From positions 7,499,542 to 7,531,541 of the forward strand of contig NZ_CP043491.1 of the NCBI RefSeq assembly GCF_044360685.1: a stretch of DNA of 32,000 bases, given 5' to 3'. Of this stretch, positions 1 through 32,000 are shown piece after piece. Made by a program: the position numbers and the translations under genes. The notes under the pieces were generated by a model, which had not been told where the DNA came from, did not search any database, and saw only the letters and a list, made by a program, of their open reading frames with translations. This DNA comes from Cystobacter fuscus (GTDB lineage: Bacteria; Myxococcota; Myxococcia; Myxococcales; Myxococcaceae). Position 1 is the first letter of the stretch. The number at the start of each line of letters is the position of its first letter.

Positions 1-136
1 CGGGTAATGTGCTCGTCCGCACCACTTTCGGCTGCATCGGAGGTCGCGGGGAAATCTTCTCCGGGGACGTGGTACACGAAACAGATAGGACGAGCGACAG
101 GGCCATGACGACGTGCCGCCAGGAGCGGGTTCTCAT
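1..136 (-). CDS. putative lipoprotein, N-terminal 45 codons only (gene continues beyond the left edge)
   Basis: Hand translation of the minus strand from ATG 136..134 gives MRTRSWRHVVMALSLVLSVSCTTSPEKISPRPPMQPKVVRTSTLP with no stop before position 1. It has a basic n-region, a hydrophobic core and a lipobox-like LSVS-C. It is open-ended and therefore absent from the ORF track. No clear Shine-Dalgarno. Confidence 0.4.
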   Translation of the reverse strand, partial: MRTRSWRHVVMALSLVLSVSCTTSPEKISPRPPMQPKVVRTSTLP

Positions 137-169
137 GCCCGGCAGCATGCATGCCCAAACGGCCTCGCG

Positions 170-411
170 CTACCTCGTGCCGAAGAGCCGATCTCCCGTG
201 TCGCCCAGGTTCGGCTGGGTAAGCTGTACTCGTTGAGTTTCTCGTCCATCGCGGCGGTGTAGACGCACACGTCCGGGTGGTGCTCGCGCAGGTTGGCCAA
301 GCCCTCGGGGCATGACCAGAGAAGATGTCCAGAAACTGCTCGACGTCGAGCTGCCGGGGTTCGGTGTTGACGCAGCCCGTGACGGAGGCCAGCAAGCTCA
401 TCCACAGCCAC
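170..411 (-). pseudogene. upp: uracil phosphoribosyltransferase (upp) remnant, 5'-truncated and frameshifted
   Basis: ORF 133..411 reads ...SCPEGLANLREHHPDVCVYTAAMDEKLNEY, which matches the UPRTase C-terminal region (AAPEG...HPDV.IYTAAID.KLNE). It then loses similarity. Shifting one frame near 220-226 gives LTQPNLGDTGDRLFGTR-stop (stop 170..172), the canonical [9 protein letters not shown].FGT terminus with exactly the expected spacing. Only about 90 of roughly 210 residues are recognisable, and upstream frames are closed by stops at about 420-440. Confidence 0.55.
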
Positions 412-641
412 CGCGAGGTGGACGGGCGGAAAAAGACAAGAGGGAGTTCATGTCAACGGCGACTACTGGACACGAATGACGTCACCGTCGCGGGAGGTTG
501 GAATTTTGCGTCACGCTGTCATGGGGACGCGCGCTTAAACCCGAAAAAATGAGCCGATTGCTCCTAGGCGGCATCACGTCCCCGCCGAAGCAGGAAGACG
601 CGACCTACCCCGATTCCCGGCAGCAAGACAGGAAGGCCATC

Positions 642-1043
642 ATGAACAAGACTATCGTCCGTCGAACCACCATTGCCGTGACCGTCATGGGCCTGCTCGG
701 CCTGATGGGCTCCCTGGTCGTGCCGTCCGCCAATGCATCGCAGGTGAGCACCCTCGCCACCTGCAACGCCACCTGGTACGGAGCGGTGGGCGAAATCCCC
801 GAGGGATGGCCGACCGCCAGCGGTGAGCCCTTCCACCGAATGGCGCTCAAGGCCGCGCACAACTCCCTGCCGTTCGGCACCCGGGTCAAGGTGTCCTACC
901 AGGGCCGGTCCGTCACCGTGACCATCAATGATCGCGGAGGCTTTGGCGGCGCGACGTGCCTGGACCTCACCTACGGAGCGTTCACGCAGATCGCCAATAC
1001 CGACCTCGGCGTCATCCCCGTGCAGTACGAGATCCTCAGGTGA
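642..1043 (+). CDS. secreted RlpA-like double-psi beta-barrel (DPBB) domain protein
   Basis: ORF 498..1043 trimmed to ATG 642, with GGAAGG 5 nt upstream. A signal peptide (TIAVTVMGLLGLMGSLVVPSANA-S) is followed by WYG...ASGEPF...AAHNSLPFGTRVKV..GRSVTVTINDRGGF...LDLT, the RlpA/DPBB motif series. Confidence 0.85.
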   Translation: MNKTIVRRTTIAVTVMGLLGLMGSLVVPSANASQVSTLATCNATWYGAVGEIPEGWPTASGEPFHRMALKAAHNSLPFGTRVKVSYQGRSVTVTINDRGGFGGATCLDLTYGAFTQIANTDLGVIPVQYEILR

Positions 1044-1142
1044 GAGCACGCCGTGCGCCAGGAAGAACCCCCTCTAGCGCACAGGCGGGGCCCGCGCTTC
1101 GGTGGAGCGTGGACGGAGGGGACATGCGGCGACCCGTGCCCT

Positions 1143-1838
1143 TCACTCGGAGTCCACCACCCAGAATCGCCACTCCGTGGGAGTATCCCAGCGCCGTCGG
1201 TATTGCTCCCGCTCCTCCTCGGGCAAGCTCCTCCAGAATGGGGACCATGCGTGAAGCAACCACGCCTCTCCATTGCCCTGCCGCCATCCCGAAGAGACGG
1301 GCCCATACCCAGGAAACGCTCGCCAGGGAGGCGGCATGTCTCCCGCTTGATTGAGTTTCCGAGTCTCCGAGAGAAAGACTTCGTTCAGTCCAATCAGGGA
1401 GAGATGGCAGACCCACTCGCTCCAAGACTTCACCACGACCAGAAGCCGCGCCTCATCGCCACGCCCATGCTCCTCGCAATGAGGAATCCGTGTGAGAACC
1501 TGGTCGCGGCGGAGAAAACCCAGCCAGCCTGGATGGGCATGGGCCGGAAGATACCGATGCGCTGCTCGTGAGCAGACGCAGCAGTCTGGTGGAAATGTAA
1601 GTGTGCGCTCCGCCCGCCAACACTCCAATACGGGGAGGGTCAAGAACCAGTCCGCCTGACGCAACATGGGATAGCCCGCGTAGGCCAGGGTTGCATCCTC
1701 GTCGGCCAGGGGATGCTTCGGCGGAGGACTCGAGGACTTCTCGAGTCCGAAGATACGCCGGATCTGACGGTCCAGGTTCATGTGCCCCAGAAGTGAACCA
1801 AAGAGGTCCATGCGATGGAAGAGTGGGCTCCATCGCAT
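1143..1838 (-). CDS. hypothetical protein, Trp/Cys-rich
   Basis: 231-aa ORF with non-degenerate composition, unlike the Arg/Ala/Pro-rich shadow ORFs. GC is about 60% in a 100-nt hand count. Contains PDCCVC...HCEEHG and a W-rich C-terminus (WSPFWRSLPEEEREQYRRRWDTPTEWRFW). The start is uncertain (M1 1838, M10 1811 or M20 1781). No family recognised. Confidence 0.5.
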   Translation of the reverse strand: MRWSPLFHRMDLFGSLLGHMNLDRQIRRIFGLEKSSSPPPKHPLADEDATLAYAGYPMLRQADWFLTLPVLECWRAERTLTFPPDCCVCSRAAHRYLPAHAHPGWLGFLRRDQVLTRIPHCEEHGRGDEARLLVVVKSWSEWVCHLSLIGLNEVFLSETRKLNQAGDMPPPWRAFPGYGPVSSGWRQGNGEAWLLHAWSPFWRSLPEEEREQYRRRWDTPTEWRFWVVDSE

Positions 1839-1892
1839 CCGGAAACCCGCGCGGCCCGTCGAACAGGCGGGGGACGTGCCCTCCTCCTCGCC

Positions 1893-2768
1893 CTACTCCT
1901 GGATGAAGGCCAGCAGGTCGCGGTTGATGACGTCCTTGTTGATCGAGCACATGCCGTGGCTGAAGCCCGGGTAGCTCTTGAGCCGCGCGCCCTTGACCAG
2001 CGAGACCGTGAGCTTCGCCGCGCCGTCGATCGGCACGATCTGATCGTCGTCGCCGTGCATCACCAGGGTCGGTACGTCGAACCTGGCGAGATCAGCGCGG
2101 AAGTCCGTCTCCGAGAAGGCCTTGATGCAGTCGTATTCGGCCTTCAGCCCACCCATCATGCCCTGCATCCAGAAGCTGTCGCGCAGACCCTCCGAGACCT
2201 TCACGCCCGGGCGATTGAAGCCGTAGAACGCAATGCTCAGCTCCTTGATGAAGCTCGAGCGGTCACCGCGCACCCCGGCCCGGATACCGTCGAACACGTC
2301 CATGGGCAGGCCATTCGGGTGCCAGTCGGTCTTGAGCATGATCGGCGGCACGGCGCCAATGAGCACCGCCTTGGCGACGCGCGAGGTCCCGTGACGGCCG
2401 ATATAGCGCGTGACCTCACCACCCCCGGTCGAGTGGCCGACATGCACGGCCTTCTCGAGACCGAGCGCGGCGGTCAGCTGGGCGAGATCATCGGCATAGG
2501 TGTCCATGTCGTGGCCGTCCCACGGCTGTGACGAGCGGCCATGACCGCGGCGATCGTGGGCGATGGTGCGGTAGCCCTGCGCCGACAGGAACAGCATCTG
2601 ATCCTCCCAGGCGTCCGCGGTGAGCGGCCAGCCATGAGAGAACACGATGGGCTTGCCATTCTTCGGGCCCCAATCCTTGAAGTAGATCTGGGTGCCGTCC
2701 CGGGTCGTGAGATAGCTGCCAGAGATCTTGCCCGCGTGAGCGGTGAGGGAATCCGTCTGGGTGTTCAT
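1893..2768 (-). CDS. alpha/beta hydrolase, non-heme (cofactor-free) chloroperoxidase / arylesterase family
   Basis: 291 aa. Shows the FSHGWPL oxyanion motif, the nucleophile elbow VGHSTGGGE, and the acid and His regions [10 protein letters not shown] and GFSHGM. Length and motif order are typical of the family. AGGAAA SD lies about 7 nt upstream of ATG 2768. Confidence 0.9.
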
Positions 2769-2908
2769 GGATGTTTCCTTTCAAACCGCCACCCTAATCA
2801 TTCCCGAATCCTCCCGAATCACTCGAAGGAGTGATCCATGGCTACCCCATCCAGAAATGTCTTCCCAATGACTCAGGCGATTGCCTGAAGAGGGAGGGAC
2901 GCCCGTCG

Positions 2909-3685
2909 TCAGGCCATCTCGCCGCGTGACAGCGCCAGGACGAGCAGGAGGGCGCACTCCCCCACCTGCTGCGTGGCCCCGAGAAAGTCCCCAGTGATGC
3001 CCCCCGCGCGCACCCGGAAGCGCCAGCCACACACGAGCGCGGTGAGGCCAGCGGCCGCCAGCAGGGCCCACGCGGTGGCCACCTCCAACCCTCCCCTCCA
3101 GAGCAGCGCACCCATCAGCAGGACGGGACAGGCGGTGGCCAGCATCGCCTGGGCTCCGGACACGCGCACCATGCTCTGACTGCGTGAGGTCGCATTGCTC
3201 GACACGTAGGGCAGGCTCACCATCAGCCAGATGGGAGGGGTGCGTGCCAGGCATTGGCTCAACACGAGGGCCAGGGGCGCGGTCTCATCGAGCCTCGCCA
3301 GCAGCGCGATGCGCAGCACCAGCACGACGCACAGCGCCGCCGCGCCGAAGGAGCCGATGCGGCTGTCCTTGAGGATCTCGAAGAGGCGCGCGCGGTCATA
3401 CGCGCCCCCGAGCGCGTCAGCGGTGTCGGCCAGGCCGTCCTCGTGAAGCGCGCCCGTGAGCAGCATCCCCACGCCCACCACCAACGCGGCGGCCACCAGG
3501 GGCCCCGCGCGCTCGACAGCCAGCCAGAGCAACGCCAGCAGCCCACCGAGGCTCGCGCCCACCAGCGGAAACCAGCCCGAGGCCCACTGCCAGTCCGCCG
3601 GGGTGTAGGGAAAGCCTCCCACGGGAATGCGGGTATAGAAGGCGAAGGCCGCACGGGCTCCCCGCACCATGGGAGGCAGTTGCAT
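2909..3685 (-). CDS. cobS: adenosylcobinamide-GDP ribazoletransferase (cobalamin synthase)
   Basis: ORF 2909..3895 trimmed to M71 (ATG 3685..3683), which shares one nt with the cobT stop (TGATG). The 258-aa polytopic membrane protein carries FYTRIP, HEDGLADTADALGG and ITGDFLGA motifs typical of CobS. Confidence 0.9.
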   Translation of the reverse strand: MQLPPMVRGARAAFAFYTRIPVGGFPYTPADWQWASGWFPLVGASLGGLLALLWLAVERAGPLVAAALVVGVGMLLTGALHEDGLADTADALGGAYDRARLFEILKDSRIGSFGAAALCVVLVLRIALLARLDETAPLALVLSQCLARTPPIWLMVSLPYVSSNATSRSQSMVRVSGAQAMLATACPVLLMGALLWRGGLEVATAWALLAAAGLTALVCGWRFRVRAGGITGDFLGATQQVGECALLLVLALSRGEMA

Positions 3686-4764
3686 CAGCCCTGCCCCTTG
3701 TCTGGAACCCCGGCCTCCTCGAAGGTGGCCATGCCCGCGTGAAGCGCGCACGCGGCGTCCACCAGCGGCAGTGCCGTCAGCGCGCCACTGCCCTCCCCCA
3801 GCCGCATCCCCAGCTCGAGCAGCGGCCTCGCGCCGAGCGCCTCCAGCACATGCCGGTGGCCCGCCTCCGCCGAACGGTGGGCGAACAGCATCCACTCCCG
3901 CGCTCCCGGGGCCATCCGCTCCAGCGCCAGCATGGCCACCGACACGATGAAGCCGTCCACCAGCACGGCCTTGCGCAGCTCGATGGCCCGCGCCGCCGCG
4001 CCGATCAGGGCGGCGATGTCCCGTCCGCCAGCGGAGCGCACGGCCTGCTCGGGACTCACGCCCCGAAGCCGCCGCACCGCATCCCGCACCACCTCCACCT
4101 TGCGCGCCAGGCCCGCCTCGTCCACGCCCGTGCCCCTGCCCACCACCTCCTCCGCCTCCCGCCCGAGCAGCAGCGCCGCCACCGCGGCCGCCACGGTGGT
4201 GTTGCCAATGCCCATCTCTCCCAGCACCACCACGCGGACATCGTCCGGAAGCTTGTCCACCTCCGCAGCTCCCGCCGCCAGCGCACGCTGGAAGGTGGCC
4301 TCGCTCATCGCGTCCTCCACCCGCAGGTCACCCCCCGGCTCGTCCGCCACCGGATCGCGCCGGAAGGAGACCCCCTCGACGGAAGGCGGCGAGAGCGGCC
4401 GCATCACGCCCACGTCCACCACGCGCAGCGGCACGCCCAGGTGCCGGCACAGGACACTGGAGGCCGCTCCACCCCGAAGGAAGTTCTCCACCATGGCCCC
4501 GGTGACGGCCTGGGGATAGGGCGAGACGCCATGACGGGTGACGGCATGATCCGACGCGAAGAGCAGGGCCGCCGCGGGCCGGCTCCGAGGCAGTGTCGTG
4601 CCTTGGAGGGCGGCCAGCTTCACCGCCACCTCCTCCAGCGCCCCCAGGCTGCCCGGGGGCTTGGTGAGACGGGACTGTCTGTCTCGTGCGCTGTTGGCCG
4701 CTGCCGTGTCCGACGTCGGAATGCTCCACTGTCCTCGCTTCGTCTCCACCGTCCACGTGCTCAT
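3685..4764 (-). CDS. cobT: nicotinate-nucleotide--dimethylbenzimidazole phosphoribosyltransferase
   Basis: Motifs LTKPPGSLGALEE, FASDHAV..HGVS, VVDVGV and GEMGIGNTT indicate the CobT family. ATG 4764 is preceded by AGGGGGA 6 nt upstream. An alternative GTG at 4785 would overlap the cobQ stop (GTGA). Confidence 0.9.
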   Translation of the reverse strand: MSTWTVETKRGQWSIPTSDTAAANSARDRQSRLTKPPGSLGALEEVAVKLAALQGTTLPRSRPAAALLFASDHAVTRHGVSPYPQAVTGAMVENFLRGGAASSVLCRHLGVPLRVVDVGVMRPLSPPSVEGVSFRRDPVADEPGGDLRVEDAMSEATFQRALAAGAAEVDKLPDDVRVVVLGEMGIGNTTVAAAVAALLLGREAEEVVGRGTGVDEAGLARKVEVVRDAVRRLRGVSPEQAVRSAGGRDIAALIGAAARAIELRKAVLVDGFIVSVAMLALERMAPGAREWMLFAHRSAEAGHRHVLEALGARPLLELGMRLGEGSGALTALPLVDAACALHAGMATFEEAGVPDKGQG

Positions 4765-4781
4765 TTCGTTCCCCCTGGGGC

Positions 4782-6263
4782 TCACAACCCCACCAACTGG
4801 TCAATGTACGTAAGGTCCAATGCACTCGCGAAGTGATCGGCGAGCACCTCGTAAGGGTCGGCCGGTGAGAAACCCGCCGTCACCACACCGAGTTCCGACA
4901 GCAGCGCCCGCCGCACCGGCACGTTCTCGAAGAGGCCGTGCACGAGAGTCCCCGCTACCTTCCCTTCCCGTGCCACGCACCCCTCGGGCTCCTGGCCCTC
5001 TCCAGGCCGCACCCGCATGCCGAAGGGTTGTGCGCCCGGCGCCACCGTCACCTGCCCACAATGGATTTCGTAGCCCCGCACCTCGGCGCCTCCCGCGGCG
5101 CGCATCCCCGGCAGCCCCTCCCCGAGCCGCAAGGACACCGGCGCGGTGGACTTCTCCTTCTCGAAGCGCGTCACCACCGGCAGCAGGCCCAGCCCCGCCA
5201 CATCCGGCTCCGACGACTCCACGCCCAACGGATCGAGGATGCGCTCGCCCATCATCTGGTAGCCGCCACAGATGCCCAGCACCGGTTGGCCCTCGTGCAC
5301 CCGCCGCACCAGCGCTCCCGCCAGGCCCGTGCGCCGCAGCCACCCCAGATCGTTCGCCGTGCACTTGGTGCCCGGGATGATGACGAGCCGCGCTCCCTCC
5401 AGCTCCTCGGGCCGCTCGCACCAGCGCACCTCCACTCCCGGCTCGCGCGCCAGCGGCTCGAACTCATCGAAGTTGGACAGGCGCGGCAGTCTCAGGATGC
5501 ACACCAGCGCCCCACCCCGCGCCTCCGGCTCTCCCTTGCGCAAGTCCAGCGAGTCCTCACTGGCGATGCCCGTGTCTCCCAAGTGGGGGATGACTCCGGC
5601 CACGCGGATGCCGCACCGCTTCTCCAGAAAGCGCACCCCTCCCTCGAACAGGGCCGGGTCGCCGCGGAACTTGTTCACCACCAGCGCCCGCACCCGCTCC
5701 CGCTCCGAGGGCTCCAGCAGCTCCAGCGTCCCCACCAGCGCCGCCAGCGCCCCTCCCCGCTCGATGTCCGTCACCAGGGCCACCGGGGCGTCGGCTCGCT
5801 CGGCCACCCACATGTTCACGAGATCCCGATCCTTGAGGTTCACCTCCGCCGGGCTGCCCGCCCCCTCGATGATGACCAGCTCATGGCGCTCGCGCAGGGC
5901 GTCCAAGGCCTGTCCCACCACCTCGCGCAGCTCGGGCTTGCGCCGGTGGTAGTCGCGGAAGTGCATGCTCCCCAGCACCCGGCCCATCACCACCACCTGG
6001 GAGCCCGACGTCGTCTCCGGTTTGAGGAGGATGGGATTCATCTCCGCGCACGGCACCGCTCGCGCCGCCTCCGCCTGGGCGTACTGGGCCCGGCCAATCT
6101 CCGCTCCATCCGGTGTCACCGCGGAGTTGAGGGCCATGTTCTGCGACTTGAAGGGCGCCACCTTGAAGCCCCGCCGCGCGTAGATGCGGCAGAGGGCCGT
6201 CACCAGCAGGCTCTTGCCCACGCTGGAGGCGGTGCCTTGGATCATCAGGGTACGGGCCTTCAT
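4782..6263 (-). CDS. cobQ: cobyric acid synthase (adenosylcobyrinic acid a,c-diamide amidotransferase)
   Basis: ORF 4782..7241 trimmed to MKARTLMIQGTASSVGKS (ATG 6263..6261), which overlaps the cobD stop as ATGA. 493 aa, with an N-terminal CobQ/CobB/MinD-type nucleotide-binding domain and a C-terminal GATase domain (GICGGYQMMG ... H). Confidence 0.92.
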   Translation of the reverse strand: MKARTLMIQGTASSVGKSLLVTALCRIYARRGFKVAPFKSQNMALNSAVTPDGAEIGRAQYAQAEAARAVPCAEMNPILLKPETTSGSQVVVMGRVLGSMHFRDYHRRKPELREVVGQALDALRERHELVIIEGAGSPAEVNLKDRDLVNMWVAERADAPVALVTDIERGGALAALVGTLELLEPSERERVRALVVNKFRGDPALFEGGVRFLEKRCGIRVAGVIPHLGDTGIASEDSLDLRKGEPEARGGALVCILRLPRLSNFDEFEPLAREPGVEVRWCERPEELEGARLVIIPGTKCTANDLGWLRRTGLAGALVRRVHEGQPVLGICGGYQMMGERILDPLGVESSEPDVAGLGLLPVVTRFEKEKSTAPVSLRLGEGLPGMRAAGGAEVRGYEIHCGQVTVAPGAQPFGMRVRPGEGQEPEGCVAREGKVAGTLVHGLFENVPVRRALLSELGVVTAGFSPADPYEVLADHFASALDLTYIDQLVGL

Positions 6264-7333
6264 TCGAGCGACTCCCGGACACGCCGCCAGGCGGCGCGCA
6301 GAAGGGGATGGTCCGCCTCGAGTCTCACGCCGAGGCGGATGTGATGCGGAAGGCCGAGGCTGGTGCAGTCCCGCACCCGGATGCCGGCCTGGGCCGCGGC
6401 CGTGGAGAAGGCGCGAGCCTCGGGCACCCGGCACAGGAGGAACGTGCCCCCGGAGGCGTCCACCCAGGCACCGGCCTCGGTCAGGAGCGAGTGCTGCGCG
6501 CTCCGCAGCCGGGCCACCTCCGCCCTCACCGCGTCCACCTGCCCGAGACAGTCGAGCGCCACCCGGCCCGCCGCCAGCGCCGGCGCCGACACGTTCCAGG
6601 GCGGAAGGGACGCCTGCACCGCGCGAAGCAGCCGTGGCTCTCCCAGCAGGTAGCCGAGCCGCAGTCCCGGCAGGGCGAACACCTTGGTGAGGGAGCGCAG
6701 CACCACGACATTGCCTCCCGGGCTCATGGGCGGCACGCCCTCGAAGAGCGGCTGGTAGGCCTCGTCCACCACCACCAGCGTCCCGGGCGAGGCCTCCGCC
6801 GCGGCCCGCACCGCCTCCATCGGGAAGACGGCGAGGCAGGGATTGCTCGGCCGGCACACGAAGAGCAGTGACGGCGTGTGGCGGCGGAGCATGGAGAGCA
6901 GCGCCTCGAGGTTCCACCCGAAGGGCGGCCCCTCGGCGGCGAGGCATTCCACCGTGGCTCCGCTGGCGCGCACCGCCTGGGCGTACTCCGCGAAGGCGGG
7001 GGTGAGCACCACCGCGCTCCGTCCCGGTCCGGCGAAGGCACGAGCCAGGGCCCAGATGAGCTCCACCGAGCCATTGCCCACCACCACCCCATCGAGCGGC
7101 AGCCCATGCAGCCCGGCCACGCGCTCGCGCAGGGGAAGCCCGGTGGGATGCGGGTAGCGCCGCACGTCCGCGGCACGGAAGGCCTCGAGCACCGCTTCCG
7201 GGGGAGGCAGCGGGGAGACACCCGTGCTGAAGTCCACGCACCCGGGCGCCGCGTCCCCCCCGTGCGGAGTGGGCGTCAGGTCGTGCAGCTCAGGGCGAGG
7301 CGAGGGCAACACGGAACCCCTCCCCATAGACAT
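6260..7333 (-). CDS. cobD: L-threonine-O-3-phosphate decarboxylase (Salmonella CobD; CobC in Pseudomonas denitrificans nomenclature), class I/II aminotransferase fold
   Basis: 357 aa. Has an N-terminal HGG, the PLP-lysine motif RSLTKVFALPGLRLGY, and the conserved position between cbiB and cobQ. The start is uncertain (7333, 7327 or GTG 7312); all overlap the cbiB 3' end by 23-44 nt. Confidence 0.8.
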   Translation of the reverse strand: MSMGRGSVLPSPRPELHDLTPTPHGGDAAPGCVDFSTGVSPLPPPEAVLEAFRAADVRRYPHPTGLPLRERVAGLHGLPLDGVVVGNGSVELIWALARAFAGPGRSAVVLTPAFAEYAQAVRASGATVECLAAEGPPFGWNLEALLSMLRRHTPSLLFVCRPSNPCLAVFPMEAVRAAAEASPGTLVVVDEAYQPLFEGVPPMSPGGNVVVLRSLTKVFALPGLRLGYLLGEPRLLRAVQASLPPWNVSAPALAAGRVALDCLGQVDAVRAEVARLRSAQHSLLTEAGAWVDASGGTFLLCRVPEARAFSTAAAQAGIRVRDCTSLGLPHHIRLGVRLEADHPLLRAAWRRVRESLE

Positions 7334-8243
7334 AGGCGGCCGTCAGCGCCGCGGCCAGCAACGAAGCCGCCACCATGAGGAAGACCGCCCGGCGGATGTC
7401 CTCCGCGCCCGGCTGGCGTCCTCCGGCGCCCAACCGGTAGTGCCCCACCTTCTCCAGCTCCACCCCCAGCCCTCCGGCCACCGCGGCCATGGGGCGGCCC
7501 GCGTTGGGGCTCTCGGTGGCGGCGCCGTCGCGCCACCAGGAGATCACCGCCCGGGCCGGAGAGGCACCACACAGCGCGCACGCCAGCACGAGGAGCGCGG
7601 CGGACAGGCGCGCGGGCACCAGGTTGAGGACGTCGTCCAACCGGGCGGCGGCCTTGCCCAACCACTCCAGCTCTCCACGGTAGCCAATCATCGCATCCAG
7701 GGTGTTGGCCGCCCGGTACGCGAGCGCTCCGGGGACGCCCGCCACCGCGTAGAAGAGCAGCGGCGCCACCACCGAGTCCGAGGTGTTCTCCGCCACCGAC
7801 TCCACCGCCGCCGCCGCCAACAGCGGGGGCTCGAGGCCCGAGGTGTCACGCGACACGAGGCTGCGCAAGGCGAAGCGGGCCGCGGGCGCATCCCCCTCGC
7901 TCAGCGCGCGGAAGACGGCCAGGCCCGCCTCGGCGAGGGCCCGCACCGCGAAGGCGCTCTTGAGGAGGTACACCTCGAGCGCGAGCTGCACGAGGGGCCA
8001 GGAGGAGACGAGGCGCAGCAGGGCCCACGCTCCGAGTCCGAAGACGGCGGGACCCGTCACCGCCATCACCAGGCCGTGGAGGAAAGCGGGCACGGGCGCA
8101 CGGGGCGCCAGCCGGCGCAGGCGCCGTTGCAGGCGTCCCATCCACACCACGGGGTGCAGCACCGTGGGAGGCTCGCCCCAGGCGAGGTCCACCCCGAGCG
8201 CGGCCACCAGCACCAGGACCGCATGCAGTCCCCCGTCCATCAT
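7290..8243 (-). CDS. cbiB: adenosylcobinamide-phosphate synthase
   Basis: 317-aa membrane protein with HPVVWMG, ENTSDSVVAPLFY, YRAANTLDAMIGY and NAGRPMAA motifs of the CbiB/CobD family. Its start ATG 8243 overlaps the cobU stop (ATGA). Confidence 0.9.
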   Translation of the reverse strand: MMDGGLHAVLVLVAALGVDLAWGEPPTVLHPVVWMGRLQRRLRRLAPRAPVPAFLHGLVMAVTGPAVFGLGAWALLRLVSSWPLVQLALEVYLLKSAFAVRALAEAGLAVFRALSEGDAPAARFALRSLVSRDTSGLEPPLLAAAAVESVAENTSDSVVAPLLFYAVAGVPGALAYRAANTLDAMIGYRGELEWLGKAAARLDDVLNLVPARLSAALLVLACALCGASPARAVISWWRDGAATESPNAGRPMAAVAGGLGVELEKVGHYRLGAGGRQPGAEDIRRAVFLMVAASLLAAALTAAYVYGEGFRVALASP

Positions 8244-8785
8244 CCGCCCGCCCCCACCACCCAGTGGCCCGGTTTGATCCGCAGCAGCAGCCCGAGCGCG
8301 CCGAAGTACACCTCGTCCGCCGCGGCCGCCAGGCGCTGGTGCGCTCCCCCACTCACGTCACGGAAGGTGCGTCCCAGCGGCGTCTCGGGGACGAGCCCCA
8401 TGCCGACCTCGTTGGTCACCAGGAGGGTGGCGCTCCGCCGCCGCTGGAGCACCCCCACCAGCCGATCCACCTCGCCGAGGATGCTCTCCGCCTCATCCCC
8501 CCGAAGCAGGAGGTTGGACAGCCACAGCGTCACGCAGTCCACCACCGCCACGTCCGCCGTGTCCGCTTCCAACACCTCGCACAGCCGGCGCGGCTCCTCC
8601 ACCGTCTCGAAGAGGCCGACCCGCTCCTCGCGGTGGCGCCGCGCGCGCTCGCGCATCTCGTCGTCGAAGGGCTCGGAGGTGGCGATGAAGGTGCGCCGCG
8701 TTCCCAACTTCTGGGCCAGCTCGAGCGCGAAGCGGCTCTTGCCACAGCGCACGCCACCGCCCACCAGGACGATCTTCCCGCTCAC
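8240..8785 (-). CDS. cobU: bifunctional adenosylcobinamide kinase / adenosylcobinamide-phosphate guanylyltransferase
   Basis: ORF 8240..9070 trimmed to GTG 8785..8783, which overlaps the cbiZ stop (GTGA). 181 aa with P-loop LVGGGVRCGKS, then FIAT...DDEM..R...H, VVDCVTLWLSN and LVTNEVGMGLVPE. Confidence 0.9.
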   Translation of the reverse strand: MSGKIVLVGGGVRCGKSRFALELAQKLGTRRTFIATSEPFDDEMRERARRHREERVGLFETVEEPRRLCEVLEADTADVAVVDCVTLWLSNLLLRGDEAESILGEVDRLVGVLQRRRSATLLVTNEVGMGLVPETPLGRTFRDVSGGAHQRLAAAADEVYFGALGLLLRIKPGHWVVGAGG

Positions 8786-9471
8786 CGCATCCCTCGCTCT
8801 TCCAGCCAACGGCGCACCCCGCGCGCGGTGGCCTCTCGCACCGCCCCGCCCAGCAGGCTGCCGAGCCGGGTGTGCTTGCCCATGTACTGCTCTCCTCCAG
8901 GCCCTTCCGGAGCCGCCACCACGATGCAGTCGGTGCCCGTCCCGGTGGCCACCCGCAGGGAGCGGCGGCTGGGCACTCGCGCCTCCATGAGGGCCGCCGT
9001 CCGCGCCTCCGCCCCGAGCGCCAGGGCCTCCACCAGCGCGCTCTCCGAGAGCGGATGGGACACCTGGCACAGCAGGTTGATGGTGCCCACGCTCCGCAGG
9101 GGCCCGGGCTCATCCCCGGCCGCCAACGCGTTGCCCAGCCCCACGGTGGCCACGCAGCGCGCCGAGAGCGCCCCCGAAGCGAGGTGCACGTCATCGAAGG
9201 TGGACACGTCGCGCGAGGTGAGCAGACCCACCGTCTCCTCCGGCGGCTCCTCGCCGAGGCTGGCCGTGAGGAGCGCCAGCGGATCCACGCCCGGGACGAG
9301 ATCGTCGTCACGCACCTGCCGCCACACCACCGCCCGGGCACGCCGGCGGCCTCCGTTGAGGAGAGCCCACGAGAGGACGGCGTGCGGACGGGCGAAGCGC
9401 ACCACGAGCACCCGCCCGCCTTGCTCCAGGGAGGGCGCTTCCCCCTCCGGCGTGGCGAGGGCGGCCGTCAT
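8782..9471 (-). CDS. cbiZ: adenosylcobinamide amidohydrolase
   Basis: ORF 8782..10026 trimmed to ATG 9471..9469, which overlaps the cbiA stop (ATGA). 229 aa with LSWALLNGG, VATVGLGNA, GTINLL, ATGTGTD and GKHTRLG, the CbiZ family signature order. Confidence 0.85.
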   Translation of the reverse strand: MTAALATPEGEAPSLEQGGRVLVVRFARPHAVLSWALLNGGRRRARAVVWRQVRDDDLVPGVDPLALLTASLGEEPPEETVGLLTSRDVSTFDDVHLASGALSARCVATVGLGNALAAGDEPGPLRSVGTINLLCQVSHPLSESALVEALALGAEARTAALMEARVPSRRSLRVATGTGTDCIVVAAPEGPGGEQYMGKHTRLGSLLGGAVREATARGVRRWLEERGMR

Positions 9472-10859
9472 GTCCGTTGCTCCTTGAAGGCGCGTGCCGA
9501 AGCCACGAGTCCCTCGGCGACCAGGGGGTTGGAGGCCCAGTGGGCGTGGACGTAGGAGGCCAGCACGTTGGGCGGGCCGAAGCCCTCGGTATGGATGGTG
9601 CCGCCACGACGCTTGCGGATGCGCAGCACTCCCCCCTGCTCGGGGACGCCCTCCAGCGTGGAGTAGCGGAACTGGTGCCCGCGGAAGCGCAGCCCTGCTC
9701 CGCCCAGCACGGTGCGCACCGTCGTCTCCACCTCCACGTAGCCGAGCGCCTGGAGCTTGGGCGCCATCACCGCCACTCCGGGCACCAGCCCGACCATGGG
9801 GAAGTCCCGGCCATCGAGGGTGCGGATGCCCTGGCTGAGGTACATCATCCCGCCGCACTCGGCGTAGATGGGGCCACCGCGCGCGGCGAAGTCGGAGAGG
9901 GCACGCCGCAGGGACTGGTTGTCGGCCAGCCGCCGCGCATGCAGTTCCGGGTAGCCGCCTCCGAGATAGACGGCGTGCACGTCCGGAGGAAGTGCCTCGT
10001 CCGCCAGCGGCGAGAAGGGCACGCACTGGGCGCCGAGCCGCTCGAGCCGCCGCAGGTTGTCCGCGTAATAGAAATGGAAGGCGGCATCCTGGGCCACCGC
10101 GATGCGGCAGGTGACGGGGGCCTCGGAGCGGTCTTCCGCTGGTGCCTCTGGCAAGGCCGGAGCCTCTCGCGCGAGGCGAAGGAAGGCCTCCGGATCATTC
10201 CATTCGGCGAGCAGCGTGCCCCAGGCATCGAGGTTGCGCGTGGGGATGCTCTCCTCGGAAGCGGTGAGCAGGCCCAGGTGGCGCTCGGGGAAGGCGAGTG
10301 ACTCCTGGGCGGGCAGTCCCCCCACCACGGGCACCGCCGTGCCACGCGCCGCGCGCTGGAGCAGCTCCAGGTGGCTGCGGCTGCCCACGCGGTTGGCGAA
10401 GAGGCCCGCCACCTTCAACTCCGGATCAAAGGCCGCCAGCCCGGTGCCGATGGCGGCGATGGTGCGCGCCATGCCCGAGACATCCACCACCGCGAGAACG
10501 GGCGCCGCCAGCCACTTGGCCACCTGCGCCGCCGAGCCCTCCTCCGAGTCCGGCGAGGCCCCGTCATAGAGCCCCATCACCCCCTCGATGAGCGCCACGT
10601 CGTGGCCCTGGCTGGCGTGCCGGAAGGTGGAGACGACGGCATCGCGGCCCATCAGCCAGCCATCGAGGTTGTGGCACGGCGCCCCGGAGGTGCGCGCGTG
10701 GTAGCTCGGATCGAGGTAGTCCGGACCGCACTTGAAGGTGGCCACCTTCAGGCCGCGCGCCTGGAGCGCCCGGGTGAGCGCCACCATGACGGTCGTCTTG
10801 CCCACGCCGCTGGACGTGCCCGCCACCACCAGCCGGGGAATCAGGAGGGCGCCGTCCAT
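9468..10859 (-). CDS. cbiA: cobyrinate a,c-diamide synthase
   Basis: 463 aa. Has N-terminal VVAGTSSGVGKTTV and KCGPDYLDPSYH, plus a C-terminal GATase domain YAECGGMMYL. Start ATG 10859 shares one nt with the cobO stop (TGATG). Confidence 0.92.
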   Translation of the reverse strand: MDGALLIPRLVVAGTSSGVGKTTVMVALTRALQARGLKVATFKCGPDYLDPSYHARTSGAPCHNLDGWLMGRDAVVSTFRHASQGHDVALIEGVMGLYDGASPDSEEGSAAQVAKWLAAPVLAVVDVSGMARTIAAIGTGLAAFDPELKVAGLFANRVGSRSHLELLQRAARGTAVPVVGGLPAQESLAFPERHLGLLTASEESIPTRNLDAWGTLLAEWNDPEAFLRLAREAPALPEAPAEDRSEAPVTCRIAVAQDAAFHFYYADNLRRLERLGAQCVPFSPLADEALPPDVHAVYLGGGYPELHARRLADNQSLRRALSDFAARGGPIYAECGGMMYLSQGIRTLDGRDFPMVGLVPGVAVMAPKLQALGYVEVETTVRTVLGGAGLRFRGHQFRYSTLEGVPEQGGVLRIRKRRGGTIHTEGFGPPNVLASYVHAHWASNPLVAEGLVASARAFKEQRT

Positions 10860-11389
10860 CAGAAGTCGAGCCCCACCTGCGCGGGAATGCCCTTCTCGAA
10901 GGGATGGCGCACGTTGCGCATCTCGGTGACGAGCTCCGCCGCCGCCACCAGGGGCTCCGGAGCGGAGCGCCCGGTGATGATCACATGCACGTGGGAGGGG
11001 CGTGCCGCCAGCGCCTCCATCACCTCGTCCACGGGGACGAAGCCGTAGTTGAGCACGTACGTCAGCTCATCGAGCACCACCACCTCGTGCTCGCCGCTCG
11101 TCATCAACCGCCGGGCCTCGGCCCACGCCTCCTGGGCGGCCCGCTTGTCCCGGGAGATGTCCTCGCTCTCCCAGGTGAAGCCCCGTCCCATGGTGAGGAA
11201 GACGAGCCCGGGAATGCTCTCCGCGTAGGTGCGCTCGCCCGTCTTCCACTTGCCCTTGATGAACTGCACCACCGCGGGCTTCATCCCCCGGCCGAGCGCG
11301 CGGAACACCACGCCGAGCGCGGCCGTGGTCTTCCCCTTGCCATCTCCCGTGTAGACGACCAGCAGTCCCTTCGTCGGTCTCGCGTTCAT
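10859..11389 (-). CDS. cobO: cob(I)yrinic acid a,c-diamide adenosyltransferase (CobA/CobO/BtuR type)
   Basis: ORF 10859..11593 trimmed to ATG 11389..11387, which overlaps the upstream stop (ATGA). 176 aa with YTGDGKGKTTAALG, VVQFIKG, VVLDELTY and ITGR motifs. Confidence 0.9.
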   Translation of the reverse strand: MNARPTKGLLVVYTGDGKGKTTAALGVVFRALGRGMKPAVVQFIKGKWKTGERTYAESIPGLVFLTMGRGFTWESEDISRDKRAAQEAWAEARRLMTSGEHEVVVLDELTYVLNYGFVPVDEVMEALAARPSHVHVIITGRSAPEPLVAAAELVTEMRNVRHPFEKGIPAQVGLDF

Positions 11390-12714
11390 GTCCCACGCTC
11401 CTGTCGTTCGAACCACGAGAGGCGCTCGCGCAGCCGCACCACCTCGCCCACCACCACCAGGGCCGGCGGCCCCAGCACGTTCTGCTCCCGCACCCGCTCG
11501 GCGAGCGTCTCCAGGGTGCCCACCACCACCACCTGCTCGGGCGAGGTGGCCGCGGCGATGTAGGCCGCGGGCGTCTGGGGGCTGCGTCCACACTCCACCA
11601 GCCGGGCCAGGTTGGCCGCGAGCTTCCGGGTGGCCATGAAGAGCACCAGCGTGCCCGCGGCCACGCCCAGCTTCTCCCAGTTCGTGAGGCTGCGAGGCCC
11701 CTCGAGGTCGTGCCCCGTGACGAAGGAGACGTCGGAGGCGTACTGCCGGTGGGTGAGCGGGATGCCGGCGCAGGCGGCGGCTCCGAGCGCGGCCGAGATG
11801 CCGGGCACCACCTCGTAGGCAATGCCCGCCTCGAGCAACTCCTCCGCCTCCTCACCGCCTCGCCCGAAGATGAACGGATCTCCCTGCTTCAAGCGCACCA
11901 CGTGCCGCCCGGCGCGGGCCCGCTCGAGCACCGCCGGGTGCAGCCGGTAGCCCGCCTGGGTGGAGCCCTGGTTGCGGTGGCCCACGAGGATGCGTTCCGC
12001 CTGGGGGCCGATCTCCGCGAGCACCGCCGGGGGGATGAGGGCGTCGTAGGCCACCACCTCCGCCTGTTGCAGCAGGGTGCGCGCCCTCACGGTGAGCAGT
12101 CCCGGATCGCCCGGCCCCGCGCCCACCAGGGACACGAAGCCGCCCCGGCGCTCGTCCCGCCCACGCCCGAGCGCCTCCTCGCAGAAGCGCACCCGCTCCT
12201 CCAGCGAGGCGCTCGAGTCCGGAACGAAGTGCAACCGCGAGGCTGAGACGGAGCGGCGCAGGAGCGACTCGAGGACGAGCTGGTAGCGCATCTCGTCCAT
12301 CGGGCTGTCACTCCGGACGCCGTCCCGCTCATAGGGGATGACGCCCCAGGGAAGGACGAAGACGGCGTCGTAGTGGCCCCCGGGCGCTGGAGACTCGAAG
12401 AACTCCGGGATGAGCTCCGCGCACCCGTGCTGGAGCGCATAGGCGGCGAAGTCCGTGGCGCAGTTGTCCGCCACGAAGCCCTCGTGCCGCTCCTCCTCGC
12501 GCCGCCGGCGCACGGACCACAATTCCCGGAGCACCCGCGCGCGCTCGGGCACGGGCAACTGCGCCAGGCGCGTGCCGGTGCGCAGGACGAACTCCCGCGT
12601 CTCCTCGGGGACAAGGGGCAGCCCGAGGCGGCTCGCCAGCGCGTTCACGAGCGTCGTCTTCCCCACCCCGGCCGCGCCGGTGATGGCAATGCGCCACGGC
12701 CGCTCAGGGCGCAT
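11386..12714 (-). CDS. cobA: fusion protein: N-terminal P-loop NTPase/kinase-like domain (NadR C-terminal / AAA_28-like) plus C-terminal uroporphyrinogen-III C-methyltransferase (SUMT)
   Basis: A single 442-aa ORF with no internal stop. Residues 1-190 carry Walker A ITGAAGVGKTT, VPEETREF, FVADNCATDFAAY, YDAVFVLPWGVIPYERDGVR and LEERV. Residues 195-442 carry LVGAGPGDPGLLT, RLKQGDPFIFGRGGEE and VVPGISAALGAAA, the tetrapyrrole methylase fold. Confidence 0.85.
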   Translation of the reverse strand: MRPERPWRIAITGAAGVGKTTLVNALASRLGLPLVPEETREFVLRTGTRLAQLPVPERARVLRELWSVRRRREEERHEGFVADNCATDFAAYALQHGCAELIPEFFESPAPGGHYDAVFVLPWGVIPYERDGVRSDSPMDEMRYQLVLESLLRRSVSASRLHFVPDSSASLEERVRFCEEALGRGRDERRGGFVSLVGAGPGDPGLLTVRARTLLQQAEVVAYDALIPPAVLAEIGPQAERILVGHRNQGSTQAGYRLHPAVLERARAGRHVVRLKQGDPFIFGRGGEEAEELLEAGIAYEVVPGISAALGAAACAGIPLTHRQYASDVSFVTGHDLEGPRSLTNWEKLGVAAGTLVLFMATRKLAANLARLVECGRSPQTPAAYIAAATSPEQVVVVGTLETLAERVREQNVLGPPALVVVGEVVRLRERLSWFERQERGT

Positions 12715-13471
12715 CTTCCGTCCCCTTCCGGAAGCGATGGGTGAAGGTCGGGTCGTACAGGCGCGAGTTGGCGAAGTCCTTCGCCTCCAGCACCTCGCCC
12801 ACCAGGATCATCGCGGTCGCGTTGATGCGCTCGGCGCGCACCTTGTCGCCAATGTCCGCCAGCGTGCCGCGCACCACCTTCTGATCCGGCCAGGTGGCCT
12901 TCTGCACCACCGCGACGGGACAGTCCGGCCCGTAGGAGGGCAGCAGCTTCTCCACCACGTCACGGATGAGGCCCGCGCTGAGGAAGAGCGCCAGGGTGGC
13001 ACGGTGGCGCGCCAGATCCTCCAGCTTCTCTCCCTCCGGCATGAGGGTGCGTCCCTCGGCGCGGGTGACGATGACCGTCTGCGACAGCTCGGGCAGCGTC
13101 AGCTCCTTGCCCAGCACCGCAGCCGCGGCGGTGAAGGAGGACACCCCCGGGATGATCTCGTAGGGAATGCCGAGCTCGACGAGCCTGCGCATCTGCTCCG
13201 CGGTGGAGCCGAAGATGGACGGATCTCCCGTGTGCACGCGGGCTACGTCCTGATCCGCGGCATGGGCCTCCTTGAGGACGTCGATGATCTGCTCGAGCGT
13301 CATGGACGAGGAGTCGAGCACCCGCGCATCCGGCCGGGCCCGGGCGATGACCGCCTGCGGGACGAGCGAGCCGGTGTAGAGCACCACGGGGCACTGCTCG
13401 ACGAGCTCGGCCCCGCGCACGGTGATGAGCTTCGGATCTCCGGGTCCGGCACCGATGATGTAGACCTTCAT
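12704..13471 (-). CDS. cbiF: cobalt-precorrin-4 C11-methyltransferase
   Basis: 255 aa with IIGAGPGDPKLITV, HTGDPSIFG and IIPGVSSFTAAAA. GGAG SD lies in the 10-nt gap after orf131. Confidence 0.92.
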   Translation of the reverse strand: MKVYIIGAGPGDPKLITVRGAELVEQCPVVLYTGSLVPQAVIARARPDARVLDSSSMTLEQIIDVLKEAHAADQDVARVHTGDPSIFGSTAEQMRRLVELGIPYEIIPGVSSFTAAAAVLGKELTLPELSQTVIVTRAEGRTLMPEGEKLEDLARHRATLALFLSAGLIRDVVEKLLPSYGPDCPVAVVQKATWPDQKVVRGTLADIGDKVRAERINATAMILVGEVLEAKDFANSRLYDPTFTHRFRKGTEDAP

Positions 13472-13481
13472 TCTCTTCTCC

Positions 13482-13877
13482 TCACGAGCAGCGCAGGACG
13501 GAGTCGCGCACCAGGTCCCAGACGTGTCCGGGCACGAGCCCCAGCCAGCGGGCGTCCGTTTCCGGCCGGGCCTCGTGCTCGGTGACGAGCCGCCACAGCC
13601 GCTCCGACACCGAGCCGTTGCGGCGGATGACCAGCCGCTCGAAGAGCAGCCGCGCCAGGGCCTCCCCCTCGAGCTCCATCACCAGCAGCGGCGCGGCCAC
13701 CTCCACCGGGCGCACCGGCGAGAGCCGCACGTAGGGCAGCTCCACCCCGGGAAGCTGAGCGGGCGGCTCGAAGCCCGCCGCGGCCCAGTCACACGGCTCC
13801 TTGAGATCTCCCACCAGGAAGAACGCTCCCTCGGTGGAGGCGAGCAACGCACCCGCCAGACGTCCCACGCGTGCCAT
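13482..13877 (-). CDS. hypothetical protein (orf131) embedded between cbiH and cbiF
   Basis: 131-aa ORF. Hand-read codons are strongly GC3-biased like the neighbours. It starts 3 nt after the cbiH stop and stops 10 nt before the cbiF start. No recognisable motif. Confidence 0.6.
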   Translation of the reverse strand: MARVGRLAGALLASTEGAFFLVGDLKEPCDWAAAGFEPPAQLPGVELPYVRLSPVRPVEVAAPLLVMELEGEALARLLFERLVIRRNGSVSERLWRLVTEHEARPETDARWLGLVPGHVWDLVRDSVLRCS

Positions 13878-13880
13878 GGT

Positions 13881-14708
13881 TCAAACCTCCTCTTCGCGAA
13901 CGACGAGTGAACGGCCCGGCTGCTGCCCCGGGAGCACATCTCCCTCGAGGGTGTACTTCCGCGTGTAGCCTCGAGGCGTCACCATGTAGCCCTCGAAGAA
14001 GAAGGTGTGGGAGTTGCCCACGATGACCGTGGTCAGCATGCCGATCTCGTAGTCCAGGAAGTGATCGAGGTCGCTCATCACCACCTTCTCCCCCTCGCGG
14101 TAGGCGCCCTTCACCAGCGCCACGGGAGTGGAGCCCTCGCGGTAGCGGCGGATGATGGAGTGGGCCTCCACGATCTGCCGGGTGCGCCGCCCGCTCGCGG
14201 GGTTGTAGAGCGAGATGACGAAGTCGGACGACGCGGCGGCCTCGATGCGTTTGGCGATGACGGCCCACGGCGTGAGCAGATCCGACAGGGAAATGGTGCA
14301 GCTGTCGTGGACCAGTGGAGCCCCCACGCGCGAGGCACAGGAGTTGGCGGCGGTGATGCCGGGCACCAGGTTGAGCGTGGGGGAATCCCCGCGCTTCCAA
14401 CCGATCTCCCGCAGCACCTCGAAGACGAGCCCCGCCATGCCGTAGACGCCCGCATCCCCGGAGGAGACGAGCACCACGTTGGCACCGGCCCGAGCACGCT
14501 CCACCGCGGAGCGGGCCCGGCCGATCTCCTCCGTCATGCCCGTTTGCACCACTTCCTTGCCCTCGAGGAGGTGGTGCACGAGCTTGATATAGGTGCGGTA
14601 GCCCACCACCACCTGGGCCTTGTGGATGGCCTCCAGGGCGGCGGGGGTGACGTGGGCGCCATCGCCCGGGCCAATTCCAACGACAGACAGGATGCCTCCC
14701 TCAGCCAT
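13881..14708 (-). CDS. cbiH: cobalt-precorrin-3B C17-methyltransferase
   Basis: 275 aa with VVGIGPGDGAHVT, VSSGDAGVYGMAG, LVPGITAANS and ISLSDLLTPW. Its start overlaps the cbiG 3' end by 8 nt. Confidence 0.92.
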   Translation of the reverse strand: MAEGGILSVVGIGPGDGAHVTPAALEAIHKAQVVVGYRTYIKLVHHLLEGKEVVQTGMTEEIGRARSAVERARAGANVVLVSSGDAGVYGMAGLVFEVLREIGWKRGDSPTLNLVPGITAANSCASRVGAPLVHDSCTISLSDLLTPWAVIAKRIEAAASSDFVISLYNPASGRRTRQIVEAHSIIRRYREGSTPVALVKGAYREGEKVVMSDLDHFLDYEIGMLTTVIVGNSHTFFFEGYMVTPRGYTRKYTLEGDVLPGQQPGRSLVVREEEV

Positions 14709-15840
14709 GGGCGGGCTCCTTTCGAGGGGAATGAGGAATGCGCGCGACGGCGAACGTCATGGAGCGTCCGGCGCCGGGCTCGGTGTAGATCTGCTTGCGG
14801 ACGAGCAACTCGGAGGCTCCAGCGGCGAGCAACGCCGACGGCTCGGCCACGCCGCGGGTGCCCACGTGCCGCTTCACCGTCTCCGACGGCGTGGGAACGG
14901 GCACCGCGTCCAGCTCGGCGGCCGGGTACGTCTGGAGCGCCCAGCCATGTTTCTGGCACAGCGCCAGCAGCGCGGGCTCATCGGCCTTCAAGTCCACGGT
15001 GGCCACCGCCTTCACCGAGGCGGGAGACAGCAGGGCCTGGGCGAGCAGTTGGGTCACGCCCCGCTCCACCAGCTCCTCCGGGGTGCCCCGGTCACAGCCG
15101 ATGCCCAACACCAGACTGCGGGGCCGGTAGATGACGGCCTTCTCCCATTGGGCGCGGTGCGTCTCGCGGATGTCGCGATCGGTGGCGATGAGGAGCATCT
15201 CCCACGCCGCCGGATCCACCCCATCGAGAGAGCGCGTGTAGCGCACGCCCGGAGGCAGCGGCTTGTCCTCGGGCCACCAGGAGGGCTCGCCCGCCTCCTG
15301 GACGAAGAGCACCGGGGCCTCGTTCACCACGGCGGCGCAGCCCCGGGTGACGTTGCGCTCCAGATCATCCAGCCGCCAGCCGAGCTCCCGCCCGAGGATG
15401 TCCACCGTGAGGGTGCCCCGCACGTCCGAGGCGGTGGTGACCACCGGGGTGGAGCCGAGCACGCCGGCCACCCGCTCGGTGAAGGCATTGCCCCGGCCCA
15501 CGTGTCCCGACAGCACGCAGATGGAGAAGCGCGCGGCGTCATCGACGCACACCACCGCCGGATCCACCTTCTTGTCCTCGAGGAGCGGAGCAATCATGCG
15601 CACCACCGCGCCCACGCTGATGATGAAGATGTGGCAGTCGTAGGCGGTGAAGGTGCGCGACAGGGTGGGCCCCATGGGCAGGGGCATCGGCAGGGCGCCC
15701 GCGGGGGCCTTGGCCATGAGCTTCTCGGAGACGTACAGCTCCGCGCCCGGCAACCCCGCGAGGAGCCGCTGGGCGATGCCCAACCCGTGCAGGGTGATGG
15801 CGTAGACGGCGTAGGGCTTGCGTGCCGGGGGCAGGCTCAC
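14701..15840 (-). CDS. cbiG: cobalt-precorrin-5A hydrolase
   Basis: ORF 14701..15930 trimmed to GTG 15840..15838, which overlaps the cbiL stop (GTGA). Has an N-terminal CbiG domain (IISVGAVVRMIAP, LSGHVGGNA-like), a middle domain and a C-terminal LGIGCDRG...TVDLKADE CobE-like domain. Confidence 0.88.
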   Translation of the reverse strand: MSLPPARKPYAVYAITLHGLGIAQRLLAGLPGAELYVSEKLMAKAPAGALPMPLPMGPTLSRTFTAYDCHIFIISVGAVVRMIAPLLEDKKVDPAVVCVDDAARFSICVLSGHVGRGNAFTERVAGVLGSTPVVTTASDVRGTLTVDILGRELGWRLDDLERNVTRGCAAVVNEAPVLFVQEAGEPSWWPEDKPLPPGVRYTRSLDGVDPAAWEMLLIATDRDIRETHRAQWEKAVIYRPRSLVLGIGCDRGTPEELVERGVTQLLAQALLSPASVKAVATVDLKADEPALLALCQKHGWALQTYPAAELDAVPVPTPSETVKRHVGTRGVAEPSALLAAGASELLVRKQIYTEPGAGRSMTFAVARIPHSPRKEPAHG

Positions 15841-16601
15841 CGAGCCACCTCCGCCGTCTGGGCGAAGCGACCGGCGAGCACGCCGCTGCGATCCTTCTTC
15901 GCCACCATCACCATGGAGAAGTAATCGCACTTGTCGTTGCGGATGCTGCGCAGGTCGCGCACCACCTTCTCCTGCCCGGTGGAAGCCCGCGACACGTAGA
16001 CGGCGCGATCGAGCAAGCCCTCACGCTCGAGTGCCTCCACCACCTGGGGCATGACCGAGCTCACCTTCATCAGCAGCACGGTGTCGAAGTCGCGCAGCAC
16101 GCGGGTGAGGTCCTCCACCCCATAGGTGGCCGGCAGGACGGCGATGCGCTCCTGGCCATCGGCCACCGGCACCTGCACCGCCGCGGGCACGGCGGTGATC
16201 GAGGAGACCGCGGGCACCACCTCGGTGCGCGTCCCGGGGAAGCGCTGGGGCACCTCCGCCAGGAGGTAGATGAAGGTGCTGTAGACGAGCGGATCCCCTT
16301 CCGTGATGAAGGCCACCTTCTTGCCCGCGGCCAGCCGAGGGGCGAGCTGCGCGTAGGCTTCCTCCCAGGCGGGACGCAACCGCTCGGGATCCTTCGTCAT
16401 CGGGAAGGTGAGGAAGAGCCGCTCCTGGCCGGGCACCTCGCCCACGTTCTCCTTGGCGATGCGCCAGGCGAGCGACTCGTCGTAGACCGAGCGCCGGGGG
16501 ATGGCGATGACGTCCGCCGAGCGGAGCGTGTTCACCGCCCGGAGCGTCATCAGATCCGGCGCCCCCGGCCCCACTCCCACGCCAATCAACACGCCACTCA
16601 T
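15837..16601 (-). CDS. cbiL: cobalt-precorrin-2 C20-methyltransferase
   Basis: ORF 15837..17270 trimmed to ATG 16601..16599, which overlaps the cbiET stop (ATGA). 254 aa with GVGVGPGAPDLMTLRA, ITEGDPLVYSTF and VVPAVSSITA. Confidence 0.88.
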   Translation of the reverse strand: MSGVLIGVGVGPGAPDLMTLRAVNTLRSADVIAIPRRSVYDESLAWRIAKENVGEVPGQERLFLTFPMTKDPERLRPAWEEAYAQLAPRLAAGKKVAFITEGDPLVYSTFIYLLAEVPQRFPGTRTEVVPAVSSITAVPAAVQVPVADGQERIAVLPATYGVEDLTRVLRDFDTVLLMKVSSVMPQVVEALEREGLLDRAVYVSRASTGQEKVVRDLRSIRNDKCDYFSMVMVAKKDRSGVLAGRFAQTAEVAR

Positions 16602-17848
16602 GCCTCTTCTCCCTGTGCTGCCGCGGGCCGGGTGGCCGCGAAGATGTGGATGGGGTTTTGCGCCTCGTAACGGAGGTAGTGCGCGAGCGGCTCGCCGCGG
16701 GACACGTTGAGCATCGTCACGTCCGGAGTGATTCCGTACGAGCGGAAGGCCGCGTAGGCCTCGGCCACGTTGTCCAGGGTGATGGCGTTGACCACCAGCC
16801 GGCCGCCCTCGCGCAGGCGCTTGAAGGCCACGTCGATGATGTCGCGCATGCTGCCCTTGCTGCCGCCGACGAAGACGGCATCCGGCGCATCCAGTCCCTC
16901 GAGGGCCTCCGGGGCGCGCCCCGCGATGACGCGCACGTTGTCCACCCCATGGGCGAGCGCGTTTTCCCGGCACAAGCTCACACCCTCCGGGTCCACCTCG
17001 ATGGCGAAGACCCGCCCCTTGGGAGCGAGCATCGCCGCCTCGATGCCCACCGAGCCCGAGCCCGCGCCGATGTCCCACACCACGCTGTCGGGGCGGATCT
17101 CCAACTGGGCCAGGGACAACAGGCGCACCTCGCGCTTGGTGATGAGCCCCTTCTTGGGCATGCGCTTGGCGAAGGCGTCCTCGTGGAGGAAGGACATGCG
17201 CGGCGGTGGGCGCCAGCTCGGATCCGTGCGCAGGAGGACGAGCACGTTGAGGGGCCCGATGTCCGTGCACTCCGCGAGCGACTCCAACATGAAGCAGCGG
17301 ATGCGCTCCTCCGGATTGCCGAGGCTCTCGCAGACCCAGGCCGTGAAGCCGCGCACGCCGTGCTCCAGCAGGTGGCGGGCCAGCGCCGGGGGCGAGTTCT
17401 CACCGTCGGTGAGCAGGGCCACCTTGGCCAGCAGACGCAGCCGCGTGCACAGCCCCTCGCGCGGGCGGCCGTGCACGGAGATGACCTCGGCATCCTCCCA
17501 GGACACGCCGATGCGCCCGAAGGCGAGCTGCACCGAGGACGGATGGGGAATGAACTCCACGTGCTCGGCGCCCACCTTCCGGGCGACCTGCGCGCCGATC
17601 CCGAAGAAGAGCGGATCCCCCGAGGCGAGCACACACACCTGATTCTCCAGGGCGAGCTCGGCCACCCGCTCCAGCGTCGGGCCGATGCCGCCACTGAAGG
17701 AGAGGCGCTCCCCGGAGAACTGGGGGAAGAACTCCAGGTGACGCTTGCCGCCGACCAGCACCCGGGCCTGCGCCACCGCGTTGGCCGCGCGCGCCGACAA
17801 ACCCAGACAACCGTCGTCTCCAATGCCCACCACCACCACCGGCTTCAT
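16598..17848 (-). CDS. cbiET: bifunctional cobalt-precorrin-7 C5-methyltransferase / cobalt-precorrin-6B C15-methyltransferase (decarboxylating), CbiE-CbiT fusion (CobL-like)
   Basis: 416 aa. The N-terminal half is a tetrapyrrole methylase (VVGIGDDG, LASGDPLFFG). The C-terminal half is a class I SAM methyltransferase (ITKREVR, VWDIGAGSGSVGIEAA, VFVGGS). Confidence 0.9.
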   Translation of the reverse strand: MKPVVVVGIGDDGCLGLSARAANAVAQARVLVGGKRHLEFFPQFSGERLSFSGGIGPTLERVAELALENQVCVLASGDPLFFGIGAQVARKVGAEHVEFIPHPSSVQLAFGRIGVSWEDAEVISVHGRPREGLCTRLRLLAKVALLTDGENSPPALARHLLEHGVRGFTAWVCESLGNPEERIRCFMLESLAECTDIGPLNVLVLLRTDPSWRPPPRMSFLHEDAFAKRMPKKGLITKREVRLLSLAQLEIRPDSVVWDIGAGSGSVGIEAAMLAPKGRVFAIEVDPEGVSLCRENALAHGVDNVRVIAGRAPEALEGLDAPDAVFVGGSKGSMRDIIDVAFKRLREGGRLVVNAITLDNVAEAYAAFRSYGITPDVTMLNVSRGEPLAHYLRYEAQNPIHIFAATRPAAAQGEEA

Positions 17849-18498
17849 GCCTTCACCCCATCCGCGCTGAGCATCAGCAGCGCGTGGATGATGGACACGG
17901 CGATGGTGCTGCCCCCCTTGCGGCCACGCACCGCGATGTGCGGCACGGACAACTCGAGCACCGCCTCCTTGGACTCCGCCGCCGACACGAAGCCCACCGG
18001 CACGCCAATCACCAGCGCCGGACGAGCCCCCTCCTCCTTCACCAGCCGGGCCACCTCCAGCAGCGCGGTCGGCGCGTTGCCCACCGCCACGATGGCGCCC
18101 GTGAGCAGCCCCAGCCGGTGCGCCTTGCGCATGGACTCGATGGCCCGGGTGGAACCCGCCTCGCGCGCCGCGGCGATGACGTCCTCATCCGAGATGAAGC
18201 AGTGCGTCCGGCAGCCATAGGAGGCGAGCCGCTCCTCGTTGAGGCCGGCGAGGATCATCTTCACGTCGGCCAGCACCGGGCTGCCGGCACGCAGGGCGCG
18301 AATGCCCTCGGCGATGGCATCGGGAGAGAAGCGGGCCAGCTCCTTGAACTCGAAGTCCGCGGTGGCGTGGATGATGCGCCGCACCACCTGCCACTCGCCC
18401 GGCGAGTAGGAATGAGGACCGGCCTCGTTGTCGATGATGGAAAAGCTCTCGTCTTCGATGCGACGCCCGAGCGTCGTCATCTGCCGCATGTCGTTCAT
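17845..18498 (-). CDS. cbiC: cobalt-precorrin-8 methylmutase
   Basis: ORF 17845..18843 trimmed to ATG 18498..18496, which overlaps the cbiD stop (ATGA). 217 aa with IIHATADFEF, VAVGNAPTAL and GVPVGFV..AESK motifs. Confidence 0.92.
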   Translation of the reverse strand: MNDMRQMTTLGRRIEDESFSIIDNEAGPHSYSPGEWQVVRRIIHATADFEFKELARFSPDAIAEGIRALRAGSPVLADVKMILAGLNEERLASYGCRTHCFISDEDVIAAAREAGSTRAIESMRKAHRLGLLTGAIVAVGNAPTALLEVARLVKEEGARPALVIGVPVGFVSAAESKEAVLELSVPHIAVRGRKGGSTIAVSIIHALLMLSADGVKA

Positions 18499-19604
18499 GC
18501 CGCGTGTCTCCTCTCGGGGTATTGCCCGAGCAAGGTGCCGTTGAAATCCACGAGGACGGCGCGAACCTCGAGCGGTCCCCCCGCGTGACGGGTGCACTGC
18601 TCGACGACGCGCTGGCACACCAGCCTTGTGATGTGGGTGAGGCCGTTGGCCGCGCACAGCTCGAGCACGTGGCGGGCGGTGTTGGCGGCCCGGATGTCGG
18701 CCACCAGCGTCTCCGGCGCCCCCGCCTCGGCGGCCAGGGTGGCCAGCAGCTCCATGTTCACCTCGGAGCCGGCCGCGTGCGTCTGCATGCGCCCATCGGC
18801 CATCTTGGACAGCTTGCCCATCATCCCCACGATGTGGACGCACGCCGCCTGACGCCGGGCGGCATGGCGGATGGCCACGCCGATGAAGTCGCCCACCTGG
18901 ATGAAGGTCTCCTCCGGCAGGTGGGGCAGGAGGCCCATGGCGTACTTCTCCGACTTGCCTCCCGTGGTGAAGACGAGCTCGGTGTTGCCGCGCGTCCGGG
19001 CCACGTCGATGGCCTGCACCACGCTCGCCTTGTAGGCGGACGTGGAGTACGGCCGGACGATGCCGCTGGTGCCGAGGATGGAGATGCCACCGAGGATGCC
19101 CAGGCGCGCGTTGAGCGTCTGCAGGGCCATCTCCTCACCTCGAGGGACGTGAATGGTGACGATGGCGCCCCGCCCCTCGGGCAGCTCCTCCAGCACCATG
19201 TCGGTGATGTTGCGGCGCGGCACCGGGTTGATGGCCGGACTGCCCACCTCGAGCCCCAACCCCTCCTTGGTGACAAGCCCCACGCCCTCGCCCCGCTCGA
19301 GCACCACCCGGCCTTCGTCGTCCGTCAGCCGCACCTCGGCGACCAGCTCCGCGCCGTGGGTGCAGTCCGGATCATCCCCGGCGTCCTTGATGACACTGCA
19401 AAGGGCCTTCTCCCCGTCCCACTCGCAACGGTGCAGGGCGAACGTCACCGTCTGCCGGTTGGGCAGCGTCGTCTCCACGTGAGTGAGACGCTCGCCACGC
19501 GCCAGCACGCGAGTGGCCGCCTTGGCGGCAGCGGCGGCACAGGCCCCGGTGGTGAAACCGGTGCGTGAGCCGCGCTTGTCCCGAGGAGGAGGCGCTTCGC
19601 TCAT
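18495..19604 (-). CDS. cbiD: cobalt-precorrin-5B C1-methyltransferase
   Basis: ORF 18495..19904 trimmed to ATG 19604..19602, which overlaps the upstream stop (ATGA). 369 aa with RTGFTTGACAAAAAKAA, KDAGDDPD.THG, GISILGTSGIVRPYS and TTGGKSE. Confidence 0.92.
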   Translation of the reverse strand: MSEAPPPRDKRGSRTGFTTGACAAAAAKAATRVLARGERLTHVETTLPNRQTVTFALHRCEWDGEKALCSVIKDAGDDPDCTHGAELVAEVRLTDDEGRVVLERGEGVGLVTKEGLGLEVGSPAINPVPRRNITDMVLEELPEGRGAIVTIHVPRGEEMALQTLNARLGILGGISILGTSGIVRPYSTSAYKASVVQAIDVARTRGNTELVFTTGGKSEKYAMGLLPHLPEETFIQVGDFIGVAIRHAARRQAACVHIVGMMGKLSKMADGRMQTHAAGSEVNMELLATLAAEAGAPETLVADIRAANTARHVLELCAANGLTHITRLVCQRVVEQCTRHAGGPLEVRAVLVDFNGTLLGQYPERRHAA

Positions 19605-20338
19605 CCCGCGGCCTTCTTGGAGGGATTGTTGAAGAAGGACTCCATCCGGATGGCCTCCATCGTCAGTCCGGACTCCACCAGGGCCTGCCGCAGCGGGCTC
19701 AACACCGCCCCATCCCCGACGAGGTAGACGCGCTCGGGCGCATGGGCGCGCGCGGCCTCCAGGGCCAACGCCTGGATGTGCGCGATGCGCTCCGGATGGC
19801 CCGGCGGCGGGCAGTCCTGGTGCTGGAAGCGGCAGCCCAGCGCCTCCACTTCCTCGCGGGCCTGCTCCGCGGGCAGGAACACCGTGGGCGACTCGGAGAA
19901 CCACAGCAGCCGCGTCCGCTCGCGCTGCGGGGCGAAGGCGCGGCCGTGCACCAGCCCCAGCGCGGCGGTGATGCCACTGTCGGTGGCCACCACCAGCGTG
20001 TTCCGAGGCGTGGAGTCATCCGGAAGGAAGCTGCCCCACGGTCCGCTGAACGGCAGCTCCGCGCCCACCGGTGCCTCGTGCAACATCGCCGAGCCAGAGC
20101 CCTCGGCGAGCCGATAGACACAGATGCGGAAGGTGCGCTGATCCGCGTCGCTCGACACCAGCGAGTAGGCACGCTTGTGCGCCTTGCCATCCGCGCGTGG
20201 CACGCCGGTGTTGAAGATGAGGTACTGGCCTCCGGTGAAGCCGAGTTCCTCCTCGCCCCGCAGTTGCAGGTGGAGGAGCCTCCCGCGCTCGCCCACGGGC
20301 GCGGAGGAGAGGATGCGAGCGGTGCGGGAGACGGCCAT
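19601..20338 (-). CDS. ferredoxin-NADP reductase family (FNR-like) FAD/NAD(P)-binding oxidoreductase
   Basis: 245 aa with the RAYSLVS (RxYS/T) FAD motif, GSGSAMLH, an NAD(P)-binding-like VVATDSGITAALG and a C-terminal YLVGDGAVL. GAGGGA SD lies 9 nt upstream of ATG 20338. Confidence 0.8.
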   Translation of the reverse strand: MAVSRTARILSSAPVGERGRLLHLQLRGEEELGFTGGQYLIFNTGVPRADGKAHKRAYSLVSSDADQRTFRICVYRLAEGSGSAMLHEAPVGAELPFSGPWGSFLPDDSTPRNTLVVATDSGITAALGLVHGRAFAPQRERTRLLWFSESPTVFLPAEQAREEVEALGCRFQHQDCPPPGHPERIAHIQALALEAARAHAPERVYLVGDGAVLSPLRQALVESGLTMEAIRMESFFNNPSKKAAG

Positions 20339-20342
20339 GGTG

Positions 20343-20717
20343 CTAGTCCCTCGGGTAGATTTCGTGGGTGAAGTCGTGCACCTCCTCGAGGTCGCGCCAC
20401 AGCCGATGGAGCGACTCGTTCTGGCGCTTCAGCTCCAGCTCCACCGACTTGGTCAGCACGAGGAGCGAGCGCAGGTAGGGCATCTTCGGATCATCCGCCC
20501 GGGTCGCGGAGACCTTCTCCTGCAACTCCACCAGGGAGGCATCGAAGAAGCGCAGCATGCCCGCCATGTCGCGCGCCTGCATCAGCGAGCGCACCGGCCC
20601 CGGCTTCTCCGCCGCGCTGCCCAGCTCGGCCAGCTCGTGCTGGCGCTCGGTGTCATCGTCCACTCCCAGGATGTTCATCAGCGACAACCGCAACGCCGCC
20701 AGCTCATGACAGGCCAT
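20343..20717 (-). CDS. hypothetical helical protein (orf124)
   Basis: This is the C-terminal, compositionally normal part of artefactual ORF 20343..22625. ATG 20717 is preceded by GAGGAG 8 nt upstream and lies 14 nt after the cbiX stop. The sequence MACHELAALRLSLMNILGV...LELKRQNESLHRLWRDLEEVHDFTHEIYPRD has heptad-like, charged helical character. No family recognised with confidence. Confidence 0.65.
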   Translation of the reverse strand: MACHELAALRLSLMNILGVDDDTERQHELAELGSAAEKPGPVRSLMQARDMAGMLRFFDASLVELQEKVSATRADDPKMPYLRSLLVLTKSVELELKRQNESLHRLWRDLEEVHDFTHEIYPRD

Positions 20718-20731
20718 GTGTGCTCTCCTCA

Positions 20732-21940
20732 CTACTGCATGATGTTGTCGACCAGGCGGGACACGAGGCGATCCCCCACCAGGTGCTCCTCCACGAGCTC
20801 CTGGGCATCCGCCTCGGTGACACCGCGATACCAGATGCCATCCGGATAGACGGCCACGGTGGGCCCCTCGCCACAGCGGCCCATGCAGGCCGTCCGGGTG
20901 ATGCGCACCGTGCGCCCCTTGCCCACTTCCTTGAGCTTGCGGCGCAGGGCCTCGATCAGCGCCACGCTGCCGCGCTCGGCGCAGTCGGCGTTGCCGCAGA
21001 CCAGCACGTGTTTCTCCATGGCGCGGTGGGCGTGCGGATGGGGCGCCGCCTGGGTGTGCGTCTCGCGGTGGCGGATGCTCCAGAGCAGCGCCTTGAGCCC
21101 ACCGACGTTCTTCTGGAGGCCCGCGAGCGGCACGCGGTACTGGCAGCCATCGCACGGCAGCGGCACCCCGCCCGCGAGCGCCTCCTCGATGCGCCGGTCC
21201 ACGTGTTGCACGAGCGGCGCCATGCTCCCGTCCGCCAGGTGCGGAGCCACCTCGGCGCGCAGCCACGGGTAACGCTCGGCGAAGAGGGCCACCTGGGCAT
21301 GGATCTTCTGCAGCAGCACCCCGGTGAAGAGGAGGTAGGGCGCCACCAGGATGCGCTCCGGCCGGGCCCGGGCCATCCACTCCAGCGCCTCTTCCAGCGA
21401 GGGCTTCGCGATACCGACGAAGGCCGGTTGCACCTGGGCGAAGCCCCTGCCCTCCGCGTAGAGGCGGGTCAGCTTGTAGAAGTCGCCATTGGCGTCCGGG
21501 TCCGACGAGCCACGCCCCAGCATCACCACCACCGTGCGCGCCGCGTCCTGGGGCGAGAGCGGTCCGGTGCGGGCCTGGGTGCGCTCGAAGGCCAGTTGCG
21601 CGAGGTCCGGATGGACGCCGAAGGCCTTCACCGCGAGGAAGCGCACGCCCGGGTGATTCTCGCGCGCCGTGGCAAGCGCCAGCGGAATGTCGTTCTTCAC
21701 GTGCTTCGCGGTGAAGAGGAAGAGCGGGACGACGAGCACCTCCGGCACCTCGGAGGCGATGGCGTCCAGCGCCTCGGGGAGGGCCGGCTCGGTGAGCTCC
21801 ACGAAGCCCAGGCCCACGCGCCGCTCCGGATGGGCCTCGCGGTAGGCGTCCACGAAACGGTGCACCTCGGCGATGGCCTGCGCATCGCGGCTGCCGTGTC
21901 CGACGAAGAGGATGCCGTGGTGGGAACGAGGAGTGCTCAC
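20732..21940 (-). CDS. cbiX: sirohydrochlorin cobaltochelatase, long form, fused to a C-terminal thioredoxin-like [2Fe-2S] ferredoxin domain
   Basis: ORF 20732..22060 trimmed to the GTG at 21940, which by the track frames overlaps the cbiO stop (GTGA). It has two CbiX repeats (ILFVGHGSRD ... VVMLGRGSSD). A CDGCQYR motif and the His-rich HRETHTQAAPHPHAHR segment follow. The last 95 aa read VLVCGNADC...CMGRCGEGP, the C-x4-C...C-x3-C pattern of NuoE/thioredoxin-like 2Fe-2S ferredoxins. Confidence 0.85.
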   Translation of the reverse strand: MSTPRSHHGILFVGHGSRDAQAIAEVHRFVDAYREAHPERRVGLGFVELTEPALPEALDAIASEVPEVLVVPLFLFTAKHVKNDIPLALATARENHPGVRFLAVKAFGVHPDLAQLAFERTQARTGPLSPQDAARTVVVMLGRGSSDPDANGDFYKLTRLYAEGRGFAQVQPAFVGIAKPSLEEALEWMARARPERILVAPYLLFTGVLLQKIHAQVALFAERYPWLRAEVAPHLADGSMAPLVQHVDRRIEEALAGGVPLPCDGCQYRVPLAGLQKNVGGLKALLWSIRHRETHTQAAPHPHAHRAMEKHVLVCGNADCAERGSVALIEALRRKLKEVGKGRTVRITRTACMGRCGEGPTVAVYPDGIWYRGVTEADAQELVEEHLVGDRLVSRLVDNIMQ

Positions 21941-22797
21941 GGGTGCGCTTCCTGGCTGGTGGGGACGAGGAGGGGGAGAAGGCGCCGGGCGGCCTCGGCG
22001 ACCGTGAGGGGCGGCGGGGCCTCCCCCGACCCGGGAAGGAAGGGAGCGAGCTGGGCCCACAACTCGGCGACGGCCGGTGCGCGCAGATGCGCCCGCGCCA
22101 GCAGCGCCGCGTCCCGGAAGACCTCCGCGGGAGCACCGAAGGCGAGCAGCCGCCCCTCGCCGAGAATGGCCACCCGGTCGGCGAAGAAGGGCACTTCGTC
22201 GGTGGCATGGGTGGAGACGACCAGGGCCACGTCGCGCTCGCGCGCCAGCCGCCGCAGCAGTCCCGCCGTCTCGCGCTCGCCCACCGGATCCAACCCGGCG
22301 GTGGGCTCATCGAGCAGCAGCACCGCCGGATGCATCGCCAGCACGCCCGCGAGACACGCCCGCTTCTTCTCCCCGAAGCTGAGCGCCTCGATGGGGCGCT
22401 CCGCCAGCTGGGCCAGCCCGGTGGCCGCGAGCGCCTCGTCCACCCGGGCCCGCACCGCGTCCGGGGCGAGGCCCTGATGCATCGGCCCGATGGCCACGTC
22501 CTCGCCGACCGTGGTGCCGAACAGCTGGTCATCCGGATTCTGGAAGGCGAGCGCCAGGCCCGCTTCGGTCCGGGCCACCGCTCCACGCGGGGCCACCTGT
22601 CCGCGCAGCCACACCTTGCCGGCACGCTCCGGAACCAGCCCCGCGAGGCCGCGCAGCAACGTCGTCTTGCCGCACCCGTTGGCGCCGAGCAGCGCGACCA
22701 CCTCTCCCGGCCGCACCTCGAGCGTCAGGCCGGAGAGGATGGCGGGGCCGCCGGGGTTTCCCACCGCGAGCGCCTCGAGTGCGAGCGCCGCCTTCAC
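21937..22797 (-). CDS. cbiO: cobalt ECF/ABC transporter ATPase component
   Basis: ORF 21937..23523 trimmed to GTG 22797..22795, which overlaps the cbiQ stop (GTGA). Has Walker A GANGCGKTT, Q-loop, signature LSFGEKKR, Walker B LLLDEPTAGLD and an H-loop STH. Confidence 0.9.
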   Translation of the reverse strand: MKAALALEALAVGNPGGPAILSGLTLEVRPGEVVALLGANGCGKTTLLRGLAGLVPERAGKVWLRGQVAPRGAVARTEAGLALAFQNPDDQLFGTTVGEDVAIGPMHQGLAPDAVRARVDEALAATGLAQLAERPIEALSFGEKKRACLAGVLAMHPAVLLLDEPTAGLDPVGERETAGLLRRLARERDVALVVSTHATDEVPFFADRVAILGEGRLLAFGAPAEVFRDAALLARAHLRAPAVAELWAQLAPFLPGSGEAPPPLTVAEAARRLLPLLVPTSQEAHP

Positions 22798-23426
22798 GGC
22801 CGCTCTCCCGGGGACGGGAGGTGGGCACCACGGCAGCCCCGGGCGGCCATCGCCTCGGCGGTGGCGTGGGCCTGGTCGAACGCGCGGACCAGGGTGAGCC
22901 CGCCGAGCGCCCCAAGCGAATGCACGCCGCGGCGCACGCCCCGGTAGCCGAGGCGGAGGATCTGCGCCTCGCGCGCGGTGTGGGCCGCCCGCTCGAGGAC
23001 GGTGGCGTAGCGCACCGCGAGCGCGAGCACCTCGGCGAGCGGGGCCGGCACCCGCCACGCGCGCAGCGCGCCCACCAGCGCCCAGGGCGGAGTGAGCGCG
23101 ATGAGGAGGCCGAAGACGGTGGCCCCCGCGGCGACCCGCGTCCCCAGCACCAGCCCGAGTCTCCAGGCTCCACTCGCCTCCGGCCGCAAAAGCCCGTGCA
23201 GGGCCCAGAGCGCCAGCCCCGAGAAGAGGGCCACTCCGAGGCGGCGGAACAACACCCCTGCCCGCTCGCCCACCGCGAGCGAGGCGAGGAGGGCCAGCGT
23301 AGCCACCGCCGAGGCGGTGTACGGGGCGGGCCCGGCGAGCGCCACCAGGAGCGCGAACAACGCGCCCCCCAGCTTGAGGCGGGCATCCAGCCCGGCCACC
23401 CGCTCGCGCAGGGCCACGCGGCTCAC
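22794..23426 (-). CDS. cbiQ: cobalt ECF transporter transmembrane (T) component
   Basis: ORF 22794..23501 trimmed to GTG 23426..23424, which overlaps the cbiN stop (GTGA). A 210-aa polytopic protein with LDARLKL near the N-terminus and the ARG-containing C-terminal helices (AMAARG) typical of CbiQ/EcfT. Confidence 0.8.
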   Translation of the reverse strand: MSRVALRERVAGLDARLKLGGALFALLVALAGPAPYTASAVATLALLASLAVGERAGVLFRRLGVALFSGLALWALHGLLRPEASGAWRLGLVLGTRVAAGATVFGLLIALTPPWALVGALRAWRVPAPLAEVLALAVRYATVLERAAHTAREAQILRLGYRGVRRGVHSLGALGGLTLVRAFDQAHATAEAMAARGCRGAHLPSPGERP

Positions 23427-23641
23427 GCCCGCTCTCCCGTCTCGACGAACAGGGAGCGGTAGAGATAGCCAAGCAAGAATCCCCCCACGAGCCCGGCACA
23501 CAGGAAGGCGAAGAGGAGGACATCCCCTTCCAGCGGAATCAGGGGCGGCTGAGGAGAGCGTCCCGCGGCCTCGGCGAACGGGAGCACGACGTGCTCGTCG
23601 ACACCCGGCCAGCCCGAGGCCTCGGCGAGGAGCGGCTTCAT
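23423..23641 (-). CDS. cbiN: short CbiN-like cobalt transport accessory protein (single predicted TM helix)
   Basis: A 72-aa reading frame at the end of ORF 23423..24427. ATG 23641..23639 overlaps the cbiM stop (ATGA). The sequence GVDEHVV...PLIPLEGDVLLFAFLCAGLVGGFLLGYLYR resembles the conserved loop plus second TM helix of CbiN, but no N-terminal TM helix is present. Confidence 0.6.
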   Translation of the reverse strand: MKPLLAEASGWPGVDEHVVLPFAEAAGRSPQPPLIPLEGDVLLFAFLCAGLVGGFLLGYLYRSLFVETGERA

Positions 23642-24450
23642 GGCGTGGCGGGTGCGGCGGGAAGCGCGTGGAACTTCAAGAGGGCGGGCCGGCGGCGGGA
23701 GATGAAGACGACGGCGCCGGCGGTGAAGGCCCCCTCGAGCAATCCGAGCGGAAGCTGGGTGGGGAGGAAGGAGAGCAGCAGGGTGCCCAGCGTGGTGCTC
23801 AGCGGTTGGGCGCCGTGCAGCGCCGAGGCCAGCTCGAAGGACGTCATGGCGTAGGTGGCCCAGTCGGAGAACATGCCCGCGGCGAAGGCCGCCACTCCGA
23901 GCGAGGCGCGCAGGGAGCGCAGTCCGTGGAAGATGGCGTAGCCGACGAAGCCGCCCACCACGCCCATGGACCAGATGTCGGCGCCCAGGGTGGTGAGCCC
24001 TCCGTGGGCGAGGAAGAGCGCTTGCAGCAACAGCGCCACGAACGTCACCAGCACGGTCATCACCGGGCCGATGAGCACGGCGGCGAGCCCCGTGCCACAC
24101 GGGTGCGAGCAGGTGCCGATGATGGGAACCGGCACGGGCATGCAGGAGACGACGAAGACCGCGGCGGCGAGCATCGCCACGAAGGGCGAATAGAGCGGGC
24201 TCTGGGCCATGCGCTGGCGCAACCGCGTGACGCCCAGCGCGAGCAAGGGCAGCACGGAGAGCGTCCAGCCCGCGGCCCACCCGAAGGGAAGGATGCCCTC
24301 CGCCAGGTGCATGGCATGCGCGGGATGAGGCAGCAGCAACAGGACGAGTGCCGCGAGCCCCGCGCTCGGAGGGAGAGGTGCTGATTGAAGGCAGGCCTGG
24401 ACGCAATGCCGGAGGACGGCACCACACCCACGCCCGGAGAAACCCGGCAT
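23638..24450 (-). CDS. cbiM: cobalt ECF transporter substrate-capture (S) component
   Basis: 270 aa. A 46-aa leader ends in a signal-peptidase-like AHA site directly before MHLAEGILP, the conserved Met-His N-terminus of mature CbiM/NikM. Seven hydrophobic segments. ATG 24450 lies 6 nt after GAGCGAGG and directly downstream of the riboswitch. Confidence 0.9.
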   Translation of the reverse strand: MPGFSGRGCGAVLRHCVQACLQSAPLPPSAGLAALVLLLLPHPAHAMHLAEGILPFGWAAGWTLSVLPLLALGVTRLRQRMAQSPLYSPFVAMLAAAVFVVSCMPVPVPIIGTCSHPCGTGLAAVLIGPVMTVLVTFVALLLQALFLAHGGLTTLGADIWSMGVVGGFVGYAIFHGLRSLRASLGVAAFAAGMFSDWATYAMTSFELASALHGAQPLSTTLGTLLLSFLPTQLPLGLLEGAFTAGAVVFISRRRPALLKFHALPAAPATP

Positions 24451-24487
24451 GGCAACCTCGCTCTCAATCCACGGAGAGATGGGTCGA

Positions 24488-24685
24488 ACAGCCCTGGGTA
24501 GGTCTCCTGGCTCGTGGATTCAGAGCGCCTGACGGCGTTCAGCGCCACCTCCACCTTCCCCGACGCCGAGGCATCGAGTGGTGACTTCGGAGGTAGCTCC
24601 CCACTGACAGTGGCGGGACCGCGCCGGACTCACACCGGCTTCCCTGTTATGCCCGTGATAGCGGGCACCCCTGGCTATGGATTCA
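24488..24685 (-). promoter_or_regulatory. cobalamin (AdoCbl) riboswitch
   Basis: The minus strand reads ...CCAGGGGTGCCCGCTATCACGGGCATAACAGGGAAGCCGGTGTGAGTCCGGCGCGGTCCCGCCACTGTCAGTGGGG...GAATCCACGAGCCAGGAGACCTACCCAGGG. This contains the conserved GGGAAGCCGGTG.GA.TCCGGCGCGGTCCCGCCACTGT core and the B12 box GCCAGGAGACCT.CC. A CTCTC-N8-GAGAG hairpin downstream overlaps the cbiM SD region. Confidence 0.92.
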
Positions 24686-24694
24686 ATTGTCGGG

Positions 24695-24727
24695 GGCCAA
24701 GTACCGGAGGCGGCGCGCTTCTGTCAA
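24695..24727 (-). promoter_or_regulatory. candidate sigma-70-type promoter for the riboswitch/cbiM operon
   Basis: A perfect TTGACA sits at 24727..24722 (minus strand), followed after 17-18 nt by GTACTT/TACTTG. The riboswitch begins about 15-20 nt further on. The -10 match is weak, as is usual in high-GC genomes. Confidence 0.35.
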
Positions 24728-24756
24728 CGGAATGCGCCCCCCCTTTTTCTCAAGGA

Positions 24757-25404
24757 CTAAGCATTCCACCACTGGTTCTCCCAGATCAGCTCGTCCAGCG
24801 TCCGGCGCGAGTCCCAACCTTCCAGTTCCAACATCGGCCGCTCATAGAAGGCATCGACATGGCCCAGGCACAGGATGGCGATCGGCTCACTGCCTTCCGG
24901 TGCCCTCAACAACTCCGCCAGCCGGGTGGGCTCGAAGAGTGACACCCAGCCCATGCCAATCCCCTCGGCCCGTGCGGCGAGCCAGAGGTTCTGGATGGCG
25001 CAGCTCGCGGAGGCGAGGTCCATGTTCGGCATGGTGCGCCTGCCGAACACGTAACGCTCGCGTTGATCCATCAGCGCCACGACCCAGAGCTCGGGACATT
25101 CCTTGATGCCCTCGACCTTGAGCCGCAGGAACTCCTCGCCCCGAGCGCCCAACGCCTCGGCGGTACGCGCGCGCTCCTGCTCGACCAGCGCGGCGATGTC
25201 ACCGCGCAGCCGCGCATCCGTGATGCGAATGAAACGCCACGGTTGCATGAAGCCGACGCTCGGCCCGAGATGCGCCGCATGGAGCAGCCGCGCCATGATC
25301 TCCTGAGCGATGGGATCGGACCGGAAGTGGCGCATGTCCCGGCGTTCGCTGATCGCGCGGTAGACGGCTTCTCGTTCCGCGGGAGAAAAGCGGTGTTTCG
25401 TCAT
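24757..25404 (-). CDS. bluB: 5,6-dimethylbenzimidazole synthase
   Basis: 215 aa of the nitroreductase fold, with ERREAVYRAI-like FSPAEREAVYRAISERRDMRHF, GPSVGFMQPWRF, NMDLASASCAIQNLWLAARAEGIGMGWVS and CLGHV, matching the BluB subfamily pattern. Confidence 0.92.
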   Translation of the reverse strand: MTKHRFSPAEREAVYRAISERRDMRHFRSDPIAQEIMARLLHAAHLGPSVGFMQPWRFIRITDARLRGDIAALVEQERARTAEALGARGEEFLRLKVEGIKECPELWVVALMDQRERYVFGRRTMPNMDLASASCAIQNLWLAARAEGIGMGWVSLFEPTRLAELLRAPEGSEPIAILCLGHVDAFYERPMLELEGWDSRRTLDELIWENQWWNA

Positions 25405-25472
25405 GAATCGTCAAGCCCCTGGCAAGCCCTTTCTCGCGGCGCTCCATACCACCGCTCGCCCTGCCCGGCGGC

Positions 25473-26108
25473 TCAGCCGAACGTCATGTTCATCAACTTC
25501 ACGATGGGCACGTCCCCGTGGAAGTCGATGATGTTCACCGCCGAGTACCCCTGCTCCAGCCGGAACAGGTGGGCGTCCGGCAGGCCCAGCGCCTCGGCGA
25601 GCAACGTCCGGTTCACGCCGCCGTGCGACACCAGCACGAACGTCTCTCCCGCTTGCCGCGAGCGCAGCGCCCGGGCCGCCGACGACACCCGCTCGCGCAG
25701 CTCCGGGTAGCTCTCGCCCTCCGGGAAGCGCACCCGCGTGGGATACGCCATCCACTCCGCGAAGACCTCGGGGTAGCGCTTCTCCACCTCTTCATAGGTG
25801 AGGCCCTCGAGCAGACCGAAGTCGAGTTCCTGGAACGCCGCCTCCGTGTCCACCGCCAGCCCCTTGAGTTGCGCCAGCGGGGCCGCGCTCTCCACCGCGC
25901 GCCGCAGCGGGCTCGCGTAGACGCGTGACAGGGGGGCCTCGGCCAGGAACCGCGCGGCGTGCTCGGCCTGCACCCGGCCCGAGGAGGACAGCCCCACGTC
26001 CAGCCGCCCGTAGCACCGGCCCCGCGCTTCCTCCACCGGCTGCCCGTGCCGCACCAGCACCATGCGCGTCACGCCCTTCGCGAGTCGCCAGTCCACGTTC
26101 GCTCCCAT
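25473..26108 (-). CDS. cobC: histidine phosphatase family protein, probable alpha-ribazole-5'-phosphate phosphatase
   Basis: 211 aa with the catalytic LVRHGQ (RHG) and LVSHGGV motifs of the phosphoglycerate-mutase-like superfamily. The function is inferred from adjacency to bluB. A strong SD GGAGGAGGAGGGGAGG lies 5-7 nt upstream of ATG 26108. An alternative start M16 sits at 26063. Confidence 0.7.
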   Translation of the reverse strand: MGANVDWRLAKGVTRMVLVRHGQPVEEARGRCYGRLDVGLSSSGRVQAEHAARFLAEAPLSRVYASPLRRAVESAAPLAQLKGLAVDTEAAFQELDFGLLEGLTYEEVEKRYPEVFAEWMAYPTRVRFPEGESYPELRERVSSAARALRSRQAGETFVLVSHGGVNRTLLAEALGLPDAHLFRLEQGYSAVNIIDFHGDVPIVKLMNMTFG

Positions 26109-26130
26109 CGTGCCTCCCCTCCTCCTCCAT

Positions 26131-27387
26131 TCAAGGGGCTCCGAACGTATCCTCCCAAAGCTGCTGCCCCTCGGGGGACAGCCCGAAGGTCCACAGGTCC
26201 GTTTTGCCCGCCCCCTTGGAGTTCGTCACGCCCACGACCACGAGGCTCTCATCCGCCAGGCGCGCGATGCCGTTGCCCATGTCGTTTCCATCTCCCTCAT
26301 AGGTCCGCTGCCAGAGCAGGTGGCCGTCCGCGGAGAAACGCCAGACCTTGGCCTCCCGGTCGACCAGCAGTTCCTTCCAGGAGTAGCCCGTCACGGCGAT
26401 TCCCCCATCGGGCAAGACGGTCAAGGCCCGGCCTGCCTCCGCCTGGGGATCATCGGGAACGTAATCCCAGAGAAGCGTGCCTCGAGGATCCATGCGGACG
26501 ACCCAGAGCGACCCATCCGGAGAGTCCGGACGGCTCCGTCGACCTGTCGCGACGAGCCCTCCATCCGGCAGCAAGGCGAGCGCGTTCAGCTCTCCCTGGC
26601 CCTCGACCGGCAGTTGCTGCTCCGCGGTGGCCCGGCCATCGGATTGCAGCAGCAACAGCCTCGAGATTCCCAATCCGGTGGTCGAGGTCTCCGCCGTTCC
26701 CATGACGGCCACACGCTGAGCGGGGAGCGACACCAGGGCGGTGATGTGCTCGAGCCGTGGAAGATTCACTTCCCAGAGCAGCTCGCCCTGGGTGCTCACC
26801 CGCACCACCCAGCCCGCTCCGTCCTGGTCTCCGCCCGCGACAATGGATCCATCCTCGAGCACCGAGACGGCATTGAATCCGTTGAGGCCTTCGTGGCCCG
26901 GGGTTCGCTCCCAGAGCGTCTCTCCGTCCGGGGAGAGCGCGAGAAGCCATCCTCGGAATCGGCCTACCGCGACCTGCTCCTCTCCCGCGACGACGAGCCC
27001 CCCTCCTGGCAGCAAGGCGATGGCTCGGCCCAGGGTGGCGGTGCCGAGTGCTCTCGTTCCATAGACCTTCTCCCAGCGGGGGGGCGGAGCCTTATTGAAG
27101 TGGAGCACCCAGGCTTGCCGAACCCCGGGTTGACGGGAGTTGGTGTGGCCGACCACGGAGAATCCGCTTCCGGTCGCGACGATCCCCTCGGCCGACTCGT
27201 GTCCAGTGCTGTTGCGCCGCTCGACTTCTCGCGCCCAATCCAGGTCATCGTGTCCTATCGTCGGAGGAAGCACCGCGCTCGTCCGAGACCAGAAGAGGAG
27301 CGCCGCGATCAGCAGCCCCAGGGCAGCCAGTGCCACCCTCCATCCAAGTGTCCCGGGGACGTCGTTCTTGGGAACCGTTGTGCCCAC
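26131..27387 (-). CDS. membrane-anchored seven-repeat beta-propeller-like protein (PQQ/BamB-like repeats), unknown function
   Basis: ORF 26131..27417. The preferred start is GTG 27387..27385, which shares one nt with the upstream TAG (TAGTG) and lies 11-15 nt after AAGGAGCGGAG. An N-terminal TM helix (WRVALAALGLLIAALLFW) is followed by seven repeats of about 43-46 aa of the form LLPDGG-hVhhG ... G..LW (e.g. ALLPGGGLVVAG..DGETLWERT, TVLPDGGIAVTG..DGHLLWQRT). Confidence 0.7.
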   Translation of the reverse strand: MGTTVPKNDVPGTLGWRVALAALGLLIAALLFWSRTSAVLPPTIGHDDLDWAREVERRNSTGHESAEGIVATGSGFSVVGHTNSRQPGVRQAWVLHFNKAPPPRWEKVYGTRALGTATLGRAIALLPGGGLVVAGEEQVAVGRFRGWLLALSPDGETLWERTPGHEGLNGFNAVSVLEDGSIVAGGDQDGAGWVVRVSTQGELLWEVNLPRLEHITALVSLPAQRVAVMGTAETSTTGLGISRLLLLQSDGRATAEQQLPVEGQGELNALALLPDGGLVATGRRSRPDSPDGSLWVVRMDPRGTLLWDYVPDDPQAEAGRALTVLPDGGIAVTGYSWKELLVDREAKVWRFSADGHLLWQRTYEGDGNDMGNGIARLADESLVVVGVTNSKGAGKTDLWTFGLSPEGQQLWEDTFGAP

Positions 27388-28832
27388 TAAAACCAACTCC
27401 GCTCCTTGGTAACCCACTGCGTGCGCAGCGGCTCGGGCAGCCCCAGATCCCTAACGGCCTCCAGGATGGTGTCATCGTCACAGACGAGGGTGAAGATCCG
27501 CTGCCATTCCGGAGTATGAAGCCTGTTCTTCTCGGCCTGACTGAAGGGGCGGATGATGGGGGCGAGCTCGCTGTACCGTAGGCCAATCCACGGCCCATTG
27601 TTTTCCCCACCAATGTATCCGCTCAGGAAACGCATCTGTGCCTCAAGGCTGATGCGCCAAGTGCTCAGAAGGGAGAACACGACTGAACGGGAGCCGAGAC
27701 GGCAACGCACGGAGTAACGGTCCCCATCGGGTCTCCGATCCCGTAGGAGTTCGGCCTGTTCGGCGGTCGTCAGCCGCCGCAGGAGCGCATCAACTTGTTC
27801 ACCGAGCCACCTCGCGCCAACGCCGCCACCATCGAGCGCGGCATCGAGCCGGTGGAGGTTGGGACGAGTGCGCACTCGGCTCAGCTCGGTGCCACTCTTG
27901 TAACCGGCCGAGACCGTTGGGCGCTTGTCGACCGCCGGGTTGTAGCCCGTGCCGCCAGGGGTGAACAGATTGCCCAGGGTCATTCCGTAGTGCCAGCGAT
28001 CATCAATGGAAGTAAGCGCGGTGCCCGTGAAGGCGGGGACGCGGCCTCCCCGGACATAAGGCAGCTCTTCCTTCACCTCGGCGCCAGGTGAGACGTGCGC
28101 GACGGCACCAGGCAGCCCTTGAAGGCGAGCAATCCGGTTGAGCTGGGTGCGCGTGGCTTGGGAGACCCCATCGTAGAGCGGTTGGATGAGGGTCTGCTCC
28201 TCGGAGAGGGTGCGCATGTCCCACTCAAAGGCGGGACGGCCTTGAAGCTGGCGCGCCACGAGTTCATGCAGTTTGGGAAAGACGTTGTCGAAGATGACCT
28301 GATTGCCCTCGCGCATCATCCCCTGAAGCTCATTGCCGACAGTCCCAGCCATATGGCCCAGGTCCTCTATGGCCGCGTTCATGATGGCGACTTCATGCGC
28401 ACCTGTGGCCACGATGGACGCAGCGAGCGCCCACCGCGCCTCGCACCCCTGGTCGACCGAGTATTTGTAGAACCAGAGATAGAAATCCCGTCGCTCAATG
28501 ATGCGCGTGTAGCGACGGAAGTTGTTCGCCTTCAGGTTGTAGAGGCATGCATCCTGCCAGCGTTGAGTGCGATTCACCCGATCGCTTTCCGTCCAGTCTC
28601 CTGGAGAGGACGGTGTGCTGCTGGATAGGCTCGGGCCCTCCACCTTGCGCAGCGACATGTTCTTCGCAAGGCGAGTCTGTGCGGGAAGGAGCTGAGGCTG
28701 CGCGGTCTTGAGCAGTGTCACGAGGTGAGCCGAATTGGATGGGCAGATGGGTATCCGATTCTGGAACTGACGCTTGCAGCTACGACACTCAAAAGTATTC
28801 ACGCGTCGCGTTCCCCCGAAGTCCCCACTCAT
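27387..28832 (-). CDS. hypothetical protein, Cys-containing N-terminus, no recognised domain
   Basis: ORF 27387..28892 (501 aa from a GTG). The preferred start is ATG 28832 (MSGDFGG...), because a terminator and promoter-like sequence occupy 28833-28960. The N-terminus FECRSCKRQFQNRIPICPSNSAH has a C-x2-C-x10-C-x5-H arrangement, followed by a Ser/Pro linker and a domain of about 400 aa with no motif I can place. GC is 56-59% in two 100-nt hand counts, versus about 74% in the B12 genes. Confidence 0.65.
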   Translation of the reverse strand: MSGDFGGTRRVNTFECRSCKRQFQNRIPICPSNSAHLVTLLKTAQPQLLPAQTRLAKNMSLRKVEGPSLSSSTPSSPGDWTESDRVNRTQRWQDACLYNLKANNFRRYTRIIERRDFYLWFYKYSVDQGCEARWALAASIVATGAHEVAIMNAAIEDLGHMAGTVGNELQGMMREGNQVIFDNVFPKLHELVARQLQGRPAFEWDMRTLSEEQTLIQPLYDGVSQATRTQLNRIARLQGLPGAVAHVSPGAEVKEELPYVRGGRVPAFTGTALTSIDDRWHYGMTLGNLFTPGGTGYNPAVDKRPTVSAGYKSGTELSRVRTRPNLHRLDAALDGGGVGARWLGEQVDALLRRLTTAEQAELLRDRRPDGDRYSVRCRLGSRSVVFSLLSTWRISLEAQMRFLSGYIGGENNGPWIGLRYSELAPIIRPFSQAEKNRLHTPEWQRIFTLVCDDDTILEAVRDLGLPEPLRTQWVTKERSWF

Positions 28833-28915
28833 GTGTGCCCAGACGACGACTATCCATCGCGAGGAACCGTGCCAGCAAGCGCCGTTCACCACCTACGCCT
28901 CTAACTGGCCCGGCC

Positions 28916-28960
28916 CTGAAAACACGAACGCCCGGGAGCCCCAACGAGGGCCACCGGGCG
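28916..28960 (-). terminator. candidate intrinsic terminator downstream of the phasin-like gene
   Basis: The minus strand reads CGCCCGG-tggccctcgttggggct-CCGGGCG followed by TTCGTGTTTTC. This is a GC-rich 7-bp outer stem (with extra inner pairs) and a T-rich tail, 29 nt after the TAA stop at 28989. Confidence 0.5.
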
Positions 28961-28988
28961 GCTTCGTCTCCAACGGGGGATTCGCAGC

Positions 28989-29849
28989 TTACGCCTTGGG
29001 CGTCTCCTGCTGCTTCGGCTCCGCCGGCTTCGCGGGCGACACGAGCGAATCCAGCCGGCTCGTCAGCCGATCCAGCTCGCGGTTGATCGCGCTCACCTGG
29101 GACTGGCTCGCCACCCCGCCCACCACCTGGATCATCTGGCTGCGCAGCCCCGTCAGCCGCTGACGCACCTCACCGCCCACCCAGCTCGCCTGCTTCTCCA
29201 GCTTCTGCACGGTGGGGTTGGCGCGCAGATCGTTCACGTTCAGCATCCCCAGCACCTCGCGGCGCGACTCCCGGCCGATCGTCGCCAGCGTCTGCAGCGC
29301 CTTCTGCGCATCCGCCTCGATCTGCCCCAGCTGCTTCTGGGCCTGCTCCAGGCGCACCTTCACGAAGGACGCCACCTGACCCGCCGCCTCGGTCACCGCC
29401 GTCTCGGCCTTGGCCGCCTCGGCCTTGGCCGCCTCGGCCGCCTTGCCCGCGGCCGCCTCGGCCTTGCCCGCGGCCTCGGCCACCGTCTGGGCCGCCTTCT
29501 GCGCCACGGCCTCCACCTTCTCCGCCGCCTTCTGCGCCACGGCCTCCACCTTCTCCGCCGCCTTCTGCGTCACGGCCTCCGCCTTCTCGACGGCCTTCTG
29601 CGCCGCGGCCTCCACTCGGCCCGCGGCCGTCTGCGCCGCGTTCTCCGCCACCACGGCCGCCGTCTGCGCCGCGGCCTCCGCCGCAACCGCCGTCTCACTC
29701 ACCGTCTGGGCCGCCTCACTCACCGTCTCGGCCGCCGTCTGCGCCGCGGCCTCCACCTTCTCCTCCACGTCCTTCACCGGCTGTGCGGGCTCGGCGGCCT
29801 GGGGAGCGTGCGACTGATGGGATTTCGAGTGCTTGTGGTGCTTCGCCAT
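28989..29849 (-). CDS. phasin-like / coiled-coil protein with Ala-rich 11-residue tandem repeats
   Basis: 286 aa. The N-terminus MAKHHKHSKSHQSH is His/Lys-rich. The central region holds A/E/K/Q/V-rich repeats (AEKVEAVAQKA x3 exact). The C-terminal 110 aa end in ...VASQSQVSAINRELDRLTSRLDSL, resembling the C-terminus of PHA-granule phasin family proteins. GGAGG SD lies 11 nt upstream of ATG 29849. Confidence 0.7.
   Translation of the reverse strand: MAKHHKHSKSHQSHAPQAAEPAQPVKDVEEKVEAAAQTAAETVSEAAQTVSETAVAAEAAAQTAAVVAENAAQTAAGRVEAAAQKAVEKAEAVTQKAAEKVEAVAQKAAEKVEAVAQKAAQTVAEAAGKAEAAAGKAAEAAKAEAAKAETAVTEAAGQVASFVKVRLEQAQKQLGQIEADAQKALQTLATIGRESRREVLGMLNVNDLRANPTVQKLEKQASWVGGEVRQRLTGLRSQMIQVVGGVASQSQVSAINRELDRLTSRLDSLVSPAKPAEPKQQETPKA
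29491..29622. repeat. 33-bp tandem repeat (about 4 copies, first two identical) inside the phasin-like gene
   Basis: GCCGCCTTCTGCGCCACGGCCTCCACCTTCTCC occurs at 29491-29523 and again at 29524-29556. Progressively diverged copies sit at 29557-29589 and 29590-29622. The repeat is in frame (11 codons). A wider degenerate Ala-codon repeat zone spans about 29400-29770. Confidence 0.85.
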
Positions 29850-29882
29850 GTGTTTGAAACCTCCGCAAGGGTAAGTACCCCA

Positions 29883-29911
29883 GTGCTAACGCGTCGCGTT
29901 AGGGCCGTCAA
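29883..29911 (-). promoter_or_regulatory. candidate promoter of the phasin-like gene with a palindromic operator in the spacer
   Basis: The minus strand reads TTGACG (29911..29906), a 17-nt spacer, then TAGCAC (29888..29883). The spacer holds the perfect 8-1-8 palindrome CTAACGCG-T-CGCGTTAG (29886-29902). Confidence 0.35.
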
Positions 29912-30014
29912 CCCCCCATGACGCGATGAGACGAGAATCAGGCGGCTTCCGACTCCAGCGGGCCGGCGTGTTAGCTCTGGTGCCTCCTCTCCCACCCCTC
30001 CGGAGAACCCATCC

Positions 30015-32000
30015 ATGCGTCAGCTCTTCTTCACCGGCGCGGGCATCCTGGTGCTCGCCTCCGCCGCCTGCACGGCGACATCCCACGAGGGGCGTGGGGC
30101 CGACCCCACCGTTCCCGCAACCCCCCCAGCGCCCACCATGTCTCCTTCCTCGGAAACGACGTCGTCCCAGACGAACCCGCTGTTGGATCAATGGTCCGGA
30201 CCCTATGGCGGCGTGCCGGCCTTCAATCGAATCCGCATCGAGCACTTCCGGCCCGCGCTCGAGACGTCGATGAACGAGTACCGCCGGGAGATCGCCGGCC
30301 TGGCGAACGAGCCGGCGGCGCCGACCTTCGAGAACACGATCGCCGCGTTCGAGCGGCTCGGGCAGCGCTTCGAGGAGGTGAGCACCCTCTATGGCATCTG
30401 GAGCTCGTCGCTCAACGGGCCGGAGTTCCAGATCATCGAGCGGGAGATGGCTCCCCGGCTCGCGGCGCTCTCCGACGAGATCATCCAGAACGAGCGGCTG
30501 TTCCAGCGCATCGCGGCCGTCTACGAGTCGCCCGACAAGGCGAAGCTGACGCCCGAGCAGCAGCGCCTGGTGTGGCACCACTACACGCGCTTCGTGCGCT
30601 CGGGGGCGCGGCTCGACGCGGAGAAGAAGAAGCAATTGTCGGCGCTCAACCAGCGCCTCGCGTCGCTCTACACGAGCTTCGGCCAGAACGTGCTGGCCGA
30701 CGAGGAGGGCTACGCCGTGGTGCTCGAGTCGGAGAAGGACCTCGACGGACTGCCCGACTCGGTGCGCGCGGGCGCGGCGGCGGCGGCCTCGTCGCGGGGG
30801 CTGGCGGGCAAGTGGGCCATCACCAACACGCGCTCGTCCATGGAGCCCTTCCTGACGTACTCGCGCCGCAGGGATCTGCGCGAGAAGGTCTGGCGCCACT
30901 ACGTCAACCGGGGTGACAACGGGGACACGCACGACAACAACGCGATCATCACCGAGATCCTCCAGCTGCGTGCCGAGCGGGCCCAGCTCCTGGGCTACGC
31001 CACCCATGCCCACTGGCGGCTGGAGAACACCATGGCCCGCACGCCCGAGCGTGCCATGGCGCTGATGGAGGCCGTCTGGAAGCCCGCCGTCGCGCGCGTG
31101 CGCCAGGAGGTCGCCGACATGCAGGCGCTCGCCACGAAGGAGGGCGACAAGATCACCATCGAGCCCTGGGACTACCGCTACTACGCCGAGAAGGTGCGCA
31201 AGGCGAAGTACGACCTGGACCAGAATGAGGTGAAGCCCTACCTGCAGCTGGAGAAGCTGCGCGAGGCGATGTTCTGGGTGGCCGGCGAGCTGTTCGGCTT
31301 CACCTTCACCCCGGTGAACGACGTGCCCGTGTACCACCCGGACGTGCGCGTCTGGGAGGTGAAGGACAAGGCCCAGGGCAAGCACGTGGGCCTGTGGTAC
31401 TTCGATCCCTATGCCCGGCCGGGCAAGCGCTCCGGGGCGTGGATGAACGCCTATCGCTCGCAGGAGCGCTTCCGGGGGGAGATCACCACCATCGTCTCCA
31501 ACAACGCCAACTTCGTGAAGGGCCAGCCGGGCGAGCCCGTCCTCATCAGCTGGAGCGACGCGGAGACGCTGTTCCACGAGTTCGGCCATGCGCTGCACGG
31601 CCTGAGCTCCGACGTGAACTACCCCGCGCTGTCGGGCACCAACGTGGTGCGTGACTACGTGGAGTTCCCCTCGCAGCTGCTCGAGCACTGGCTGGACACG
31701 CCCGAGGTGCTCAACACCTACGCCCTGCACTACCAGACGGGAAAGCCCATTCCTCCCGAGCTCGTCGCGAAGATCGCCAAGGCGGCCACCTTCAACCAGG
31801 GCTTCGCCACGGTGGAGTACCTGTCGAGCGCGCTCGTGGACATGAAGCTGCACCTGGCGGGCACGAAGAAGATCGATCCGGACGCGTTCGAGCGCGACAC
31901 GCTCCAGGGGCTCGGCATGCCCAAGGAGATCGTCATGCGCCACCGCACGCCCCAGTTCGGCCACGTCTTCGCGGGGGACGGCTACTCGGCGGGCTACTAC
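30015..32000 (+). CDS. dcp: M3-family peptidyl-dipeptidase (Dcp-like) lipoprotein, 3'-partial
   Basis: Hand translation from ATG 30015 (GGAGAA 9 nt upstream) stays open for 662 codons to the window end, so it is missing from the ORF track. The lipoprotein signal MRQLFFTGAGILVLASAAC is followed by ...NPLLDQWSGPYGGVPAFNRI..., ...FDPYARPGKRSGAWMN... and the zinc motif LFHEFGHALHG, typical of Dcp/oligopeptidase A. Confidence 0.9.
   Translation, partial: MRQLFFTGAGILVLASAACTATSHEGRGADPTVPATPPAPTMSPSSETTSSQTNPLLDQWSGPYGGVPAFNRIRIEHFRPALETSMNEYRREIAGLANEPAAPTFENTIAAFERLGQRFEEVSTLYGIWSSSLNGPEFQIIEREMAPRLAALSDEIIQNERLFQRIAAVYESPDKAKLTPEQQRLVWHHYTRFVRSGARLDAEKKKQLSALNQRLASLYTSFGQNVLADEEGYAVVLESEKDLDGLPDSVRAGAAAAASSRGLAGKWAITNTRSSMEPFLTYSRRRDLREKVWRHYVNRGDNGDTHDNNAIITEILQLRAERAQLLGYATHAHWRLENTMARTPERAMALMEAVWKPAVARVRQEVADMQALATKEGDKITIEPWDYRYYAEKVRKAKYDLDQNEVKPYLQLEKLREAMFWVAGELFGFTFTPVNDVPVYHPDVRVWEVKDKAQGKHVGLWYFDPYARPGKRSGAWMNAYRSQERFRGEITTIVSNNANFVKGQPGEPVLISWSDAETLFHEFGHALHGLSSDVNYPALSGTNVVRDYVEFPSQLLEHWLDTPEVLNTYALHYQTGKPIPPELVAKIAKAATFNQGFATVEYLSSALVDMKLHLAGTKKIDPDAFERDTLQGLGMPKEIVMRHRTPQFGHVFAGDGYSAGYY

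Follow-up and report, generated by a model that had tools for sequence, protein, structure and literature searches.

The window analysed here, a stretch of 32,000 nucleotides from Cystobacter fuscus, contains an array of cob genes on the minus strand with a cobalamin riboswitch at its head. One open reading frame in this array encodes a protein of 442 residues, in which a P-loop kinase domain and a uroporphyrinogen-III methyltransferase (SUMT) domain are joined by a short linker (Table 1). The reading frame is uninterrupted, as the preliminary description had reported, and the plus-strand frame contains a stop. The start ATG lies inside the 3′ end of cbiF behind a Shine-Dalgarno-like stretch (AAGGGGA), the stop codon overlaps the start of cobO, and the gene is predicted to be translationally coupled to both neighbours. 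The GC3 value of the whole reading frame is 0.93, as in neighbouring genes, and the closest database match (95% identity), also from Cystobacter fuscus, is equally 442 residues long. cbiZ is located in the same operon.

Table 1 Features of the fusion gene and of related genes in the window.
Feature	Position	Strand	Basis or remark
Complete fusion gene, 442 aa (AAA_28 kinase domain at the N-terminus, SUMT at the C-terminus)	11386..12714	(-)	
N-terminal P-loop kinase domain, ~residues 1-185	12160..12714	(-)	Pfam, AF2 model, Foldseek
Walker A GAAGVGKTT, residues 13-21, Lys19	12652..12678	(-)	G13, G18, K19, T20 invariant
Walker B-like strand with the beginning of a helix: FVADNCATD, residues 80-88; Asp83, Asp88, Asn84	12451..12477	(-)	Alignment
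Lid motif P-Y-x-x-D-G-x-R, residues 127-134; Arg134, Tyr128	12313..12336	(-)	Aligns with NadR lid region 304-318 (PMC7221760)
Short linker between kinase and SUMT, ~residues 186-191	12142..12159	(-)	phmmer domain boundaries
SUMT (CobA) domain, residues 192-442 and stop codon	11386..12141	(-)	TIGR01469
cbiF/cobM, immediately upstream	12704..13471	(-)	TIGR01465, 351 bits; stop overlaps fusion start by 11 nt
cobO, downstream	10859..11389	(-)	Start overlaps fusion stop (ATGA)
cobD, L-threonine-phosphate decarboxylase	6260..7333	(-)	TIGR01140, 231 bits (best match, below the cut-off of 290.55)
cbiB, adenosylcobinamide-phosphate synthase	7290..8243	(-)	TIGR00380, 226 bits
cobT, NaMN:DMB phosphoribosyltransferase, de novo route to alpha-ribazole phosphate	3685..4785	(-)	CobT in all 8 fusion genomes tested
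Cobalamin riboswitch 5′ of cbiM, head of the same-strand cob gene array	24480..24687	(-)	Rfam RF00174, 108 bits

The C-terminal part is a complete SUMT, in agreement with the preliminary description. It scored above the cut-offs of the NCBIfam models TIGR01469 (263 bits; cut-off 185) and NF004790 (274 bits; cut-off 198) and covered profile positions 1-237 of 238, and the Pfam TP_methylase family PF00590 matched residues 194-405 with 176 bits. Besides the fused copy, the genome has two other SUMT paralogues. The linker varies between 6 and 35 residues among homologues. In public databases, the fusion proteins are annotated only as 'uroporphyrinogen-III C-methyltransferase' and approximately 190 conserved residues are passed over.

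The N-terminal kinase domain and its cobamide-associated clade

Residues 8-174 matched Pfam AAA_28 (PF13521) over the entire profile (positions 1-164 of 164) with 75.2 bits (cut-off 27) and an E-value of 9e-21, and a six-frame search of the genome itself with the same profile gave 75.4 bits for the N-domain. The single-sequence AlphaFold prediction of the whole protein (pLDDT 37) was discarded, and an alignment-based AF2 model of the N-domain (pLDDT 89.8) was used for Foldseek searches. The best folds were the ribosylnicotinamide kinase (RNK) domains of NadR (8x7f, 6gyf, and 1lw7; TM ~0.62-0.73), and deoxynucleoside and thymidylate kinases were close neighbours. The domain thus has an NMP/nucleoside-kinase fold with the Walker A lysine, the Walker B aspartate, and the lid arginine in place, and the earlier assignment to NadR-RNK-like AAA_28 proteins is borne out by both the profiles and the confident model. 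All motifs quoted earlier (Walker A GAAGVGKTT, EETREF, FVADNCATDF, LPWGVIPYERDGVR, and LEERV) were found, and they make up the invariant or near-invariant columns when the sequence is aligned with 24 stand-alone relatives. Among 85 SUMT-fused members, residues K19, E37, R40, D83, D88, D131, R134, and R174 are 96–100% conserved; D83, D88, and R134 reach 100%, and K19 is present in 96% with gaps in the remainder.

The taxonomic survey suggested in the preliminary description showed that the architecture is no one-off. The fusion occurs in at least 71 protein clusters from Myxococcota, Acidobacteriota, and Planctomycetota metagenome-assembled genomes, and across these phyla homologues of 47–95% identity encode the two domains in a single reading frame. 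Some carry a C-terminal addition of HemD or, in metagenomic homologues, of CobO. All fused N-domains fall into a single clade of 103 members with a support of 1.0 and a long stem. Three active-site-proximal positions are specific to this clade (E38, N84, and Y128): N84 is present in 92% of the members and Y128 in 100%, while the sister clades have Arg and Leu, respectively. These differences suggest that the substrate has changed.

The clade is restricted to cobamide loci. The domain lies inside the cob cluster at all 16 genome loci that have cob genes, and the order cbiF to kinase-SUMT is kept in 14 of the 15 SUMT-fused genome loci; the metagenome scan covered at least 10 loci. Stand-alone members are rare and are likewise sited in cobamide loci: beside cbiZ-cobD-cbiB-bluB-cobU-btu (L008, L009, and L102), beside cbiF/hemD (L011), directly after cobC with cbtAB and cobN also present (L100), beside cobO (L129), and beside a riboswitch-pduO arrangement (L101), the single case behind a B12 riboswitch. 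Their neighbours are assorted cob genes in which cobD and cbiB are not constant, and the clusters of L008, L009, and L102 lack SUMT and any other methyltransferase of the ring pathway. Because the stand-alone members nest within the fused clade, the function of the domain has survived separation from SUMT, several times near late linker-related genes. We infer kinase activity for the N-domain, and stand-alone orthologues in cobamide loci without SUMT, one of them riboswitch-controlled, argue that it is very probably an active kinase of the cobamide pathway.

Search for an L-threonine kinase gene

The preliminary description had noted that the L-threonine kinase genes pduX and bluE are missing from the window, and their absence extends to the entire 11.85 Mb genome. 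Salmonella PduX as the query gave no match in the whole genome even at E<=1, and the GHMP kinases of the genome consist of two GalK proteins, mevalonate kinase, and MVD only. The N-domain itself has no GHMP match in Pfam or NCBIfam and is not of the PduX/BluE-type GHMP fold. No cob-linked PduX-like kinase was found in five other fusion genomes, and CobD and CbiB were present in every fusion genome examined for them. The distribution of the domain is patchy, as it occurs in 4 of 21 sampled CbiB-positive genomes (3 of 13 Myxococcota and 1 of 8 Acidobacteriota, seeds included). Ten CbiB-positive Myxococcota without the domain also lack PduX, and no complementary distribution of the domain and PduX was seen among the sampled CbiB-positive genomes in surveys (single-sequence PduX searches and PF00288 censuses) that may miss very divergent BluE-like kinases.

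A Salmonella replicon in PLSDB supplied the PduX query; E. coli E24377A was rejected as a source since its pdu operon stops at pduV. NCBIfam holds no PduX-specific model, and PF22700, which also hits PduX, was rejected as a marker since it is a generic MVD-like_N domain. The homologue search with PduX returned Enterobacteriaceae only among the best 120 matches listed, too narrow a range for a broad profile. BluE is reportedly confined to Rhodobacterales. A Methanosarcina-type kinase extension on CobD was considered for relatives without the domain, and the long reading frames proved to be CobD-CobQ fusions. As for alpha-ribazole kinase (CblS), the sole PF02110 gene of the genome is 1.7 Mb distant, the N-domain has no PF02110 match, CobT is present, and no CblT/PnuC-like transporter was found in the window cluster. 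Most verified cobamide producers have no pduX, which is a recognised gap (PMC6461909), and with such a high base rate the argument from a pathway hole is weak.

Substrate of the kinase domain and alternative roles

In the mechanism that we propose, the gene would yield a single bifunctional polypeptide. Its C-terminal half would be a SUMT dedicated to the B12 cluster, and its N-terminal half, which belongs to a clade of NadR-RNK-like AAA_28 proteins specific to cobamide synthesis, would be competent to catalyse the ATP-dependent phosphorylation of a small molecule. The N-domain would phosphorylate L-threonine to L-threonine-O-3-phosphate, CobD from the same operon would decarboxylate this compound, and CbiB would attach the CobD product to adenosylcobyric acid. 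The N-domain would stand in for PduX/BluE without being a GHMP kinase, and the fusion would tie together the opening reactions of the linker and ring branches. L-threonine is the substrate that we favour, albeit at somewhat less than even confidence, and with slightly more reserve still we suggest that the AAA_28 clade of cob clusters may represent a third class of L-threonine kinase, one with a P-loop, that is mostly joined to SUMT and fills the gap upstream of CobD. The earlier idea that the N-domain supplies a missing kinase step remains plausible: the stand-alone orthologues speak for its membership in the cobamide pathway, but most CbiB-positive relatives lack the domain and also PduX, which speaks against it. 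The closest characterised relatives of the N-domain act on ribosides and not on amino acids, an observation that counts against L-threonine. NCBIfam contains a model of a P-loop homoserine kinase (NF040667), which implies that small P-loop kinases are able to act on hydroxy-amino acids.

It is unlikely, though consistent with this kinship, that the N-domain is a riboside 5′-kinase resembling NadR RNK, with alpha-ribazole (as for CblS) or nicotinate/nicotinamide riboside as its substrate. Such an enzyme could serve to trap lower-ligand riboside obtained by salvage, to return a phosphate to the alpha-ribazole that CobC releases, or to supply CobT. The nearest relatives in both sequence and fold are riboside kinase domains of NadR, the patchy distribution suits an accessory salvage function, L100 directly follows cobC, and in sister clades the kinase is fused to a CobC-like histidine phosphatase, for which alpha-ribazole phosphatase is the best model (127-153 bits). 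These phosphatase-kinase fusions, however, reside in genomes without CbiB, CobS, and CobT; alpha-ribazole for cobamide assembly is thereby ruled out as their substrate, and the wider family is therefore not bound to threonine phosphate either. The only constant neighbours of the non-cob sister clades reflect lineage-specific synteny (DUF6925 and a BtuF-like binding protein); in Rhodocista, one divergent riboswitch adjoins such a member. For the cob clade, all 8 fusion genomes tested have CobT, which makes alpha-ribazole phosphate directly, so that de novo synthesis would have no need of an alpha-ribazole kinase; alpha-ribazole is for this reason the less likely of the two substrates named in the preliminary description. 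Known salvage by CblS/CblT is found in organisms that lack CobT. The absence of such a transporter from the window cluster and the residues at positions 38, 84, and 128 that set the clade apart from its sisters also speak against a riboside kinase.

Another role within cobamide metabolism is also doubtful, and we would give it roughly one chance in four: the domain may phosphorylate the (R)-1-amino-2-propanol that CbiZ sets free, or it may be a nucleoside (adenosine) kinase that promotes the removal of S-adenosylhomocysteine (SAH), or an ATP-sensing regulatory module of SUMT. By pulling SAH removal, the nucleoside kinase would lift the inhibition by this product from SUMT and from the seven other methylations. 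Such roles would fit the overwhelming tendency of the domain to be joined straight to SUMT through a short linker, the specialisation of the fused copy expected from two further SUMT paralogues, the presence of cbiZ in the operon and next to stand-alone forms, and the fold similarity to deoxynucleoside and thymidylate kinases. The persistence of L008, L009, and L102 in clusters without SUMT or a ring methyltransferase argues against both SAH relief and the ATP-dependent regulation at SUMT put forward earlier, since these secondary fissions have retained the kinase. For aminopropanol, the presence of CobD indicates that the linker is made via threonine phosphate and not from the free compound, and for nucleotide sensing, the fully conserved catalytic residues point to catalysis instead. 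It is highly improbable that the fusion is irrelevant, with SUMT made alone from an internal start or the N-domain being a decaying passenger. An internal GTG had been placed at about 12137 in the preliminary description; an in-frame GTG does exist at 12135 with a weak Shine-Dalgarno sequence, and a second one at 12192 follows GGAGGAG by 4 nt. The conserved Glu-Glu of LEERV accounts for that GGAGGAG, and the retention of both domains in frame across phyla, the strong conservation of catalytic residues, the neighbour-like GC3 over the whole reading frame, and the coupled start all speak against a dispensable N-domain.

Of all steps in cobamide synthesis, the phosphorylation of L-threonine has been mapped least well, and a conserved kinase clade confined to cobamide clusters offers a concrete and cheaply testable candidate for it. 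If the substrate is a different one (a riboside or aminopropanol), the domain would represent a salvage or repair step new to cobamide pathway maps. The candidate could be of use in metabolic reconstruction and in engineered B12 production, which now imports pduX or bluE (E. coli B12 strain, PMC6249242).

Comparison with known systems

In the literature searched, no paper linking an AAA_28 protein or NR-kinase to cobalamin was found. The RNK domain of NadR (1lw7, 6gye/6gyf/6gzo, and 8x7f) belongs to the same Pfam family and is the best fold match; the two correspond at the Lys of Walker A, the Asp of Walker B, and the Arg of the lid, and E-x-x-R after the P-loop is common to both. However, the identity is only ~20%, NadR has a D-T-D motif where the window protein has D83-x4-D88, and the scores against the NadR equivalog models are far below the cut-offs (TIGR01526, 27.2 bits, cut-off 341; NF005988, 15.2 bits, cut-off 201). 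The window protein also lacks an NMNAT or HTH domain, and its kinase is encoded in a B12 cluster and fused to SUMT. In CysG (SirC/SirB-SUMT) and CobA-HemD, SUMT likewise has a fusion partner, a second enzyme from tetrapyrrole metabolism, and some homologues of the window protein share a C-terminal HemD with the latter, but the partner here is an N-terminal P-loop kinase unrelated to the Rossmann-type N-domain of CysG. We know of no P-loop kinase that acts on a tetrapyrrole.

CblS (ThiM-like) is a cobamide accessory kinase acting on a riboside, which partners the CblT transporter in CobT-less Firmicutes, and it would be a functional analogue only if the substrate were a riboside; it belongs to another fold family (PF02110), and CobT is present in all fusion genomes tested, with no CblT-type transporter nearby in the window cluster. 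The sister-clade fusions resemble 6-phosphofructo-2-kinase/fructose-2,6-bisphosphatase (PFK-2/FBPase-2), in which a P-loop kinase is joined to a histidine-phosphatase domain, although the two domains follow each other in the opposite order and the kinases are of different families; the window protein does not share this likeness. With the GHMP kinases PduX, BluE, and DabA, the N-domain would share the reaction, which is putative here, and the same position upstream of CobD and CbiB, whereas its P-loop NMP-kinase-like fold bears no sequence relationship to theirs.

The fusion gene and its cluster

A full-length AAA_28 P-loop kinase domain (residues 8–174; Pfam, 75 bits, profile positions 1–164 of 164) and a complete uroporphyrinogen-III methyltransferase (SUMT; Pfam TP_methylase at residues 194–405; NCBIfam TIGR01469, 263 bits against a cut-off of 185) are encoded in one ORF of 442 codons, confirming the fusion proposed in the preliminary description. 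The motifs quoted there are present and correspond to invariant columns of the family alignment. The N-domain scores far under the NadR equivalog thresholds of NCBIfam. The fusion is already in public databases, where it is labelled only as SUMT; the most similar public protein (95% identity) comes from Cystobacter fuscus.

The gene sits in a long same-strand array of cobamide genes (window GC content 69.6%) in the order cbiM, cbiX-ferredoxin, FNR-like gene, cbiD, cbiET, cbiG, cbiH, orf131, cbiF, fusion, cobO, cbiA, cbiZ, cobU, cbiB, cobD, cobQ and cobT, with bluB and cobC nearby. The gene is translationally coupled to both neighbours, as its start ATG and the cbiF stop overlap by 11 nt and its stop shares ATGA with the cobO start. 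The product of orf131 has no match in Pfam or NCBIfam, yet the gene recurs at this place in Archangium, in Vitiosangium and in several clusters from Acidobacteriota and metagenomes (L013, L014, L017, L021, L022, L027, L029 and L127). The complete chromosome (11.85 Mb) encodes three SUMT paralogues including the fused copy, which is therefore regarded as dedicated to the cluster. A further AAA_28 protein encoded in this genome stands alone (180 aa, 34 bits); it has no LPWG...DGVR lid motif and belongs to a different subfamily, with no cob genes near it.

Coordinates of features in the window, on the chromosome of the same genome (C1) and at loci from other genomes or metagenomes (L handles)
Feature	Location	Strand	Remark
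Kinase–SUMT fusion ORF	window 11386..12714	-	
In-frame GTG	window 12192	-	
orf131	window 13482-13877	-	
Cobalamin riboswitch	window 24480-24687		at cbiM
Extra SUMT gene	C1:7485012-7485710	-	above TIGR01469 cut-off; ~14 kb outside window
Extra SUMT gene	C1:4040997-4041683	+	above TIGR01469 cut-off
Second AAA_28 protein	C1:6855220-6855762	-	
Stand-alone kinase followed by IS21-type transposase pair	L129:1487-3789	+	Mu-transposase C-terminal domain and IstB
PduX-like GHMP kinase	L153:1444-2580	+	Archangium minus; 26% identity to Salmonella PduX, E 1e-14
PALP-family (PLP beta-replacement) enzyme	L153:2543-3550	+	directly after PduX-like gene
CobD-CobQ fusion	L151:3656-6268	-	Myxococcota
CobD-CobQ fusion	L152:3634-6297	-	second Myxococcota genome
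pdu operon, E. coli E24377A	L120, NC_009801.1 2247082-2261613		
Cobalamin riboswitch	L048:9658-9886	-	Rhodocista pekingensis

Fold, family and spread of the kinase domain

The alignment-based AlphaFold model of the N-domain was confident (pLDDT 89.8, pTM 0.87), and its top PDB matches were the NadR RNK domains 8x7f, 6gyf and 1lw7; deoxynucleoside and thymidylate kinases came next. The best solved relative across the whole domain in phmmer was Lactococcus NadR, and the published Walker A, Walker B and lid segments of NadR (PMC7221760) align with GAAGVGKTT, FVAD and DGVR of the fusion. The conservation of K19, E37, R40, D83, D88, D131, R134 and R174 (96–100% in 85 SUMT-fused members) indicates an enzyme under selection and not a relic.

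Searching 1.84 billion representatives with a profile yielded 1749 matches below 1e-10, the majority being stand-alone proteins of ~190 aa. In a tree of 246 domains, every SUMT-fused sequence fell into one clade of 103 with a support of 1.0 and a long stem. Thirteen stand-alone proteins are nested within it and thus represent secondary fissions. All of those with readable context lie in cobamide loci: divergent from cbiZ-cobD-cbiB-bluB-cobU-btuFBCD (L008, L009, L010 and L102), between cbiF and a hemD-like gene (L011), after cobC and adjoining an AdoCbl riboswitch, cbtBA and cobN (L100), after pduO behind a cobalamin riboswitch (L101), and after cobO (L129). This retention argues that the kinase belongs to the cobamide pathway and that its job needs no covalent link to SUMT. 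The transposase pair 3' of the L129 kinase suggests that this neighbourhood was broken by insertion.

Kinase and SUMT share one frame in 71 clusters among the best 120 homologues, and variants carry a C-terminal HemD (~700 aa) or CobO (~630–770 aa), the latter reproducing the order of genes seen in the window. In species-representative genomes, a scan placed the family at 80 loci, 16 of them within cob clusters; SUMT is directly downstream in 15 of the 16, and cbiF is immediately ahead in 14 (not found at L025 and L026). The in-cluster hosts include Archangium, Vitiosangium, Anaeromyxobacter and Acidobacteriota such as 'Ca. Angelobacter'.

Candidate substrates

The N-domain is probably an active kinase dedicated to cobamide synthesis, and L-threonine is its tentative substrate. 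L-Threonine kinase is the sole kinase step without a gene here. CobD and CbiB are present. The kinases PduX, BluE and DabA are all GHMP proteins (PMC10906522). In this genome the GHMP genes are limited to two for galactokinase and one each for mevalonate kinase and diphosphomevalonate decarboxylase, and Salmonella PduX found nothing in it at E<=1. Five further fusion genomes have only GalK, ThrB, IspE, heptose-kinase-like and mevalonate-pathway members, with one exception: the PduX-like gene of Archangium, 310 kb from the cob cluster, whose pairing with a PALP-family gene fits DabA/DabB (2,3-diaminobutyrate) rather than cobamide synthesis. Most verified cobamide producers lack pduX (PMC6461909). 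The pdu operon of E. coli E24377A stops at pduV, without the pduW and pduX of the Salmonella operon (L121).

The preliminary description had suggested that the extra domain may supply an absent B12 kinase step or an ATP-dependent regulatory function. A cobamide-pathway kinase and the lack of PduX support the former in part, but the threonine step is weakened by patchy spread and by the nearest characterised chemistry, riboside phosphorylation. The family occurs in three of 201 evenly sampled Myxococcota genomes, all CbiB-positive and in-cluster; the ten other CbiB-positive genomes (13 in total) have neither the domain nor PduX, so that arguing from a pathway hole carries a high false-positive rate. 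In Acidobacteriota, CbiB was found in 8 of 151 genomes and the kinase domain only in the seed genome. The domain, absent from most CbiB-positive genomes sampled, is thus an accessory of a single, widely shared type of cluster and no universal solution. A kinase extension on CobD in two of the ten Myxococcota was ruled out, as these are fusions of threonine-phosphate decarboxylase with cobyric acid synthase (870–887 aa).

The same riboside chemistry would suit a substrate such as alpha-ribazole, which is nevertheless unlikely; CobT is present in all eight fusion genomes tested, and alpha-ribazole kinase would therefore serve salvage only. Another role, as an aminopropanol or nucleoside kinase or in regulation, is also unlikely, if slightly less so. 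It is highly improbable that the domain is irrelevant, given its conserved catalytic residues, or separately translated, although the in-frame GTG within the conserved LEERV motif, with GGAGGAG 4 nt ahead, is a possible internal start yielding SUMT with a 19-residue leader. Compared with its sister clades, the SUMT-linked clade has E38 for Gly, N84 for Arg and Y128 for Leu, at positions that adjoin the Walker B Asp or belong to the lid, and these replacements point to a change of substrate. Our literature search found no paper tying the AAA_28/NR-kinase family to cobalamin.

Sister clades

Two groups stand closest to the SUMT-linked clade: stand-alone proteins of Rhodospirillales, and fusions in which a histidine-phosphatase domain precedes the kinase. 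That phosphatase domain is best matched by the model of the alpha-ribazole phosphatase CobC (127–153 bits, below the cut-off), and the CobC of the window likewise scores below it. The stand-alone kinase gene of Rhodocista pekingensis has a cobalamin riboswitch as its immediate, divergent neighbour, and a BtuF-like periplasmic binding protein is encoded near the kinase in eight Rhodospirillales-type loci. No other cob gene was found within 10 kb of the phosphatase–kinase fusions, and CbiB, CobS and CobT are absent from two Planctomycetota carriers, one being the complete genome of Engelhardtia mirabilis. Cobamide specificity is thus confined to the SUMT-linked clade and does not extend to the wider family. 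A CobC-like phosphatase is fused to or adjacent upstream of a sister-clade kinase at L062 (E. mirabilis), L037, L047 and 15 other loci, and the pair looks like a candidate bifunctional phosphatase/kinase, with an architecture recalling that of PFK-2/FBPase-2.

Follow-up and report, generated by a model that had tools for sequence, protein, structure and literature searches.

In this study, we have found that a B12 operon of Cystobacter fuscus, covered by a 32-kb window (the whole stretch of DNA that was analysed), contains a gene for an FNR-like flavoprotein and lacks CbiJ/CobK, and that the flavoprotein belongs to a family dedicated to B12 clusters. The FNR-like gene and two of its neighbours, which encode a CbiX cobaltochelatase fused to a [2Fe-2S] domain and a protein of the DUF3209 family, hold a fixed position in CbiJ-less clusters and are hence candidates for the missing B12 step. 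Our leading reading, plausible albeit tentative, is that the FNR-like protein acts as a B12-dedicated electron-input module of the FNR superfamily for CbiX-[2Fe-2S]/DUF3209, serving the reduction of cobalt-precorrin-6A to 6B.

Table 1. Features of the Cystobacter fuscus window (positions numbered from its first nucleotide)
Feature	Position	Strand	Evidence or remark
FNR-like FAD flavoprotein gene, 245 aa	19601..20338	(-)	ORF, Pfam, AF2 model, homologues
B12 operon	2909..24450	(-)	Pfam on assigned genes
Cobalamin riboswitch	24480..24687	(-)	RF00174, 108 bits vs gathering score 31.5
cbiD	18495..19604	(-)	Coupled translationally (ATGA) to FNR-like gene
CbiX cobaltochelatase, long, fused to C-terminal [2Fe-2S] domain	20732..21940	(-)	Pfam
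DUF3209 protein, 124 aa	20343..20717	(-)	Pfam; homologue of PDB 2EHW
131-aa ORF, conserved, between cbiH and cbiF	13482..13877	(-)	

The FNR-like ORF is a genuine gene and not a spurious high-GC ORF, because its product matches Pfam FAD_binding_6 (PF00970) with 43.4 bits (cutoff 21.1), has 154 homologues, and gives an AF2 model with a pLDDT of 93.8 and the two-domain FNR fold. The homologues show 40-97% protein identity across Myxococcota, Nitrospirota, Leptospirales, Binataceae, and Planctomycetota. Residues 1 to approximately 105 form the FAD-binding beta-barrel with the motifs GGQY, KRAYS, GxxS, and SGPWG, and residues from approximately 112 to 245 form a Rossmann-like domain, in which ATDSGITA and GDG are non-canonical at the nucleotide site and ESFFN is found at the C terminus. 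All of the motifs named in the original prediction (RAYSLVS, GSGSAML, and ATDSGITAALG) are indeed present and conserved in the homologues. Namely, K55-R56-A57-Y58-S59 is invariant in 42 homologues and provides the RxY(S/T) signature of the FNR superfamily; in GSGSAML, G80 is invariant and S83 nearly so; D120, which is inside ATDSGITAALG, and D209 are both invariant. The description of ATDSGITAALG as NAD(P)-binding-like is right as to its place, which is that of the canonical GGTGxxP, but not as to its letters, since it reads TDSGITA, and neither NAD_binding_1 nor NAD_binding_6 of Pfam matched the protein. In a profile alignment to BenC and cytochrome b5 reductase, GGTGIAP is replaced by TD(S/T)GITA and CGP by (V/S/A)GD; the canonical GGTGxxP/CGP pair is thus absent. 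Given these non-canonical motifs at the nucleotide site, the use of NAD(P)H by the FNR-like protein is only presumed.

When the AF2 model was compared with the PDB by Foldseek, 263 matches were obtained at E<=1e-3, and the best 50 listed were FNR-family reductases or reductase modules (TM 0.64-0.79). The closest neighbours are flavohaemoglobin, GcoB, BenC, T4moF, CarAd, and Fpr (TM 0.7-0.79), which are reductase modules feeding protein-bound haem or [2Fe-2S] centres. On its model, the protein is a two-domain flavoprotein of the FNR superfamily and is predicted to bind FAD. Other assignments were not obtained in the family searches: there was no Pfam match to PF02571 (CbiJ/CobK), the score against the NCBIfam Fpr equivalog PRK10926 was 10.8 bits with a cutoff of 390, and neither PF08021 nor PF04954 of the siderophore-interacting family was detected by Pfam. 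Siderophore-interacting proteins (SIP/ViuB) are ferric-chelate reductases with the FNR fold, one of which (6geh) is a structural match, and some homologues are annotated as such or have PF08021 (2 of 120 among those listed, as precomputed), but the protein in the window has no siderophore context.

Both in sequence and in structure, the best matches are the reductases of oxygenases and P450s (BenC, 1krh; T4moF, 4wqm; CarAd, 7c3a; GcoB, 5ogx; and MmoC), which have the same two-domain FAD/Rossmann FNR fold, albeit with an identity of only 15-23%. In these reductases, electrons move one at a time from FAD to a [2Fe-2S] centre in their own fused plant-type ferredoxin, and the site for NADH is the canonical GGTGxxP/CGP, whereas the FNR-like protein is a stand-alone protein with TDSGITA/GD, is encoded in a B12 operon instead of an oxygenase operon, and has a [2Fe-2S] domain encoded two genes away on CbiX. 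The reductase domain of flavohaemoglobin (Hmp) is the top match in Foldseek (6o0a and 1gvh) and also in NCBIfam. In Hmp, the FNR module reduces a metal-tetrapyrrole in a helical domain, which is possibly analogous to the FNR-like protein with the helical DUF3209 protein; nonetheless, the FNR-like protein lacks a globin domain, and DUF3209 has a fold of another kind than that of globins. Tetrapyrrole binding by DUF3209 is a speculation drawn from this analogy.

The operon is a nearly complete set for the cobalt-early B12 route under control of a cobalamin riboswitch, which is immediately 5' of cbiM and heads the operon including the FNR-like gene. The genes are arranged in the order of cbiM-(N)-Q-O, cbiX-fdx, DUF3209, FNR-like, cbiD, cbiC, cbiET, cbiL, cbiG, cbiH, the 131-aa ORF, cbiF, AAA_28-SUMT, cobO, cbiA, cbiZ, cobU, cbiB, cobD (aminotransferase), cobQ, cobT, and cobS. 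The FNR-like gene is translationally coupled on both sides; its ATG begins 4 nt past the DUF3209 stop, and its TGA (19603-19601) shares ATGA with the cbiD start codon (19604-19602), an overlap already described in the original prediction and borne out by the coordinates. Further upstream, the probable GTG start of cbiX overlaps the cbiO stop as GTGA, and a gap of 14 nt, which holds a Shine-Dalgarno sequence of the GGAG type, separates the cbiX stop from the ATG of DUF3209. The ferredoxin domain proposed to be fused to CbiX was also verified: it is a C-terminal, thioredoxin-like [2Fe-2S] ferredoxin domain (PF01257) with Cx4C...Cx3C, and CbiX furthermore has a PCDxCxYR motif and a His-rich linker.

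The minus strand had been described as fully tiled by assigned genes, but the DUF3209 gene and the 131-aa ORF have no known function. The DUF3209 (PF11483) protein is all-helical, and its homologue of known structure (2EHW) is TTHB059 of T. thermophilus; M1-A2-C3, E5, R10, H27, E31, Y81, R83, H114, and H118 are invariant. A structural search with this fold gave no informative relatives, and the two papers found to mention DUF3209 or its Haloferax locus tag assign it no function. This protein, encoded immediately upstream of the FNR-like gene in 70/70 loci, had been overlooked in the first reading of the sequence. As for the 131-aa ORF, its counterpart in Leptospira is fused to the C terminus of CbiH, and it is hence probably a partner of CbiH and not a substitute of CbiJ; also, Thermus and Haloferax lack it.

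As predicted, no CbiJ/CobK was found in the window, either by Pfam on the assigned and flanking ORFs or when the ORFs of all six frames were searched with a CbiJ HMM and with phmmer --max (best E > 1), and a cryptic CbiJ inside the window was rejected accordingly; the same HMM gave 1e-108 to 1e-132 in three positive-control clusters. CbiJ was detected neither in loci L001-L006 nor in any of 160 further related loci (1.9 Mb) nor at the Leptospira locus, the absence being shown at the level of clusters and replicons. In a plasmid collection, at least 252 of the 488 CbiC-bearing records have CbiJ, and it was found in none of the DUF3209-bearing records of Thermus (0/33) and Haloferax (0/7). Two "hypothetical" proteins in the Thermus cluster were considered as divergent CbiJ and rejected, being a coiled-coil/apolipoprotein-like protein and a TPR protein.

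The same gap is known from the literature. Haloarchaea have no CbiJ genome-wide, and their clusters contain conserved unassigned genes including DUF3209 beside cbiX (PMC8305020). Indeed, the haloarchaeal genes HVO_B0052-B0056 (Pfeiffer & Dyall-Smith 2021) have the same CbiX-[2Fe-2S] followed by DUF3209 in a CbiJ-less cobalt-early cluster; the slot after DUF3209 is again occupied by a putative redox protein, which is a PQQ-like beta-propeller and not FNR-like, and the cluster differs also in having a separate 4Fe-4S ferredoxin and in missing CbiD. Leptospira is reported to be B12-autotrophic, and the FNR-like gene itself is LB_163 in its cob cluster (PMC4758666), with LB_164 as the DUF3209 gene. 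Desulfoluna is a second CbiJ-less organism making B12 (PMC7031245). For Nitrospira, Thermus, and myxobacteria, the literature searched had nothing specific on cbiJ other than PMC9304148.

We then consider how tightly the FNR-like gene is tied to these clusters. In the neighbourhood survey that the original prediction had called for, its orthologs were found in cbi clusters without CbiJ, with DUF3209 directly upstream in all of the 70 testable metagenome loci and cbiD within 1 kb downstream in 50/50 loci; the idea of a B12-dedicated flavoprotein in CbiJ-less clusters was hence upheld. The Cystobacter window has the same arrangement, with DUF3209 upstream, cbiD downstream, CbiX-[2Fe-2S], and no CbiJ. 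Among 80 genomes selected via DUF3209, CbiX was fused to the Cx4C...Cx3C [2Fe-2S] ferredoxin in every one, which keeps this domain a plausible partner as suggested earlier, and the FNR-like gene was present in 76. The gap between DUF3209 and the FNR-like gene is 9 nt in median and below 200 nt in 74 of those 76 genomes, and no other gene is tied to the FNR-like gene as closely as DUF3209. Even in Sorangium, where insertions part CbiX from the DUF3209/FNR-like pair, the pair itself is intact and stays with cbiD. DUF3209 is, furthermore, common to all CbiJ-less lineages examined, and it adjoins cbiX in every lineage including Thermus, Leptospira, and Haloferax.

The module of CbiX-Fdx, DUF3209, and the FNR-like protein marks cobalt-early clusters with every corrin-ring enzyme except CbiJ. 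CbiX-Fdx/DUF3209 is also found without the FNR-like gene, namely in Thermus (pTT27), haloarchaea, and the two full-length myxobacterial loci L082 and L088, and these clusters again lack CbiJ. Clusters of this kind can hence do without the FNR-like protein or replace it, and no bypass is defined by it. Its most likely role is that of a dedicated electron-input reductase of the CbiX-[2Fe-2S]/DUF3209 redox module, and it is this module that probably bypasses CbiJ.

As to where the electrons come from, where they go, and which step of the pathway they serve, we infer the following scheme. The FAD of the FNR-like protein would be loaded with reducing equivalents, presumably from NAD(P)H, and would then pass single electrons to DUF3209, which is small, Cys/His-rich, and helical, and/or to the [2Fe-2S] domain of CbiX. 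The three-part module would most probably deliver the two electrons for the conversion of cobalt-precorrin-6A to 6B, so that the NADH-dependent CbiJ would be bypassed by a ferredoxin-type route, possibly via redox-active cobalt. CbiJ/CobK (PF02571) and the FNR-like protein, which may serve the same step in CbiJ-less clusters from a position beside cbiD, have no relationship in sequence or fold; CbiJ transfers a hydride directly from NAD(P)H, while an FNR/ferredoxin route would be a stepwise electron transfer. More tentatively, CbiX-[2Fe-2S], DUF3209, and, in most bacteria, the FNR-like protein might constitute an unrecognised ferredoxin-driven cobalt-precorrin-6A reductase system, in which the FNR-like protein would be the dedicated input from NAD(P)H to ferredoxin, and catalysis would fall to DUF3209 as the partner that binds the substrate or a metal. 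Such a system would fill the CbiJ gap in aerobic cobalt-early producers of Bacteria (Myxococcota, Nitrospirota, Leptospira, Thermus, and others) and haloarchaea.

Alternatively, the module could serve an earlier redox need around chelation or ring contraction, with an unlinked or unrecognised enzyme performing the CbiJ reaction; cobalt-factor II/III might be brought to the precorrin level before CbiH, or cobalt, intermediates, and Fe-S centres might be kept reduced in aerobes. We regard this alternative as rather unlikely, though it has points in its favour: DUF3209 adjoins cbiX in every lineage with a median gap of 19 nt, and the cbi cluster of Acidovorax has a stand-alone [2Fe-2S] ferredoxin directly after cbiH. 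Bacillus megaterium, which has CbiJ, reportedly possesses a ferredoxin-type centre on CbiX and an Fe-S CbiH, and its cobalt-factor III is said to need reduction before ring contraction. The recognised hosts (myxobacteria, Nitrospira, Leptospira, Thermus, and haloarchaea) are aerobes, and this also counts for the early role. An early role, however, leaves the CbiJ gap in more than 160 clusters unexplained, and the DUF3209/FNR-like pair of Sorangium stays with cbiD and not with cbiX. Translational coupling, too, links the FNR-like gene to cbiD. Also, the documented gaps in haloarchaea are CbiD and CbiJ and not early redox steps (PMC8305020).

It is improbable that the FNR-like protein is itself a non-orthologous CbiJ, oxidising NAD(P)H and reducing C18=C19 of cobalt-precorrin-6A at its flavin. 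The protein is the sole pyridine-nucleotide-type oxidoreductase of a CbiJ-less operon, its gene is directly upstream of and coupled to cbiD, the maker of the substrate, and the remodelled nucleotide site with the invariant D120 and D209 could be a new substrate pocket. Nonetheless, FNR-family enzymes are electron transferases and not C=C hydride reductases, and no member is known to reduce a C=C bond of a tetrapyrrole; in all of the nearest structural relatives, what is reduced is a protein-bound centre or a metal chelate. The CbiJ-less clusters without the FNR-like gene also speak against this part of the original prediction, and the protein is probably not a stand-alone replacement of CbiJ.

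Quite doubtful, too, is a role as a corrinoid cobalt reductase that takes the cobalt of cob(II)yrinic acid a,c-diamide from Co(II) to Co(I) for CobO in place of Fpr/flavodoxin or CobR. FNR-type modules such as Fpr/FldA and methionine synthase reductase do reduce the cobalt of cobalamin, cobO is present in the operon, and the structural matches include both E. coli Fpr (1fdr; TM 0.74, with an identity of 16-18% in the structural alignment) and 6geh, a siderophore-interacting reductase of metal chelates. Fpr with flavodoxin in Salmonella/E. coli and CobR in Brucella are, like the FNR-like protein as proposed here, flavoproteins driving reductions in the B12 pathway. Fpr is, however, a housekeeping protein encoded outside such clusters, CobR is one of the HpaC-like flavin reductases, which are an unrelated family, and both act at adenosylation, whereas the FNR-like gene is in the corrin-ring part of the B12 operon. 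It is never beside cobO and always between DUF3209 and cbiD; cobO was found in 8/80 of the 20-kb loci, a weak count made with a faulty reference sequence. The links to DUF3209 and to the CbiJ gap would also be left unexplained.

In laboratory media, CarH-mediated repression in C. fuscus, C. ferrugineus, and S. cellulosum depends on a supply of B12 from outside, and the authors state that a complete B12 pathway is wanting in myxobacteria (PMC9304148). C. fuscus and S. cellulosum may hence have an incomplete or silent pathway, which also counts against our leading reading. That the FNR-like gene is a relic or a generic reductase in a non-functional pathway, with Cystobacter making no B12, is nevertheless exceedingly improbable, given that the gene order is shared between phyla, that the ORFs are intact and their stops and starts overlap, that the protein is conserved across the five taxa named above, that riboswitch control is present, and that Leptospira with the same cluster is reported as B12-autotrophic (PMC4758666).

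The electron-input reading bears on a gap that has been reported repeatedly in makers of B12, namely haloarchaea, Thaumarchaeota, Desulfoluna, and Leptospira. The absence of CbiJ skews genome-based predictions of B12 producers, as exemplified by the statement that myxobacteria are unable to make B12 (PMC9304148). Our results narrow the search for the missing step to three conserved and co-located genes with a testable division of labour. If an early-step redox role were true instead, the module would account for the operation of the cobalt-early route, which is sensitive to oxygen, in aerobes. If the reductase role is confirmed, the module would represent a new enzyme system in a textbook pathway, provide an alternative reductase for engineered B12 production, and correct the calls of producers and auxotrophs in soil, freshwater, and pathogen genomes such as those of Nitrospira and Leptospira.

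The gene under study belongs to the ferredoxin-NADP+ reductase (FNR) superfamily and lies on the minus strand in a long cobalamin operon, whose genes, as assigned with Pfam, run in the order cbiM, cbiQ, cbiO, cbiX fused to a ferredoxin domain, DUF3209, the FNR-like gene, cbiD, cbiC, cbiET, cbiL, cbiG, cbiH, a 131-aa ORF, cbiF, an AAA_28-SUMT fusion, cobO, cbiA, cbiZ, cobU, cbiB, a cobD-type aminotransferase gene, cobQ, cobT and cobS. The window is very GC-rich with many spurious overlapping ORFs; despite this background, the FNR-like frame is a genuine gene. Its TGA and the ATG of cbiD share ATGA at 19604-19601, the overlap described in the original prediction, and its own ATG follows the DUF3209 stop by 4 nt. 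Further upstream, the stop of cbiO overlaps with the start of cbiX in GTGA, and 14 nt including GGAG separate the cbiX stop from the DUF3209 ATG. The CbiX-fused ferredoxin domain that had been predicted two genes upstream of the FNR-like ORF was also found. Long CbiX proteins have in common a PCDxCxYR motif, and a His-rich linker (ETHTQAxPHxHxH) connects their chelatase and ferredoxin domains; CbiX of Acidovorax retains CxxC and has a His-rich tail without the ferredoxin domain. In a Nitrospira metagenome-assembled genome (MAG; locus L001, 18063-19538), SUMT is fused to HEM4 instead of AAA_28. Four large ORFs (428, 501, 286 and 692 aa) at 26131-31964 on the minus strand had no Pfam match at E<=1e-4.

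Features of the cobalamin gene cluster and its flank in the window
Feature	Position	Strand	Remarks
cbiZ (salvage)	8782-10026		inside de novo operon
AAA_28-SUMT	11386-12714	-	uroporphyrinogen-III methyltransferase with N-terminal AAA_28 P-loop domain
131-aa ORF	13482-13877	-	between cbiH and cbiF
FNR-like gene	19601-20338	-	245 aa; Pfam FAD_binding_6
DUF3209 gene	20343-20717	-	family of PDB 2EHW (T. thermophilus TTHB059)
Long cbiX	20732-21940	-	C-terminal thioredoxin-like [2Fe-2S] ferredoxin domain
Cobalamin riboswitch	24480-24687	-	RF00174, 108 bits; directly upstream of cbiM, heads operon
BluB-like nitroreductase and CobC-type phosphatase genes	24757-26108	-	just upstream of riboswitch

The FNR-like protein is a divergent, B12-pathway-dedicated member of a known superfamily. 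Pfam FAD_binding_6 matched its residues 13-104 (43.4 bits; cutoff 21.1). In NCBIfam, its full length matched weakly the FNR-type reductase modules of Hmp, BenC, MmoC and PaaE, all far below the equivalog cutoffs. Its AlphaFold2 model (42-sequence alignment; pLDDT 93.8, pTM 0.91) is composed of a beta-barrel and a Rossmann-like domain. Among the best 50 of 263 PDB matches in Foldseek were flavohaemoglobins (6o0a, 1gvh), GcoB, Fpr (1fdr), NqrF, a siderophore-interacting protein (6geh), T4moF, CarAd and BenC, with TM 0.64-0.79 and identities of 15-23%; no close relative was found among the PDB matches listed. The model groups with FNR-family reductases feeding protein-bound centres. The FAD-side motifs GGQ, KRAYS, GxxS and SGPWG are intact and invariant, D120 and D209 are likewise invariant, and the motifs quoted in the original prediction are present and conserved. 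The NAD(P)-binding-like ATDSGITA indeed exists, but in a profile alignment with BenC and cytochrome b5 reductase it departs from the canonical motif: GGTGIAP is replaced by TD(S/T)GITA and CGP by (V/S/A)GD, with the catalytic-site cysteine being lost. Because the nucleotide-site motifs are altered, the electron donor can only be inferred.

We searched for CbiJ/CobK, the (cobalt-)precorrin-6A reductase, with an HMM built from three annotated proteins (E. eligens, Sulfurospirillum and R. etli) in plasmid-collection records, against all six-frame ORFs of >=40 aa with filters off. The controls, three in number, reached 1e-108 to 1e-132, and no score in the window or the related loci L001-L006 was better than E ~0.2, in agreement with the claim that no CbiJ/CobK lies on the operon strand. 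Nor was CbiJ hit in 160 loci (1.9 Mb), either by phmmer (E<=1e-5) or by the HMM with --max (E<=0.1); the absence refers to the window, 160+ loci (1-20 kb) and, by indirect evidence, the Thermus and Haloferax replicons.

Gene neighbourhoods were surveyed, as had been suggested. We found 154 homologues (230-270 aa) of the FNR-like protein, the nearest among the matches listed being from Cystobacter fuscus (97%). Even at divergent loci (Sorangium cellulosum, 47% identity; the Nitrospira MAG, 43%; L. interrogans chromosome II, 34%), the order CbiX-ferredoxin fusion, DUF3209, FNR-like gene, cbiD-C-ET-L-G-H, a ~135-aa ORF and cbiF is kept and CbiJ is absent. The Nitrospira locus has an extra 125-aa ORF (L001, 10723-11100) between the FNR-like gene and cbiD, with a weak Pfam match to haem-binding ChuX/HutX (E = 0.004). 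When metagenomes were scanned with an alignment of FNR-like proteins, 80 loci were obtained, in which DUF3209 was directly upstream in 70/70 with enough sequence and cbiD <1 kb downstream in 50/50. Scanning with a DUF3209 alignment, one genome per species, the best 80 loci came from Myxococcota, Nitrospirota, Binataceae, Planctomycetota, Leptospirales and one gammaproteobacterial MAG; all 80 had CbiX with a Cx4C...Cx3C ferredoxin domain, 76 the FNR-like gene and none CbiJ, where the bacterial clade with the FNR-like gene is over-represented because these loci are the most similar to the query. The tightest link is that between DUF3209 and the FNR-like gene (median gap 9 nt; <200 nt in 74/76 loci). 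Insertions of 1-7 kb in Sorangium separate cbiX from DUF3209, leaving the DUF3209/FNR-like/cbiD block unbroken.

The conserved core nonetheless extends beyond the FNR-like gene. By tblastn, DUF3209 was found in 33 records of Thermus pTT27-type megaplasmids and 16 of haloarchaeal megaplasmids (records here and below are not phylogenetically independent), as well as on Leptospira chromosome II. Thermus has cbiD-C-ET-L-F-H-G, then cbiX (367 aa, with the four ferredoxin cysteines), DUF3209 and cobA, and in Haloferax, cbiH1 and cbiH2 are followed by a 4Fe-4S ferredoxin and a hypothetical gene, then by CbiX-[2Fe-2S], DUF3209 and finally a PQQ-like beta-propeller; both the FNR-like gene and CbiJ are absent from these loci. 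In two full-length myxobacterial-type loci (L082 and L088), DUF3209 leads directly into cbiD without the FNR-like gene. A single CbiJ query, from a Firmicute, matched at least 252 records of the plasmid collection, against 488 for CbiC, and neither Thermus nor Haloferax appeared among the per-organism counts listed; their 33 and 7 DUF3209-bearing records would have entered the listed top ten had they matched, which indirectly indicates that they lack CbiJ. Deinococcus, of the same phylum as Thermus, has CbiJ and lacks DUF3209. Another CbiJ-less layout is the cobalt-early cluster of Acidovorax carolinensis plasmid pACP4.1 (L006, 11617-22060), which is without DUF3209 and the FNR-like gene and has a stand-alone NuoE-like [2Fe-2S] ferredoxin directly after cbiH and a 374-aa "BluB".

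In bacteria and haloarchaea alike, DUF3209 always follows a CbiX fused to a [2Fe-2S] domain. Its model has five helices (pLDDT 93.9), with only 2EHW as a structural relative in Foldseek. Invariant are M1-A2-C3, E5, R10, H27, E31, Y81, R83, H114 and H118, with His usually after M-A-C; in sequence, the M-A-C and the H27/E31 and H114/H118 pairs suggest a metal or metallo-tetrapyrrole site. Our literature search found no published function for DUF3209 or the FNR-like family. The 131-aa ORF, with no Pfam match, occurs in 65/80 DUF3209-type genome clusters but not in those of Thermus and Haloferax; its equivalent in L. interrogans is fused to the CbiH C-terminus (497 aa; L003, 20036-21529). The ORF probably represents an accessory domain of CbiH.

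FNR-family modules hand on the electrons of FAD one at a time, with ferredoxins, flavodoxins, haem or metal chelates as acceptors, and none is known to transfer hydride to the C=C bonds of a tetrapyrrole. Beyond fold and synteny, we infer the role of the module. The most economical reading, to which we give nearly an even chance, is that the FNR-like protein serves as a dedicated reductase feeding electrons into a CbiX-[2Fe-2S]/DUF3209 module, which performs the two-electron reduction otherwise done by CbiJ, because its gene shows strict coupling to DUF3209 and the CbiX-borne [2Fe-2S] domain, occurs only in clusters with every ring enzyme except CbiJ, and is translationally coupled to cbiD, the maker of the CbiJ substrate. 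Electrons would be delivered stepwise, followed by protonation, which should be chemically plausible since cobalt-early intermediates hold a redox-active metal. In Thermus, haloarchaea and a few myxobacterial-type genomes, other reductases would supply the electrons; haloarchaea have another putative redox protein encoded directly behind DUF3209.

Alternatively, the module might serve redox chemistry at an earlier stage, connected with CbiX or CbiH, and CbiJ would be replaced by something unlinked. DUF3209 adjoins cbiX throughout, apart from the Sorangium insertions, and in B. megaterium, where CbiJ is present, ferredoxin-type centres accompany CbiX and CbiH; still, we regard this as unlikely. 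A role of the FNR-like protein by itself as the analogue of CbiJ is rather improbable, given the CbiJ-less clusters without its gene. The original prediction was correct in its observation and about half right in its interpretation: a dedicated flavoprotein is supported, while its sole replacement of CbiJ is weakened. Reduction of Co(II) to Co(I) for CobO is quite improbable, the gene never being beside cobO, and a relic, contradicted by cross-phylum conservation, is hardly credible.

The CbiJ gap has been reported repeatedly. In haloarchaea, CbiD and CbiJ are two consecutive genome-wide gaps, for which four conserved unassigned cluster genes, including that of the DUF3209 protein HVO_B0053, were named as candidates (Pfeiffer and Dyall-Smith, PMC8305020). 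CbiJ was undetected in Thaumarchaeota and other archaeal producers (Doxey et al.), only cbiJ is missing in Desulfoluna, which requires no cobalamin supplement (PMC7031245), and a 2026 paper invoked "alternative reductases". The Leptospira cob I/III cluster lists LB_163 "flavodoxin reductase", LB_164 "hypothetical protein" and LB_165 "ferredoxin-related protein" without functional comment, in a "nearly complete" pathway with reported B12 autotrophy (Fouts et al., PMC4758666). In C. fuscus, C. ferrugineus and S. cellulosum, CarH repression was B12-dependent in laboratory media, and myxobacteria were stated to be unable to make B12 (PMC9304148). In contrast, C. fuscus and S. cellulosum both carry a riboswitch-controlled, near-complete cluster (L010, L053 and L070), and the call of an incomplete pathway in myxobacteria may rest on the CbiJ gap. 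The "missing CbiJ" problem is recast as a directly testable three-gene hypothesis.

Follow-up and report, generated by a model that had tools for sequence, protein, structure and literature searches.

T6SS cargo effectors occur in pairs with periplasmic immunity proteins, for example those of the Tse1-Tsi1 or Tle-Tli type. The placement of a DUF4157 domain ahead of a C-terminal toxin is a documented architecture of eCIS toxins and of polymorphic toxins of the PVC type (PMC8213781, PMC11297309, PMC3482391), and immunity genes are missing for many of the PVC-type toxins (Zhang et al. 2012, PMC3482391). Here, we analyzed two adjacent genes, which we call genes A and B, located directly upstream of cobC-bluB in a stretch of 32,000 nucleotides of the Cystobacter fuscus genome (the window). 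We consider it probable that they form a cassette made of a putative polymorphic-toxin domain and a membrane-anchored protector, and that their adjacency to cobC-bluB is accidental.

The ORF list contained two minus-strand ORFs at this position, 27387..28892(-) with 501 aa and 26131..27417(-) with 428 aa. The open frame of gene A extends upstream to 28892, the N termini of its homologues read MNTFECRSC, and GGGGGA precedes a GTG at 28802. Since the homologues start in this manner, gene A most likely initiates at GTG 28802 and would encode 471 aa (27387..28802, minus strand), an assignment that combines the ORF, the homologue alignment, and the RBS. The stop codon of gene A (TAG, 27389-27387) overlaps the GTG of gene B at 27387 to form TAGTG, and gene B (26131..27387, minus strand) encodes 418 aa plus a stop. 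The start of gene B must be at 27387 or upstream, as its homologues have N termini reading ..RRRLGWR followed by a TM helix. The stop of gene B (26131-26133) is separated from the ATG of the cobC-like gene at 26108 by 22 nt, which contain GGAGGAGGAGGGGAGG. The preliminary description, made from the letters of the window, had reported both the TAGTG overlap of the two ORFs and the 22-nt gap, and both are confirmed.

An insert-specific leader (28803..28911, minus strand), missing at empty sites, is the presumed promoter region of gene A. It is not common to the paralogous copies of the pair: DNA homology to the paralogues ends at 28807, and the alignment of the regions upstream of the copies is limited to the RBS and the start. 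We found no sigma-70 consensus in the leader, and a scan for promoter and terminator consensus sequences between 24400 and 30100 returned zero sites. Beyond the leader lies a GC-rich hairpin followed by GUGUUUUC (28916..28960, minus strand), which had been noticed as a terminator-like element between the pair and a phasin-like gene. This hairpin does fold, with a z of only -1.2, and was missed by the simple terminator scan. As it is kept in relatives without the pair, we assigned it, on the basis of its fold and conservation, to the phasin-like gene as its own terminator, outside the insertion.

We compared this region with its counterparts in other genomes. The site is empty in two genomes of the same genus (G005 and G001), where cobC and the terminator of the phasin-like gene are 74 to 75 bp apart; the synteny check suggested earlier was thereby run, and cobC was found to abut the phasin-like gene where the pair is absent. 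In G007, this cobC site is likewise occupied by the pair, with 95 to 96% identity and in a decaying state (A destroyed, most of B retained), and G003 has a 46.7-kb NRPS/PKS cluster in the same spot between cobC and the phasin-like gene. The intergenic spot that separates cobC from the phasin-like gene's terminator is variable. Judged by these sequence comparisons, the segment of ~2.8 kb (about 26116-28905) is an accessory cassette inserted between this terminator and cobC. Across the genus, copies occupy five or six chromosomal sites unrelated to one another; the present genome (G000) carries the cassette at three places (this pair, another pair, and a B on its own), and G005, G002, G004, and G007 have copies at differing syntenic positions. 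The empty sites in two same-genus genomes, together with the copies at unrelated sites, bear out the earlier proposal of an acquired passenger insertion.

No integrase or transposase ORF was identified in the ORF list of the examined stretch or by Pfam on five genes. A repeat search at the junctions found no flanking direct or inverted repeats, no target-site duplication, and no terminal inverted repeats, and the cassette copies have no flanking sequence in common. These results agree with the first reading of the DNA, in which no integrase, transposase, or flanking direct repeats had been seen. The left junction (26096..26130, minus strand), delineated by comparison with G005, G001, G003, and G007, has a rebuilt cobC 5' end: 30 nt are deleted relative to the empty sites, GTG stands in place of the former cobC ATG, with a new ATG four codons further upstream, and the cobC SD is within or adjoins the inserted DNA. 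Given the 22-nt spacer, the lack of a terminator in it, and the deletion and rebuilding of the native cobC 5' region, co-transcription of cobC-bluB with the pair is plausible, and the insertion now probably feeds transcription into cobC. Having rebuilt the cobC start, the insertion has probably altered cobC-bluB transcription in this strain.

The pair had also been described as a lower-GC module whose upstream gene shows a weaker GC bias at third codon positions. The whole genome has a GC content of 68.6%. Ranked among its windows of equal size, gene A (61.8% GC) falls at about the 4th percentile, gene B (66.4%) at about the 22nd, and the A+B pair (64.1%) at the 7th to 9th. GC3 is 72.8% in gene A (~14th percentile) and 77.8% in gene B (~20th percentile); the reference, a crude set of 6329 long ORFs, has a median of 87.9%. 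GC3 reaches 94% in cobC and 95% in the phasin-like gene. These percentiles indicate that the drop in GC is real but modest and that gene A is the sole outlier. The GC content of gene B is unremarkable.

In the protein encoded by gene A, which has no signal peptide, a zinc ribbon and a disordered linker precede an all-alpha core of ~250 aa, and this core is followed by a helical module of ~150 aa. The zinc-ribbon-like C-x2-C-x10-C-x5-H module (residues 1-32; 28707..28802, minus strand) is predicted to form a three-strand element (pLDDT ~91), its Cys and His residues are conserved among the stand-alone homologues of the Archangiaceae, and it occupies the position of DUF4157 in relatives. The core (residues ~68-310; 27873..28601, minus strand), which we consider a putative toxin domain from its homology to Rhs tips and to DUF4157-linked proteins, is predicted to be all-alpha with a pLDDT of >90 and contains invariant polar residues (N89, Y98, R104, Y108, N167, D195, E202, Q203, Y210, and R269). 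The C-terminal helical module (residues ~320-471; 27390..27845, minus strand) is optional in the family, as it is missing from Rhs tips, P0075, and P0070, and it occurs in three to nine tandem copies in other proteins. Profile positions 320-472 matched repeatedly within P0241, P0232, P0217, and further proteins, and several of these proteins also have DUF4157.

A word index yielded 125 homologues of gene A, and a profile search against 1.8 billion representatives yielded 498 matches. The core makes up the last ~230 residues, at the extreme C terminus, of RHS_repeat/DUF6443 proteins of 1000 to 2800 aa, and these Rhs-linked cores sit 10 to 25 residues past DPxG(L/M), in the motif context ...NP(I/L)xFxDPxG(L/M). 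An N-terminal DUF4157/eCIS_core domain is present in 26 of the 56 aligned homologues, and the homologue P0075 is encoded within an eCIS locus, along with genes for sheath, tube, spike, Pvc16_N, and AAA proteins. One feature of polymorphic toxin systems in the sense of Zhang et al. 2012 is thus present, namely, a domain at the extreme C terminus behind differing N-terminal trunks (Rhs/DUF6443 and DUF4157). The placement of the core after DPxG and behind DUF4157 is, as read from the alignments, the signature of a polymorphic-toxin tip. The window's own gene A is a stand-alone form, without a trunk.

No family known to Pfam, NCBIfam, or PADLOC matched gene A above the cut-off; a hit to Phage_tail_terminator_5 (E 0.004, 17.7 bits versus a cut-off of 27) was discarded as noise. 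Foldseek assigned no fold to gene A (best E of 0.6 with TM <0.22 in the PDB, best E of 1.6 in BFVD), and the gene A profile had no match among PDB sequences (best E of 0.79). Known folds of toxins or enzymes gave no match to the core, and no catalytic motif was recognizable in it. The 498 profile matches would represent an uncatalogued toxin-tip family, with members common to Rhs and eCIS/DUF4157 carriers.

The model of gene B (AF2, pLDDT 90.7) comprises a basic N-terminal tail, one TM helix (residues 14-36; 27280-27348), and a beta-propeller (residues ~62-418), and the TM segment is conserved across homologues, as is an NSTGHE segment of the propeller. From this model, gene B is predicted to encode a single-pass inner-membrane protein with its propeller facing the periplasm. 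Its closest structural match is the propeller of CylK (TMq of 0.72-0.74, E of about 1e-19, identity of 18-19%); the delta-60 repeat gave a sub-threshold match only, and some homologues are labelled BamB by JGI. With ~400 aa, the protein is far bigger than typical immunity proteins.

B12-binding propellers of the BtuG type were also among the fold matches of gene B (8okv and 8p97; TMq of 0.51-0.52). Together with the direct adjacency of the pair to cobC and the probable read-through into that gene, they would favor an envelope-associated function in lower-ligand (DMB/alpha-ribazole) or corrinoid metabolism, co-regulated with cobC-bluB, as had been envisaged in the preliminary description. However, the BtuG matches ranked 24th or lower with 10-11% identity, compared to a TMq of 0.73 for CylK. 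We rejected the BtuG-type corrinoid-binding propeller as an identification of gene B, as the similarity is that of generic propellers and the B12 context is not conserved. G005, G001, and G003 retain cobC-bluB without the pair, and the pair of G007 at the same site is decaying. The remaining copies and the homologues are all in unrelated contexts, without B12 genes, and this conservation of the pair at unrelated loci is an outcome that the preliminary description had itself named as speaking against its reading. A B12 function, already contradicted by these comparative data, thus appears extremely improbable, and the set of lower-ligand genes should not include the pair.

We surveyed gene order in 201 genomes of the family and found B immediately downstream of every intact A. 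At A identities as low as ~44%, a B-type gene still comes directly after A homologues, whether stand-alone or fused to DUF4157. At the level of gene order, the locus thus has a second feature of polymorphic toxins, a putative immunity gene that lies next to the toxin domain on its downstream side and co-varies with it. This downstream-partner rule has exceptions outside Myxococcota. Actinobacterial stand-alone forms are among the A homologues without a B-type neighbor; one A homologue is followed by an unrelated, Ank-like gene, and another has no same-strand gene downstream. B was also found alone, in tandem, or beside a decayed A (in the third copy of G000 and in G004, G097, G101, G113, and G192). 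A third feature of polymorphic toxins is therefore present, in the form of orphan or displaced cassettes, lone or tandem B genes, and decayed A remnants. With this distribution, next to intact A but also in places where A is missing or decayed, gene B appears to behave as an immunity gene, and the asymmetry between orphan or tandem B and decayed A is more in line with immunity than with a machine that needs both parts.

The same asymmetry bears on the idea of a non-antagonistic envelope module, involved in trans-membrane signaling or surface remodeling, in which the A core would be harmless, as a cargo or an enzyme, and would also happen to be carried by Rhs and DUF4157 proteins. Such a role would agree with the lack of a recognizable toxin fold or motif in A and with the large size of B and its best match to the propeller of an enzyme, CylK, and actinobacterial CIS-associated DUF4157 proteins can be developmental instead of killing, according to two reports (PMC11126660, 10.1101/2025.11.06.686954). 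However, orphan or tandem B genes alongside decayed A genes, the post-DPxG position, which is where Rhs proteins carry toxin domains, and a patchy, multi-site, and non-syntenic distribution all argue against it, and we regard it as unlikely.

The neighborhoods of the other copies raise the question of an intracellular defense or toxin-antitoxin-like system, for instance one of abortive infection, that would operate inside the producer cell. Paralogous copies adjoin an AriA/PtuA-like ATPase-methyltransferase and a REase_II/HATPase_c_3-SduA_C-like gene, and one homologue adjoins a type I R-M system. Nevertheless, toxin cassettes and defense genes often co-occur in variable islands, neither A nor B matched a PADLOC family at E<=0.01, the bulk of B is predicted to be periplasmic, apart from a cytoplasmic A, and the Rhs-tip and eCIS-payload architectures suggest export. 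We consider such a system quite improbable.

Returning to the toxin-immunity reading, we propose that a 2.8-kb accessory cassette landed in a variable intergenic site upstream of cobC and that its gene A is a free-standing copy of an uncatalogued polymorphic-toxin C-terminal domain, the core of which forms, in other bacteria, the cleavable tip of Rhs proteins or the payload that follows DUF4157 in eCIS-associated proteins. The product of gene B, translationally coupled to A, would most likely be the cognate immunity protein, which binds the A core and blocks it. Once delivered into neighboring cells, A would work in the periplasm or on the outer side of the inner membrane, and B would protect kin cells. 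The combination of an A without signal peptide and an exported B follows the logic of contractile-system effectors that act on the envelope. Delivery would possibly occur via one of the two T6SS of the genome, which we suggest because an eCIS sheath and DUF4157 are both missing from the genome; the stand-alone A itself lacks a known trafficking domain. As a more tentative extension, the core may be an enzyme or effector with an unseen all-alpha fold that attacks a target in the periplasm or envelope, countered by a large membrane-tethered propeller as immunity protein, and the zinc ribbon may have replaced the DUF4157 or Rhs carrier in Archangiaceae, for example for T6SS loading. A confident predicted fold without solved relative and a conserved propeller partner make A and B a candidate effector/immunity pair, and the gene A core may be a payload that passed from one delivery system to another.

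Among the known systems, the eCIS-associated toxins, also termed PVC-metallopeptidase (DUF4157) polymorphic toxins (Geller et al. 2021, PMC8213781; Danov et al. 2024, PMC11297309; Zhang et al. 2012, PMC3482391) resemble our locus through the DUF4157-fused A homologues. DUF4157 (PF13699) was matched neither by gene A nor by any other part of the genome, and Phage_sheath_1 had no match in this 100%-complete, single-contig genome, in conditions where control genomes did match; gene A is therefore not eCIS cargo here. The T6SS effector/immunity pairs share with the cassette an A without signal peptide, a B predicted to be membrane anchored, coupled genes, and the presence of T6SS sheath genes, as the genome has two full-length VipB/TssC genes (at 6.30 and 7.85 Mb, at least 330 kb from the cassette at 7.53 Mb). 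They differ in that a non-exhaustive scan saw no linkage of the cassette to vgrG, hcp, paar, or an adaptor, and Pfam detected no T6SS effector marker (MIX, FIX, or PAAR) in gene A; T6SS delivery of gene A is a guess. The Rhs polymorphic toxins, which release a C-terminal toxin tip after a DPxGL core motif and have immunity genes downstream, are alike in the homology of the gene A core to RHS_repeat/DUF6443 tip domains, in the tightly linked downstream partner gene, and in the orphan copies of that partner. In contrast to them, gene A has a zinc-ribbon N terminus in place of an Rhs shell, PAAR, or trunk, its core fold matches nothing solved, and gene B encodes a membrane-anchored propeller of ~400 aa and not a small soluble immunity protein. 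Finally, gene B resembles the CylK-type, delta-60-repeat, and BamB-like propellers by the superposition of its fold and by its sub-threshold delta-60 match. It differs from CylK in lacking the N-terminal domain, from BamB in having a TM anchor instead of a lipoprotein signal, and from all of these propellers in a gene context that is tied to gene A.

The two minus-strand ORFs that the preliminary description placed directly upstream of cobC-bluB were recovered in our ORF listing as gene A (27387-28802, minus strand; open frame to 28892), a putative toxin gene, and gene B (26131-27387, minus strand), its putative immunity gene. Gene A most likely starts at the GTG at 28802, because all its homologues have the N terminus MNTFECRSC; GGGGGA precedes this GTG, and the product would have 471 aa instead of the 501 aa encoded from 28892. 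As the preliminary description proposed, the gene A stop codon (TAG, 27389-27387) overlaps the GTG at 27387 (TAGTG), and 22 nt (GGAGGAGGAGGGGAGG) lie between the end of gene B and the ATG of the cobC-like gene at 26108. Gene B starts at or before 27387, as the N termini of its homologues demand. The cobC-like product is a histidine phosphatase scoring slightly below the cobC equivalog cutoff (155 versus 162.9 bits), and BluB, encoded downstream, is unambiguous (256 bits, cutoff of 150).

We then looked into the same site in other genomes of the genus, with BluB and an M3 peptidase encoded downstream as anchors. Two of them (G005 and G001) lack the pair, and there cobC abuts the terminator of the phasin-like gene at a distance of 74 to 75 bp, which, by the proposed synteny check, bears out the suggested passenger insertion. 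Relative to these empty sites, the extra DNA extends from about 26096/26116 to 28905/28911; on this sequence comparison, the pair is an insertion. The junctions showed no target-site duplications or terminal inverted repeats, and we likewise found no mobility genes among the window ORFs. The hairpin at 28916-28960 does fold, but since it is kept in genomes without the pair, we assign it as the putative terminator of the phasin-like gene, outside the insertion. A further genome, G007, carries the pair in the same position (DNA identity of 95 to 96%), and in G003 the same cobC/phasin-like point is occupied by about 46.7 kb of foreign DNA encoding NRPS (C-A-PCP-reductase) and PKS (KS-AT-DH-KR-ACP) megasynthases; insertions have thus struck this spacer repeatedly, making it an integration hot spot. 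The G003 insert (L029:1647-10001 plus L030:1-8309; G003:C1 ~7805146-7851810) also encodes a methyltransferase, and its NRPS has a TubC-type docking domain.

Comparison of the junction with relatives revealed a rebuilt cobC start (26096-26130). In the insertion event, the original leader of cobC lost 30 nt, including the native SD and ATG, and this deletion is bordered by CCA microhomology. The former ATG is now GTG and is replaced as start codon by an ATG four codons farther 5', whose SD sits at the junction; the product begins MGANV-DWRLAK in place of M-DWRLAK. G007 has the same rebuilt start, minus 9 nt of the GGAGGAGGA run. Because the native leader was lost and only the terminator-free 22 nt separate gene B from cobC, transcription that starts in the cassette probably continues into cobC-bluB.

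The lower GC content attributed to the pair is real but only modest: in a genome of 11.85 Mb (one contig, 68.6% GC), gene A (61.8%) falls at about the 4th percentile and gene B (66.4%) at about the 22nd percentile of same-size genome windows. GC3 is 72.8% in gene A and 77.8% in gene B, with a median of 87.9% in a crude reference set of long ORFs and values of 94 to 95% in cobC and the phasin-like gene. In composition, the pair in the window and its paralogous copies do not differ. Positions 1-3000 of the window are likewise lower in GC (62 to 65%, versus 70 to 76% in the B12 genes that follow).

The C. fuscus genome contains a second pair at 9.70 Mb (73 to 74% and 72 to 73% amino acid identity) and a third copy at 10.80 Mb that consists of gene B alone; DNA similarity between copies is confined to the two ORFs (26130-28807). 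Four same-genus genomes (G005, G002, G004, and G007) have a cassette or remnant between blocks syntenic with further C. fuscus positions (0.29, about 5.6, and 7.60 Mb), the 0.29-Mb site being occupied in both G005 and G007. Gene A matched in only 9 of 201 family genomes and gene B in 11, and matches in a phylum sample of 401 genomes were confined to this family. At the cobC site of G007, a 93% complete genome in which assembly error may account for both changes, residues 21 to 301 of A are swapped for 1.5 kb of DNA of 55% GC, and gene B has one frameshift, near residue 103. The replacement (L028:3673-5207; G007:C2 ~5684170-5685700) holds two ORFs of 257 and 273 aa, neither with a Pfam match, and has no similarity anywhere in the C. 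fuscus genome. A corrinoid-handling function, such as the B12/DMB-linked role suggested earlier, is contradicted by the cobC sites empty of the pair in relatives, by the copies in unrelated contexts, which the preliminary description had itself named as refuting, and by the decay in G007. The paralogous copies adjoin defense-type genes (L014:5857-7740, G000:C1 ~9697856-9699739; L015:9924-11684, G000:C1 ~10798923-10800683): one neighbor encodes a fusion of a methyltransferase with an AAA_21 ATPase that PADLOC scores as AriA/PtuA-like, and the other a HATPase_c_3 protein whose further matches are REase_II-like and, weakly, SduA_C (Shedu).

We then analyzed the protein encoded by gene A, which has no family match in Pfam (2025 copy), NCBIfam, or PADLOC. 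Its AlphaFold2 model, built on a 56-sequence alignment, is confident (pLDDT 90.4, pTM 0.82) and comprises a three-stranded zinc-ribbon-like element (residues 1 to 32; C-x2-C-x10-C-x5-H), a disordered linker (residues 35 to 60), and an all-alpha body. Foldseek searches of PDB and BFVD gave no fold relatives (best E 0.6 and 1.6, respectively), and a profile search gave no sequence relative in PDB. Among 1.84 billion representatives, a separate profile search returned 498 matches and resolved the protein into a core (residues ~68 to 310) and a separate helical C-terminal module (residues ~320 to 471). The core forms the final ~200 to 240 residues of proteins 1000 to 2800 aa long; DUF6443 was found in three of the five tested with Pfam, one of which also has RHS_repeat. 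In Rhs proteins, toxin domains are located just after the Rhs core motif, and in 8/8 long proteins examined, the core starts 10 to 25 residues past this motif (...YDxxxRxYDPxxGRxxSxDPL...NPxxFxDPxG(L/M/R)). In 26 of the 56 aligned word-index homologues, DUF4157/eCIS_core replaces the zinc ribbon at the N terminus, and one of these (P0075, Micromonospora assembly) is encoded within a complete eCIS locus (sheath, two tube genes, CIS_tube, GPD/base_V spike, Pvc16_N, AAA ATPase, and GerE regulator). A toxin placed C-terminal to DUF4157 is the arrangement described in the literature for eCIS-associated toxins (PMC8213781, PMC11297309) and for "PVC-metallopeptidase" polymorphic toxins (PMC3482391). 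Residues N89, Y98, R104, Y108, N167, D195, E202, Q203, Y210, and R269 are conserved in Rhs-tip, DUF4157-linked, and stand-alone forms. The C-terminal module (~150 aa) is absent from Rhs tips and some DUF4157 forms, occurs in 3 to 9 tandem copies in other large proteins (P0241, P0232, P0217, P0268, and P0248), and may be an uncharacterized repeat of eCIS-associated proteins. Several tandem-module proteins carry DUF4157, and some have weak DUF6362 matches.

The model of gene B (AF2, pLDDT 90.7) consists of a basic N-tail, one TM helix (residues 14 to 36) conserved across homologues, and a beta-propeller, predicted by the positive-inside rule to face the periplasm. In structure, the propeller of CylK comes closest (TMq 0.72 to 0.74). 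BtuG-type B12-binding propellers matched only at a generic level (TMq 0.51 to 0.52, 10 to 11% identity, rank 24 or lower). B-type genes lie directly 3' of stand-alone A genes and also of DUF4157-fused A homologues with just 44 to 66% A identity, where the partner shows 53% B identity in locus L035, 36% in L037, and an hhalign probability of 100% in L043. In L037 (2992-13192), a soil metagenome contig, three proteins with DUF4157 (eCIS_core), 1291, 461, and 689 aa long, form an array, with a 229-aa gene after the first and a B-type gene after the last, a gene A homologue; it looks like stacked toxin/immunity cassettes. Throughout the 201 family genomes, an intact A always has B immediately downstream. 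Gene B also occurs alone (the third C. fuscus copy, G113, and G192), in tandem (G101 and G113), and next to A remnants bearing stop codons (G004 and G097). Immunity genes are retained when the partner effector is lost, a pattern that these lone, tandem, and remnant-associated B genes and the cobC site of G007 fit.

We infer the toxicity and target of A, its neutralization by B, and its delivery route. Gene A would be an antibacterial effector delivered into neighboring cells, where its core would act on a periplasmic or envelope target; B, anchored in the inner membrane so that its propeller projects into the periplasm, would bind and block incoming A in kin cells. We propose this mechanism because A has no predicted signal peptide and B is predicted to be exported, because the core occupies Rhs-tip and eCIS-payload positions in relatives, and because A and B are linked in the manner expected of an effector and the gene that confers immunity to it. 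It is possible that the pair is a benign envelope module, a reading favored by the lack of a recognizable toxin fold or motif in A and by the unusually large size of B. An intracellular defense system is suggested only by neighbors, namely the AriA/PtuA-like ATPase-methyltransferase and the REase_II/HATPase-SduA_C-like gene beside the paralogues and a type I R-M system adjoining one homologue, and is contradicted by the predicted topology of B and the export-type architectures of relatives. For the proposed effector, T6SS delivery, perhaps via the zinc ribbon, is our guess, since neither DUF4157 nor a Phage_sheath_1 sheath was found in the C. fuscus genome, which has two T6SS TssC genes.

From the standpoint of B12 biology, the pair is ordinary, a passenger insertion; its moderate interest is as a candidate new effector family. 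What is new is a toxin-type domain with no Pfam (2025 copy), NCBIfam, or PADLOC entry or solved structural relative, together with a putative immunity protein that is an atypical, membrane-anchored propeller. The cassette differs from eCIS-associated toxins, as DUF4157 and a Phage_sheath_1 sheath are missing from the C. fuscus genome. Both TssC genes are far from it, and a linkage to T6SS is conjectural. It appears to work like a polymorphic toxin/immunity cassette, sharing with that class a tip domain common to different trunks, an adjacent co-varying partner gene, and orphan copies.
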